DNA of 64,000 bases from Albugo candida (GCA_040437565.1 JBDOQK010000053.1:186001-250000), one strand, 5' to 3'. Positions 1 to 64,000 are shown, counted from the stretch's first letter. Program-made: numbers and translations. The notes: generated by a model from the letters alone, not told the origin.

Positions 1-2
1 GC

Positions 3-56
3 GCACCAAAGCCAGCCACGCTTGCGGATAATACCGAAGAAGATGACGAGGAATAA
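3..56 (+). CDS. Possible 3' end of a gene entering from the left edge (APKPATLADNTEEDDEE*)
   Basis: Open frame from the window edge to TAA at 54-56 with an acidic C-terminus; too short to identify. Confidence 0.3.
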   Translation, partial: APKPATLADNTEEDDEE

Positions 57-258
57 ATGTTTGATCATTAAAACAAAGCGTGCATCATTGAAGACAACAC
101 AATGCTTTGAAGCTGTTCTAAAGTGTAGGACCATCTACTTGGCTGTAATTGATCATAAATCCACTCATTCAAATCCGATCATTACGGTGATTAGAAGAGA
201 AGTCGACTTTTGTATTGTATCATGACTAGTCCACTATGCAACCAAGTCCACCTTTGTG

Positions 259-708
259 TCAATACAGATAACGTCGTGCAAGTGTCTTTACGCGGGCATC
301 AAATATCTCCGATGCAATCTTTGTGTCATATTCGTAAAATGGATTCATCAGCAGCTATAATTGCATAGAGCCATTTCCTCAAATTTTTACGTAAGAACTG
401 ATGTGGCGTACCTTCAAATAAAGCTCGTAGAGCTCGAGGAAAAAGCTTTTGATAGCGTCATCATTGCGCGAATCATGCAACAGTAGGAATTTTAGATTTG
501 TCGCTGTCACGAACGCTGAAACGTATTGATCATTGAACGTATCGACTACTTTTAAAGCCATTGCTGAAGTCGTCCAAGTCATTTCATCAACCACATCCAA
601 CGCTGAGTGTATTAGGAATTCATTCACGTGCGCGTTTTCTTCCTTGCGATTTTTAAATTCGACCTTGTACAGCGGTTCTTTGGTCCCTACAAGCATTAGC
701 ACCGACAT
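259..708 (-). CDS. TRAPPC2: Trafficking protein particle complex subunit 2 (sedlin/Trs20), 2 exons
   Basis: HVNEFLIHSALDVVDEMTW..ALKVVDTFNDQYVSAFVTA..FLLLHD matches sedlin; GT-AG intron 411-355 joins LYLK to LLMNPFYEYDTKIASEIFDARVKTLARRYL. Confidence 0.9.
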
Positions 709-841
709 GATGTAATGTGTTGTCGAGTNNNNNNNNNNNNNNNNNNNNNNNNNNNNNNNNNNNNNNNNNNNNNNNNNNNNNNNNNNNNNNNNNNNNNNNN
801 NNNNNNNNNNNNNNNNNNNNNNNNNNNNCTAGGCAAAACTA

Positions 842-1645
842 ATGAAAGATTCGACTTCTAATGAACCGGATGCTTATTCAGCGACATCTGTTGCTCTTTC
901 GAAACGAGTTGGAATTGACTTGACGGCAGCGCTACTTGCCTCACTGAATGTATCACCATTCATATCTATAGTAGACCGTGGAATAGTGGAGAACGCCAAT
1001 GGATCTCGTCCTCTGTTCGCGAATATAAAACACCTCTTGCTCTCATTTATCACCAGTCCCGTACAATTTATGTGCAAAAGACGCGAATTTCATTTAGTGT
1101 ATGGGCTGTACGCCGCAACATACGCAACAGCTAACATCAGTGATACGATTTGCGAATGGAAAAGCGTGGATAAAGAGATGCCCAAATTCTTATGCACAAC
1201 AGCTGTCAACATGACATTATGCATTGCTAAAGATCGCGCATTCACCCGTATGTTTGGAACCATACGACCAACAGCATTTCCGCTTTCATCGATCGCTCTT
1301 TTTGCGGTTCGTGATTCGTTGACTGTTGCCGCCTCTTTCAATGCACCAAAAATACTAGCAGAACAAATACGAGCACATTCAGACATGGAAATAGGTAAAG
1401 CTTCAATTATCGCACAATTATTTTGTCCAGCTGCAATTCAATTCATTTCTACACCTCTTCACCTACTCGGACTCGATCTATACAACAATCGCCACGCCGC
1501 ACCCAAACGGCGTTTCCGTTTTATCACAAAGGAGTATTTCAAGTCTGCAGCTGCACGGATAGGACGTATTGGACCCGCATTTGGGCTTGGGAGTATCGGA
1601 AATAATTTTTACAAGGCTCGATTACGCGTTTTGGTGGAAAAGTAG
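842..1645 (+). CDS. Conserved membrane protein, probably mitochondrial (resembles S. pombe C365.16-like family of fungi/protists)
   Basis: 267 aa intronless ORF with motifs SPFISIVDRGIVENA, LYAATYATAN, KDRAFTRMFG, RDSLTVAASF, STPLHLLGLDLYN and RIGPAFGLG recalled from this family. Confidence 0.55.
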   Translation: MKDSTSNEPDAYSATSVALSKRVGIDLTAALLASLNVSPFISIVDRGIVENANGSRPLFANIKHLLLSFITSPVQFMCKRREFHLVYGLYAATYATANISDTICEWKSVDKEMPKFLCTTAVNMTLCIAKDRAFTRMFGTIRPTAFPLSSIALFAVRDSLTVAASFNAPKILAEQIRAHSDMEIGKASIIAQLFCPAAIQFISTPLHLLGLDLYNNRHAAPKRRFRFITKEYFKSAAARIGRIGPAFGLGSIGNNFYKARLRVLVEK

Positions 1646-1749
1646 CAATGTTATAACACAGCATGTATTGTATCAATTATTAAAAGATATATTACTGTTT
1701 CATATAACAAGATTCAAGTGTCCGCTGCCTGCATCGAGTGATGTTCTTT

Positions 1750-2318
1750 CTACAGGTGGAGGATTCCGCCACAATTCCGCTCGATAAGCTTGTGATCGTT
1801 GCATGCCCAAATACTAATAATAAAGATGTCATAAATCTGTATTGAGTTCCTGAGGTTACGTACCGTAAAGTAGAATTGAGCGGACAGAATAAACGATCGA
1901 GATAGAAGCAAGAAACATTTCCACATGTTGAAGCTTTTCCACGCCGAAATACTGCCAATCAGTAACGCCACTGACATCATTTGGAGAAGTAACAAAGCTG
2001 CATTTCCAAGAAAATACTACAACACCGAATGATTATATGCATAGAAAGAATGCCGAGCGAGCTACTCACAAAATGTATCAGTGTGATCTTTTTCTGCGTG
2101 GCTGGTACTCCTGAGCCAAAATATCCAAGCAAAGCAACGATAACTCCAAGACAAAAACACCACCAAAAGCGGTGAAATAGAATCAAACAAGTACAATTGA
2201 TTCCCAGCTGTATCAGTGCTATCAGATGGCACGATTCGCGATTCTCATAGACCGCAGCTGCATTTTTCGTCGTGAACTCAAAAGGCTTCATGACCTTTCT
2301 TGGTGTATCTTTGCCGAC
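1750..2318 (-). CDS. Multi-exon hypothetical multi-pass membrane protein; 5' end lost in the gap at 2319-2418
   Basis: Consecutive minus-strand frames with ~4 hydrophobic segments (LIALIQLGINCTCLILF, FWWCFCLGVIVALLGYFG, AALLLLQMMSVALLIG) joined by plausible short introns; 3' end uncertain. Confidence 0.5.
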
Positions 2319-2469
2319 NNNNNNNNNNNNNNNNNNNNNNNNNNNNNNNNNNNNNNNNNNNNNNNNNNNNNNNNNNNNNNNNNNNNNNNNNNNNNNNNNN
2401 NNNNNNNNNNNNNNNNNNTGCACCACGTAATTCCAGTTTAAGTAGGATACAAGTTTTCGTGGGCATCAA

Positions 2470-3246
2470 ATGCTTGGAATTACGCGACGCTCATTTCGTG
2501 CAATTACACAAGCGCAGCGTCTGACACGTCTCTCCGCCTTGCGACCATCGATTACTCGTTCGATGTCGGACATGCATAACGACGCAGATAGTGATTCTGA
2601 GCTGTATGATCCGTACAAAGAGTATGAAAAAGCGACGGGCGATGCAACATATCGCACCATCGATGCTCGAAAAGAACAATCAGGCGACATTTTCATATGG
2701 GCGGAACCAGAAGACGTAATGCAGGATAAAAGCTGGCCGCAAACAACAGGAAATGAGCTTTTGGAAGAGTTTTATAATCTTTCAGAAAAGCCAATGGAGA
2801 AACGAAAAATGGACTTGGTGTTACAGGAAGTATTTCGGCGTATTCAACATCCCAAATCAATTGACGATATCGCATTACCACAAATGAGCATTAAAATTCC
2901 TGAAGACAATCCCGATCGAGAGCAATTGGAGCAAATGAAACTCGCATTGATGAATAATGGCCACTTATCGATGGACGATAAAAATGAGATATTACTGGGG
3001 CTTATCGACGAACTTGAAAATACAAGAGCGGATCCCACTCCAATTTTCGATTTAGATGAGCTCGAGAGGTACAAGAGCGAATTACTCCAGCAAGAGCAAG
3101 AAGCGGAGGAGGAAGAAGAAGAAGAAGACGATGATGATGACGACGACGATGACGACGATGATGAAGGAGAAGAGTATAGCGGAGAATATGAAGCACAGTA
3201 CGACTTGGAGAGCATTGTTAGTAAGATCCATCCGCCAAAACCGTAG
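2470..3246 (+). CDS. Hypothetical protein with mitochondrial-type presequence and long E/D tract
   Basis: 258 aa ORF; R/S/T/A-rich N-terminus without acidic residues (MLGITRRSFRAITQAQRLTRLSALRPSITRSMS); poly-E/D near the C-terminus. Confidence 0.65.
   Translation: MLGITRRSFRAITQAQRLTRLSALRPSITRSMSDMHNDADSDSELYDPYKEYEKATGDATYRTIDARKEQSGDIFIWAEPEDVMQDKSWPQTTGNELLEEFYNLSEKPMEKRKMDLVLQEVFRRIQHPKSIDDIALPQMSIKIPEDNPDREQLEQMKLALMNNGHLSMDDKNEILLGLIDELENTRADPTPIFDLDELERYKSELLQQEQEAEEEEEEEDDDDDDDDDDDDEGEEYSGEYEAQYDLESIVSKIHPPKP
3106..3172 (+). repeat. GAR/GAY trinucleotide low-complexity tract encoding poly-Glu/Asp
   Basis: gaggaggaagaagaagaagaagacgatgatgatgacgacgacgat... Confidence 0.8.
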
Positions 3247-3262
3247 TCTATTCAGAAAATTA

Positions 3263-4399
3263 TTACAGTTCTCCATGGACTTGTGCATCAGCTGGTGCTG
3301 AATGTTTCGCTTCCTCTACCTCTTTTTCCAAAAGTTTTTTCGTCTTTTCAAGATTTCTCTTGCTTGAAATCACAATATCGTGGGAATCTCCATAGATTTT
3401 TCGTGCAATTTGATGAGCTTTGCGCATCAGTTTGTACGCTGCAGAGATTTCTTTATGGTGTACTTTTACTCCGCTCAATGTGTTAAGTGCGAAAGCGTAA
3501 CTCAGACTTTTGGGACCGTCACGCTTTTTCAGTATCTCGCGTGCTTGCTTTGCAGCAAATGACGCATACTCCAAGTTTCCAAGCTGTAGCTGAACATTAG
3601 CAAGATCCATATAAATCTCTCCAACGCCAAGCTGTAACAAAGCAGAAGCAAGCTCTGGATACTGATCATCATTCTTATCGTACATGATGAGCTCTTGTGG
3701 AGGTGAAATGAATCCACCGATATTGCCGAGTAACTTTTCGTAAACTCGAACCGCCTGTTCTAATTTCCCAAGCTTTCGATACGCCTGCCCAATTTTCCTT
3801 CCAGACTCCATATACGCTTCATGCTGAAGTCCAAGACCGCGTCGAACGTGAAAAAGCAAGATTTTAAATTTTTTCACCGCATTTTCGTATTGTTTATTCT
3901 CAAAGTAGGCGTTTGCGAGATTCCTCATCGAGAGACCATACGACGGGTGTGAACTCCCAAACAGCTTCTTGTTGTACGAAACAGTGTCTTCAAGCACATG
4001 GATCGCTTCTTCGTACTGTTCAGCGCGCATCAATATATTACCGTAATCATTTAGCACCTGAGTGAGTAAAATCGCATCCATTTGACGAATTAAATCTTTC
4101 AAATTGGGCGATTTGCTCTTTTCAGTCGGTATTTCGCTCTTTTTCTTCCAAAACACGCGATTATGTAAAGTTGAAACAGCCTCTCGCACAATGTGTATGC
4201 TTTGATTGTAATCTTGTAGATCATTCAGACGCATTGCTTCGTTTCGTACTTCACGTACGCGCTGAATTTCAGGATCGCTGTCGTGTATGCTTGTCGCTTC
4301 TTTTTGAAGCGCAGTTTGTGCATCGGATTCCTCATTTGCCTGGCACCAGAGCGCGGTCCATACGAAAAAGAAAACCCAACATGTCAAGTTCTTGTTCAT
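3263..4399 (-). CDS. Signal-peptide TPR-repeat protein (kinesin-light-chain-like TPRs) with C-terminal HGEL
   Basis: Hydrophobic N-terminus (LTCWVFFFVWTALWCQA); TPR-like repeats (VLNDYGNILMRAEQYEEAIHVLED, HPSYGLSMRNLANAYFENKQYENA); ends HGEL*. Confidence 0.75.
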   Translation of the reverse strand: MNKNLTCWVFFFVWTALWCQANEESDAQTALQKEATSIHDSDPEIQRVREVRNEAMRLNDLQDYNQSIHIVREAVSTLHNRVFWKKKSEIPTEKSKSPNLKDLIRQMDAILLTQVLNDYGNILMRAEQYEEAIHVLEDTVSYNKKLFGSSHPSYGLSMRNLANAYFENKQYENAVKKFKILLFHVRRGLGLQHEAYMESGRKIGQAYRKLGKLEQAVRVYEKLLGNIGGFISPPQELIMYDKNDDQYPELASALLQLGVGEIYMDLANVQLQLGNLEYASFAAKQAREILKKRDGPKSLSYAFALNTLSGVKVHHKEISAAYKLMRKAHQIARKIYGDSHDIVISSKRNLEKTKKLLEKEVEEAKHSAPADAQVHGEL

Positions 4400-4425
4400 A
4401 TCACTGGATCAGCGCTGATATTATT

Positions 4426-7368
4426 TTACATTTGGTTTTTGTATGCAAAGTGTACCGTTATGTTCTTCCAAAAAGTAATTCGATCTTGCAACAGATTCTG
4501 TAGCCGCGTAATCGTTGACTTATGTGATTGATACACATTTTCTCGGACAAAAACGCGTTTCCGATGCAATTCTTCGAGAATCATAGCGCTCGTATTTCCC
4601 TCTGTGAAAAAACCGTTCGATTCGCATTCAGTCAATGCAACTGAGTCGTCCTTGATTGCAGCATACACGCTTTCTAACGTTGCAAGGATACATTCACACA
4701 GAGCTTCTATGCCAGCTATGTACGGATGAATAGCGTCCTCTTCATCTACTTGTATCGTATCATCGCTTGCATTCTTCTCAACAATAAGAGAAAGCATGAT
4801 TTCAACCCATAAACCCGGCATCAACACAAGTTGCACGATACAAGACACCCCAAACGCCGATAGAATCGAGCGAGAAAATGACTGATACATCGCCGTACAA
4901 ATTTCCGATCCAATCGATTGATACTCTTTTTGTAATTTCTGAATCTTTGTGTTGAAGTCATTCAAAGTGCAAGCAGCCGGAACGTCCAAAGTCTCAATGA
5001 CGCCAGCGGACCATATCCAAATACGCTGCCGAAGATCTGTGTGATTGTCGTTGGTGAGATCGAGGGCTGACAGGTATTCCCTGTATAATGGAGCGAATTC
5101 CGGTGGAAATATGGGAAGCATTTGAGTCGAAGAAGCCATTTTGCGGAATGTATCGGCAGTTAAAATCTGCAATCTCATCCAAATGATTGCGGTTTTCTCG
5201 GAAGCAGATCGGTCACACTCAACAAGCCCATTCCCATCTTGTTGGAAGGAATCGGAGGCCGGAATACAGCAAGTAGAAGACCACTTGACAGACACATTGC
5301 GATGTTGATTGAATGCAAAGTCCTCAGCGATGTATCTCTGAAGCGTATCGAGGTCTTGCTCAAACGATTTCGATGCGAATAGCTGCGAAAGCGCATTTGA
5401 TCCCTCCCCCATCGCTTCCATCATATTGTATTGCAATAATTCGCAGTGGGAATTCGCATGCACATACGATTTACGTAATTTGTTGTGTAAAAATGTGGTC
5501 ATATCAATGACTTTGGTGTAAATTCCCAATCGATACGCTCGGGCGATGTAATCCTTCAAATCTATTTCACAAGTACGATGCAATCGGACGACTCTGCTGC
5601 ATAATTGACGCGATTCAGGTAAGTGGCCCAATTGAATCAGCTTATCGAAAATCAGATACGATAAAGATTCTTGCTGAATGTGTTTGACCTGTAGCTCAGT
5701 AAATCGATCCAGCATTGCTTGACAAGCTCCCAAGTAGCCATACACTTGACACAGTAATAGCTTCATTTGGAAATTATACGCACTATTGGCCAAGCCAAGC
5801 TCCAGTAAGGCAGCAGTATCGATCAAGAGCTCATATCGTACGTGAGGTCCAATTTCAGAATTGGATCGTTGGTGGACATCGAGGAGAGTATGAGCGGCCA
5901 ACAGAATAAGATCATCGGTATGCTGCACTTCACGTTGTCCTCCTTGTGCTCCAGAATTGATAAAGCTCATACTGTGGTACTTGTGGAGATACTCTGTTAC
6001 GAGATGACGCATTTTCATTATTGGATCGTCTTCGTACGCATTAAAAAATCTCAAAATCTTTTGCTGCAATAGGTACTGGTTCAATTCCGCCAATGTTACG
6101 CTACTGCCGGAAATTCCGTGTGTTGAATCCACTAATCGCCTCACTTGATCGAGAAAGCGTGTTTTTGTCTCTGTCGATACGGTCGGATCTTCAGTCTGGC
6201 TTTCAAACAATGCAAAATACTGCTTTACGTCTGAAAAGCAGCAAGCTTTTGTGTGAAATTTAGCCAAATACATTACTAACTGATCCGCTATTTCGATCTC
6301 TAAACGACAGAGAACCTCAGTGGAGCTATTTTGCATTCGAATTATTTTGAAAAGTTGTGCCTTTAAATGAATAACAGCCAAAAAAGGACCACGTAAGTAC
6401 CGATTTTTCTCTTTGCATTGAAGCTGTCTCAGTACTTCCAATGCTCTCACTTCAGCAACGAGAACGTCATCGGTCTCCTCCAATATCGCTGAAAGATAAC
6501 CGGTCAAAGAAACCCAATCATCTGCATCATACTCTTCGAGAAGCTTCTGATACACTCTGATTCCTCGAGACCATTCTTTACATTCAATGGCAAGCGAAGC
6601 CTCCAATTGGAGCTGATCGATAAGCTGTAAAGGCCCCAATTCAATATCCTCATCATGCACTCCATCACCTTCTGCTGCTCTTGGCTTGCTTGATGTCAAC
6701 GATCTTTTATCCTCTACACCATTTTGACTGGAAATCATTAGCGGTACCAATGTATCAAACCATTCGAGCGCTTCCGCATACTTTTTTTGAGCTTTTAAAA
6801 TCTCAATTAATATCAATACCATTTCTCCGCTAATCACACAATGAGAGCTTTTGTATGCTTTTTGAAGCATTTTCTCAGCCAATAAAATGACTTTTTCACT
6901 TGCGTTTTCAACGCGAATTTGCATAAACATACTCACACACGCCCAACAGAGATATTTCACGACATTTCCGCCCATAGCTTTATACAATTTGAGCGCTGTC
7001 TGCTGCTGCTTGAGTAAGCTTCCATGACGAGCATATGACGAGAAGAGATTCACATATAATTCCTCGTTGATGGGATTGGAGTGCGCGCACGCGTATTCCA
7101 AAGTGGGGAGCATTTCGACTTCAGCGCCACAGGAGCGAAAAACCAAAGACATTGTGTTAAGTACTGTTTCGTCGGTAGGATTCTGCTTTTGAGCTTGTCG
7201 ACAAAAAGCTAATGCATTGGCAACAAGTCCAAGACGCTCGTAACAATGAGCGCGTAGCACTTGTACCAAGTCGATATGCGCTATTTTCTTATTCTCCGTC
7301 AAACGAATTGCATGCTTGTACTGATGCTCGTCAATTGCTTTGTAAATGGGACCGAGCAATCGCTGCAT
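4426..7368 (-). CDS. NAA25: N-alpha-acetyltransferase 25, NatB auxiliary subunit (Mdm20)
   Basis: 980 aa; RLLGPIYKAID, QQQTALKLYK, RGPFLA, KACCFSDVKQY, DDLILLAAH, NFQMKLLLCQVYGYLGA, LQVKHIQQESLSY. Confidence 0.9.
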   Translation of the reverse strand: MQRLLGPIYKAIDEHQYKHAIRLTENKKIAHIDLVQVLRAHCYERLGLVANALAFCRQAQKQNPTDETVLNTMSLVFRSCGAEVEMLPTLEYACAHSNPINEELYVNLFSSYARHGSLLKQQQTALKLYKAMGGNVVKYLCWACVSMFMQIRVENASEKVILLAEKMLQKAYKSSHCVISGEMVLILIEILKAQKKYAEALEWFDTLVPLMISSQNGVEDKRSLTSSKPRAAEGDGVHDEDIELGPLQLIDQLQLEASLAIECKEWSRGIRVYQKLLEEYDADDWVSLTGYLSAILEETDDVLVAEVRALEVLRQLQCKEKNRYLRGPFLAVIHLKAQLFKIIRMQNSSTEVLCRLEIEIADQLVMYLAKFHTKACCFSDVKQYFALFESQTEDPTVSTETKTRFLDQVRRLVDSTHGISGSSVTLAELNQYLLQQKILRFFNAYEDDPIMKMRHLVTEYLHKYHSMSFINSGAQGGQREVQHTDDLILLAAHTLLDVHQRSNSEIGPHVRYELLIDTAALLELGLANSAYNFQMKLLLCQVYGYLGACQAMLDRFTELQVKHIQQESLSYLIFDKLIQLGHLPESRQLCSRVVRLHRTCEIDLKDYIARAYRLGIYTKVIDMTTFLHNKLRKSYVHANSHCELLQYNMMEAMGEGSNALSQLFASKSFEQDLDTLQRYIAEDFAFNQHRNVSVKWSSTCCIPASDSFQQDGNGLVECDRSASEKTAIIWMRLQILTADTFRKMASSTQMLPIFPPEFAPLYREYLSALDLTNDNHTDLRQRIWIWSAGVIETLDVPAACTLNDFNTKIQKLQKEYQSIGSEICTAMYQSFSRSILSAFGVSCIVQLVLMPGLWVEIMLSLIVEKNASDDTIQVDEEDAIHPYIAGIEALCECILATLESVYAAIKDDSVALTECESNGFFTEGNTSAMILEELHRKRVFVRENVYQSHKSTITRLQNLLQDRITFWKNITVHFAYKNQM

Positions 7369-7428
7369 GCGTTAATTCTGAGCCAAACGATCGAGAGATT
7401 TTACTGCGATATGATTGAACATAAATAA

Positions 7429-8414
7429 ATGTTTGCGAATCTGACTCGGAACTTGACACCAAAATGCGCTTCTTTGCGAATTCATTCGATTGCGATCGCT
7501 GGTAAGAAGCGATATTCTGTGAACAAGACATTGGCTACTGCAACATATCAACGTGCGCATCCAATTCTCCACTGCGAACGCGCTTTCTCTACGCAACAGC
7601 AGCAAAAGCGGGTTCCAATTGGAGGGGTACTTATCGTATACGCTACGAACTCTGTCTCATTATTTCCTTATAGCCTATTACGTGGACAGGACTGGCATTA
7701 GCAGCTGTTATCGGTAGTGGCGTGGTGTATTATTATTATAACGAAAAAGATCGACTGCAAACACAAAGTACCATTTTTATTATGCGGAAATTACAAAATC
7801 GATACAAGTGATGTACTGTGATTTTTCTTAGCAACCACCAAAGTCGTTTCGATAGGGAAGCCACTGCTTGGAGGACCATGGACACTGGTCGATTGTGATA
7901 CAAGACGTGCTGTCACGGATGCATCATTTCGTGGTCAGCATTTATTGTTATACTTTGGCTTCACTCATTGTCCCGATATCTGTCCAAATGAACTCGTCCG
8001 TATCGGTAATGTGCTCGACCAACTCAAACGCGATCCAAAATGCCCTCAAGTACTTCCGTTATTTATCACTGTCGACCCGAGACGCGACAGTATCGCACAG
8101 ATGCAAGCGTACAAGAAGGGTATCCTTTTGGATGAGCATTCCGCAGTAAATCTTACATGATCTCTATAGATTTCCATCCATCCATGAAGATGCTAACGGG
8201 GACACAAGAACAAGTGCGTGATGTAACGCGAGCATATCGCGTCTTCTTTAGTAAAGCAACGGAAACAGAGGAAAATGACGAGGAAGATGACGATTATCTA
8301 GTAGATCACTCGATAGTAATGTATCTTGTCGGTCCAGATGGCGAATTCCTTGATTTCTTCACGCAATCCGCGCGCGTTGGCGATATTGTCGATAAAATAA
8401 AAAGCTACTTTTAA
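7429..8414 (+). CDS. SCO1: Cytochrome c oxidase copper chaperone SCO1/SCO2, 4 exons
   Basis: Presequence, TM segment PITWTGLALAAVIG, GKPLLGGPWTLVD, YFGFTHCPDICPNEL (CxxxC), FITVDPRRD, YLVDHSIVMYL; GT-AG introns near 7627-7673, 7768-7831 and 8120-8169. Confidence 0.93.
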
Positions 8415-8907
8415 CTTACATAACGTTACTAGTAATTACATTATTGATCCATGACTAAACGCCGGAACGAATCGAGTCAGATTCGACGAGAAGATTATGA
8501 AGCACAGGAACTCGATGAGACTATGACAATTGCTGAAAAAGGCTTTGAGAAGGCTTCCGATGACCTCATCCGTCAGCGACGCATTGTAAAAGCGCGCAGT
8601 ATGCGGCAAACAACCGCTCNNNNNNNNNNNNNNNNNNNNNNNNNNNNNNNNNNNNNNNNNNNNNNNNNNNNNNNNNNNNNNNNNNNNNNNNNNNNNNNNN
8701 NNNNNNNNNNNNNNNNNNNAAACAGAGGAAAATGACGAGGAAGATGACGATTATCTAGTAGATCACTCGATAGTAATGTATCTTGTCGGTCCAGATGGCG
8801 AATTCCTTGATTTCTTCACGCAATCCGCGCGCGTTGGCGATATTGTCGATAAAATAAAAAGCTACTTTTAACTTACATAACGTTACTAGTAATTACATTA
8901 TTGATCC

Positions 8908-10226
8908 ATGACTAAACGCCGGAACGAATCGAGTCAGATTCGACGAGAAGATTATGAAGCACAGGAACTCGATGAGACTATGACAATTGCTGAAAAAGGC
9001 TTTGAGAAGGCTTCCGATGACCTCATCCGTCAGCGACGCATTGTAAAAGCGCGCAGTATGCGGCAAACAACCGCTCCTTCGAGCTCTACAAATGCACTAA
9101 ACTCATCACTTCGTACCAATCCTTTTGCCAATTTTCGAGGTTTAGTCGCTGCAAATAAATCACTGGAAAACGCGCAAACAACAAACTCAATTGGTGTAAC
9201 GTACAGCGACGAAATAAAGAAATTGAATGAGGAATTCGTTCGGTTTATCGATACGCAGAGAATCGAACATCCCAATGTTTCATGGGAAAAAGCGATTCAG
9301 GTCTGGTGACAGCTTCTGTGTAGGGATACAGTCACTGACGTGTGAATGTAAAAGGAATACTTGGAGCATGCGACTGCGATCAAAGCGAACTGTACATCAG
9401 TCGAAGAGAATGCTTCCACAAGACCCCAACCAAACAGCAATTTGATGCGGCAAATAGGTCCAAAAAAAGAGGAGAAAGCGATATGCTCATTCGGTAAGCC
9501 ATTGGATGCACAACAGCCCAAATTCAATCCATTTGGAGTCACATCGCCGGCTTTGAGCTCATTCGATAAAAGCCCCAAAGCACAAAGTGATAAGAAAGCG
9601 ATTGAGTCAGTAAATACTTTGAAATTCGGGTCGACAGCATTTGGCGTTCAAACAGCAGTTCCCAACTTTCTTCATTGCGCAAAGAAAGAGGACACACCCG
9701 TGACGAATGTGGCAGACGATGATGATGAAAATATCGGACGTGAAGAAGCCACAGTGATACTAAAGGTATCTGATGCATTTCTCAATCTCATTACCTCACT
9801 CATTCTTTTGTGAATGACTCAGTCGGAGAGTGCGGACGATAATTGCGTCTTTGAGGCGGACAAAAGCAAGCTGTACGAGTTCAAAAAAGATGAAAGTCGA
9901 TGGGCTGACAAAGGTACCAATGCTCTGCAAGTTTTGACGAGTAAGGCCAATGGAGCAGCGAGGTACGTCGCAGTTGTCGCAAGCGTCTAATCTCATACTC
10001 TCTTTCGAATAGGATTCTGATCCGAAATCAAATCGGAACAATAGTTCTCAATGCAGCTCTTTACAAAGGGATCAAAATCACGCCTCATCAAATGAATGGG
10101 AAAAAGACCGGCGTTTTGGTTTTGCTACAAGCCGAAAATGAATCCATGACGCAATTTCTCATCAAAGTAAGCACAAACAAAGTAGACGATCTGATCAGCG
10201 CATTGGAGGAAGCGCGTCCAAATTAG
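8908..10226 (+). CDS. NUP50: Nup50/Nup2-like nucleoporin with C-terminal Ran-binding domain, 4 exons
   Basis: N-terminal MTKRRNESSQIRREDYE..FEKASDDLIRQRRIVKAR (Nup50 importin-alpha-binding type); NPF/FG motifs; RanBD with KAKLYEFKKDESRWADKG and RILIRNQIGTIVLNAALY. A partial copy at 8451-8619 is a gap-overlap artefact. Confidence 0.8.
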
Positions 10227-10458
10227 ATCTCGGCTGTATGTAGATCGTATCTCTGCTAATTTGTCGAAATCAACAGTTTGTTCTTGTCGACAGTCAGTGT
10301 GAAGCATACGCTGGAGCCTTGAGCCAAATTTGCAAGAAAGAGTCCTACCCAAGCACCGTTTTCATTTCTGTGACTATCATTACGCAATTTCGCTCGACGA
10401 CGGCACATTGCTGTTCCAAACTCGAAACCGCACATTTCTTCGCCAGTGCTCTTCCTAT

Positions 10459-11462
10459 TCAAAGTTGTCGCATTTTGGCAAGCATACTCACTTCAGCGAG
10501 TGAATGTCCCGTTTTCATAGCGAATTCTTCGGCTGTTTCGTGTTTGGATAACGCGTTGAATGTTGCTGGAATTACAGTGTACGGATTTCGAGATCCATGA
10601 CATTTCGAGACAACATCAGTGATACCAAAACAGTCCAACACACACGCAACGACATCACTGACAACATTTCCTCTTCCTTCCGTCGCTATACATTCAGAAA
10701 CCGTCAATGTATCGATAGACGACGCTGTACAATCCGTAGACACTCACATGGTCGGATAAATAATGTGCAACTATTCCATTTCCCATCGACCTGATGATAC
10801 AAAGTACGATTATCGAATCGATCCACATACGTAAATCGATTAATTGCAGTCATCGTAGCGCGCTCAATCGCATCGGGAACAGAAGCTCCTTTCCCCATTG
10901 CATACCCAGCAGCTCCACGTCGATTTCCAACAACAACCATTGCTCGAAAACTCAATCGATTTTCCAACGGCATCACTTTTTGAACCTGATCCATGTGCAC
11001 AATCTGACGCAAATACCCGAGTCGTTCCAAATTGAAGCTTGCGACTTGTGTGTCCTGATCGAATTCCATATCGTCCGCGTCCTCGTCCAATTCGAGCTGA
11101 TCTTGCAGTAAGTGGACATCTGGAGGCAGTATTTGGCCTTCAATAACGGGCTCCCCCACAGAGATATGCTGCTTTTTAAACTCATTCAATAAATGTCGAC
11201 GTAATCTGCCTTTATCTTCGGGCTTGACGGCCATGTATCGATTTTTTTTGGCTGCTTTTGGCATTGTTTGACGTCGAGGCATGGAATCCTTACGCTCATC
11301 ATAAAGAAGATTATTGTACGATTCATCGCCCTCTTGAGTGTCCATTTCATCGTCATCGTCGAATCCATACGAGGAAAAATGTCGCTGAACATTTGCTGGA
11401 GAAAAATAAGCTGCAGAAGGTCGATTTTTCAAGGCGATTTGTGACACCAATTTGCGGAGCAT
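10459..11462 (-). CDS. MRPS5: Mitochondrial ribosomal protein uS5m, 2 exons
   Basis: Presequence; SFRAMVVVGNRRGAAGYAMGKG..DAIERA; VLDCFGITDVVSKCHGSRNPYTVIPATFNAL; GTGAGT...TAG intron near 10748-10686. Confidence 0.85.
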
Positions 11463-11587
11463 TTTGTGCGTAAAATGACTGGATGCTTGTAACTTGGTAT
11501 CATGTCGACGATAACGTGTTATATGACATCATTAAAGTATCCAGAATTCATACAAATATCGTCGATTTTTTCTCCGTTTCTTGCAAA

Positions 11588-14532
11588 ATGTTTGAGAAGA
11601 ATTTGCAAGATCTAGTCAAAGGGATTCGTTCGACAAAACTCGATATCAATATCTACATATCCCAATGCATCCAATCGATAAAAACAGAGCTCAAATCCAC
11701 CGATCCGTTCATCAAGTCGCAAGCCATTCGCAAATTAACTTATCTGAATATGTTGGGTTACGATATGGCATGGGCTTCTTTTTACATCGTCGAAGTCATG
11801 AGTTACGAGCGATTTAGTCACAAACGAATTGGGTACACTGCTGCATGTCAAAGCTTTCGTCAGGATACCGAAGTTGTGTTACTTTGCACAAATTTGCTAA
11901 AAAAAGAGCTCAAAAGCAGGAACGAGTACGAAATTGGTTTAGCGATTAACGCGATCTCCAATATCGTTACAAACGATTTGGCTCGGGATCTTTTATCAGA
12001 TATAATCGAATTGATGTACTCGCCTCATTGTTATGTGCGTAAGAAAGCGACGCTCGTTCTGTACAAATTGTATCTTCGATACCCACAGGGACTTCGACTG
12101 ACATTCGATCAGCTGAAGAAACAGATTGAGGATACAGAAATATCAGTTATTTCGTGCGCTGTGAATGTTATCTGCGAATTAGCAAACAAAAAGCCCAAAA
12201 ATTACTTGGGATTAGTGCCCGTCTTTTTCCAACTATTGACATCCTGCTCCAATAATTGGATGTTGATCAAAGTAGTCAAATTACTGGCATCGTTAGTGCC
12301 TGAAGAACCACGACTTGCGAGGAAACTACTCGATCCATTAGCCACGATAATCCAGAATACTCCAGCCAAATCGTTGCTCTATGAGTGCATCCATACTGTG
12401 ACTGTGGCTCTTTTGTATACCAAGAAACAAGATGGAGGACAGCCTCGTAATGTAGTTGCGATTGTGAAGCTGTGTAATGATCATTTGAGAAGATATATTG
12501 AAGATCAGGATCAGAATTTGCGGTATTTAGGACTTGTGGGTCTGACCAATTTGATGCAATCACATCCGTATGTCATAACAGAGCATCAAGGTATCATCAT
12601 TGAATGCCTGAATGTCGATGATGTGACGATACGAATGCGTGCATTGGAGCTACTAGCAAGGATGATTGATGCATCCAACGCGGTGCACATTATCAAAGAG
12701 TTGTTGCGTCAGACATTTATAGCCGATGGAATGTATCGTCACGAACTGATCACTCGGATTTTGTACGTTTGTGGTGCCAACAAATATGAAAATATCCATG
12801 ATTTTGAGTGGTATATCGATGTTTTGGTTCAATTAGCTCGGATTCCGAGCACATTTTCTCAGACCGTCGATATGAATGTGCAAAGTGGGAGGGATGCACG
12901 ATATGATCGAGCAAGTGACAAGCCAAGTAAAAGTGTGGGTGCTGGTACGTATGAAGATATCAAGCAACGCTCTCATGGTTTCGAAGTTGCTCGACAGCTC
13001 ATCGATATTGCTGTACGTGTGGTCAGCGTGCGAAATGTGATAGTGGAAAATATGATCGCACTATTATTGGAAAATCAAGCTTGTACGGGTCCCAATGTCA
13101 GCACACTTTGCGAGGTGTATTTTGCAGCAGCTTGGATTACTGGCGAGTATCTGATGGAATATCTCGAAGAAAATGAACATGATGACGTCGAGGATGAAAG
13201 TGACGATGAGACAGAAACAGTTGATGAGAAACTGCATAAGATATACGACCTGGCCGAGGAATTCCTACGATCCAAAACAACCGATCTACCGTCCAATGTA
13301 CAGAGTGTGTACCTGCAAACCTTGCTGAAATTCGTGATGGCTTTTACAGAGCACGCGGAACAACAGGAGACCGAGCGATTGGCTGCTCTCATACTCAAAA
13401 GAATTTCTCCGTTTCTGAGCAGCGAGCACATTGAGGTACAAGAACGTGCAGTATGCTTACAGCAAATTCTCTTCTCTTTCGGTATGGGTTTGGAAGCTAT
13501 TTCTCCTGAAGCACGAGCTTCCTTTGTATTCGATCGAAAGGGAATCCTTCCAGACTCTTCGAAACGAGCACAGCTTTTGGCTTCTTTCTTTGCGGAACGA
13601 TTAGCTCCTGTGGGGATGAAGGCTCAACGTAAAGTACCACTTCCTGAAACATTGGATCTCGATCGACCTTTGAATGAGAAAGAAGCTTCCTTTCTGGTGT
13701 CTGGTGGTGATATATCGTATTCTAATGATGATGATTTGGATGTTTCATTTGCTCAGCCGAAAAGCATAAGTATGGAAAGAGAACACAGGCGTCACAACTA
13801 TGCAAAGCCTTGTTCTTCCGATGAGATTTCCAGCTCCGAATCCGAAATTGAAGTCCCCCAAAAAGCTAAGAAATCACAGAAAACTCGCACCAAAGATCCT
13901 TTTTATCTCTCGAGCGCCGTAAGGGAAATGGAGCTCCAAACTTCAACTGAATTTATTGATATGAAACAGGTTTTTAAAAAACATTCAAAGGTCTGTTTGT
14001 ACCTGTTAATGCGTACATTTGATCGATTTTTCTGATTTTGGCTGTGTAGAAATCAAGGAAAGCGAGTCGTGCAGTATTGGAAAATGAGGTTATGCCTGAA
14101 GGAGCTTCTTCGAGTGAAGAAGACCGACCGAATTCAACACGTCGTACAAAGTCATTTTTTGGAGAGCAAGAAACCGATTTGGCAGCTATCGATCTGACTA
14201 TTTCAGCGCTGAAAATGGACGACGGACGTGCTCGTGACACTTTTGCAGCTGAGAAACCCAAAAGAGTCCGAAATCTTAATTTTAGAGAAAGAAAAAAGCG
14301 CGAGAAAAACGACAAGAAAACGAACAAATCGACTGTCAAAGCGCGCATTGTCGACGAGGACCATCATTCTTTGGACAAAAATGCTCAAGTCTTAGAGAAA
14401 AGCAAAGGTAGGAAAAAGAAAGCGAGCAAGTCATCAGGCAAGCGGAAAGAGCCGAAAAGGAGCGCTGGAAATAAGTCGTCTTCTCATCCCACTGCATCTT
14501 CAACGATAGATAATTCCTTATTACTGTTTTGA
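11588..14532 (+). CDS. AP3D1: AP-3 complex subunit delta, 2 exons (intron ~13991-14049)
   Basis: MFEKNLQDLVKGIR, KLTYLNMLGYDMAWASF, HKRIGYTAACQSF, SNNWMLIKVVKL, AKSLLYECI, DQNLRYLGL, HIEVQERA, AQRKVPLPETLDLD, DPFYL, DLAAIDLT. Confidence 0.93.
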
Positions 14533-14553
14533 ACAATTGATTGCCAATTACTA

Positions 14554-14913
14554 TCACTCGTCCTGCTGAATGAATGGATTCGCAATTTCTTCTGTTCCAT
14601 CGACCGGACTGATGAGCATCACAGTCGTTCCGCGACATACCACTAAGCCGATAGAGCGCGTTTTGTCGCTAAGGCGGTAGGAGTCATTTTCCTCTCTCAA
14701 GTATTCGGTACATTCGTCCAACACGAGATTGACGAGTTGATCGTAGCCTTTGAGAGTTCCATGCACTTGACGTCCACCGCGAAATTTCACACAAACTGAA
14801 TGATCAATGTACTTATCCAGATCGAGGATGTTTTCCTTTCTACCAATGGACACTGCTGCGTTATTTCCCCCTGTTTTATGCGCGTTTGGAGCTGCTTGCG
14901 TGTTGGATGCCAT
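14554..14913 (-). CDS. LSM7: U6 snRNA-associated Sm-like protein LSm7
   Basis: RKENILDLDKYID..VKFRGGRQVHGTLKGYDQLVNLVLDE..TRSIGLVVCRGTTVMLISPVDGTEEIANPF. Confidence 0.95.
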   Translation of the reverse strand: MASNTQAAPNAHKTGGNNAAVSIGRKENILDLDKYIDHSVCVKFRGGRQVHGTLKGYDQLVNLVLDECTEYLREENDSYRLSDKTRSIGLVVCRGTTVMLISPVDGTEEIANPFIQQDE

Positions 14914-15004
14914 TGCTGATGCGCTATATTCGTACGGAGATTGGTCAAATATCCATGAGTACCTGTATTTAAACCAATCATGGAGTCAACGATCGATATT
15001 CTAT

Positions 15005-16694
15005 TCAATCTCTGTTTGCATCTTCGTTCCTACGAGCACTATCGGCGAATACGAGCCCTTCTTTCGGGAGATCATTAGATATACCGGATGCAAACTGCAC
15101 CGCCGCTTCATTTTCATGGTTCATTTTCTTGAATTTTACAATTTTGGTGAAAATGAATTCCAGCACGTGTTTTGCATCGGAGCATTCAGGCTCTAATTTT
15201 GGCAAAATTCCTAAAATGTCAGCAGCTTCCTTGATGTAATACTCCAAATCGTCGTCAGAGCATTTGTTTGTTAGCTGAGCCAATCGCAAATGCTGGCTAG
15301 CGAAATGTTCGTCCAAATCGAACTGATCTAATGCTGGAAATGGAAGCTCTCGAAGAATTGGATTGAACACTGCAGGCTTCAATGCTGGGAGAGGCAATTC
15401 AAACTGGCGGTCGTCAGAACGAGCGCAGAAATATTAAATTTTGGTACAACGAGTTGTAAAAAATGAACGATACCTGCGGGGAAATGAGCGATAATGGCTC
15501 TTTTTTGATACCAAGCTCGGAGTAGAGTGATACAGCTTGTGAAATGAGGGACGTATCAAATTTGAAAAGGCTTGAATCAAACAGTTGTGTGAAATCTTTG
15601 GGTAGATCTTCACTTTCTTGCATGCACGATCGAAGTCTCTCACTGAGCGCCTGCGTATCGGGTAAGCGATTATAATCATAGATGTCTGGGTCTTCTGCAT
15701 CGACTGGATCCAATTGAATGGATGCGTCTCCAAGTAACCATCGGAAAATGATCTCCTGGAGCTTACTATTCTCTTCCTTGTCTATCCATTCATCTGTAAA
15801 GCACTGACCAGATCCCATTACCATCAGGCGGCCAGATTGTACTGCTGAACTCGGGGCCGATACACTCCCTTCTTGCCATACAGCTGCAATTGCACGGTTT
15901 ACTGGAAATGAAATAAAGCCTGTAGATAGAATTGGAGCGGATGGCTTCTTCACGTTTAGTGTCGCACCATAAGGGTACACGAATGTAAGCCCTCTCTGAT
16001 CTCTCTCAAACGTTTGTGGTGGCTTGTTAGGGCCACTTCCACTGGTTTCTGGAGCTACTTCTTTCTTTCCCGACATTACACAAGCCTGCGCACATACAGA
16101 GATTGTACCTAACACGCTTGGATACTGCAATTTACGCGCTGGTTGCTTACCGCTCGAGCTATTTCCCTGTTTATCACTCCGTTTGAGATCAAAACCTCTT
16201 TCGGATGATGATATTTATGATACACAGTGCGTATGACAGAATCCGAATTGATGGAAATGCCATAACTATCAGTAAAGTGGCAGACACATGAGATTCTAAA
16301 GGAATGATTGGGAACAAATTGCTCACTCTTTAAGCCAAATATTGAGATTTGTGTCGAATTTCTGCTCTCCGCCTTCCCCCAGCATCAATAAGACACTTCC
16401 ACCAGAGTGTATGTACTCCTTAAGTGTCGAGAATTCTGTCGAACTGAAGCGCTCGCGGATACCGGCAAACACAATTACAGTCGCATGCTGAATTCGATCG
16501 CTGCTGAGATCCGTTTTGTTTGTTTCGATCTTACACGTTGATCGCAATTGACGTGCAAGTTTTTTGTATCCACTTGACGGGTGAAATAATTCTTTCTTTG
16601 AAGCATCGAATAGAATCAAATTTGGTGCTCTGACTGTGTCCAAAATTTGAGATGTCTCGCGCTGTGTGGTAGACCGACTTTGACGATCATTCAT
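15005..16694 (-). CDS. IFT52: Intraflagellar transport protein 52, 3 exons
   Basis: ILFDASKKELF..GYKKL..GGSVLLMLGEGGE, FVYPYGATLNVKKPS..LSTG..FPVNR, PLSLISPQFELPLPALKPAVFNP..ELPFPALDQFDLDEHFAS..RLAQLTNKC. Confidence 0.93.
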
Positions 16695-17176
16695 AGATTC
16701 TACAGTGCCAATTTGTTTCCTTACTGGTAATCACAGCAACAAACAAGAGTCTTGAATGATTAATTTCAAGATAATTACGCAAATCGTCTTCCCGATCTTG
16801 AAGAGGCGTACACGATAGCAATCATAAATTTACTAAAGCGAGCACTAAGCGCTCTGACGCCTTCGAATATTATACGTCGGTAGCACTCATATGCTCTGAC
16901 GCATCCGTGTGGCCCAATGGAGCTTAGCAGTGTGATACCTCACCCGACACTGAAACAAATGCGATTTCTTGAAGAATCATTGGCGCTGTCGCCGACAAAG
17001 GGGTCAGAAGCTATAGGAAGTAGTAAATGCGGCGCTGTAGTGTCAAAGTAAGAAATCAGACATGTCAGACGGCTTTTCAAGACGATGAGAATTGAAATCA
17101 ACATGCAAAAATGAACTTTTTATGATATGGGGTTTTCAAGTAGAGTATCAAAAACGTGCATGTGCTTCAAAATGGG

Positions 17177-17773
17177 TCATAGAGTAGCTCCTGGACCAGT
17201 ATATGTCTTGGGGGTGAGAGTCTCTAGATAGGCATTCGTTGGACGAGCATTTCCTTCCATTGTGTCTCTCTCTGCTTCAGCTGACAGCCAGTCATTATAT
17301 CCCTTATAGCTCGTCCAAGTGGAGCCACCAAAGGAAAAGAATAGGAAAAATACCAATGCAACAGCACCTTTGATAACGCCACATCGAATAAATCCTTCAT
17401 AATCATCGCAATGACTCACGTACGACGAGGAGGCGAGAGTGATACCAGTGATGAGATAAATGAATGTCATTGCGCCATCGGTGTATACCGTATACTTTGG
17501 TGCGATCGGATTAGGACGTCGAGAGATTTCCACGAATGTGAGATACCATGAGCTCGAGATTAATGACGTGTACAGTAATACAACGGCGAAACCAGAGGTA
17601 CTGCTTCCCAATGAAGCTTTTTGGTTGCTGTTGCCGAGTGTTTGCGATGGGAATGATGCAGCCAATAGCAAAATGGCTACCATGCTGAGTATGGCTTGAG
17701 ATCCACGTAAGACGATTCGTGCAGGAGAAAGTGAGTCACTTTCATCGGAACCGCGGCCTAATATCTCAAACAT
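17177..17773 (-). CDS. MARVEL-like four-TM membrane protein
   Basis: RIVLRGSQAILSMVAILL..., four hydrophobic helices, DGAMTFIYLITGI, and a CxxYEGFIRC loop before the last TM; first ATG at 17773. Confidence 0.65.
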   Translation of the reverse strand: MFEILGRGSDESDSLSPARIVLRGSQAILSMVAILLLAASFPSQTLGNSNQKASLGSSTSGFAVVLLYTSLISSSWYLTFVEISRRPNPIAPKYTVYTDGAMTFIYLITGITLASSSYVSHCDDYEGFIRCGVIKGAVALVFFLFFSFGGSTWTSYKGYNDWLSAEAERDTMEGNARPTNAYLETLTPKTYTGPGATL

Positions 17774-18188
17774 TGTCTTCTTTCTCTTTTGTTTCTGAAC
17801 TGACAAGCTGGCTAATGGCCTCTCTTGGTCCCACTTTTATAGAAAATGACTTCCATAGAGTATGTTCCGTATAGGTTTTGTCGAGTGTAATGCACGTAAG
17901 TATACATGTATACATATTTACGGTCGGGCATCTGGAAACTATAACGCAGTGTAGTATACACGTGCATAGATGGCGTAGATGACCGGCGATCTAATTTCTG
18001 GTCTTGCAGAGGGTCTTATGACTCACTTTATGTAGACTGTGCTCACATAAGTTGCGGGTGTCTTTACCAAATCTGGAAACTCCAAAGGTCGTAAAGGATC
18101 AACTGGCAGTTGTACACGGCAAAACCCGTCCGTAGAATCGGTGGTAACGTGTATACTTGGTAGAATTCTCTCTTTTTGAGTGTGCAAC

Positions 18189-19123
18189 ATGACGGAAATC
18201 AAAGAGAGTCTGATTTTGGAAGAAGAAGAAGAAATCTATTACAACAAACTGATTGAGATATATGGAGAAGACAGTTTGACGGACGATTGTAGAAGGCGGT
18301 TAGTGTACGCTTTCAGGCACGAATGCGATCGAACAAAGCGAATGGAAGTTATCTGTAAGGAAGCCAAGCAAATTTTAGAATGGCGGGCAAAATTCGAAAT
18401 GGACACCATCTTACAGCGTACATTACCCCACAGTGATTTATTTCAAGCTTGCTGGCCTTCGTACTTTTATGGAGAAGACATTGATGGACACGTGATCACT
18501 GTGGATATTTTACAAGATATCAAAGTGGAAATTTTCCAACAGAATTTGACACATTTGGATCAGTTATTAGCTCTTCGAGCGCAATTCATGGAGCGACTTC
18601 AGTGGGAAAAGAATGCGATATCGATACGACGAGGTGTGCGCGTAACTAAACATATATCGCTTGTGGATATTAACGGATTTGGCTTAAAGTATATCTCACC
18701 ATCATTCCTGAGCTATATGAAACCGATATTTGAGATCGGTCAGACGTATTATCCGGAAACTTTGCATTGTATGTACGTTATAAATGTGCCGTATATCTTT
18801 ACCAGTGCGTGGAAATTGATTTCAAGCTTTGTGAGTTCCGAAACAAGCCAGAAAATACATCTACTGGTACGGATGATGATGCTACTGCTACTGCTGTGAC
18901 GTTGATTCATTCCTTCTTCCCTTTCATGTAGAAAAATAAGGAGGAGTTTTTAAAAGTTGCAGAAAGCAATGGAATCGGCGTGGAAGCTATTCCCGTACAA
19001 TTTGGAGGAAGTCACCAAGGCCGAAAAGTAGACGACTCTTTCCAGCCTTCGGTACCCGATACTCCGTTGCCCATTGCGACCCGTCATTCCACATCTTGCG
19101 CAACCGAAACGGTGCAATCATAA
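18189..19123 (+). CDS. Sec14/CRAL-TRIO lipid-binding protein, 2 exons (intron 18867-18931)
   Basis: LEWRAKF, YGEDIDGHVI, ISLVDINGFGL, QTYYPETLHCMYVINVPYIFTSAWKLISSFV..T..KIH, EAIPVQFGG. Confidence 0.9.
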
Positions 19124-19289
19124 GTAATTGCTCAACATGCGCAGAGAGCTAAATATGCGAAGCACCGTTGAGCGGATTGTGGAAAAGACAATAAACTGAG
19201 TGTTACTTGAAAACATAACTCGATCTAAAAAGTATAATTGATGTCATTCCGAGCTTTCAGCGTCACGCAGCCAAACGGTGTATTTTGTG

Positions 19290-20762
19290 TCATCTACGCC
19301 ACATATCCTTCATGATTTTCAAGTCAGCGAAACCATCGTTCAGAATCGCCGTCAGATGTTCTAAACCTTGACGTTGTTTATCCAGAAACTGCGCTCATTA
19401 AAACGACGTTATAATGAGCAGACGAGTCAAAAGCACAAGTACCTGATAAACCCTTTTTAGATCTTCTGGCGATAGCGAAATTGACGTCGAAGATTCCGTC
19501 ATTTTAGTGTGTTGCTTGTGCAAGTGTCGTAAGGCCAAAATTTCCTCTACACGAGCCTTGTATTGCGCAGGAGCATCCAAAACTGCCTGTAGCTTTTGTA
19601 ATGCCACGCTAGATGCATCACACACATGACATTAGTATATGACTGCTACCTCTCGAGATTTTCACTGGCCTTACTGCAATTCGGCCTCTTCCTGCTGTAA
19701 AGGTTTTCCAAGATTCTGTAGAAATTCTAAATCTTTCATCACCTATACATTTGGTATCCAAATAAGACAAAGCGTCATAGAAGTCGAATGCGATAATCCG
19801 CGAACCTTTAAAAGCTTGTGAAACAAAGTCACATGTTGGCGTCGACAATTGTCTAATTTCCCTTCTGTAGCTCGACTTTTCTTCTCCATTAGTTCAACTT
19901 GTGTCGTCAGATCCGTAATATGCTGATTATATTTCCCAGCGTGATCTTGCTGCGCTTTGATTCGTTTCAGCAGATCCTGGAAGCCAATAATTGGGGCTGG
20001 GACGAGATGAATTGGATCAGGATTGTCCATCTCAGCCTGATTCCATAATCTCTCGCTAATGAATGGAGGACGATTGTACATATGCCTTTGGATAGGATCA
20101 ATTGTGTTGTACATAAGAAACTTGAATCGTGACTGGGAATTATCTTGGTAAGCTGCTTTGATTATATTCAATTGAGAAACAGCCGGATCAGCATTCACAA
20201 CAATAGGAGCGTTGCTTGCGTTAGATAGTATAGCGCTGTTCGAATTACTTTGGGCACCAAATCCCGAAAAGCTTCCGGCAAAAGGAGTCGAAGGCGATGG
20301 TTGTCCAAAAATCGACGGCTTTAAAGTCGAAGTAGTGCCCGAATTGAACGTAAACGCAGGCGTTGATGCTGTAGTGCTAGTCGACGATAAAGAAGGAGCA
20401 GAACCGAACTGAAATGAGGTACCCTGAGACTTTGATGCTTCGTTGCTTGTATCACCAAACGTAAAACCCGCGGTACTCGTCGCAGATGGGGCAGCCAATT
20501 GTGTGCCAAACGAAAAACCGCTTTGGCCACTCCCGAATGCATTGTTTGAGTTTGTATTTGACTGTGGGGTCGTACTTCCAAACGAGAATGGCGTGGACGT
20601 TGGTGCTGAAGTGGGGACAGCAGCTGGCGGATTACAGCCAAATTGAAAGGAATTCGAGCCAGAAGATGGAGCTGTGCTTGTAGAAGTTCCAAAATTGAAA
20701 GCGCCAGTTGGAGCAGAGGTCGAAGTGGATCCTTGGAATGATGTCCCGAAAGTGAAGGACAT
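19290..20762 (-). CDS. NUP54: Nucleoporin Nup54 (FG repeats plus alpha/coiled-coil domain), multi-exon
   Basis: Many FxFG repeats; FKFLMYN..RPPFISERLWNQAEMDNPDPIHLVPAPIIGFQDLLKRIKAQ; last exon FLDKQRQGLEHLTAILNDGFADLKIM. Confidence 0.88.
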
Positions 20763-21464
20763 GGTGCAGCAGCGATTCGAGCCGAGAGTGTTTGTATTGC
20801 ACTACCGAGAATATTCGTTTAAGTTCGAATTGTGTGATAATGCGCGAAGAAATTGCAAATCGTTTGTATGCTTTTATCACAAGGACAGAAACGGAAACAC
20901 GCATATTGTTGATGACTAGATATATGATGAACTTTGTGAAGAATCAGCAATAGAATCTTCAGCTAGACAGCGATTAAGTGCAGAGCAGATTTTAAGGACT
21001 TAATATCATGCTGGAAGATTACATCGACTCGGAATCGACATTACTATTGTACGTTGAGTGTGAATATAACAGTGTTCACGTAGGAGTTTATTTGCCGTTT
21101 AACTTTACAATTCAAAATAATTGCATTAAAGACAGACAGATAAGTTGGTATAAAGAAAGCGAGTTAAAGCACCGAATACGTCGTTCGCTATCGCTAGTCA
21201 CTACGAGAGATATAAGCCAATGAGTGAATTCCATNNNNNNNNNNNNNNNNNNNNNNNNNNNNNNNNNNNNNNNNNNNNNNNNNNNNNNNNNNNNNNNNNN
21301 NNNNNNNNNNNNNNNNNNNNNNNNNNNNNNNNNNGTCACTACGAGAGATATAAGCCAATGAGTGAATTCCATACTTTTGCTTTCAACCAATCGTTCGATT
21401 GCCAAATATCCGCTCCAATCGAACAAAAAAGAAATCTCGCGCTCTCGATTTTGCCTCAAGTCAA

Positions 21465-21956
21465 ATGGCGGCAAAAGATGTTGCTACCGCATTCGTGCAG
21501 CACTATTACACGCTTTTTAGTACAAACCGTGCGGAGCTAGCAAATCTTTACGTAAGAAAGCGAACTTCGATGCATTTTTTGCGCTGCGTCTCTAATTCGT
21601 ATTTTGATTTTAACAGCAAGCATCGTCGTTTCTGAGCTGGGAAGGCCAGCTATCGCAAGGCCAAGGAGAGATAATGCAGAAACTACAGCAATTACCGCAA
21701 TTACGCCATAATCCTAGTCCTGATTTTGATGTACAAATGTCGACCTCAAATACTGCCATGATCATTTTTGTGCAGGGAAAAGTTCAGGTAATTATATTTA
21801 TATGCAAACTATTTACAAAACTGGGTATAACGTCATTCATGAAAACAGATTGACGAAAATCCTCAGGTTCAATTCACTCAAGTTTTTCAGCTGGTTGCCA
21901 TCGCCTCAGGACAATATTATATTCACAATGATATATTTCGCCTTCAATATGGATAA
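21465..21956 (+). CDS. NTF2: Nuclear transport factor 2, 3 exons
   Basis: DVATAFVQHYYTLFSTNRAELANLY | SFLSWEG..QG..IMQKL | IDENPQVQFTQVFQL..YYIHNDIFRLQYG*. Confidence 0.93.
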
Positions 21957-22289
21957 AGGCATCTTAGCTCAAGAAATACACTTTTTCTTACGCACACAGA
22001 GTTCTACTATGTGCGGATTACTGAGAAGCACAAATAGCTGTAGGAAGTTTCTGGAAGAAGAAAAACTTGCCCGCAAGCGATGTACCTAGGCGTCGTCTTG
22101 AGTTCCATGGGAATAAATCGATAAGCAAACGCAAAGCATATTTCGCTCTGATGTTTCGGAGGACTTTGGCATCGCGTCAGCACACCACGCTGCCGAGTTT
22201 TGTATCAGCTGCTGGTACCGATCAATTACAACTATTTATTATCGCGTGAAACAGCGAGTGTTGCCCACCACATCGCCAAAAAAGACGTT

Positions 22290-23636
22290 AATCAGACTCG
22301 ATGCAGCTGTTCAAAATTCTTGCATTTATCGAATGAGATGCATCAACAAATTCTGACAGCGCGTGGAATGGTAAAGGATGCTTCAGCGTAACACGTCAGT
22401 GAATCGCCGTCAATTAGGGCTCATCGAGCACCCTATTGCTTCTTCTAACTTCTTTCGGAACGCATATTGTTAACTAATAAGCGCATTAAATATATCATTA
22501 CAGTAATGTGTCATAAATTGCATTAATGTCCTACATAATGTCTTCATTTCTACTCAACAGACGATTCCTTCATAAAGATTCCATTGTCTGGTCATTTTCT
22601 ATCAACTCAATCTTGAATTGGTCAATTCCCATCTAATTTTGCTGATTTATATCCTGGCTTTATCACGACACTAGGAATTACTATAGGAATTGGCGACGAC
22701 GATTTTTCTTGCTAAGAGACTCAACATGATGCTGTTCTTTTTCTTCTCTCGTATTCTTTCGTCTTCGATGCTTAATCCTCGGACTGCTTTGGTTCTCACT
22801 ATCCAATTAACCAACGATGAACACCAGACAANNNNNNNNNNNNNNNNNNNNNNNNNNNNNNNNNNNNNNNNNNNNNNNNNNNNNNNNNNNNNNNNNNNNN
22901 NNNNNNNNNNNNNNNNNNNNNNNNNNNNNNNATTCTAGTATTACCTAGTACTAGCTGTTCAGCGTAATGTGGTGGACATGAATGTGAAGAATACTGTACT
23001 TCATGACATTATCCATTAATTAGAAGCTGGACATTGTCTCTTACTACGTATTTGATCGACACATCGACAGACTTTTGAAACAAGCTTTTATATGTAATCT
23101 ATTAACAAAGCTCGGAACTCGTTCATCGAAAGAATCTTGCGTTTGTAGCCAAAATGTTTCAATATATTGCAAAAAAGTACAATAGCTGCGCTTCTTGAGA
23201 ATAGAATAGCGTTAATTGTTTGCAGCTACCGATTGTCTTACTTGCCGCTACACTCTTCCGATGCTTATTTTGCACATTCTTCAATGTGCTTTACGCCGAT
23301 CTCAAAAAGCTTAAGCGCTTGCGAAAACTGCCAAAAACACATTCTGAATCCGCAATCGTTAAATTTTATGTCTTTATGTGTCCTTGAGCATCGCTATTGT
23401 CAGATAGAGATCTGCTACGGGAACGAATGCATTCGATCAGGTCCAAGATGAAGCTCCAAAATTAAGACCTTGAAAAGCATACATAATGAGTTTATCATTG
23501 CTAGTTTTTAAAGTGTCTACTGAATGACCCCTATCAGTATGTTTCAATCAGCGAAATAGGTGATGTGAAGTACAGAACTAGTAGAGCTCATTTATACTGG
23601 GTCGATGACTTGCTAGATCACCACTTCAGCACCATC
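22290..23636 (+). repeat. Copy A of a diverged direct segmental duplication (partner ~34725-37233); interrupted by a gap
   Basis: Collinear similarity, e.g. ctcaatcttgaattggtc, ggtggacatgaatgtgaagaatactgtacttc, gatctcaaaaagcttaagcgcttgcgaaaactgccaaaa and caccacttcagcaccatc occur in both. Confidence 0.85.
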
Positions 23637-23977
23637 TTACAAGACCTTTTTCAATTGACAGGTTGAGTAATACTAGGATCTTATCGTATTTCGTGACATT
23701 CATAGCATATAGGCAAACATTAGACTAGGTGTGCCAGAATAATTGTGAATTTTTTTGTGTTTTCGTTTCTTTTCTTTTTCTAAAAAGCAAACTGCAATTT
23801 CGCGGGTACTTACTTCTACTTCATATTGAATACAGAAGAGATATAGTCGAAACGCAGCATCTCAACCGCGTTATTCGTACATACTCCTGGAAAGCGTACT
23901 TTACCAAGTACGTAGATGCGATGGCCGTTGGAAACAGGAGGTACGAGCATGCTGTTACATACTTGCACTAGATACTA

Positions 23978-24234
23978 TGTTAGAACATGCGTAGTGCTTA
24001 GCAGGTGACAAATTGAATACTTAAAATATAATTAGGTCCTTGGTACGCAAACTCTCTTGTTACTCTAAGCCTACTGCTTTCTTCGACTATACCTTGATAA
24101 ATTTCCATACCGCGCATCACTAATCGTATAGTCGCGCATTAGAAATCGCCTGGCCGCGCGTCATTAATCCTGCGCCGTTACCAACATGGATCGTGCGATG
24201 GTGTCACTTGACAACAACACATCCTTCTTCAACA
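23978..24234 (-). mobile_element. Copia-family LTR (LTR1)
   Basis: TG...CA termini (TGTTAGAAC...CTTCAACA); ~90% identical by eye to the LTR at 33971-34225, which adjoins gag. Confidence 0.88.
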
Positions 24235-24256
24235 ATTAGATCGTGAATGTTGCTCT

Positions 24257-25629
24257 TTCGCTTGAGACACATTTGAGAATCGGCTGAGACATTTATTTTA
24301 AAAATTTTTGAGCGTTAAAAATCACCTGGCAGATTTGATAAAATACGACTATCGCGGAGTGGTTTGGAAGTAACGTGGCCATTGAAAGTAGAAAATACAA
24401 AATCTGATCCGTCATGAGGAGACAAAGTGCACAAAGACGTTCTTTTACACATATACGCTCCGGCTTCATTGCTTGATATGCGCCTCTATAACCCTTAGAT
24501 CATCCATGTTCGAAATACGCACGAAGCACGATCCGAGAAGCCAACGGTACGTATGAATGAGAAACGCAATTTTTATCTGTTGACTTTGAATCAATCGACC
24601 GGAAGCGCATACAGCACCATGAAAGCTTTACAAATACAAAAATATGGTGCTGGTATGCTTGGAGTATTTCTAGCGTATTACCGTTTCGTGGGCGCACAAT
24701 ACATGAAGTTGCAGCATCAAACACCTGATGGATCAAATACGATAGGAGGATTAAGGGTCAAGATATATCTCCTACGAGAACGCGGCTCGGATGCACATCC
24801 TATTACCGACAATGACCTCTATTTGTTAACTTTTCCCATTGAGGAGGACGATCCAAATGGAGTTGAAGCTTTCAATGAAATCAAGGGTGATATGCCAATT
24901 GATAAGGTCAAGTTACAAGATAATTCACCCGGAAAACCGGCTTATCCCACGGCAATCATTCCCAATTTATACGCCAAGTTCGATCGAGACGAACGCAAAC
25001 AGCCTGAGAAACAAAAACACGGCCGCACTTTCTTGACGGAACTCAATGAACTTCGAGCTCCGAGCAAAATGGAAGTGGAAGTAAAAGTATTGAGAAGTTA
25101 CACGCGTACCATCAAGAAGAATAGTTATACGTGTGGCTGGGTGCTGCGAGGGTGTTCGTTGAAATTCTTATCCTTGCAAACTACGCTTTACGAAGATGAG
25201 AGCTTGATCACCATGAATCCTCAAGTGTACATCTCGAGTAACAGCGGGATATATTCATTTGATATGAAGATGGTTCCACAACTTTATTTGTATCAAATGA
25301 ATTTTCCAGGCAAAAGACAATTTACACCTGAGATGGATTTGTCGAGTGTAGAAATGAACTTCATCGGCGAAAAGAGACATCGTTATAAGGTTGAATTTCG
25401 GCCCGATAACTTAATGACGACAATTCCGGAAAGCTTATTTGACACGTTAAGAGAAAGTTTGATTCGCATGGACTTCTATTGGGAAAGTAATCGCTACCAA
25501 CGGCCATGCCAGCAATTGGAGTACGAAAAAGTCGTCGAATTTATCAAGAAGAACAAGCGCATCTCCGGTCTACCCCCACTCGACCTTATGTATGGAAACG
25601 AGCAAGTGTTGACTATCAAAGCCAATAAA
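24257..25629 (+). repeat. Duplicate of 25730-27102 abutting a gap (includes truncated copy of the pepsin-like ORF, 24553-25629); probable assembly overlap
   Basis: Offset 1473 nt, no differences seen, ends at the N-gap 25630-25729. Confidence 0.85.
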
Positions 25630-26091
25630 NNNNNNNNNNNNNNNNNNNNNNNNNNNNNNNNNNNNNNNNNNNNNNNNNNNNNNNNNNNNNNNNNNNNNNN
25701 NNNNNNNNNNNNNNNNNNNNNNNNNNNNNTTCGCTTGAGACACATTTGAGAATCGGCTGAGACATTTATTTTAAAAATTTTTGAGCGTTAAAAATCACCT
25801 GGCAGATTTGATAAAATACGACTATCGCGGAGTGGTTTGGAAGTAACGTGGCCATTGAAAGTAGAAAATACAAAATCTGATCCGTCATGAGGAGACAAAG
25901 TGCACAAAGACGTTCTTTTACACATATACGCTCCGGCTTCATTGCTTGATATGCGCCTCTATAACCCTTAGATCATCCATGTTCGAAATACGCACGAAGC
26001 ACGATCCGAGAAGCCAACGGTACGTATGAATGAGAAACGCAATTTTTATCTGTTGACTTTGAATCAATCGACCGGAAGCGCATACAGCACC

Positions 26092-27270
26092 ATGAAAGCT
26101 TTACAAATACAAAAATATGGTGCTGGTATGCTTGGAGTATTTCTAGCGTATTACCGTTTCGTGGGCGCACAATACATGAAGTTGCAGCATCAAACACCTG
26201 ATGGATCAAATACGATAGGAGGATTAAGGGTCAAGATATATCTCCTACGAGAACGCGGCTCGGATGCACATCCTATTACCGACAATGACCTCTATTTGTT
26301 AACTTTTCCCATTGAGGAGGACGATCCAAATGGAGTTGAAGCTTTCAATGAAATCAAGGGTGATATGCCAATTGATAAGGTCAAGTTACAAGATAATTCA
26401 CCCGGAAAACCGGCTTATCCCACGGCAATCATTCCCAATTTATACGCCAAGTTCGATCGAGACGAACGCAAACAGCCTGAGAAACAAAAACACGGCCGCA
26501 CTTTCTTGACGGAACTCAATGAACTTCGAGCTCCGAGCAAAATGGAAGTGGAAGTAAAAGTATTGAGAAGTTACACGCGTACCATCAAGAAGAATAGTTA
26601 TACGTGTGGCTGGGTGCTGCGAGGGTGTTCGTTGAAATTCTTATCCTTGCAAACTACGCTTTACGAAGATGAGAGCTTGATCACCATGAATCCTCAAGTG
26701 TACATCTCGAGTAACAGCGGGATATATTCATTTGATATGAAGATGGTTCCACAACTTTATTTGTATCAAATGAATTTTCCAGGCAAAAGACAATTTACAC
26801 CTGAGATGGATTTGTCGAGTGTAGAAATGAACTTCATCGGCGAAAAGAGACATCGTTATAAGGTTGAATTTCGGCCCGATAACTTAATGACGACAATTCC
26901 GGAAAGCTTATTTGACACGTTAAGAGAAAGTTTGATTCGCATGGACTTCTATTGGGAAAGTAATCGCTACCAACGGCCATGCCAGCAATTGGAGTACGAA
27001 AAAGTCGTCGAATTTATCAAGAAGAACAAGCGCATCTCCGGTCTACCCCCACTCGACCTTATGTATGGAAACGAGCAAGTGTTGACTATCAAAGCCAATA
27101 AATACGTGAGGTTTATCTCAGAAAACGATCACACCATCTGTGCTCTGAATTTTATTCCGAATTCAGAAAAGAAGTTGGTGTTGGGATCTTCATTTCTATA
27201 TGCTTATTCTATCATCATCCAAAATGCTGATGGTACGAAATTTTATAAATTCTCTGATGCCGATGTATAG
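26092..27270 (+). CDS. Putatively secreted pepsin-like (A1) fold protein lacking catalytic D[TS]G motifs
   Basis: C-terminal half follows the A1 C-lobe pattern: MTTIPESLFDTL..YQRPC..LPPLDLMYG..LTIKANKYV..CALNF..LVLGSSFLYAYSII. No DTG/DSG anywhere. Weak signal peptide from Met at 26092 (frame opens at 26026). Confidence 0.65.
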   Translation: MKALQIQKYGAGMLGVFLAYYRFVGAQYMKLQHQTPDGSNTIGGLRVKIYLLRERGSDAHPITDNDLYLLTFPIEEDDPNGVEAFNEIKGDMPIDKVKLQDNSPGKPAYPTAIIPNLYAKFDRDERKQPEKQKHGRTFLTELNELRAPSKMEVEVKVLRSYTRTIKKNSYTCGWVLRGCSLKFLSLQTTLYEDESLITMNPQVYISSNSGIYSFDMKMVPQLYLYQMNFPGKRQFTPEMDLSSVEMNFIGEKRHRYKVEFRPDNLMTTIPESLFDTLRESLIRMDFYWESNRYQRPCQQLEYEKVVEFIKKNKRISGLPPLDLMYGNEQVLTIKANKYVRFISENDHTICALNFIPNSEKKLVLGSSFLYAYSIIIQNADGTKFYKFSDADV

Positions 27271-27329
27271 GTGCTAATGACGGGAAAGCATCCCAACACA
27301 TCCTCAAGGATCTGTGGTGAATTACTCTT

Positions 27330-29074
27330 TCACGAAAAAGATAAAAAGCAATATACACTGCACGACTGATTTTGGGGCCTATTTGTGTAGTCTGATTTCT
27401 CCATGGCCATAATAAGCCTTGACGCACTATTACTCTCGATCCCTGAGGAGGAACGGAACGCATCCGTTGACGTGAGTGCAGTCTTGTACAAATGGTTAGT
27501 GCCCAATGCGATCGAAGTAGCTGCTTCCTTGGCAAAGTATGAATCGAGAATCTTTCCCATCAGAAAGACGGCAAAAGTTCATTGTTTTACTTTTTTCCGA
27601 AGGTGAAAAACGAAGACGCAATCACCAATATATATTAATAGAAGTAAGTTTCATAAATTGCTGGTTCATTGTTGCTCTTTGATGTCGTTGGTGTCAGCTT
27701 GCAATTTGATTTCATCGTGATTCTGTACTGCGAATTGCAACACTTTGTGCGGTGTCACCTACAAAGCCTTCGCATGAGTCTATTGAGCTGGATGACGAGG
27801 AGGAAGATGAAAAATGGCGGCGCTGTGACTCAATCAACTGATGAAACTTCGTACGATAAGTAAGCGACTTTATCCAACCTCCTAGTGGTCTCAGCATCTT
27901 GTCCTATCAACAGCTAATTATTCATAAGTGCTCATAATCGATAGTGACGTTTTACTCGTAGCTTGCGTCTACCATTGTAGCGATATCGGTAAAATCTGAG
28001 GAAGAAGACACTTCTCATCCCAAGTTCGGGTTTTAATAGAGATCAGAGCAGCATTTGGGCTTTACTTTGCTTGTTGCTGCCAGTGTACGTTCACGCTTAT
28101 AAACCTGCCCGTGAGATTCTACTATGAATTGCGCCAAGTCCGACCATGCTCCGGTATGTGTGCGCCATAAGGTCGATCCACGGTGATACGTATGTGGTTC
28201 GATGAAGCATCTGATGATTGGATGATCTGTTGATAATCGACTATTCTCCTCTAGGGTACGCTCTGTCTCTGCTTCGGTTAGAAAAGAGTCTGAAATATAA
28301 CGTTGATGCCTGAACGGACTGTAGCATCACTGGCCTATACATTGGTAAAGATTTCGATACCTTCAAGTTGTTTGGTCGACCCGAGAGTACTTGTATTGGT
28401 AATCAGATAAGAAACGATAGGGGGAGTCAATTCACTTGATCGTAATAAATCTCAATCACCATATAGATCACAAGGAAAATACCAGCATCATGCCTAGCAT
28501 GATTTCCGCATTTGATTGTTTTGATCGATACACCGCAGCCAAGAAAGATTAAGTACCCATTGTCGATTGTGTGATTTCGGCTGGATAAGCTTGTATGAAA
28601 CAGAGCGATGACTTTTAGATTGGCAATATTTCATGCACTGAGGTCGTTTGCACAGATCATTCCAATGAATCGATGGCATTTCTTCGATGACTTCGATGTT
28701 GCTTAAATATGTTCAGATACATTCGACGACATTATTCCGATCAGAAATGGTCGAAATCGGGGATTTCTCAGCACCATATGAAAAGAAAAAAATTCAAAAA
28801 CATACTGCATCGCATTATCTGCGCAGTCACCTGCTCGATACATTACACAAAGTGATGCACGTAATACATTTGCAATCCTACTCATCTCAGAAAAGCTCAT
28901 CATAGGAGCTGCTACATCTGCCTTCCCACCTTGCGCCTTCCATAGTGATTCCTGACTGTGATGTTCATTCGCAAGATTCCTGTTATTGTCATACCTCTGT
29001 TTCGAAATGTTTGCTGGCTCAACTCTGTGAGCAGAACATAGCTCAATATCCTCCTTTGTTTTTGGTTGTATCAT
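27330..29074 (-). pseudogene. Possible decayed protein-coding sequence of unknown family
   Basis: Several protein-like minus-strand stretches (28703-29074, ~28050-28330, 27330-27560) broken by stops; no recognisable domain. Confidence 0.25.
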
Positions 29075-30932
29075 TTTGACTTTATAAAATCATATTCAAT
29101 TTCATCAAGATCCACAAGTCGGCATATATATCAAAAAATTATCAATGCGGTTTCTTCAATATGCCAGCCACCATCATAATTACGCACTAGAATTCAATTC
29201 ATTGATTTTGATTGAAGCAGCCATTTGTTCGAAATCATTGTCCGCTTGACGACTGATTGCCTAGTCGATATCTGATACCTGGCCCTTATAAAATTATGCC
29301 TCTATTTTCGATAAGTTTGATTTGCATCCAAGATACTTGAGTGAAGGAAAACTTACTTGGTAATCCTTACAATACGCTTCCTAACCAAGCTTTATTCTCT
29401 TTTCCGTGCTACCTCTTCCGACATAATGCTATCAGTCATTCAAGTTTTTGCTTGTATCGGGAATGTTACGTCGTTGATAAGAGCCCAACACGAAGATTAC
29501 GCTGTCTGCTCACTGTTTCATGTATTCCACACCAAACGTATAAACATGGAGACTATGAGGAAAATGTGAATCCGAATTGAATCAACATTTGATCGCTTTA
29601 GAAAATTGTTTGCAGTCCAATGAGTTGGAATGCGATCTGGAATTCACGAATAAGGAAGAAAATCACATCACATGAGCGTAAAATCAACAAACTGATCCGA
29701 AGCTGTGCTGATGCCACACTGAGATGCGAAGAACACTGCAAGGAAAATAATATTATAAGGGGATCGGAATCACTCAAGAATACGTTGTTCGCAGCAGAAG
29801 ATACGGCCATTGAATTTAGTCTTTTCGAGGTGACTCACCTTGCTATGGTAAGCTCTTCATGGAATATCGTTTGAAGTCGAATGCAGTCAAGCAAAAGGAT
29901 ACAAAGAAAAAGCTCCTACATGTGCAAGCCCCGAAAAACGAAGAATTAATCAGTGAAGTGTCCCCATTTGTACAGAATTTCTGCTGACGAAGGAAGAGTA
30001 GTATAGATAGTTCCGAGGATCCAATTAGATTCTTGGCCTTATTGCATCGAACTCGGCAAGTAATGTCGGATGAAATCCAATGCGTGACAAATGTGAGTAA
30101 ATTGATGAATTTTATGGACGTGAAGCACTAGCAAGCTCGCTTCAAGAGCAGTAGCGTTAAAAAATGAAATCTAAGCAATTTAAAGACAGCTCAAGCATCT
30201 ACAGGTGATCTTTCTTTGATTGTATGCAGTCGAGCATATCATAACAGTATATCTAATGCCAAACCAAGAAAGACGACTGTGGGTTGGGTCGGGGGTACTC
30301 GCTCTCTTGGCCACATTGATATTTATCATAAATCAGCGTACGGGCATTCCAGTAATATCGGAATTGTTCCAACAATGATACCAGTGATTCACTGTAACCA
30401 CGCCGGCCATTTTTACTGAGGCTTTCGTCCTCTGATCATGAATTGTGGAAATAACCCGAAAAACGTTATAATTGCATTGGCCATAAACGTACGGATACAC
30501 ATCTCTTTGTTGGCACGAAATGATAGAAGTGTAGTGCTTAGCAGGTGGCAAATGGAATACTATTTACACTTAGGTCCTTAGTTCGCAAAATCTCTTGCAA
30601 CTCTAAGCCTACTGACTTCTTTAACTACACGTTACATCTCGCATTACTGATCCTATAGTTGCGCGCTAGAAATCGCCAGTCCGCGCGTCAGTAATCCTGT
30701 GTCGTAACCAACATGCATTGTGCGATAGTGTAACTTGANNNNNNNNNNNNNNNNNNNNNNNNNNNNNNNNNNNNNNNNNNNNNNNNNNNNNNNNNNNNNN
30801 NNNNNNNNNNNNNNNNNNNNNNNNNNNNNNNNNNNNNNGTCCTCTGATCATGAATTGTGGAAATAACCCGAAAAACGTTATAATTGCATTGGCCATAAAC
30901 GTACGGATACACATCTCTTTGTTGGCACGAAA

Positions 30933-31173
30933 TGATAGAAGTGTAGTGCTTAGCAGGTGGCAAATGGAATACTATTTACACTTAGGTCCTTAGTTCGCAA
31001 AATCTCTTGCAACTCTAAGCCTACTGACTTCTTTAACTACACGTTACATCTCGCATTACTGATCCTATAGTTGCGCGCTAGAAGTCGCCAGTCCGCGCGT
31101 CAGTAATCCTGTGTCGTAACCAACATGCATTGTGCGATAGTGTAACTTGACAACAACACACCCTTCTTCAACA
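30933..31173 (-). mobile_element. More diverged LTR of the same Copia family (LTR2); partial duplicate at 30521-30738 is a gap overlap
   Basis: TGATAGAA...CTTCAACA; shares ttaggtccttagttcgcaaa, ctctaagcctactg and cttgacaacaacac with LTR1/LTR3 but has internal deletions. Confidence 0.85.
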
Positions 31174-31395
31174 CGATCGCATCATCGGCACCTTAGCTAG
31201 TGTAGACTCACTAGAGGTCGCAGCTTGGCAAGCTTGTGGTTGTCTACTGCTTAGGTCAATAATTTTACCGGAATATATAAATATTTTTTTTTTTTNNNNN
31301 NNNNNNNNNNNNNNNNNNNNNNNNNNNNNNNNNNNNNNNNNNNNNNNNNNNNNNNNNNNNNNNNNNNNNNNNNNNNNNNNNNNNNNNNNNNNNNN

Positions 31396-34225
31396 ACGTC
31401 ACCTTGAGCATCACATTTCTACCCTTAAGCTTGAGAATGTGTTGGAGCTGTCCCTTCTGCACGCTGGAAAGCGTCAGGATATTCCTCACATGTTGTGTAA
31501 CACGACGACGTTGTCTTCACGAATATAAACACGGTGTCATCTGATCTCGTCGCTGCGCCTGACAATTGTGCACGCCTGCGCCCGATGTGCTAGCGATCTC
31601 TTCTTTGGATCGCGATACAAGGTACGCGTTGATCCAAATATAACGATGTCGCATAGCTCGGGAGCTTGCTTTGTCAATACTTCAATTGGCGATGCAGATT
31701 GGGATTGACGCTTGCAGAGATGCGATTAAACCGCGTCATTCCAGAGAGACAGCGAGTGGCTGCTTGCGAATATCATATATCATGACTTACAAAGTAAATC
31801 CACATTGTTGTATTATCCACCACCGTCAGTTCGTAATCCTGGGCCCAGCAATTGAAACTCTTCTCAAAGAACATTCAGAAAATGCTCAAAATTCTTCGCC
31901 ACTTGATCCTTGATGCGTGCGAGAAATAAGCGGCAGTAATTGTTCTTGTGGTCCACGAAGTTGACGAGATACCGATTTTACATTAGATCCTTTGTTGTAA
32001 TGGTTACTTTGAGGCCTAAGAGATAACACTACCAACACGGTCAATCGGCGAATGCACGCCTGTGTCCTTCTTGGACTGCGCGCTCTTTCACTTCTTTGCT
32101 TTCGCGCATGTGAGACACGTCATTCACTCATGATCAGTAAGCCGGATTCCAGATCTAGGCTCACGTCCCATTCTATCAATAGTGTCGTAGGATAGATGGC
32201 CAAAACGGTGGTGAAAGTGCCCGAGCGTTCCTGAATGCACACCTTCATCAACTTCCTGGCTTTTGCTTCATCAATCGCGACAATGAACGTCTTCAATATC
32301 CCTTCGTCAACTCTTCCTTCTTGCGTCTCGATGACGAGCACGTTGTTGCACATCCCTACGTCAAACACGACGGATCCGGTATTGAGGGAGATAAGGGCTC
32401 GCCTGTGATTCTTATACTTGAGACCGTAACCTTTAAGCTCAAGCTTACCGTACGACACGATATTGGGCGTTGGCAGCGGTGCGTAGTAGACTTCTGTAAG
32501 TCAGATAATACTTGCTTTTCCGCATGCCATCACGTGAATCACCACATTTACGACCATCGTACGACGAAGCGTTTTTCCGTTGGCGACCAGGCATTTATCA
32601 TCACATTCTATTGCATCTTCGAAAAGCGCCTCATCATTGACGAGATGCCTGCTAGATCCACAAGCTGTCCTGGTCCTTGGTATCTTGTATGGACAAACTT
32701 TAGTTAACAATGTCCTATGTCCTGATATTGTTCATATAAGTACCCTTGACGCCATTGTTTCTCTTCGCCTTATCCTTTCGTCAGGACAGACCGACTGGAT
32801 GTGCCCGACTTTGCCACACCTAAGACACGTGCGCGTATCAACGGCGTGGCATGCTTTCAGCAACGTGTGTTACGACGTCATTGCCAAGGGAGGAAGTACT
32901 TCGCGTATCCAACTCGACCGACTGTGCGAAATTTGCAAGCTCTTTAGCTTGAGCAAGATAGTCGGGACGAGTCCCGTTGTAATTGGCCATTAGAACCGTC
33001 TGAAGCTCAGTCGACGCATAGTGCATAATGTTCTCTAGCACTCGCGTCAGCGCCGCCACATGCATCGCTCACCGCCACCAAGTAAAGGTAAGTTTCATCC
33101 AGGTTCTCTTTGGATCCTCCTTCGCTGTAAAAAGCTTCATCGACCGCGATGCTGTGATACTTGTCTTGAATGTCTGAGGAAGACGCTCCCTAACGTGAGC
33201 AAGCGTTGGTGCTTGATACCACCATGTCTCGACCTTCTTGTTGTAGTAGCGCTCGGCCGTGCCGCTAGGGTAGTTGCCAAGCAGGTCAGTCTTTAGATAT
33301 TCGGACCAGTCGAAACCACATGCCACTTGAGCGTACTGGACCTGACACATGAATGTCCTTCCCCAATCCAGAAAACCGGAGCCTATGCCTCGATACAGCT
33401 CGGAGCCATCGAATTTCCGGATAGTCAATCTTCTTTGAAGCTCGTCCGGGACTCTCATTGCTTACCGTGCGTCTGTCTTCATCCGCCGCTCATAATCCCG
33501 CGACTCCGCGAAAACCATGTCTGAATATGGAACGCATACCAGTGGCGCTGCTTGCGGTTCCCGCCATCCTGACTGCGCCGCGTTCCGGGCAGCTCCTTGT
33601 TGGGATAGACTTGTACGGCCCTGCCCAGTTCTTGGACGCATCGGCGAGTTCCCTAGTGCGTCGATGTGTATCGGTGTACCGATGCGACCATTGGCAAATG
33701 TAGAGCGGAACATCCCCTGCTAAATCGCATCCATCATGCGGTCTTCTTCATCGCGCTTCAGCTGTAAGACCTCTACCTGTACCATTCGCGCTTGCAGGTC
33801 GACGATAGTCGCTAGTGTTTGAGCGTTGACGTCATTCGCCCCTTTCGTGGGTCGTCGATACGCCTTGAGCCACTGCAGGAGACCCTTCGGTGCTTCCGTG
33901 ACCGTCGCCAAATCTGACTGGGGTTGGTGCGTTTAGCGTGCTTTCAGAAACAATTGTTTGGCTATCAACCTGTAGAGCGTGCGCAGTGCTCAGCAGGTGA
34001 CAAACTGAATACTAAAAATATAATTAGGTCCTTAGTTCGCAAACTCTCTTGTTACTCTAAGCCTACTGGTTTCTTCGACTATACCTTGATAGTTTCCATA
34101 CCGCGCATCACTAATCGTATAGTCGCGCAGTAGATATCGCCTGTCCGTGCGTCAGTAATCCTGCGCCGTAACCAACATGAATGGTGCGATGGCGTCACTT
34201 GACAACAACACATCCTTCTTCATCA
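31396..34225 (-). mobile_element. Degenerate Ty1/Copia retrotransposon: 5' LTR (33971-34225), gag, protease, integrase; RT/RNase H not visible
   Basis: gag LTIRKFDGSELYRGIGSGFLDWGRTF..GFDWSE..GTAERYY; protease remnant GSSRHLVNDEALFEDA; VMSYGKLE; integrase CLTCAK..QSKKDTG..SPIDRVG..NRYLVNFVDHKNNYCRLFLA; PIEVLT..IVIFGS..YRDPKK; RVYI..TQHVRNI. Many stops and frameshifts. Confidence 0.9.
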
Positions 34226-34724
34226 TACTAAGCATCCATTCGAACACTCTGACTTAGATCGACTCGAAAGGAATATATGATCGAATGTGGATTACGAAGG
34301 GAGGGCATAGTGATACATTAAAGCTATTCCAGCACGCTACAAGTACCTTAGTCTCACTCGGATAAGTGTGTGGAAGAATATCTGTCGCGCTTGGTCAGGA
34401 TGACGGAGTTGCTCGCGGACATGGATCGTAGAAAAGAATCAAACTGCCTAATTCCAAAGGAAAGGTGTTTAGCGTGCAGTGTGGGCTTCGTCATGGCGCT
34501 TGACGTATGGTAAATCCTATTGTCTGGGTCCGTCTCAAAGAGACAAGAGGTAGACTGCAGTGCGGATCATGTCTACTGGTGAAGAAACAGAACACAAAGC
34601 CTCAGTCAAGAGTGTGAAGCGGCTCTACATGAGAACGCAGATGGTTCCTGGAGCATAGAGCTGTACCATCGAAGTGTGTACGAGCTTCTCTCTTTGTCTG
34701 CACAGAGTTTGTGGTAGCGAGAAA

Positions 34725-37233
34725 TCAGATCGATGCAGCTGATTGAAATGCTTGCGCTCAGCGAATGAGACGCATCAAGAAATTCTGAGAGCGTGGAATC
34801 ACAAATGATGCTTCACCGTTATACGTCAGTGATGACAGTCAAATAGGGCACGAGCAAGCACACCATTGCTTTTTCGAACTTCTTTAGAGACGCACTTGAT
34901 CCAGTATTTTTAACTAGTAACAAGCATTGAACACATCATTCCCGTAATGTGTCACAAAGTGCATCAAAATTCTAATAATGCACTGCCTTCCTTTCGATTC
35001 AATAAACGATTCATTCACGATGTTTCCATTATCTGGTCAATTTCTGTCAACTCAATCTTGAATTGGTCCATTCCCATTTTATTTTTTCTAATATATATCC
35101 GTTGAGGGCAAGGGGCTTCATCACGATATGGAACTACTATAGGAATCGGAGACGACGAATTTCTTGCTATGCGACTCAATATAATGCTGTTCTTTACCTT
35201 CTATGCTCAATCCTATGACTGCTTTCATTCTCACTATTCAATTTACTTATGATGAACACCCGACAAGCAACAACAAACTCGAGACTAACCCGCCAACATG
35301 AACCGCGTTGATGGTGGCTATGTTCCAATTCAGGAGCAGCCACACCAGCGAGCCCGGCCAGCAACCTCAGCAAACTCAGCGACCGTCAGCACCGAGCTCC
35401 AAAGACTCCACAAAGAGAATGAGTCGCTCAAGAGAGAGATTGGTCATCTCAGGGCTTCGAAGGCTCACTCAGAGTCAGCATTTACGCACCAGAATGATGC
35501 GCTAGTCGAGCTAACAGAAATGAATCAAATGTTGAAACTGCGACTTCAGCAGCAAGCTACCGAGGTGGCTGACCAAAAGGACTGCATTGATAAGCTTTAC
35601 TCGCAACTAAGAATGACTCAATCAGAATTAGAGGACCGAAAATTCAATCTAACAAAAGTTCAAACCGAGCATCAGTACGCAGTACGACTACTTGGTGAAT
35701 ATCATCAACAATCATAGCAAGTCCCAGCCAACAGTAATATCGTTTCAAAGCGTCCTGATACCCAAACTGATGATGAAACTTCACCAAATTTTTTTAAAAA
35801 GCTTGATAAAGCACTCAGACTCGAAAATGACGAGTTGCATCGCAAAGTCGATGAATTGCGCGCAACAGTTGAGCACTTGCAGCATCAGATACAGCAACTT
35901 CAGCAACTTCTGGTATCGAAAAAACAAACAATTAATGTAGGAAGTGAGAATAGCTAATATTCTTTTTAATTAGGTAAGATCTCTTTTTCTGATTTGATTA
36001 CCAAAAAAATATCGTCGTGTTTCCATGTTGTTGCATTCTCTCCGTCATAATAGACAGTAGGCGCCGGTTGATACCGGTAAGAAGAGTGCGTGTGCACCAG
36101 TATTTCCTAGCATTACCTAGTACTAGCTTTACAGGGTAGTGTGGTGGACATGAATGTGAAGAATACTGTACTTCTTCACAGTATCCACTAATTACAAGCT
36201 GGACATTGCCGTCTATTGCGTGCATGATGAACCGATAGAGAGACTTTGTTTTTTTTATATGTGATCTATTAGCAAAGTTAGGAACTCGTTCATCGAATTA
36301 ATCTTGCGCTTGTAGCCATAACGTTTTGATATCTTGCAAAAGCAGTCTAATAGCGGCGCGAATTGAGAATAGAATAGTGTTATTATTGCAGCTACCGATT
36401 GTCCTACTTGCCGCTNNNNNNNNNNNNNNNNNNNNNNNNNNNNNNNNNNNNNNNNNNNNNNNNNNNNNNNNNNNNNNNNNNNNNNNNNNNNNNNNNNNNN
36501 NNNNNNNNNNNNNNNTTGCAGCTACCGATTGTCCTACTTGCCGCTACAATCTTCCGAAGCTTATTTTGCGCATTGCTTCAATGTACTCACCGCCGATCTC
36601 AAAAAGCTTAAGCGCTTGCGAAAACTGCCAAAAATACATTCTGAATCCGCAATCGTTAAATTTTATGTCTCTATGTGTCCTTGAGCATCTCTATGGTCTA
36701 TGCTGACGACAGCTTCCTCTTAATCGAATCCTACCAGTACGCAGATGATGAATTTAGTCAACCTTGTGCTCGAACGTAGATGCCTAATTGTTTTTCACAT
36801 CTTCTGGCTGGGATACACATATTCATTCACAGTGAAGCATTATGAACGCTCAGGATGGACAAAAATTGCAAAATTTGCTACAATTAAACCGCTTCGCTAT
36901 CCTGTAAAACCAGTATCTAAATACTCACTTTGTTTATCATTTTTCTACATTGATGTAGCGTGCAGTTATCATCATGCGGACTTGCAGAGATCTGTTACGG
37001 GAACGAATGCATGCGATCGAGTCCAAGATGACGCTCCAAATCAAGACCTTAGAACGCATTTATAATCAGTTTATTGTTTCTAGTTTTCAAAGTTTATACT
37101 GAATGAGTAGGTAAATATGAATGATGTGCGCCCCCTACAGCATGTTGATTAAGTGAAATAAGTGATGTGAATTACTAGTAGAGCTCATTTGTGCTGGGCC
37201 CACAAGTTGCTAAATCACCACTTCAGCACCATC
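34725..37233 (+). repeat. Copy A' of the diverged segmental duplication (partner 22290-23636)
   Basis: Collinear with copy A; includes the 35298 ORF (where copy A has its gap) and ~290 nt extra near 36700-36985. Confidence 0.85.
35298..35957 (+). CDS. Coiled-coil protein with one internal in-frame TAG (35715-35717): pseudogene, null allele or readthrough
   Basis: 139 aa heptad-rich ORF; the same frame continues 79 codons (…LRLENDELHRKVDELRATVEHLQHQIQQLQQLL…) to TAA at 35955-35957. Confidence 0.55.
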
Positions 37234-37559
37234 GAGCGCACGTTCGACTTTCTATGCTTTCATACACGACAGAGCCTTTCATCCGATGTGACAAAAAAAA
37301 TTCTGACTTTCTTCAAGCCGTTTGGTGGGATGTTTAGTTCTTTTCTTCAATGAGCGCAAGCCGTTTTGTCGGAGCAACATGAACTATAAGCAAGCCAAGG
37401 TTGAAGTAACGAGATCACGGCATGTACAATGAAGGCGGCATAGTGAGAGATCCTGCTCAATTTTTGTAAGGTAGCGGAATGTGTGTCGCATGCACATAAC
37501 AATTCACTCAATTGCTGGCCGAAAAGCGCATCGGAAGAAAGTCTCAACTCCAAGTAAAT

Positions 37560-40030
37560 TGATTAATCGATACCGAATTTACTCCGTGGTCCGAATTGAG
37601 TGTATATTGGCACTCGAAGGAAAGACCGTCACAGCCTTGAACCATAAATCAGCGAAAGAAATATCCTTCGGTGAGAATGTCCACAGGATACTAAACAACA
37701 CCGTCGCAAATTTCGTAGGGTAAGATACTGGCACTGATATCAGGATTTCTAGACGTCGCCACATAAGATGTAGTTAGCTCGCTGGGATCACCCATGCAGA
37801 CATGAAATTGCGATAGCGATTCAGGCGATTTCTCACGAAATGCAAGCAGAATGTAGACATGTATAGGTCCGGAAACGTGTTCATGCGGAATTACTAACTC
37901 TGTGCTCTCAAACTGATGGAACGTTGGCAAGGAGAAGACTCCTTCCAGTTCAGCGCATGCAGAATCCATTCCGCGCAATTGTCCAATAAGGAAGTCTATC
38001 AGATCCATATTTTACAGTCACGCCATAGATATCTCAGACGCGTACGCACATCTATGACGTCCGCTTCGCTTGATATATATTTGAGTCGAAGAGTTGAGTA
38101 TCTCACTGACGATAAGCGCGCACAAAGTGGTTCTTGCATGATCGTCCTTTCGTCTTTTTCTACTCGGTTCCCTTCATCAGATAGCGCCGATACGTGAAGA
38201 GCTTATCTGTGTATCGAATAAATTGTGCCGAGTGCTCTTGTCGAAGTCGAGGCTTCACATCCCGAAGTCTCAGCGCAATCTCCTTCTTCATGCTTGCCTT
38301 CCTCGCATATAGCTACTGCCATAGCTACCGCGTCTTTTTCTCGAATTCTATCCATACTTGACGCGATACAAGCAGTGTGTTACTTTTCATGGTTGATGAT
38401 GGTGATTATCACTTTTGGGTATAATCGCATGACTATACTTGAAATTGATGCATCGTCATTACAATTGACTTTAAAAGGACTCTTTTCTTGCATTGGGGAT
38501 TTTCAAGTTGTATAACGCCGAGTGTGATGGCCAATTGAGTTTTCTCACATTCCATTCCACCAATTCAATCTTACTTCTCCATTCGGAATTCGCAGTACCC
38601 CGCTGGCTACCAGGAGCTTGGCCGGGATTGAATAAGTTGGGACACATTTTGGTGCAAAGGCACTTTTATTGTGGTTCAAAACGATACGAAGATACAGCTT
38701 CCGATATGTCTTAATCTACTAAGCAGCAAATCTACTCCGGCCCTCAACACAATCATGTGTGTGTCTAATCCAAGTCTATGTACATGTTAAAAGAACCAAC
38801 TTGGCTCGACCTACTTGCGCAATGTCGATTTGGTGAACGGCTTGTCAACTATTGGACTAAGACACGATGCCTTAACCATGAGGACTATGCCGTTGATATT
38901 TCTCGAGTTTATGACACATAATAAGAGTTTGAAGATATGCAATCGCATGTATATTTTCAAATTTGGCATAGACGTCGAGTGATTTTTGCTATCCTGTTGT
39001 CCGATTAGATTTGGAGCTTGAAAACTTCTTTGCAGTTCCTGGTTCTGCATAACATTCTCGTTTTCAATCACATAGCCTCCTTCTCCTGACAACAATTCGG
39101 ATATCACAAGAATGAGTGCCAGCTTCTGGACTAGATGATATCGAATCTTCTGGCTGCACCTTCGAGATGTAGTGCTACCACTTCATTTGACTTGTTTCTG
39201 CAAATAAACACATGCTCGATATACGTGTTTGAACGTCTGAAGGCATCCATCACCCTCACATTCTCTTGTAGAATTCCATCCACTTATACGGTTTGTTATC
39301 CATCGTCATGGTCCAGCAAGACTATTTTTTCTATGAAGACTATTCTAGGACGTCGTCGCCTCGGGCGTCATTCCCACTGACGATGAATTCCTTATATTCA
39401 GCTTTTGTAATGTTTGAGTTCGTTTTTTCTGTATTTATTTTCAAAGCTGCACGATACAAAGGATGTTTCACGCTTGGACTGCTGCNNNNNNNNNNNNNNN
39501 NNNNNNNNNNNNNNNNNNNNNNNNNNNNNNNNNNNNNNNNNNNNNNNNNNNNNNNNNNNNNNNNNNNNNNNNNNNNNNNNNNNNNCTGCATAACATTCTC
39601 GTTTTCAATCACATAGCCTCCTTCTCCTGACAACAATTCGGATATCACAAGAATGAGTGCCAGCTTCTGGACTAGATGATATCGAATCTTCTGGCTGCAC
39701 CTTCGAGATGTAGTGCTACCACTTCATTTGACTTGTTTCTGCAAATAAACACATGCTCGATATACGTGTTTGAACGTCTGAAGGCATCCATCACCCTCAC
39801 ATTCTCTTGTAGAATTCCATCCACTTATACGGTTTGTTATCCATCGTCATGGTCCAGCAAGACTATTTTTTCTATGAAGACTATTCTAGGACGTCGTCGC
39901 CTCGGGCGTCATTCCCACTGACGATGAATTCCTTATATTCAGCTTTTGTAATGTTTGAGTTCGTTTTTTCTGTATTTATTTTCAAAGCTGCACGATACAA
40001 AGGATGTTTCACGCTTGGACTGCTGCGCTT
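37560..40030 (-). pseudogene. Possible decayed coding sequence of unknown family
   Basis: Protein-like minus-strand fragments (37691-38008, ~38160-38310, 38811-39107, ~39880-40030) interrupted by stops and frameshifts. Confidence 0.22.
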
Positions 40031-41421
40031 GTGATATAATCTACCCATTTACCAGTACCGACTTCAATCATGAGGCTGTTCTTTCAGCAGATGTATCTCT
40101 TATTAGATGATCATGAAGCTGAAACAAGTCAGTTGTCTTGGATTTTTAAGTGACTTTCAGACTATCATACGTTACTACAATCATTCATATAGCGTGAGAG
40201 CGGGCCGATACTGATGTCAATTGCTGACATGCAGAGTAAAACCGTACTTGTTCCGTGTAAGAGTTATACACTTAAAACAACTTTCCCACCCGCCCAGCGG
40301 TGTTAGATGATTTAGTATGCGGTAGTATTTTTGCTATAATGGTCACGAGCTATGTCTATAATTTGAAGCCAGAGGGAGGTATTTAAAATGACATAACGAA
40401 AGATCATACATAAATTGATGCACTAAATTAGATTCAGAAGCTTTTATGATGTTCCTTCATACCGCGAACGAAACTTTGCAACTCATTGGAAAATCAAAAC
40501 CTTTTACAGCTACACGATGAGTGTCAGCTAAGGATTATTTAGAATTTACCTTCATTCTGCAGAATGACTGTCAGGATCAATGTACAATAATTGATAACAG
40601 ACGAGCACTAAGGTTTACGACTGAATGATATCCAGCATTGCGCATTCGACTTTCACGCCTGTGCTCGTTCGTGCGGTTGTCACAACTACAATTTTCACTC
40701 GTATCACTTTTGTTTATCGATTAATTTTTAATCCATCAGCTTTTTCATAATGCAACATGGACCTATTAAAATTGACATTGACCAAACTTGACAATGCACT
40801 CATCGTGTTCTTAATCGACCATCACTTCTTTCTCATCGTGTTGAATCAAGATTAGTAGAGTAATCATGTAGAACGTCTACCGGAGATGCATAGCACACAA
40901 ATCGGTGGAAAGTTGATGTGAAATCTAATAGCTATGGCGAGGTGTATGCAACTAAAGCATTCAAACGTGCTCAGACTGAGCAGTCATTTTTGACTTAATC
41001 ACATTATTTACGTACAGTACATCCAGTTTCCATGAGCGAATTTTGTAGAAATTCACGCTATTTGTTTACTAGACAACAATTTGTCTGAATTTTGTATGAA
41101 GTCTCGCTTTTTGTTTACAAGACATAAAGTTGTTTCCATTTCCACCTTTTTTGCTGAAACGAATACTGCCTGATCGCTCTACATAGTGTTTGTATGAAAT
41201 GCAAGAGATACTGGTAAGTGAGAAAGTACGACGTAGCTGATAAAAATGGATGTTTCCTGAAATCAACTGGTTTGTCATCATCCCTAATGAGATTTGAATT
41301 GCTTAGGTTAATTTTTGTTATCGTTTTTCAGTCAAATCACAGACCCTTCCGTATTTCCGTGTATCAGGAGCATCAAGTCATTTCAGAAATCACATCATAA
41401 AGGTAAGAAAAGAATAAGTAA

Positions 41422-42372
41422 ATGGGAACGCGACAGCTATTTTGGTCATTTCTTTCGCCTATGCGGCTAGTCGCATGGATTTGGTTTGGACGGTATTTCG
41501 CTGTCTGTCTAATATATCACACGTACAAAATCGATATTGGATACCCGAGTAGCTCTCTTGTCTCGTGCTATGAGAAGATTATCGAACTGGGTGTGAAAAG
41601 GCTTAATCCGAGCATTGTTCGTGGCAAGAATGCGATAATAATCATTGTAACAGATGGAATACTGCTAGAAGCGACGTTGCAGGAAGCACTCGGAAATGCT
41701 TGCGAGCTGAACTCATTTGAAGTGCAAAACGCAATCCAAAGTGACTTTCTTCCGCGCGAAGTTGGCACGTCAGATGAATCTTCCCTCTTGCCAGATGATG
41801 TCATCCTGGTCACCTTTTCACCCACAGAACACATAGGGGCAAAGTGCAAAGAGTGTTACTCACGCGAAGGTCTCAGGCTTTTTGATTCGACACTTGTGAC
41901 CATTGCTTCTACCGTACTTTCTCCAATAAAAGATAGTAGAGAGTATTACAACTTGAAGGAGCTTTCGGAAACAAAGGAGAAGTGCTCGCACTGCATCTCA
42001 TGGAAGGTCAGACCAGCCAGGATTTTTCCAAACCTTTTGGACTTAAGCAACAACGATATCACCTATGAGACATTTTATTCGGTCGAAACAAGTAAAATTG
42101 GCATTATTGAACACAACGGGATGAAAAACTGTGTTCAATGTCTCTTTTCTTATTGCGAGATTTTTTATGCCGAGCCCGCATATAATAAGATATGGACCAC
42201 TAACGTGAGTCCAAATTCGTTTCGATGCAGCTTTTTATGTGACAAAGACCTAGTCATCAATGATGTACAAGCAGCTTACCTCCCGCCAAGACCAATGAAA
42301 TTCTCTGAATATGATTTCAGATTCATTTTGATAGAGAAATCCAGTAAGAAGGCACGTGTAAAGCTCATTTGA
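41422..42372 (+). CDS. Cysteine-patterned, putatively secreted CCG-like effector candidate
   Basis: Intronless 316 aa ORF in a gene desert; hydrophobic N-terminus (MRLVAWIWFGRYFAVCLIY); degenerate CYEKIIELG, then CKECYSREG, CSHC and CVQCL modules. Confidence 0.6.
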   Translation: MGTRQLFWSFLSPMRLVAWIWFGRYFAVCLIYHTYKIDIGYPSSSLVSCYEKIIELGVKRLNPSIVRGKNAIIIIVTDGILLEATLQEALGNACELNSFEVQNAIQSDFLPREVGTSDESSLLPDDVILVTFSPTEHIGAKCKECYSREGLRLFDSTLVTIASTVLSPIKDSREYYNLKELSETKEKCSHCISWKVRPARIFPNLLDLSNNDITYETFYSVETSKIGIIEHNGMKNCVQCLFSYCEIFYAEPAYNKIWTTNVSPNSFRCSFLCDKDLVINDVQAAYLPPRPMKFSEYDFRFILIEKSSKKARVKLI

Positions 42373-45300
42373 AATAGCTAGAAAAATGAGGAGCACTTGT
42401 TAATTAAAAAAAAATTAAGTTGCACTGAGGAGAAAAAAAATACATTCCTTACTTCTGGAAAGACCTGTTTCGTAAAGCATAGGCTCTAGCGAAAGACGTA
42501 ACGCTCGCAGATCGCATTTTATGAAATTTGCTTCTGCAAAAGTTTGAGAAGGCAAAGTCTGACTTCAATCGAGAATTGTATACGGGTATCATCCGGTCCA
42601 ATTCATCCTTCTATTCGGCCTCGCAATATCGCATTAGGCACAGAAGTTGAAAGTGGACGTGTTAAATCGATTCATCTTCCATGAGATGGCATATTACGAT
42701 GAGGTCAACGCAATCGACAGCTACCAAAAGAGTCATGTACTCTATTGAGATGAAGAAAATATATTTTTGATCAGCCGACTGATGTGAAATATGTTGTGAG
42801 ATAGCTAATGAAAGCTTTCATTTATCAATCTAGAAGCTTTATTGCAATTTACCAGTATTGTTTCTAGTATCTACGCACAAGGACACGAGCAAGATGGGTA
42901 CAGAGATGAAGTAATGCATCAATGAAACTATTAATGCGTATGTATGCTATCGGAGGAGCGATGGACGTTCAGAAAATGATTGTGCTGCTTCTAAATAGCT
43001 ATGTGAACACTTTACGTCTATCAATCATGTGATTAGAACGTATTTGGTAGCGATGTAATGCAGACAAATGTGATCTTCAAGATAGGATCGAGAGCACGTA
43101 CACACATGTTTTTTTTCAATATCAAACAATGCACAAAGCAATGAGGGTCAACCAAAAAGAGTACATAGAAGCAACAACCATTCACCGTGAAACGAAGCCA
43201 GTAGAGTGACCGTTTCTAATACAAGTGTTATACGCTGGTATATGGTGCGAGCAGCCTCATTAGTCAAGGCAAATCGGAAAACCTACCCTGACGAAAACAT
43301 TATCATTTAAAGTCTCGATTGCGAGTATCAAGTTGATAAAGTCTATTGCTTAGCACTCAATTGCAAGCGTTCTATGCAAAAGTAAATATGTTTTGATAAA
43401 CGACTTCCAAACACAACTTTTCCACAATCTGGGCTATATCAATAGGTCAAGCAGACTGAATGCTGACACTTACTAATGCATCAGCCGCATTAAACCACGA
43501 AGATGTGTGCTAGCCAACGTCCGCAGCGCCAAAGTTCAACTGAAGGTGACGATGGTAGTGGAAGACGACGGAAGTGTTGCAAATAATGCAAATCGGTATC
43601 ACGGGTATAGTGAACACATTCCAATAGGTCATGAGGTGATACCGTCGTCTTGGCATTTATGTATGAGGCTTTTTCTTTACCAATGACGAAGTCTCATACA
43701 TGTAACTATTTGATGGAGTACAGACGATCGACGCAATATCAAACGGAAGAGGATCGAATGTGTCAGAGCCCCTAAAAATGATAAAATACGTTAGCAAAGA
43801 ATTTCGTTTTTTGGTCAATAGCATGATCAAACAAATCGCATGCATCGAACACTGCTAGAATTGGCTACAACATTGATGAAGTACGAAGGTATGTATAAGC
43901 AGCGTTGAGAAGAGCTTGTAAGTTTGGCTCTTCAAATCATGACTGTGCTCCAACCAGTCCTAGATCAAACGCTGTGTCGTTAGAATTCAGACGTCAATTA
44001 CCTTCGCGCTTCTGGATTATCCTTTTGGCAAGCATCCAAATTCGAAGTAAATGAAGTTGACAGCGAAATAGAGAGCTCTAATTTCAAAATTTGCCACCTC
44101 CAGTAAGCGTAGACAAAGGATGAAATAATAGGTCGCTAGGGCGCTACAGAGCCAAGAAATTAGTATCCGGTGGAAACGTCGAAATGATGCATATAACATT
44201 CGTTGATAATGGCAATAGCACACTAGTCGTGTTTGTCGAGGGTAAAGAGCTTAGAACAATCAACAAAATCAAAATACAAATTACTGCAGAGTGTAGCGCT
44301 GACACACAATTGGCTGCATGCCCAATCGAATTAAGTCATATTGTTCATGCAGACCTATAATGGGGAAGTAAACATTTTTTTTGCCGAGAGTGAGATCCGA
44401 TATCATTTGTACTTCCATGTTTTCTTAAGCATTGTTCCACCAAGTCAACACTCTAACCAGGAAAGGCAGCCAGCTTCACCGACGATGAGTCTTCTGGAAA
44501 ATAGTAGACACGAGACAGCCTGAAAAATGGCTAGCCATGTAACGTCATCTGCACCTTTTTCAGATCGATGCGCCCTCACTTTCGAAGATCGATATGTGGA
44601 ATAAGATTTTGCTTCCAAACATGCATACAAAAGTGTGATCTGAAAATTCAGAGTAATGGAATACGAATAGGCTGAATGTCGCACGATCAGGTGGTGTCAG
44701 CACAATACATCGAGGTAGAGCTGTGTTGATATAATAGAACTGATTTTCTGTGAAGATCCATTCCGTAAAATTAATTCTACTAAGACACCAATAATGATAT
44801 TGTAACCACTTACAGCCACAGATGACACCAACGACAATCACGTTGAACGATTTTCCTGGGTCATTTTTCCTCAGGTAGGACCAAGAAACTCGCCTTTGAG
44901 AGGCCATAAATCGCTGATGAAGTTGACAAAAAGCTGCCGCAGTGACTTGAGAACTTGTAGCATCCTGCACATGGCATCATTTTTGAATATCAAACTGAAC
45001 ACTAACGTATAACTGGATGGTGGACTATCCTCTCGTCTAGTAGAGGAAGGCCGTACCTTCGTACGTGAGGGGATTCATACGCTGCCTTCTTTTTCACGAT
45101 GTATAACTCTCAACCATCGGAGCTGCTTTAGTTTAATATTCTTATGCTGATGGAATGATCCCACTTTTTTTATAGACAGCTGCAAGTGTACATCGGGGAG
45201 ATATTGAAGCTTCTGCAAGACGAGTTACGGATCCGCATGAACATCGAGAGGGCTGACGTGCGCCAGGTGTTGAATGAGTCTCGATCAAGTACACGGTTTG

Positions 45301-46386
45301 GGAAATGACCACTGCACTTCACTAGTAATCTTTGTAATTAATGTGTATCCCCTTAGTGATAGTAAAAGTAGGTCTTGCATATTTACGAAAGGCGTGCTGT
45401 CCACAATCTTATGGACGTTGCGGAATTTGGCAAACTGGCTGTTCTGACGAAAGTCAAAGAATAGAATTTTTACTGATTGCATACGTCCGAAGGGAATATT
45501 GCAGCACGCAATTTGGCGGCTCGACTTATCATAGAAGCTGAGCACAACGGGTGCTTCCCATTGTATCTGAGACCATTCAACGATTTTCGCTCGTGTCGCT
45601 CATGTAGTTGTCGATGCAAGTCGAGCGTCGACGAGGTCTTGATAACAGCGGGCATCGTCGAGTCCGGCCCGTAATTTACTACCATTGAACCCTGTTAAGA
45701 TAAGAACCGATGCAAAGTCATTTCTTACGGGCAGTCATAGTGCCATGGAGCAACTGTCCCCGAACACGACTAATACTAGTTGTATGTAAGTGTGGCCTCG
45801 GAAATGAATTGAAAATACTTATGATTATGCTCAAGTTGAGGTAATCAGACGGAAGGATCACATTGACGTAATGGTAATCCGAATCGCTACGCAATCAAAG
45901 ATGCTGTAATGATCGATCAAAAAGCAACGACAATGTTCGTGTACGCGAGAACGAGGAGCAAGAAAGCTATATATATTTACAGACAAGTCTCTTGTGCAAA
46001 ATTTCGACGGCCACATGCATCTACATAAAGCCTAAAATATACTCAACGTAGCTGTCATGATTATAATACGGGAATCTGACATCAAATGGCTACCTGGTTT
46101 TTGCCTTCGCAAATTCTGATATATTCCAACAAATGATGGCAGCCTGCGATAAAACCTTAGTAAGGCCCCGGAATGCATTAAGCCTGATCAGTCCTCTTGG
46201 GTGCGATGCTCCTGAAGACTGGACTTTCAACATGGAATACTCGTAAGGCGTACCTGAGTGAAATATGTGGCTATTGCTATAGAAAAACGTCAGAAATAAT
46301 GGATCCTGCTTTTCCTGTTCGATTCGACAATGTAATTTACATCCAATGAGGCGAACATCTATTGAGGTAAACATCTCCGCAGCGAA

Positions 46387-47851
46387 TTACATATATTTTT
46401 TGATGCGTAAGCAGTGCATCGACTCAGCATTACGTAGAGCAGCTTCGAGCTCGTTCTGGAGCTTCACAAGCATAGTATAATCGCACTGGTAATTGTCGGC
46501 CTTACACGAAGCGCTATCCATTAAACTAGTGCTCGTACTGGGAAGATTAAAATTGATAGGTTGGTCTTTTCCCCCTGGTAGTTTAGTGGTTGTTCGTAAC
46601 GTCAGTATTGGTCTCATTTGACGCCGCATAAATCGAGTCTCTATTTGAAGATCAAGACGCCACTGAAAGCCAACAAATCGAGGTATTTGTAACCTCAACG
46701 GTCGGCTGGCCACATTGCGTATTTTTTTATGGTAATCTGCATAAACCTTAGGAAAGCAGCATTATGATTGATATCGTCGGTACTGCCCACAGCCGTTTCT
46801 GGTACCTGTTTCAACAAGCGTAGATTTGCTTCATTCAAACCACTTCCGCGGACTGATGCGATAAATTGTCTCTCAGATAAGTTAGACTGTGTAGAAAGAT
46901 TAAGATAATGCAACTGTGATTCACATAGATTTTACAGATGCATGAGTACCTTGCTTGTCTCTACAAGAACTTTGGCCAATGTTATCGTAGCTACTTCGAT
47001 CTGTGATTCTTCCCACCCATATCTTTCTAATTCAGAATATTCTNNNNNNNNNNNNNNNNNNNNNNNNNNNNNNNNNNNNNNNNNNNNNNNNNNNNNNNNN
47101 NNNNNNNNNNNNNNNNNNNNNNNNNNNNNNNNNNNNNNNNNNNGTTTAGTGGTTGTTCGTAACGTCAGTATTGGTCTCATTTGACGCCGCATAAATCGAG
47201 TCTCTATTTCAAGATCAAGACGCCACTGAAAGCCAACAAATCGAGGTATTTGTAACCTCAACGGTCGGCTGACCACTTTGCGTATTTTTTTATGGTAATC
47301 TGCATAAACCTTAGGAAAGCAGCATTATGATAGATATCGTCGGTACTGCCCACAGCCGTTTCTGGTACCTGTTTCAACAAGCGTAGATTTGCTTGATTCA
47401 AACCACTTCCGCGGACTGATGCGATAAATTGTCTCTCAGATAAGTTAGACTGTGTAGAAAGATTAAGATAATGCAACTGTGATTCACATAGATTTATGAG
47501 TACCTTGCTTGTCTCTACAAGAACTTTGGCCAATGTTATCGTAGCTACTTCGATCTGTGAATCTTCCCACCCATATCTTTCTAATTCAGAATATTCTTAT
47601 CATGTACATCACTTTTATAATAATGCTTCAACACACTAGTGATTCTGTCAAATCGAGCCTTGTCTTCATGCGTGCCCTCGGTCAGCTTATGCGTAGCCAT
47701 TGTGATCAGAGCGAGCACATCTTTTGGGCATATATAACATTAATAAATTATATCTAATGTGGACTTGAGATCACTTGCCTTCCTGATCCAACGTGTCTAA
47801 TGATTTCATCTGCTTGATAATCTCTTGATTCCATGCTGTTATGATACACAT
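46387..47851 (-). CDS. COMMD2: COMM domain-containing protein 2, multi-exon; middle duplicated across the gap as two variant copies
   Basis: IPRFVGFQWRLDLQIETRFMRRQMRP..QCDYTMLVKLQNELEAAL..HCLRIKKYM matches the COMMD2 C-terminus; exons reconstructed from ATG 47851 with short introns. Confidence 0.8.
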
Positions 47852-48065
47852 AGCCAAAGGGAAAAAGAAGACTTTTTCTACCAATAAATGAGTAGATAAT
47901 GCATAAAGGTGGTGTCACTCGAGAAAAATCACATTCCGCCAAATTGCTTCTAAAGAAGCGTGTTGCACGACGGTCTTGAAGCGAGCTCTACCGCAATCGA
48001 ACCGTGACCGCTCTTACCTCCCTCTGTAATTCACTGTATTCAGTCAGCGCCAACTCGGGAAAAAG

Positions 48066-49089
48066 ATGTCCTCAGCCGATCAGAGCATTGGCATGATGGA
48101 TGGGGCATACTTTGTAGGTCGTAAAGAGATATTGGATTGGATCAATCAAACATGCCATACAAATTTGACAAAAGTTGAGCAAACCTGCACAGGAGCCATA
48201 GCGTGCCAGATTTTAGATTCATTGTACCCTGGAAAAGTACCAATGTCAAAAGTCGATTGGAGTGCGAATAAAGATTATGAGTATATACAAAATTATAAAG
48301 TACTTCAAAAATGCTTCACCAATTTGAAGATTGACAAGTATGTCGATGTCGACCGACTAATTCGTGGCAAGTATCAAGATAATCTCGAATTTATGCAGTG
48401 GTTCAAGAAGTTCTACGAGCTGAATGCAACTGGTTTATCATATGACCCCGTCGCTCAGCGAGAAAAAGGGAAAGGCGGAGTCCAATTTTCGAATAAACAT
48501 CGAGGTGGCACTTCTTCAATGGCACCATCTCCGGCAAGTACAACCTCACATGATTTGAGGCGGAGGAATACAGGTACTTGCAATATTGCTCGAAATAATC
48601 TTCCATCTCGTACGCGGACAAATCGACCACCTGGTGCGCCTGCAATGATGGAGTCACAAAACGTAGTTACAATGGCCAACACAGCTTCACTTGCTGAAAA
48701 GGAAAAACAACTGACTGAAATCAAAGCTGCCAATGAACTGCTAACGGATGAAAACGGGGAATTACGAGCGGCGGTAAACGTTTTCATCATGTGACATGAG
48801 CAAAACTTGATCAAATTGATGTGTTTTTGAAACTCAAGGTGACCGGACTGGAGACAGAAAGAGATTTCTATTTCGGAAAGCTTCGTGATATCGAGATTTT
48901 ATTACAGAATATAGAGGACGGCGAGCAAAATGCACTTGTTCAGGATCTTTTCAAACTATTGTAAGCAGTCTCGCTACTTTTAATCTACATACTGACGATC
49001 TGTCTAGATATGCTACAGAAGATGGGGTCACACCAATGGATGAATGCACTGATGTCAATCTTCAACTGTCGTCGCCAGCAGAACAGTAG
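48066..49089 (+). CDS. EB1: Microtubule end-binding protein EB1, 3 exons
   Basis: GAYFVGRKEILDWIN, TGAIACQILD, EYIQNYKVLQ, GKYQDNLEFMQWFK; EBH domain GLETERDFYFGKLRDIEILLQ..LYATEDG. Confidence 0.95.
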
Positions 49090-49333
49090 ATTGAATTAGA
49101 AAAATGGCAAGAATACGATCACGTAGCTGATTGCTGATACACAAATCATGTGTTCTACTTGGAATGTCGTCTGAAATGATATTGACAGCATCGCACTTTC
49201 ATTGCTTCCGACGTGCGTTGCATCAAAACAGTTTTTTACCGGTTTACTGCTACGGCGTATCTAGATCTTATTACTACAAATAAAATAGGTGCTCGATCCA
49301 GTGTTACTCTATTGAAGCGATAAGTCAAATACA

Positions 49334-50680
49334 ATGAGCTCTACTGAAATTGCGTTACGTAAGAACTCAATCGGTCTCAAACAGACTTGCAACTGCATTC
49401 TTACTACAATTACTTGTAGCACCTCCTTCTGGCTTATTGTCTTTCCTTACAGGCGGTATTGGAGGTATATTGATGCCTGATCGATCGGCATTGTGCGAGA
49501 CCTCACGCAACTCTGTAGGCATGTGCCTGGTAGCTACGGGGCATCCAATGGATCTTATAAAGGTGAATATGCAAACAATGGAGAAACCGAAAGCTGGGGA
49601 AGCGCCAATGTATAGCAGTGCTTTGGATTGTGCGAGAAAGATTGTTGCAAAAGATGGCGTACGTTCCTTTACATTGACGCATACGACCAGGCCGACATCC
49701 AATATTTAGATAAAAGGGTTGTATCGCGGAATGTCAGCACCACTTGTGGGGGTTACACCAATATTTGCCGTTTGCTTTTGGGGGAATGATATGGGGAAAG
49801 CCTTGGCGGTCCGCTCTTGTGATATCTTACATAACAGCGTTGAGCGTCTGATGTGAGTGTATTTCTTACAGAGAGCAATATGCAACACTCCATCTGACAA
49901 AAGTTTAACAATGGGTCAAATCATGTTTGCTGGTGGATTCTCAGCGATACCAACCACGGTCAGCAAACGCCTTCGTCACTAGCACTTTATTATTCATCAT
50001 ACTCAAGGCTTGGTGATTATTGACGGGTTCAGGTTGTAATGGCTCCAGGTGAGCGACTAAAATGCTTACTTCAAATACAAGCCCAAGCTGTCGCGAAAGG
50101 AGAGCCCAAGTTGTACGATGGAATGCTTCATTGTGCAAAGCAGTTGTATCGCACTGGTGGGATTTCTAGCATCTTTCGCGGATGGGAAGCCACATTGTTA
50201 CGAGACGTACCGGGGTAATATCTCGTACATGCTTCTCGTACCTATGATTCTCAATGACGGAATCGAATATAGGTCAGTAGGATACTTTGGGGGATTTGAA
50301 GGTATCAAACGCTTAATGACACCAGCTAACCAAGATGCTGCGCAACTGAATGCTTTTCGAACTTTTGTTGCTGGTGGCTTTGCAGGTATATTGTGACATA
50401 TTTATACGTTTGAAGTGCCCATAGGTTTTTGGCACTAGGAATCATAAACTGGGCAATTGCCATTCCAGCTGATGTTATCAAATCACGCATTCAAACAGCC
50501 CCGGAAGGAACTTACCGCGGAATTATTCATTGCTATCAAATTCTGATGAAAGAGGAGGGTGCAGGTGCTTTATTCAAAGGCATCGGGCCGGCAATGGCAA
50601 GAGCATTTCCAGCAAATGCTGCATGCTTTTTAGGAGTCGAATTTTCGCAAAAGCTACTTCGATATCTGGGAATGAAGTGA
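49334..50680 (+). CDS. Mitochondrial carnitine/acylcarnitine carrier (SLC25A20/BOU-like), ~8 exons
   Basis: [84 protein letters not shown]. Confidence 0.9.
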
Positions 50681-50780
50681 AGTGCGAATAGAAGAGATTC
50701 GAAGATGTAGAATGGGAAGCAAACCGATTCAATTGACACAGCTTTGTTGGTTAAGGTTTCCTCTGCTATATCCTTAAATC

Positions 50781-51487
50781 TCACTTCTTTGTTGGTTTCT
50801 CGGCTTCCACAATTACCGCAGGTGTTGCGCGCACAGCCTTTCTCTCACGTGCATTCTTGGCCCGTTCTTTTCTTGCTTCTGATTGCTCACGAAGAGTTTT
50901 CTCACGATGGCGTTCAGCCTTCAGTTTGTGGATGGTTTCCATCAGAACGCGCTTATTTTTGAACTGGTTACCTTTACTGCGCATGTACAGCTCGTGATAT
51001 AGGAATTTGTCGATCTTTTTTGCCTCACGATATTTGCGGAGTAGACGACGCAAGACGCGCATTCGACGCATCCAGATAACCTGTAAACTCACAAAAAGTC
51101 ATGCACTCGCACGTATCATCAAGCTTCCTGTATAGATATTCACACACCTTGAATGGTAGACGGGCATTGGCAGTACCACGGCGCTTTCCGATTCCTGTAT
51201 GACGACCCTTTCTCTTGGCTTCATTCCGCTTTTGAAATCTCGCACGAGAATGAATCACTTGAGGTTTCCTTATCACGAATCCATCTTTCACAAGTTTACG
51301 GATGTTCTCTCGAGAATTGGCCAACGCGATCTCATTCGACTCATTGGGGTCGAGCCAAATTTTTCGCTTGCCGCATTTCAAAACGGAAGCAGCCAAGCTT
51401 TATCACACCAGAAATAGAAAGTAGGAATATAAAGAACTTCCGAGTAGGAAACAATGCTTACCGTTTTTGCAATCTCAAGGAAACCAT
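50781..51487 (-). CDS. RPL19: 60S ribosomal protein eL19, 3 exons
   Basis: [88 protein letters not shown]. Confidence 0.97.
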
Positions 51488-52112
51488 TGCTGTTTTTAGT
51501 GCCCCAACAAGAACTTACGTGGTGTCCACTGAAAATTCGAGGTTTTCTGACATGCTATTGGCTGTTTTACTTTTTTAATAACCAATCGTGCTGTACGCTA
51601 TACGTCGATTTATACCCACTCACAGTAGTCATGAATTCTCTAGTGGCTGTATTATCTTCCAAAATAATTTTATGCTTAAAGTGTGAATATATCTGCGTTG
51701 CGCGCTGAAAATGCATCAAGAAAATTTCAGCAGCGATTTAAATACGATACTACTACATCGCGGTACAGTCTACATGCAAACACGCCTGTCGTGCATTTGA
51801 GTTAAAGTAGATTGCGATGTCAGTCGACGCCTAGCTTGTTCGAGGTCGCATGACTTGCGTTTTTCACACAAGGCGATAAAAACTGCAAATGATAGTCTTC
51901 CGTCATTCATAAGTTGCGGGTACATGTGCGCTGTGCTTCCATTGCATTGCATAGCAAATATTTGAATTTTTTTGAATATTGAAACTCGATGAACGTACCA
52001 AGTTAAACACAAAGACTGACGGAGACAAGTCATCATCATTTTCAAAGCAGTCCAGAAAACTGTATTCATAATCAACACTATGACCTTATGCGGTATATTG
52101 ACTTATCGTTTC

Positions 52113-53624
52113 TTATGTCAGCCCCATGGCGTACTTTATGACTTGATTCTTCAATGGTTCGACCGCATTTAATGAGGTCATTCCAACATTGCGAGCGAGC
52201 GCAACAGCGTCGGGTGAAGGACCAAATAGCCGTTTGAATCCGTCCATAACAAGTGCCATCATTACATTTGCTTTCTTGCGTTTCTTCTCATATTCTTCCA
52301 AAAAGATGGGACTGGAGAGACTTTCGCCGCATAGTACTCCTTCAGCTAACACGTCCACAAGTGCTTGGGCGTCAGCTAGTCCCAAGTTGAGTCCCTGACC
52401 AGCCAACGGGTGTATTGCGTGTGCTGAATCACCCACCAAAGCAACCCCAGGACGGCAATACGTGATCGCGTGACTGAGCTTCAATGGGAATTGGATTCGG
52501 TCGCCTGTGATTTCTGTCACTTTTGGTGGTGCTTGAAACGGATCGGCCATAGCTCCGACGGCCATAATCGTTTGTGTTGTATTCGTCAAACCTTTGACCA
52601 GATCAGAGAAAATAGGAAAGTCGGGATATGTGAACGTTTCAGCAACTCTAGGGGGATCCAAGAGCGCTTCATTCAACCGCTGACAAAATTCTTTGGATGA
52701 CAATTGCGTGAGATCAGCTGCCATTTCTGCTGAGCACGACCAAACAACTGAGCTATAACCATCTCGCATAGGCAAGAGAGCCAGCGGACCGGTGGGAAAA
52801 AAGCGTTGCCATGCGGTGATATTGGGTCCATCCGTTCGTACTGTGGCCACTACTGCGACTTGGTCATAGTCCCATCCCCAAGTTCCCAAATTCGATAAAG
52901 TACGAATAACCGATTTCCCCCCATCTGCCGCAATGACTAATTTGGCGCGGAATTCGTCGCCATTTTCCAGTCCGATATGTGATACATAATTTGCAGCGTC
53001 AGGTGGACAATAATGTTTCACTTTTGCTGGAATATACGTGTTGAAACATCGAAAGTTTTGTTGTAACTCTTCCATTCGTTGCTGTAGTGCACTGAGAAGA
53101 ACTTTATGCTCGACCACGTGTGCCAAATGTTTTTTTCCTGCTTGCTGTGCGTGAAAGCGAATATGGCCATTGCCGACTGAGTCCCAAACTTGCATATCTT
53201 GGAATGAGAAGAAATCGTTAGGTAACAGTTTATCCCAAACACCGCAGGACTTGAGCAAATTTCTTGAGTGGGGGGTGATGGTGTACACGCGCAAGTCAGG
53301 CGCTGAATCATGACGCTCACTCTGATGTGTTGAACCACTATCTTGCATATTAGATCCTCTGTCTGGATCTGCGGTGGGAATTTCGGTAGCAACCAAAGCA
53401 ATTTTTTTCGATTTGAAAACAGGATTCGATAGCAGCTGGCACGCAACAGTTTTGCCAACAACTCCTCCGCCTACAATCGCAATATCGTAATGCGATTGTG
53501 AAGAGGTCGTACATGTTTTGATCAATTGAGAAGAAATAGGGATGCTTCGCACGTAGCGATGTCTGGCAAGACTCGCGATGTTGATTGCATGACGACGAGA
53601 AATCGTAGAAACTTGTCCTATCAT
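52113..53624 (-). CDS. COQ6: Ubiquinone biosynthesis FAD monooxygenase Coq6
   Basis: YDIAIVGGGVVG, MQVWD, LVIAADGGKSVIR, AWQRFFPTGPLALLP, ALVGDSAHAIHPLAGQGLNLGLADA; mitochondrial presequence. Confidence 0.92.
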   Translation of the reverse strand: MIGQVSTISRRHAINIASLARHRYVRSIPISSQLIKTCTTSSQSHYDIAIVGGGVVGKTVACQLLSNPVFKSKKIALVATEIPTADPDRGSNMQDSGSTHQSERHDSAPDLRVYTITPHSRNLLKSCGVWDKLLPNDFFSFQDMQVWDSVGNGHIRFHAQQAGKKHLAHVVEHKVLLSALQQRMEELQQNFRCFNTYIPAKVKHYCPPDAANYVSHIGLENGDEFRAKLVIAADGGKSVIRTLSNLGTWGWDYDQVAVVATVRTDGPNITAWQRFFPTGPLALLPMRDGYSSVVWSCSAEMAADLTQLSSKEFCQRLNEALLDPPRVAETFTYPDFPIFSDLVKGLTNTTQTIMAVGAMADPFQAPPKVTEITGDRIQFPLKLSHAITYCRPGVALVGDSAHAIHPLAGQGLNLGLADAQALVDVLAEGVLCGESLSSPIFLEEYEKKRKKANVMMALVMDGFKRLFGPSPDAVALARNVGMTSLNAVEPLKNQVIKYAMGLT

Positions 53625-55593
53625 TCTTGACGAAATGCCGATGCAGTATACGTCCAATCAAAGCACACCAAACAAGCCATTTCTAATTTCAAATCATGAA
53701 TGTTGACTGGCATCACAATCTTCCGCATACTTTGTCTAAGATTAAACGACTCATCAAAAAAAAGCAGTGAAACAAAATTGCTGTTTGCTCCTTGAGCTCT
53801 ATCAAATATCGACAAGAGATTACATCTGATAGAGAAGTAGTGCTTATACTACGTAATTTAGTTATGCTGCGTTGACCTGGCTATCTATATGATTCTGTCA
53901 GTTCTCAGCCATCAGCTCAAACTGCGATGTCCGTTTTATAACTTTCATCCAACCTTTGGACTAAATATGATCAACCAAGTGATATGCATCGTAAAGCAAC
54001 CACGCACGCGATCATCGTCACTCAATTCGCACCGATCTTAGGTTTCAAAAGCTCGGCATTATGGAAGTTCTTAACCTATGCAAACTACACACGGGTGCGT
54101 GTAAAGTAGCGTCAGACAATTCAATTTTCGAAATGTCTAGGCTGAACAGCAAGCAGGCGAGCCCAGTACGGAAATAGATGCTATATCTTACTGTGGAAAT
54201 CAAGATGACAAAAAGAGCGGGATGAGAATTCTTTGAAAGATATAACTACTGACATCTAATCAGCTTTGCTCAAGATGAATTGAAGATTATTTTCCGATCA
54301 CATCGACACAAAAGGTATTGCTTGATTTAGATGCATTTGGGCAAGAGTCTCGGTTCATTATTTTTTGGCGATAATATAGGATAAAATCGGATGTTTTACG
54401 TAAGTGAATCGCTTGATCCACCTGTTGATGCGATAATTTTTCTGAGTGATACAGAGCAGAAAAAAAGGGCGTAGCCTTGGTCAAATCTTCTGTCCAGATC
54501 GAGAATCTTCCAATAGTTTACGATGACTACCAGCTATATGGTTCATGAATTCATGCACTGAGTTATTCTGTCAGTTGACCTCAGTACAATCGATTCAAAT
54601 CTCAGCAGTATCACGAGACGGTAATCAGCATCACACTCAATGCTTGATGATATAAAAAAATCTACTTCGATTAGTCACTAATAGGATCGTCTCCCCCCTA
54701 CTATTCCTTTTTAGCACCCAGTACTTCTAATGCCTAATGAAGTCGGATCAAGGAATAATGAAGAGGAAGGGTGATTCACGCTGTTGATGCTAATCTTTCA
54801 CTATTTGAGAGCCTCGTTGTCTTCATATTCATTAGCTTCTAATATGCATTGACTTTATGAATAGAAATATTATATCAGTTCAATCTGTTCATCTAATAGT
54901 GCTTGCTATTCATTATATATGGCGATAGAGTGGGTTTCTTAGCTACGCGGCATCCATTATATTTTTACTGCGAATAGTCTCGATGCATTCTTTATCTATC
55001 ATTTGTACTGATGAATATCTGTTTGCACTATACGATACACATCGCATTCATATGGAAAAAGCTGCAGCCGTCGTGGGATGCTTATGCTCCACCGCGTTGT
55101 TTTGACAATCAATCGTCATAAAAAAGCGTAGTAAGTCCTCAAGCCCCATGAACACTCTTGTATAAAATAAAGAATCAACTCAGAAGCACTTGCGAGTTTA
55201 CGTTATATTCACACGCTACATTGAAGGCAAAAGTGGACCTACACAAGAGCCACAATGCCACAACCAACGTTGTGAATTGAGGTTTTGGAAATGTGCGCAT
55301 GTATACTAAATAATCTTACTGCTAATTTCACACTAATCAGAGAAACCTCAAGCGAAGCTTGTTTTTTACACGAAATTTCACGAGCTTATCGATAAAGATC
55401 AAATGTATCGCGACCTTTTCTTCAGCTGTATTATATTAGAATGCTGCATTCGACTGAATATATTACGCCGCGCTTCACACTCCACAGTAAATACTGAACC
55501 GATGTGCTGGAAGCGCAGTAGGATGTTTATGTCTAATACACCGTGCTCTGATTGTCGATTGATATGTGCAGCCGACGACTTCGAACGACACTC

Positions 55594-56020
55594 TTAATTA
55601 TCTTTACCTAGGTACTTATGTTGTATTTGTAATTTACTGAATCGACTCAACTTCGTTTTCTTGCGATCGGAAGAGCGGTGAAACTGAGTGTCCCCCGCAA
55701 CGGTTTTTGGATCAACATGAACAAGTCTAGGATAAGGTATTTGATGGTGTAATGCAATATCAACCTGATCATGACCTTTTTGTATTGCGTCACAAATTTT
55801 ATCATCGTGCATCAAATGACGGTTAGCTTCAAACTTTTTTCTTAACTCAATTTGAATCCACTGTTGCTCATGAATGCCACCTTTCCCTACATGTTTGCAG
55901 ATGATACGAATCAAATTGATGCAAGGCCATTGTTTATCGGAAATGTGATGTTGACTCACATGTTTTTGCAACGCGCAAGACACGTCGGAATAACGCAATT
56001 GCTTTTAAGCGAGTTGACAT
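55594..56020 (-). CDS. LYR-motif protein, LYRM1-like, 2 exons
   Basis: Spliced MSTRLKAIALFRRVLRVAKTWKG..EQQWI..ELRKKFEANR..IALHHQIPYPR, resembling LYRM1 (LYR..F..HYKIPYPR). Confidence 0.8.
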
Positions 56021-56074
56021 CGTTAGGTATGTTTTTAAGTTCGTTATGTTCTTTACTGATGCACAATGGAATTG

Positions 56075-56187
56075 CTATTTCCACCCACCACGTGACTTTC
56101 TGACCAATCAGATAACGGCGCTATTTCCAATCAACTTTTACTATTCACACCCACCACGTGGCTTTCTGCCCAATCCGATTCCGGCGG
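56075..56187. promoter_or_regulatory. Tandemly duplicated ~47-bp element containing CACGTG and CCAAT, upstream of the LYRM gene
   Basis: ctatttccacccaccacgtgactttctgaccaatcagataacggcg versus ctattcacacccaccacgtggctttctgcccaatccgattccggcg. Confidence 0.5.
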
Positions 56188-57988
56188 TATTTCCACCGCA
56201 CTATTCCAAGATATGGGTACAGTTTCACGGTCCTGTATGCCGATTGAAAATATCAGAACTCATAGTTGCACACCTTTCTATGATCCCCATTCTAGATCAA
56301 CCAACTTTCTCATGCATTTCGTTGTACCGCGTCGTTCAGTTGACCCACACGAGCTATGATAAATATACTATTCTGGCCTTGCTCCAAATGACCACTTTCG
56401 TGATTTTTAACCTACATGGTTTGCTGCTATTGACAACAGCGAATAATGGCTATGGATTATCGCATATAATTCAAGTAACCAAAGCAGCGAAGACGCACAC
56501 GTACAATGTCTTCTAGCATCATATCCTGTGAGCTATGCTTGCAATCAGTCTCTCTAGAACGTGGATATTTTCCATGTACGATGAAAACTCGTCTTCGCCG
56601 CACACAATCGTAAGGTACTGATACCAGAATCGTCTCCTTGACACGAATTTGATTTCTTGTCACTTTCCGTAAGACCATATTAATACGACCCTACGTATTC
56701 TAGATTAATTTGAAGACATTTGATCCCATTTTACGGCACTCCAACATACACTGCTGCTTTCTCCAACTTTTACTTGGAAAGCCTTGATTTTGATTGTGTT
56801 CTTTCTCCTTTTTTTGACGTCCTCTAGCAAGGACAGCAAAATGCTACACACTTGAAGCTTTTCCGTCCTTAAGAATACTGGCAAGACTTGGCTTGCAAGT
56901 TGAAGGTTCCGCAATGCGTTGGAACAAAGCAAAGTGACCAAGCGCTTAAAGTGCTCGTCCTGACACATGATCTTTGCTTGGGTATTGCTAAATCGCGCAA
57001 TTTAAAAACTTTGGCGATTCAGATCTTGGCGTTCACTCAGAGTGAAAATGTTGAAATCGATGGTGCTGAAAATCGTTCCATCCATTGAATACGTTGTCAC
57101 GTCGGTCCGCAAACGATAAACTAACGAACAAGATGTCTTTTTCCTTCACTGAATGGACTAAAGTATTCTACGCAAGACTTGCTAGGTCGTGGAAAGAATC
57201 GTATGTCAAATAGAGCGTCTTCGAATAATAAAACACAGAATAAATCGTGCGTCTAGGACTTGAAACTCGATGATCCAATATGACTGTTCGTTCCTGAGCA
57301 TAATTATTAATGAAATGCATTGCTATCACAGGATTTGACTGCGAGACACACACATTGTGTGCTACCTCAACTCATTTGAGATTCTATACTGCAATTTAGT
57401 GGGTAGGTGAATTATCTTATATGTCCTGCGCGTTCAAATTGACAGCATCAACAATTTGGGAAGAAGCGAGTCCCTGGAAGACGTGGACTGTATCTCGTCA
57501 TAGGGGATGCAAAGTTTACGGATGAGTCAAGTGACTTTTATCTATCTGCACTCCTTTCGATCGTCATACGCAACATAGTTTCCAAGTTACCGATTTCTGC
57601 TCGGGTTCGAACTAATGCCACAGAATGACAAGTTGCATGAGAATGCATTCTGTAATGGATGATTTATATTGTTATCTTAAACTAGGATCCAGTAAAGCTT
57701 CAGAAGATTGGTAGAAGAGTTGTATCCGATAGTTCTCACGATACCATAAGCTTTCTAACCATTAAATCGTTCCTATGACGCGAAGAGAGCTGTTCTTTTT
57801 CCGCCTTTGGTGCGTTCGACGTAGGCATCGTTTCTCATTCGTTGCATTCTATGCCAATTATACATTTTATGGAAATAAAATGCAGAACAGACTGATGAAT
57901 AGGTTCAGTTTGTAGTACTTTAGCAGCAATCACAGGTTTAGAATGTGAATACAAATCTCTACAAAATACGCATTTCCGATTGTGCGCC

Positions 57989-59803
57989 ATGGGATACTTT
58001 CGCACAATGACTGTGCTCGCTACTTTGGTGTCGTGTCACTCATTACCGTCACAACTTCATGTACTGACCAAAACGTATCATTTTGAGATACAACAGCAGG
58101 ATTCAGCAATGCTAAGGGATGCATTTCACGATTGTCAGCTTTGCTTGCTGTCAAAAGCTGGTGTCGTAAAGTTACGCATCACGGAACCGCGATCGGATCA
58201 ATTCGTAGTTTATATCACTGCTTCGCAAATGGCTTTTATACGTGTGCATAGTATCTGCCATTATGAAAACGTTTGTGACAAACTGCAACTATCCGAGAGT
58301 TCTCATTTCGCGAGTGAGATCACGAAATCTATTCCTAACACGATTGAAATTGAAGGGAACGAAAAAGCAATCGTTTGTCTCACTCAGCTCCACGAAGTTG
58401 TCAGCGAAAGATGCAGGATGTGTCTTAGACAGGCGAGTGATTCGAAAAGTATGGGTGAATTCTTAATCTCATCGTCGAACGATTTTCATTTTGTGTATGT
58501 CCTACGCTCATATCGTCGCAAAGATTCCATAGCCGAAGCTTGCACAGTTTCCAAAAATTGCGAGAATGTACTGACAAATGTGTATAGTGATCATCTATGC
58601 AATGCGGTTCACAACATGGGAGTCCTGAATCATTATGAGAACCAGGGCATCACGGTTACCAATGTCGATGTGAACGCACATAATCAAAATGAACCAAGCG
58701 TTCACTGCGTAGTGGCTACATCATTTTCAAATAAAAGGATGGATTATCACGAATCAATAAAAGATTGTATGACGTGTTTAGCAGAGAAAACACACGCATT
58801 TGTGCACTGGATGAGGATTACCGCCGCGCGTCGGCGCAAAACGTATCTCATGTTTGCTTCAAAAAACCACATCAATGACCAGCGCCCGTATAATTGTGCT
58901 ACTTGTACAATTGAAAATGTGGCAACCGAAAAATGTTACACAGGATACGACATACAATTTGACACGACACCAATTGTCGACCAAATCTCTGTTTATATGG
59001 ATCCGATTACCACAAGTAACAGCCCGCTAAAGCATTTCAGCACATGTATCATCATTGAATATGAACCTGAATTTGAGGGCAGCTGTACGAGTTGTCTTTG
59101 GAGCTTTTTATCGCCTAAAGGTCCGATTCGAATGTCGAATATAGAATCCAACGCTTTCGTCAATCTTGATATTGATCCGATGCATCTAGCAAGTTGTATT
59201 ACAGCTCGTGATAATCGTGCCTGCACGAGAATTTCCTATGTCGACTATTGGATCTGCCTAGGGCATGAACAGCAAACACAAGGATACCATCAGATGCGAG
59301 CTGTATCAGTGACTTTCAGAAAAGACTATAGAAGCTCTTCTCTTATCAGTAAACAACATGAGATGGGCGGCAGAAACATGCGGACGGAAACGCGTTTACT
59401 ATCAGCTACAGTCGGTGGTCGAATGGACTCTTTGCAAACGGTGTTGAAGGAGTTGGATCGAGAATTGATGGATCGTAGCCAATCGCATCACAGGAGATCA
59501 TCGGAAGCAGCAACAGGCTCTTCCAGCAACTTGAACGATGTTGAACCGCCTCATACTATCATGGTGCTGAAGTATTCTGATAACAAATGCTTGATGTGCC
59601 TTGCTCTCAAAATGAATGTTCTCGCAATATCCACTGTCAAACAGCTCATCTGGGTAAAGGCAGAAGTGGAAGATACAATGAGGTGTGATTGTGCCTGGAT
59701 CCGTTCTGGAACATTCATTTTTGTAAATTTGGGTTCAATGCGGCCTATACCCGTAAATCACCTACAGCGGTACTTCTTCACGACAATTCTTAATTCAATA
59801 TAA
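57989..59803 (+). CDS. Albugo CCG-type (CxxCxxxxxG) secreted effector candidate
   Basis: Signal peptide MGYFRTMTVLATLVSCHS; CQLCLLSKAG at residue ~49 (58133-58162); intronless ~604 aa with repeated CxxCL modules; isolated by long intergenic regions. Confidence 0.85.
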   Translation: MGYFRTMTVLATLVSCHSLPSQLHVLTKTYHFEIQQQDSAMLRDAFHDCQLCLLSKAGVVKLRITEPRSDQFVVYITASQMAFIRVHSICHYENVCDKLQLSESSHFASEITKSIPNTIEIEGNEKAIVCLTQLHEVVSERCRMCLRQASDSKSMGEFLISSSNDFHFVYVLRSYRRKDSIAEACTVSKNCENVLTNVYSDHLCNAVHNMGVLNHYENQGITVTNVDVNAHNQNEPSVHCVVATSFSNKRMDYHESIKDCMTCLAEKTHAFVHWMRITAARRRKTYLMFASKNHINDQRPYNCATCTIENVATEKCYTGYDIQFDTTPIVDQISVYMDPITTSNSPLKHFSTCIIIEYEPEFEGSCTSCLWSFLSPKGPIRMSNIESNAFVNLDIDPMHLASCITARDNRACTRISYVDYWICLGHEQQTQGYHQMRAVSVTFRKDYRSSSLISKQHEMGGRNMRTETRLLSATVGGRMDSLQTVLKELDRELMDRSQSHHRRSSEAATGSSSNLNDVEPPHTIMVLKYSDNKCLMCLALKMNVLAISTVKQLIWVKAEVEDTMRCDCAWIRSGTFIFVNLGSMRPIPVNHLQRYFFTTILNSI

Positions 59804-60534
59804 AACGATATCTGAGCGCTTCAACTCGTATATTTTGACACGTGAATGTCAAGATAACAAATTGGGATCTCGTATACATTCAAATGTGTACTCCCGCACG
59901 ACGTACGACACAGATGAAAGCGTACCGCTTCGATCGCTATCCCCTTCATCCGTCCCCTTGTTTGATTAGACGTCTCCCTTACAATTAACTTATCGTCGCT
60001 CGACCTGCTAACCGAAAGAAATGATGGAACGACGCTGGGGCTTTTGCGAGAAAGGTGTTGAACATCGCGTGTAACCTACTGAAAGTAATTGGACACTGTT
60101 GTCCTTCTACAAACAAACTAATCCAAATTAAAAGAAAAACAATGGAATCACGCGAGACGCATCGGATTAATGCTAGAATGGGCTCATCTGTGTGGATATA
60201 TAAAGTCGAGCTAAAGTCAACTTAAAAGATTGCGTAACGAGCGCACGGCCAATGTTTATCACCATCAAAGTATTTGAATAAACGAATTAAACGGAAGTAG
60301 TCGCCTTGAGACAACGCAAGTGGAATCTAGTAGGGATGTCACCATAGAGACGCAGTGTGGTGTTGAATGTGCAAAAGTCGTGCGAGAAGGAACGAAAGAG
60401 ATATAAAAACGTTCATGCTGCTGATAGTCCCCAGGATCTGCTTCTGTCTAACGGCACCTTCTTCGCAAAATTCAAGATATGTTTTGGAGGCAGCATTGGA
60501 TGGATTTGGTGTATTTCGGATCGTTACTACGTTA

Positions 60535-61038
60535 TTAATCTTGCGATTTGACGGGGGGTTCCCACAGCTTGTGTTCTGCACTCAGTAAAATATAAAATTG
60601 AGTAATAATTGCCAGATAATCTTACCCAAATACACAGGTATCACGCTTAATTCATCTTCCGCTTGCTCAATGAGCTCTTCCAACTGCCCGCAGTTGATTT
60701 CCTTCTCTATCACATCTTCCTGCCGCTCAAGTGAGTCCCAGATGTTGGAGTATTAAGGACTATTTACGCACATTTTCGTTGTCTTCAACAATTTTGAGTC
60801 GAAACTTTGTGATTCGCTCGACTGCATCTCTGTAAGCAGCATCCTCAGGGAGCACCTGAATCTGTAAGCTGGGTGCGCAAAGACAGCGGGGAATCGACGG
60901 AGTTTATACCTTTACTTCTTCAAGTGTTCTCTGATATAGATGCACCAAGTCTTGCCGTGCGTTTGGATTAACTGCAAGCCCAACTAGTCCAGTAGAAGTC
61001 TTCCGCACCGCTGCATTTAGTGCTCGGGTCACCCACAT
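60535..61038 (-). CDS. NDUFA5: NADH:ubiquinone oxidoreductase subunit NDUFA5 (B13), 4 exons; not resolved by the ORF track
   Basis: Spliced MWVTRALNAAVRKTSTGLVGLAVNPNARQDLVHLYQRTLEEVK | VLPEDAAYRDAVERITKFRL | INCGQLEELIEQAEDEL | EHKLWEP. Confidence 0.9.

Positions 61039-64000: not shown

What the first reader, a model, noticed from the sequence alone, without database searches (positions are those of the whole stretch)
23973..34230. Copia-LTR-bounded segment with a matching 5-bp TSD carries an intact non-TE gene in place of RT/RNase H
Seen: TACTA (23973-23977) lies directly before the TG of LTR1, and TACTA (34226-34230) lies directly after the CA of LTR3. LTR1 and LTR3 are co-oriented and resemble each other (~90% by eye) more than either resembles the internal LTR2. 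Gag, protease and integrase follow LTR3. Where RT/RNase H should be there is instead ~5 kb (after removing overlap artefacts) containing the intact pepsin-like ORF, decayed ORFs and LTR2. Known: Copia insertions make 5-bp TSDs. Inference: a single element that captured or acquired a candidate secreted-protein gene, a possible route for effector mobilisation. Removing the element leaves duplicates A and A' as a simple tandem pair. Caveats: the segment spans three gaps, and a 5-bp AT-rich match can arise by chance.
Basis: partly seen in the sequence, partly recalled or inferred. Interest (0 to 1): 0.8.

Follow-up and report, generated by a model that had tools for sequence, protein, structure and literature searches.

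The report
Dead Copia element enclosing orphan gene
In a draft scaffold of the white-rust pathogen Albugo candida, two matching repeat ends of an old, dead Copia retrotransposon enclose about 5 kb of non-transposon DNA with one intact orphan gene, but an unresolved assembly gap hides part of the element, so it is not shown that the gene replaced the reverse transcriptase or was ever moved.

Summary
The described sequence is there. TACTA lies at 23973-23977 and 34226-34230. Three co-oriented LTRs exist: LTR1/LTR3 are 92.2% identical and LTR2 is 84% identical to each. Decayed gag-protease-integrase lies on the minus strand next to LTR3. An intact 392-codon ORF has one relative, a 98% identical Albugo candida protein. 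Two of the three internal gaps are unmerged contig overlaps.

A 5-of-5 flank match has a chance of about 0.0012 per comparison, about 0.007 over six possible pairings. LTR1 and LTR3 are therefore probably the ends of one old Copia integration.

"In place of RT/RNase H" is not shown. Reads and a contig from other runs continue at least 238 bp beyond the contig edge at 31396, into the gap where RT should begin. LTR2 then sits where a normal 3' LTR would be.

The gene is single-copy in the protein database, with no donor paralogue. The block is held by 19 of 24 listed runs. The element has at least 13 stop codons and 3 frame changes. "Pepsin-like" rests on sub-threshold evidence, and no D[TS]G motif is present.

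Verdict: an old composite Copia locus in a gene-sparse island. Gene mobilisation is possible (about 0.2) but unsupported. Long-read alignment would settle it. Interest is modest.

The parts
22290..23636 (+). Duplicate A, the left paralogue of A'
   Evidence: BLAST self-hits at 77-93% identity to 34723-37233
23973..23977 (.). TACTA, left copy of the candidate 5-bp target-site duplication
23978..24234 (-). LTR1 (257 bp, TG...CA). In the element's sense it would be the 3' LTR
   Evidence: Alignment. 92.2% identical to LTR3
24235..24618 (+). 384 bp between LTR1 and the ORF start. No similarity to the inner flank of LTR2
   Evidence: local score 9 against a shuffle mean of 9.5
24619..25629 (+). First, cut copy of the ORF (aa 1-337), at the end of the left contig. 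It duplicates 26092-27102 as an assembly overlap
25630..25729 (.). Gap 1 (100 N) between overlapping contig ends. Its true size is negative
   Evidence: 24257-25629 = 25730-27102, 100% identical
26092..27270 (+). Intact 392-codon ORF plus TAG. An orphan, possibly a catalytically dead pepsin-like protein
   Evidence: 1 homologue, 98% identical, A. candida. 7 of 392 residues differ. Pfam Asp E 0.075, below the cut-off. The ten best atlas hits with a family are all pepsin/TAXi, top score 0.84. No D[TS]G
27271..30520 (.). 3.25 kb with only short broken ORFs and no recognised domain
   Evidence: 46 ORF pieces against Pfam: none at or above its family's gathering cut-off (max_evalue 0.5; best E 0.0026). 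tblastn with Copia proteins gives noise only. The 124-aa ORF piece (28703-29074, minus strand) has no relatives among longer proteins
30521..30738 (-). First 218 bp of LTR2 at the end of the middle contig. An assembly duplicate of 30933-31150
30739..30838 (.). Gap 2 (100 N) between overlapping contig ends
   Evidence: 312 bp overlap, 99.7% identical
30933..31173 (-). LTR2 (241 bp), an older or other-subfamily LTR. Flanks are CGAAA / CGATC
   Evidence: Its right edge at 31173 is a repeat boundary in reads of other runs
31174..31295 (-). 122 bp ending in a T run (an A run in the element's sense). Present at normal depth in X24
31296..31395 (.). Gap 3 (100 N). It hides at least 238 bp that continue the Copia side, and the join is unverified
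   Evidence: loose ends before 31396 (19 reads of X24, and one X19 contig with 238 nt)
31396..33970 (-). Decayed Ty1/copia gag, CCHC knuckle, protease and integrase, equivalent to aa 140-817 of a 1385-aa polyprotein
   Evidence: Weak colinear Pfam hits: zf-CCHC, gag_pre-integrs, SH3_retrovirus
33971..34225 (-). LTR3 (255 bp), the 5' LTR, next to a possible primer-binding site
   Evidence: The junction with the right flank is spanned by contigs of X2 and X15 (34100-34589)
34226..34230 (.). TACTA, right copy of the candidate target-site duplication
34723..37233 (+). Duplicate A', which holds a 142-aa coiled-coil-like ORF at 35289-35717

Best explanation
LTR1 and LTR3 are the two LTRs of one ancient Ty1/copia integration into the spacer between the paralogous blocks A and A' of an Albugo candida gene-sparse island. 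The integration made the TACTA duplication.

The element is long dead. Its interior is composite:
- the 5' half of Copia (gag, protease, integrase);
- an unresolved assembly gap that hides more Copia sequence, possibly the whole RT/RNase H;
- an older LTR of a related subfamily (LTR2), lying where a normal 3' LTR would lie;
- a 4.8-kb non-transposon block with one intact, single-copy, species-restricted ORF in antisense orientation.

The gene is a resident of this old composite, not the cargo of a currently mobile element. How the block came to lie inside the LTR pair is inferred, not shown. It either came in one step, by reverse transcription of a read-through RNA, or later, by recombination or repair at the DNA level.
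For: Shown:
- A perfect 5-bp flank match, with chance 0.00124 per comparison.
- LTR1/LTR3 are 92.2% identical, against 84% for LTR2 with either.
- Differences between LTR1 and LTR3 are spread over both lineages (6 and 9, LTR2 as outgroup) and over the whole length. There is no sign of a chimeric LTR.
- All three LTRs begin with TG and end with CA.
- Copia proteins align colinearly through the integrase, with 13 stops and 3 frame changes, as expected for an element about 8% diverged.
- The LTR3-TACTA-flank junction is spanned by contigs of two other runs and covered by raw reads of a third.
- The non-Copia block is held by 19 of 24 listed runs at 0.71-0.96 of sampled words.
- The three left contigs overlap by 1373 and 312 identical or near-identical bases, so their order is sound.
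- Copia is the commonest LTR class in A. candida, 5.6% of one assembly (passages of PMC13585763).

From established knowledge: Ty1/copia integrases make 5-bp duplications.
Against: - The join across gap 3 is unverified, and hidden sequence of at least 238 bp lies there.
- With RT/RNase H hidden in the gap, LTR3...LTR2 would have the size and layout of a normal element. LTR1 could then be an unrelated solo LTR.
- LTR1 is linked to the block by a single contig of an assembly that left 6 of its 13 gaps between unmerged overlaps. I did not lay reads on that junction.
- No polypurine tract is evident next to LTR1 or LTR2, and the candidate primer-binding site next to LTR3 was not matched to any tRNA.
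- The inner flank of LTR1 shows no remnant of Copia.
- No other copies of the LTR family could be compared, because no whole genome is held.
Confidence: 0.5

Rival explanations
1. Gene carried in by retrotransposition; this is the first reader's idea in a form that fits the anatomy. A Copia transcript read through its own 3' LTR (LTR2) into 4.8 kb of downstream host DNA and ended in the next co-oriented LTR. That RNA was reverse-transcribed and integrated as one composite, giving identical outer LTRs and the TACTA duplication. The gene, antisense and with its own upstream region, moved as a passenger.
For: - The layout is what read-through predicts: 5' LTR, gag-pol, a complete internal LTR, a genomic block, then the outer LTR.
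- The flank match and the sister LTRs fit.
- The antisense orientation and the 384 bp of upstream DNA fit a genomic block rather than a cDNA.
- LTR retrotransposons with acquired gene fragments are documented in maize: 425 intact elements and at least 189 captures (passages of PMC2774510).
Against: - No donor or second copy: 1 hit among 1433 candidates, a same-length protein at 98% identity that fits an orthologue from another isolate.
- LTR2 should share its U5 part with the outer LTRs, if the source element was young. Instead the third of the LTR nearest the primer-binding side is the most diverged: 20 of 83 and 23 of 83 against 11 of 85 for LTR1/LTR3.
- No polypurine tract is seen next to LTR1.
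- An internal LTR would tend to end transcripts.
- Captured pieces in plants are fragments, not whole genes with 3 kb of extra DNA.
Confidence: 0.2
2. Independent insertions with a chance flank match. LTR3-gag-pol(gap)-LTR2 is one old Copia element, or a truncated one beside a solo LTR2. LTR1 is an unrelated solo LTR of the same family. The block between them is ordinary host DNA that was always there.
For: - With about 1.6 kb of RT/RNase H hidden in gap 3, LTR3...LTR2 would be about 4.9 kb, a canonical Copia. This follows from the P0054 mapping, where aa 817 lies at 31498.
- The contig break lies exactly where the conserved RT should start, and reads run on into the gap.
- The flanks of LTR2, CGAAA / CGATC, share 3 of 5 bases, as an old solo LTR might.
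- The gene is single-copy and held by 19 of the 24 listed runs.
- The locus lies in a gene-sparse stretch with local duplications.
Against: - The 5-of-5 match has P about 0.0012 per pairing, about 0.007 for six pairings.
- LTR1 as a solo LTR has flanks TACTA / ATTAG, no duplication of its own.
- If LTR2 and LTR3 were sisters they should be closer to each other than LTR3 is to LTR1. The reverse holds: K2P 0.18 against 0.083.
- The LTR2/LTR3 outer flanks, CGAAA and TACTA, do not match.
Confidence: 0.2
3. Assembly artefact. The true locus is a plain Copia element (LTR1-RNase H-RT-integrase-protease-gag-LTR3) between A and A'. The block with the gene and LTR2 belongs next to another LTR copy elsewhere. 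It was threaded in through a chimeric contig at LTR1 and a wrong scaffold join at gap 3.
For: - 6 of the 13 gaps in the window lie between unmerged overlapping contig ends, so the assembly is rough.
- Gap 3 is an unverified join with hidden sequence.
- Only one contig links LTR1 to the block.
- The flank match would then simply mark a normal element.
Against: - The three left contigs overlap by 1373 and 312 bases.
- Raw-read depth over LTR2 and LTR3 in X24 is near the single-copy level. At 95% likeness the copies are distinguishable, and a chimera through a 257-bp LTR is less likely.
- Differences between LTR1 and LTR3 are evenly spread, without a switch point.
Confidence: 0.1

Closest known systems
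Ty1/copia LTR retrotransposons of oomycetes
   Same: - TG...CA LTRs of about 250 bp and a 5-bp flank duplication.
- Order gag, CCHC knuckle, protease, integrase.
- 44-68% protein identity to a Peronospora destructor Copia fragment, and colinear alignment to a 1385-aa polyprotein.
   Different: - RT/RNase H is not in the assembled sequence.
- A third LTR and 4.8 kb of non-transposon DNA lie between the outer LTRs.
- All reading frames are broken.
LTR retrotransposons with acquired host gene fragments (maize Bs1 and the B73 survey, PMC2774510, passages seen)
   Same: Host-like DNA lies between the two LTRs of an element that has a target-site duplication.
   Different: - The maize cases are gene fragments, often amplified with the element.
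- Here there is a whole intact ORF with flanking DNA and an internal LTR, in a single copy, with no donor known and no second copy of the composite.
3' transduction by transcriptional read-through (known for L1 elements; recalled, not from a call)
   Same: Downstream genomic DNA would be carried along because the element's own termination signal was passed.
   Different: For an LTR element a second downstream LTR is needed to supply U3-R. No source locus has been found, and the divergence pattern of LTR2 does not fit a young source.
Solo LTRs and recombinant elements from unequal recombination between LTR retrotransposons (recalled from the plant literature, not from a call)
   Same: Several co-oriented LTRs of one family lie within 10 kb. 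LTR2 has imperfect flanks, as an old solo LTR would.
   Different: Recombinant elements are recognised by flanks that do not match. Here the outer flanks match perfectly.
Pepsin-like (peptidase A1) proteins and their inactive relatives such as TAXI-type inhibitors
   Same: - One source names the 98% identical protein 'Peptidase A1 domain-containing protein'.
- Weak Pfam Asp match to the C-terminal lobe.
- The ten best atlas hits that carry a family all share the pepsin/TAXi family or clan; the top score is 0.84, a lead only.
   Different: - The Pfam score is below the gathering score.
- No D[TS]G catalytic motif.
- No PDB relative by sequence.
- The structure model is unusable, pLDDT 28.7.

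Membership tests
Ty1/copia LTR retrotransposon | Two direct LTRs ending in TG...CA | tested here: met
   LTR1 and LTR3 begin with TG and end with CA, and are 92.2% identical
Ty1/copia LTR retrotransposon | 5-bp target-site duplication | tested here: met
   TACTA on both outer flanks. Chance is 0.00124 per pairing
Ty1/copia LTR retrotransposon | Domain order gag-protease-integrase-RT-RNase H, with integrase before RT | tested here: inconclusive
   Gag, protease and integrase are colinear with P0054 aa 140-817. RT/RNase H is absent from the assembled window, but the gap where it should start hides at least 238 bp
Ty1/copia LTR retrotransposon | Primer-binding site after the 5' LTR and polypurine tract before the 3' LTR | tested here: inconclusive
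   An 11-nt candidate lies next to LTR3, but no tRNA gene in the window is available to match it. No purine run abuts LTR1 or LTR2
Gene-capturing LTR retrotransposon (Bs1-like) | Host-derived DNA inside one element, between its two own LTRs | tested here: inconclusive
   It holds if LTR1 and LTR3 are one integration and the scaffold is right. Gap 3 and the LTR1 junction are unverified
Gene-capturing LTR retrotransposon (Bs1-like) | A donor gene elsewhere in the genome | tested here: not met
   Only one homologue, 98% identical and of the same length, among 1433 candidates. None in metagenome contigs. The whole genome was not available, so an unannotated copy is not excluded
Gene-capturing LTR retrotransposon (Bs1-like) | Further copies of the same composite, as proof of movement | not testable with these tools
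   No genome is held.
Peptidase A1 (pepsin family) | Match to the family profile above its curated threshold | tested here: not met
   Pfam Asp: 12.9 bits against a cut-off of 19.9, E 0.075, C-terminal 65 residues only
Peptidase A1 (pepsin family) | Two catalytic Asp-Thr/Ser-Gly motifs | tested here: not met
   No D[TS]G in the 392 residues
Peptidase A1 (pepsin family) | Bilobal pepsin fold | tested here: inconclusive
   AlphaFold2 single-sequence model has pLDDT 28.7. Atlas feature hits are all pepsin/TAXi, with a top score of only 0.84

The most novel reading that the evidence does not exclude
A Copia retrotransposon of an oomycete plant pathogen moved a complete gene as a passenger. The gene carries its own upstream DNA, together with 3 kb of neighbouring DNA and an old LTR. 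It travelled either by reverse transcription of a read-through RNA that ended in a downstream LTR, or by LTR-LTR excision and re-entry. That would be a whole-gene transduction route for lineage-specific, possibly secreted proteins.
Probability: 0.2. Interest if true: 0.6.

Novelty: new member of a known kind. Interest (0 to 1): 0.3.

Why it matters
If the composite really moved as one unit, it would be a rare case of whole-gene transduction by an LTR retrotransposon. It would also be a concrete way in which lineage-specific genes of a biotrophic pathogen change place.

As the evidence stands, it is an old, dead Copia locus in a rearranged, gene-sparse stretch of a rough draft assembly. Its main practical lesson is that 100-N gaps in this scaffold hide both overlaps and real sequence. 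"Missing" retrotransposon domains next to such gaps should therefore not be read as deletions.

Tried and rejected
- Whole genome of the window: none is held. LTR family copies, a donor locus and an empty site could therefore not be searched.
- Earlier findings of this scan: nothing for this genome or for the LTR sequence.
- Cluster members of the homologue: the query could not be made because the database is switched off.
- Pfam on stop-to-stop pieces of the Copia region gave only sub-threshold hits. A first try on whole frames failed because of stop codons. tblastn with fetched polyproteins then settled the annotation.
- Pfam on 46 ORF pieces of 27100-30738: none at or above its family's gathering cut-off at max_evalue 0.5 (best E 0.0026).
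- The largest broken ORF, searched as its 124-aa piece (28703-29074, minus strand): no relatives among longer proteins.
- Metagenome contigs searched with the ORF protein: 71 pattern matches, none a relative.
- Structure of the ORF protein: pLDDT 28.7, not usable, so no fold search was run.
- PDB by sequence: one irrelevant hit at E 0.46.
- Run X19, the most divergent holder, has no contigs over LTR2 or over 33815-34930. Its depth is only about 5 and the tool warns that holes prove nothing, so this is not read as absence.
- A joint 34108->31153 in 4 reads of X24 is taken as cross-matching of LTR copies.
- Similarity between the inner flanks of LTR1 and LTR2, a shared GATCG seen by eye, is not above shuffles.
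- A paralogous empty site after A' was sought. Homology ends 109 bp after A (23636 / 37233), so the test is not possible.
- No complex prediction was attempted; nothing here claims binding.

Full report
**What the window is.** The only relative of the 392-aa ORF in a 5.8-billion-protein collection is a 392-aa protein of Albugo candida at 98% identity, named by a source 'Peptidase A1 domain-containing protein'. Seven of 392 residues differ. The window is therefore an A. candida-like scaffold. It has 13 gaps of exactly 100 N, and 6 of them lie between contig ends that overlap and were not merged. Bases 1-21 kb and 48-64 kb carry housekeeping genes (NatB subunit, adaptin, IFT52, nucleoporins, ribosomal S5 and others). 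The stretch 21-47 kb has almost no recognisable domain. No whole genome is held for the window.

**Checking the observation.**
- TACTA stands at 23973-23977, directly before a TG. It stands again at 34226-34230, directly after a CA.
- Three co-oriented LTRs are present: LTR1 23978-24234, LTR2 30933-31173 (with a partial assembly duplicate at 30521-30738) and LTR3 33971-34225.
- LTR1 and LTR3 share 235 of 255 aligned bases (92.2%, K2P 0.083). LTR2 is 84% identical to each (K2P 0.18) and lacks an 11-bp stretch.
- With LTR2 as outgroup, 6 differences fall on the LTR1 lineage, 9 on the LTR3 lineage and 9 are ambiguous. They are spread along the whole LTR.
- Two random 5-mers of this window match with P = 0.00124. 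There are six conceivable pairings of LTR flanks (three possible pairs and three solo cases), so a perfect match somewhere has a chance of about 0.007. No other pairing matches: LTR1 alone has TACTA/ATTAG, LTR2 alone has CGAAA/CGATC, and LTR2 with LTR3 has CGAAA/TACTA.

**The Copia part.**
- Pfam on single stop-to-stop pieces gave only weak hits. They are in the right order on the minus strand: zf-CCHC (E 0.0015), gag_pre-integrs (0.051) and SH3_retrovirus (0.098).
- A 126-aa piece found a Peronospora destructor protein with a Copia beta-barrel domain, P0002 (68% identity).
- A search of protein representatives with P0002 gave 1799 proteins at E <= 0.001, among them a full-length 1385-aa Copia polyprotein, P0054.
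- tblastn places P0054 aa 140-817 colinearly on 33431->31498 (sum E 2e-46) and P0002 aa 64-337 on 32842->32027 (E 4e-63).
- The four P0054 segments lie in three frames and contain 13 stop codons. The element is dead.
- Nothing in the 64-kb window matches aa 800-1385 (RT, RNase H); the best E is 3.
- The 46 ORF pieces of 27100-30738 have no Pfam match at or above a family's gathering cut-off (max_evalue 0.5; best E 0.0026).

**The gaps.** Gaps 1 and 2 are overlaps (1373 bp at 100% and 312 bp at 99.7%). The order flank-LTR1-block-LTR2-122 bp is therefore held together by sequence. After removing the duplicates the non-Copia block between LTR1 and LTR2 is 4813 bp.

Gap 3 (31296-31395) is different. 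Its left contig ends in a T run. Its right contig starts about 100 bp after the last integrase match.

I laid contigs of three runs and raw reads of a fourth on 30839-36415.
- 19 reads of X24 (median overhang 58) continue leftwards from 31396. So does one contig of X19, with a 238-nt overhang. They share the same letters, which are not the end of the left contig.
- X19 has no depth on 31211-31295. The gap thus hides at least 238 bp that continue the Copia side, at the place where RT should begin.
- From the P0054 mapping, a complete RT/RNase H needs about 1.6 kb more. With that, LTR3...LTR2 would be about 4.9 kb, a canonical Copia.
- The right edge of LTR2 (31173) is a repeat boundary: reads and contigs of X15 and X24 run on from it into several different sequences.
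- The LTR3-TACTA-flank junction is spanned by contigs of X2 and X15 (34100-34589) and covered by X24.
- I did not lay reads on the LTR1 junction.

**The gene.**
- The ORF 26092-27267 is intact and ends with TAG.
- It has one homologue only and none in metagenome contigs.
- The 5-kb middle contig is held at 0.71-0.96 of sampled words by 19 of 24 listed runs from 12 studies. This is the range expected for isolates up to about 1% apart (my inference from word share). The block is therefore widespread, and the 98% protein fits an orthologue rather than a donor paralogue.
- 'Pepsin-like' rests on three weak indications: a source's name; a sub-threshold Pfam Asp hit to the C-terminal lobe (12.9 bits against 19.9); and feature look-alikes whose ten best hits with a family all share the pepsin/TAXi family or clan, at a top score of only 0.84.
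- There is no D[TS]G motif. The N-terminal hydrophobic peak is modest, 1.6.
- The PDB search gave nothing relevant, and the single-sequence fold failed with pLDDT 28.7.
- If the protein has the pepsin fold, it is a catalytically dead form. Secretion is not shown.

**What it most likely is.** The flank match is the strongest single fact. Together with the sister relation of LTR1 and LTR3, it makes one old Copia integration between A and A' the most likely frame (about 0.5, or about 0.7 if the gene-carried-in reading below, which shares that frame, is counted). Within that frame, the position of LTR2 calls for an explanation. It is co-oriented, lies on the pol side of the block, and is preceded by 122 bp and an A run.
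- Read-through of a source element's 3' LTR into downstream DNA up to a further LTR would give this layout in one step. However, the LTR third nearest the primer-binding side is the most diverged between LTR2 and the outer LTRs (20 of 83 and 23 of 83, against 11 of 85 for LTR1/LTR3). That does not fit a young source. No donor locus is known and no polypurine tract abuts LTR1.
- Entry of the block after integration, by recombination with another element next to the block or by repair, explains the single copy but needs more steps.
- The rival without a common integration makes LTR3...LTR2 an ordinary element and LTR1 a solo LTR. It fits the geometry, but it has to accept the 0.007 coincidence, a solo LTR without its own duplication, and LTR distances that contradict LTR2 and LTR3 being sisters.
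- A misassembly through LTR1 and gap 3 cannot be excluded (about 0.1). Near single-copy read depth over LTR2 and LTR3, and the even spread of LTR1/LTR3 differences, speak against it.

**Comparison with what is known.** Copia is the commonest LTR class in A. candida, 5.6% of one assembly (passages of PMC13585763). LTR retrotransposons that hold host gene fragments are well documented in maize: 425 intact elements and at least 189 independent captures, with Bs1 as the classic case (passages of PMC2774510). Those are fragments, not whole genes. Three full-text searches returned no title or abstract describing gene carriage by an oomycete LTR retrotransposon (Albugo candida + retrotransposon + LTR; LTR retrotransposon / gene capture / oomycete; Albugo + Copia + effector). 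This is a listing-level check only. The supplements of these papers were not read.

**Verdict.** The title claim, a gene in place of RT/RNase H inside a single element, is only partly supported, and the idea of effector mobilisation is not supported by any positive evidence. The locus is best filed as an old, dead, composite Copia insertion site in a poorly assembled, gene-sparse island. Existing long-read assemblies would settle the structure in minutes.

Noticed in passing
window gaps 8620-8719, 25630-25729, 30739-30838, 39486-39585, 47044-47143, 61454-61553: 6 of the 13 100-N gaps lie between contig ends that repeat each other: 312-1373 bp, 100% or near, and 96.8% at 47044. The scaffold is inflated, and genes across such gaps appear duplicated or cut.
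   Followed up: partly
window 35914-36066: Contigs of X2 and X15 and 13 reads of X24 replace these 151 bp by 16-17 other letters. This is a structural difference or an assembly error inside A' (tables 5 and 5c).
   Followed up: no
window 35303-35488: A short stretch inside the coiled-coil-like ORF of A' has much higher depth than its neighbours: about 2400 against about 60 in X2 contigs, and about 2.5 times in X24 raw reads. It also has many variant letters. It is probably a dispersed short repeat.
   Followed up: no
window 34224: The C of the terminal CA of LTR3 reads T in the X2 contig and in 12 of 22 X24 reads, so the LTR end is polymorphic among samples.
   Followed up: no
window 31084: The single mismatch between the two assembly copies of LTR2 (G here, A at 30672) reads A in X2 and X15 contigs. 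The G is probably an assembly error or a minor allele.
   Followed up: no
window 32027-32996, minus strand: The decayed gag-protease region is up to 68% identical in protein to a Peronospora destructor Copia fragment (P0002). That is high for such distant oomycetes.
   Followed up: no
window 21000-47000: A gene-sparse stretch of about 26 kb lies between two dense runs of housekeeping genes. It holds the A/A' duplication, the Copia locus and several ORFs without any Pfam family, for example 41422-42369.
   Followed up: partly
window 31174: Contigs of X2 and X15 that cover the 122-bp stretch right of LTR2 carry 14 and 8 different letters before 31174, instead of the LTR2 end. There may be a second copy or an allele of this stretch with another left neighbour (table 7).
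   Followed up: no
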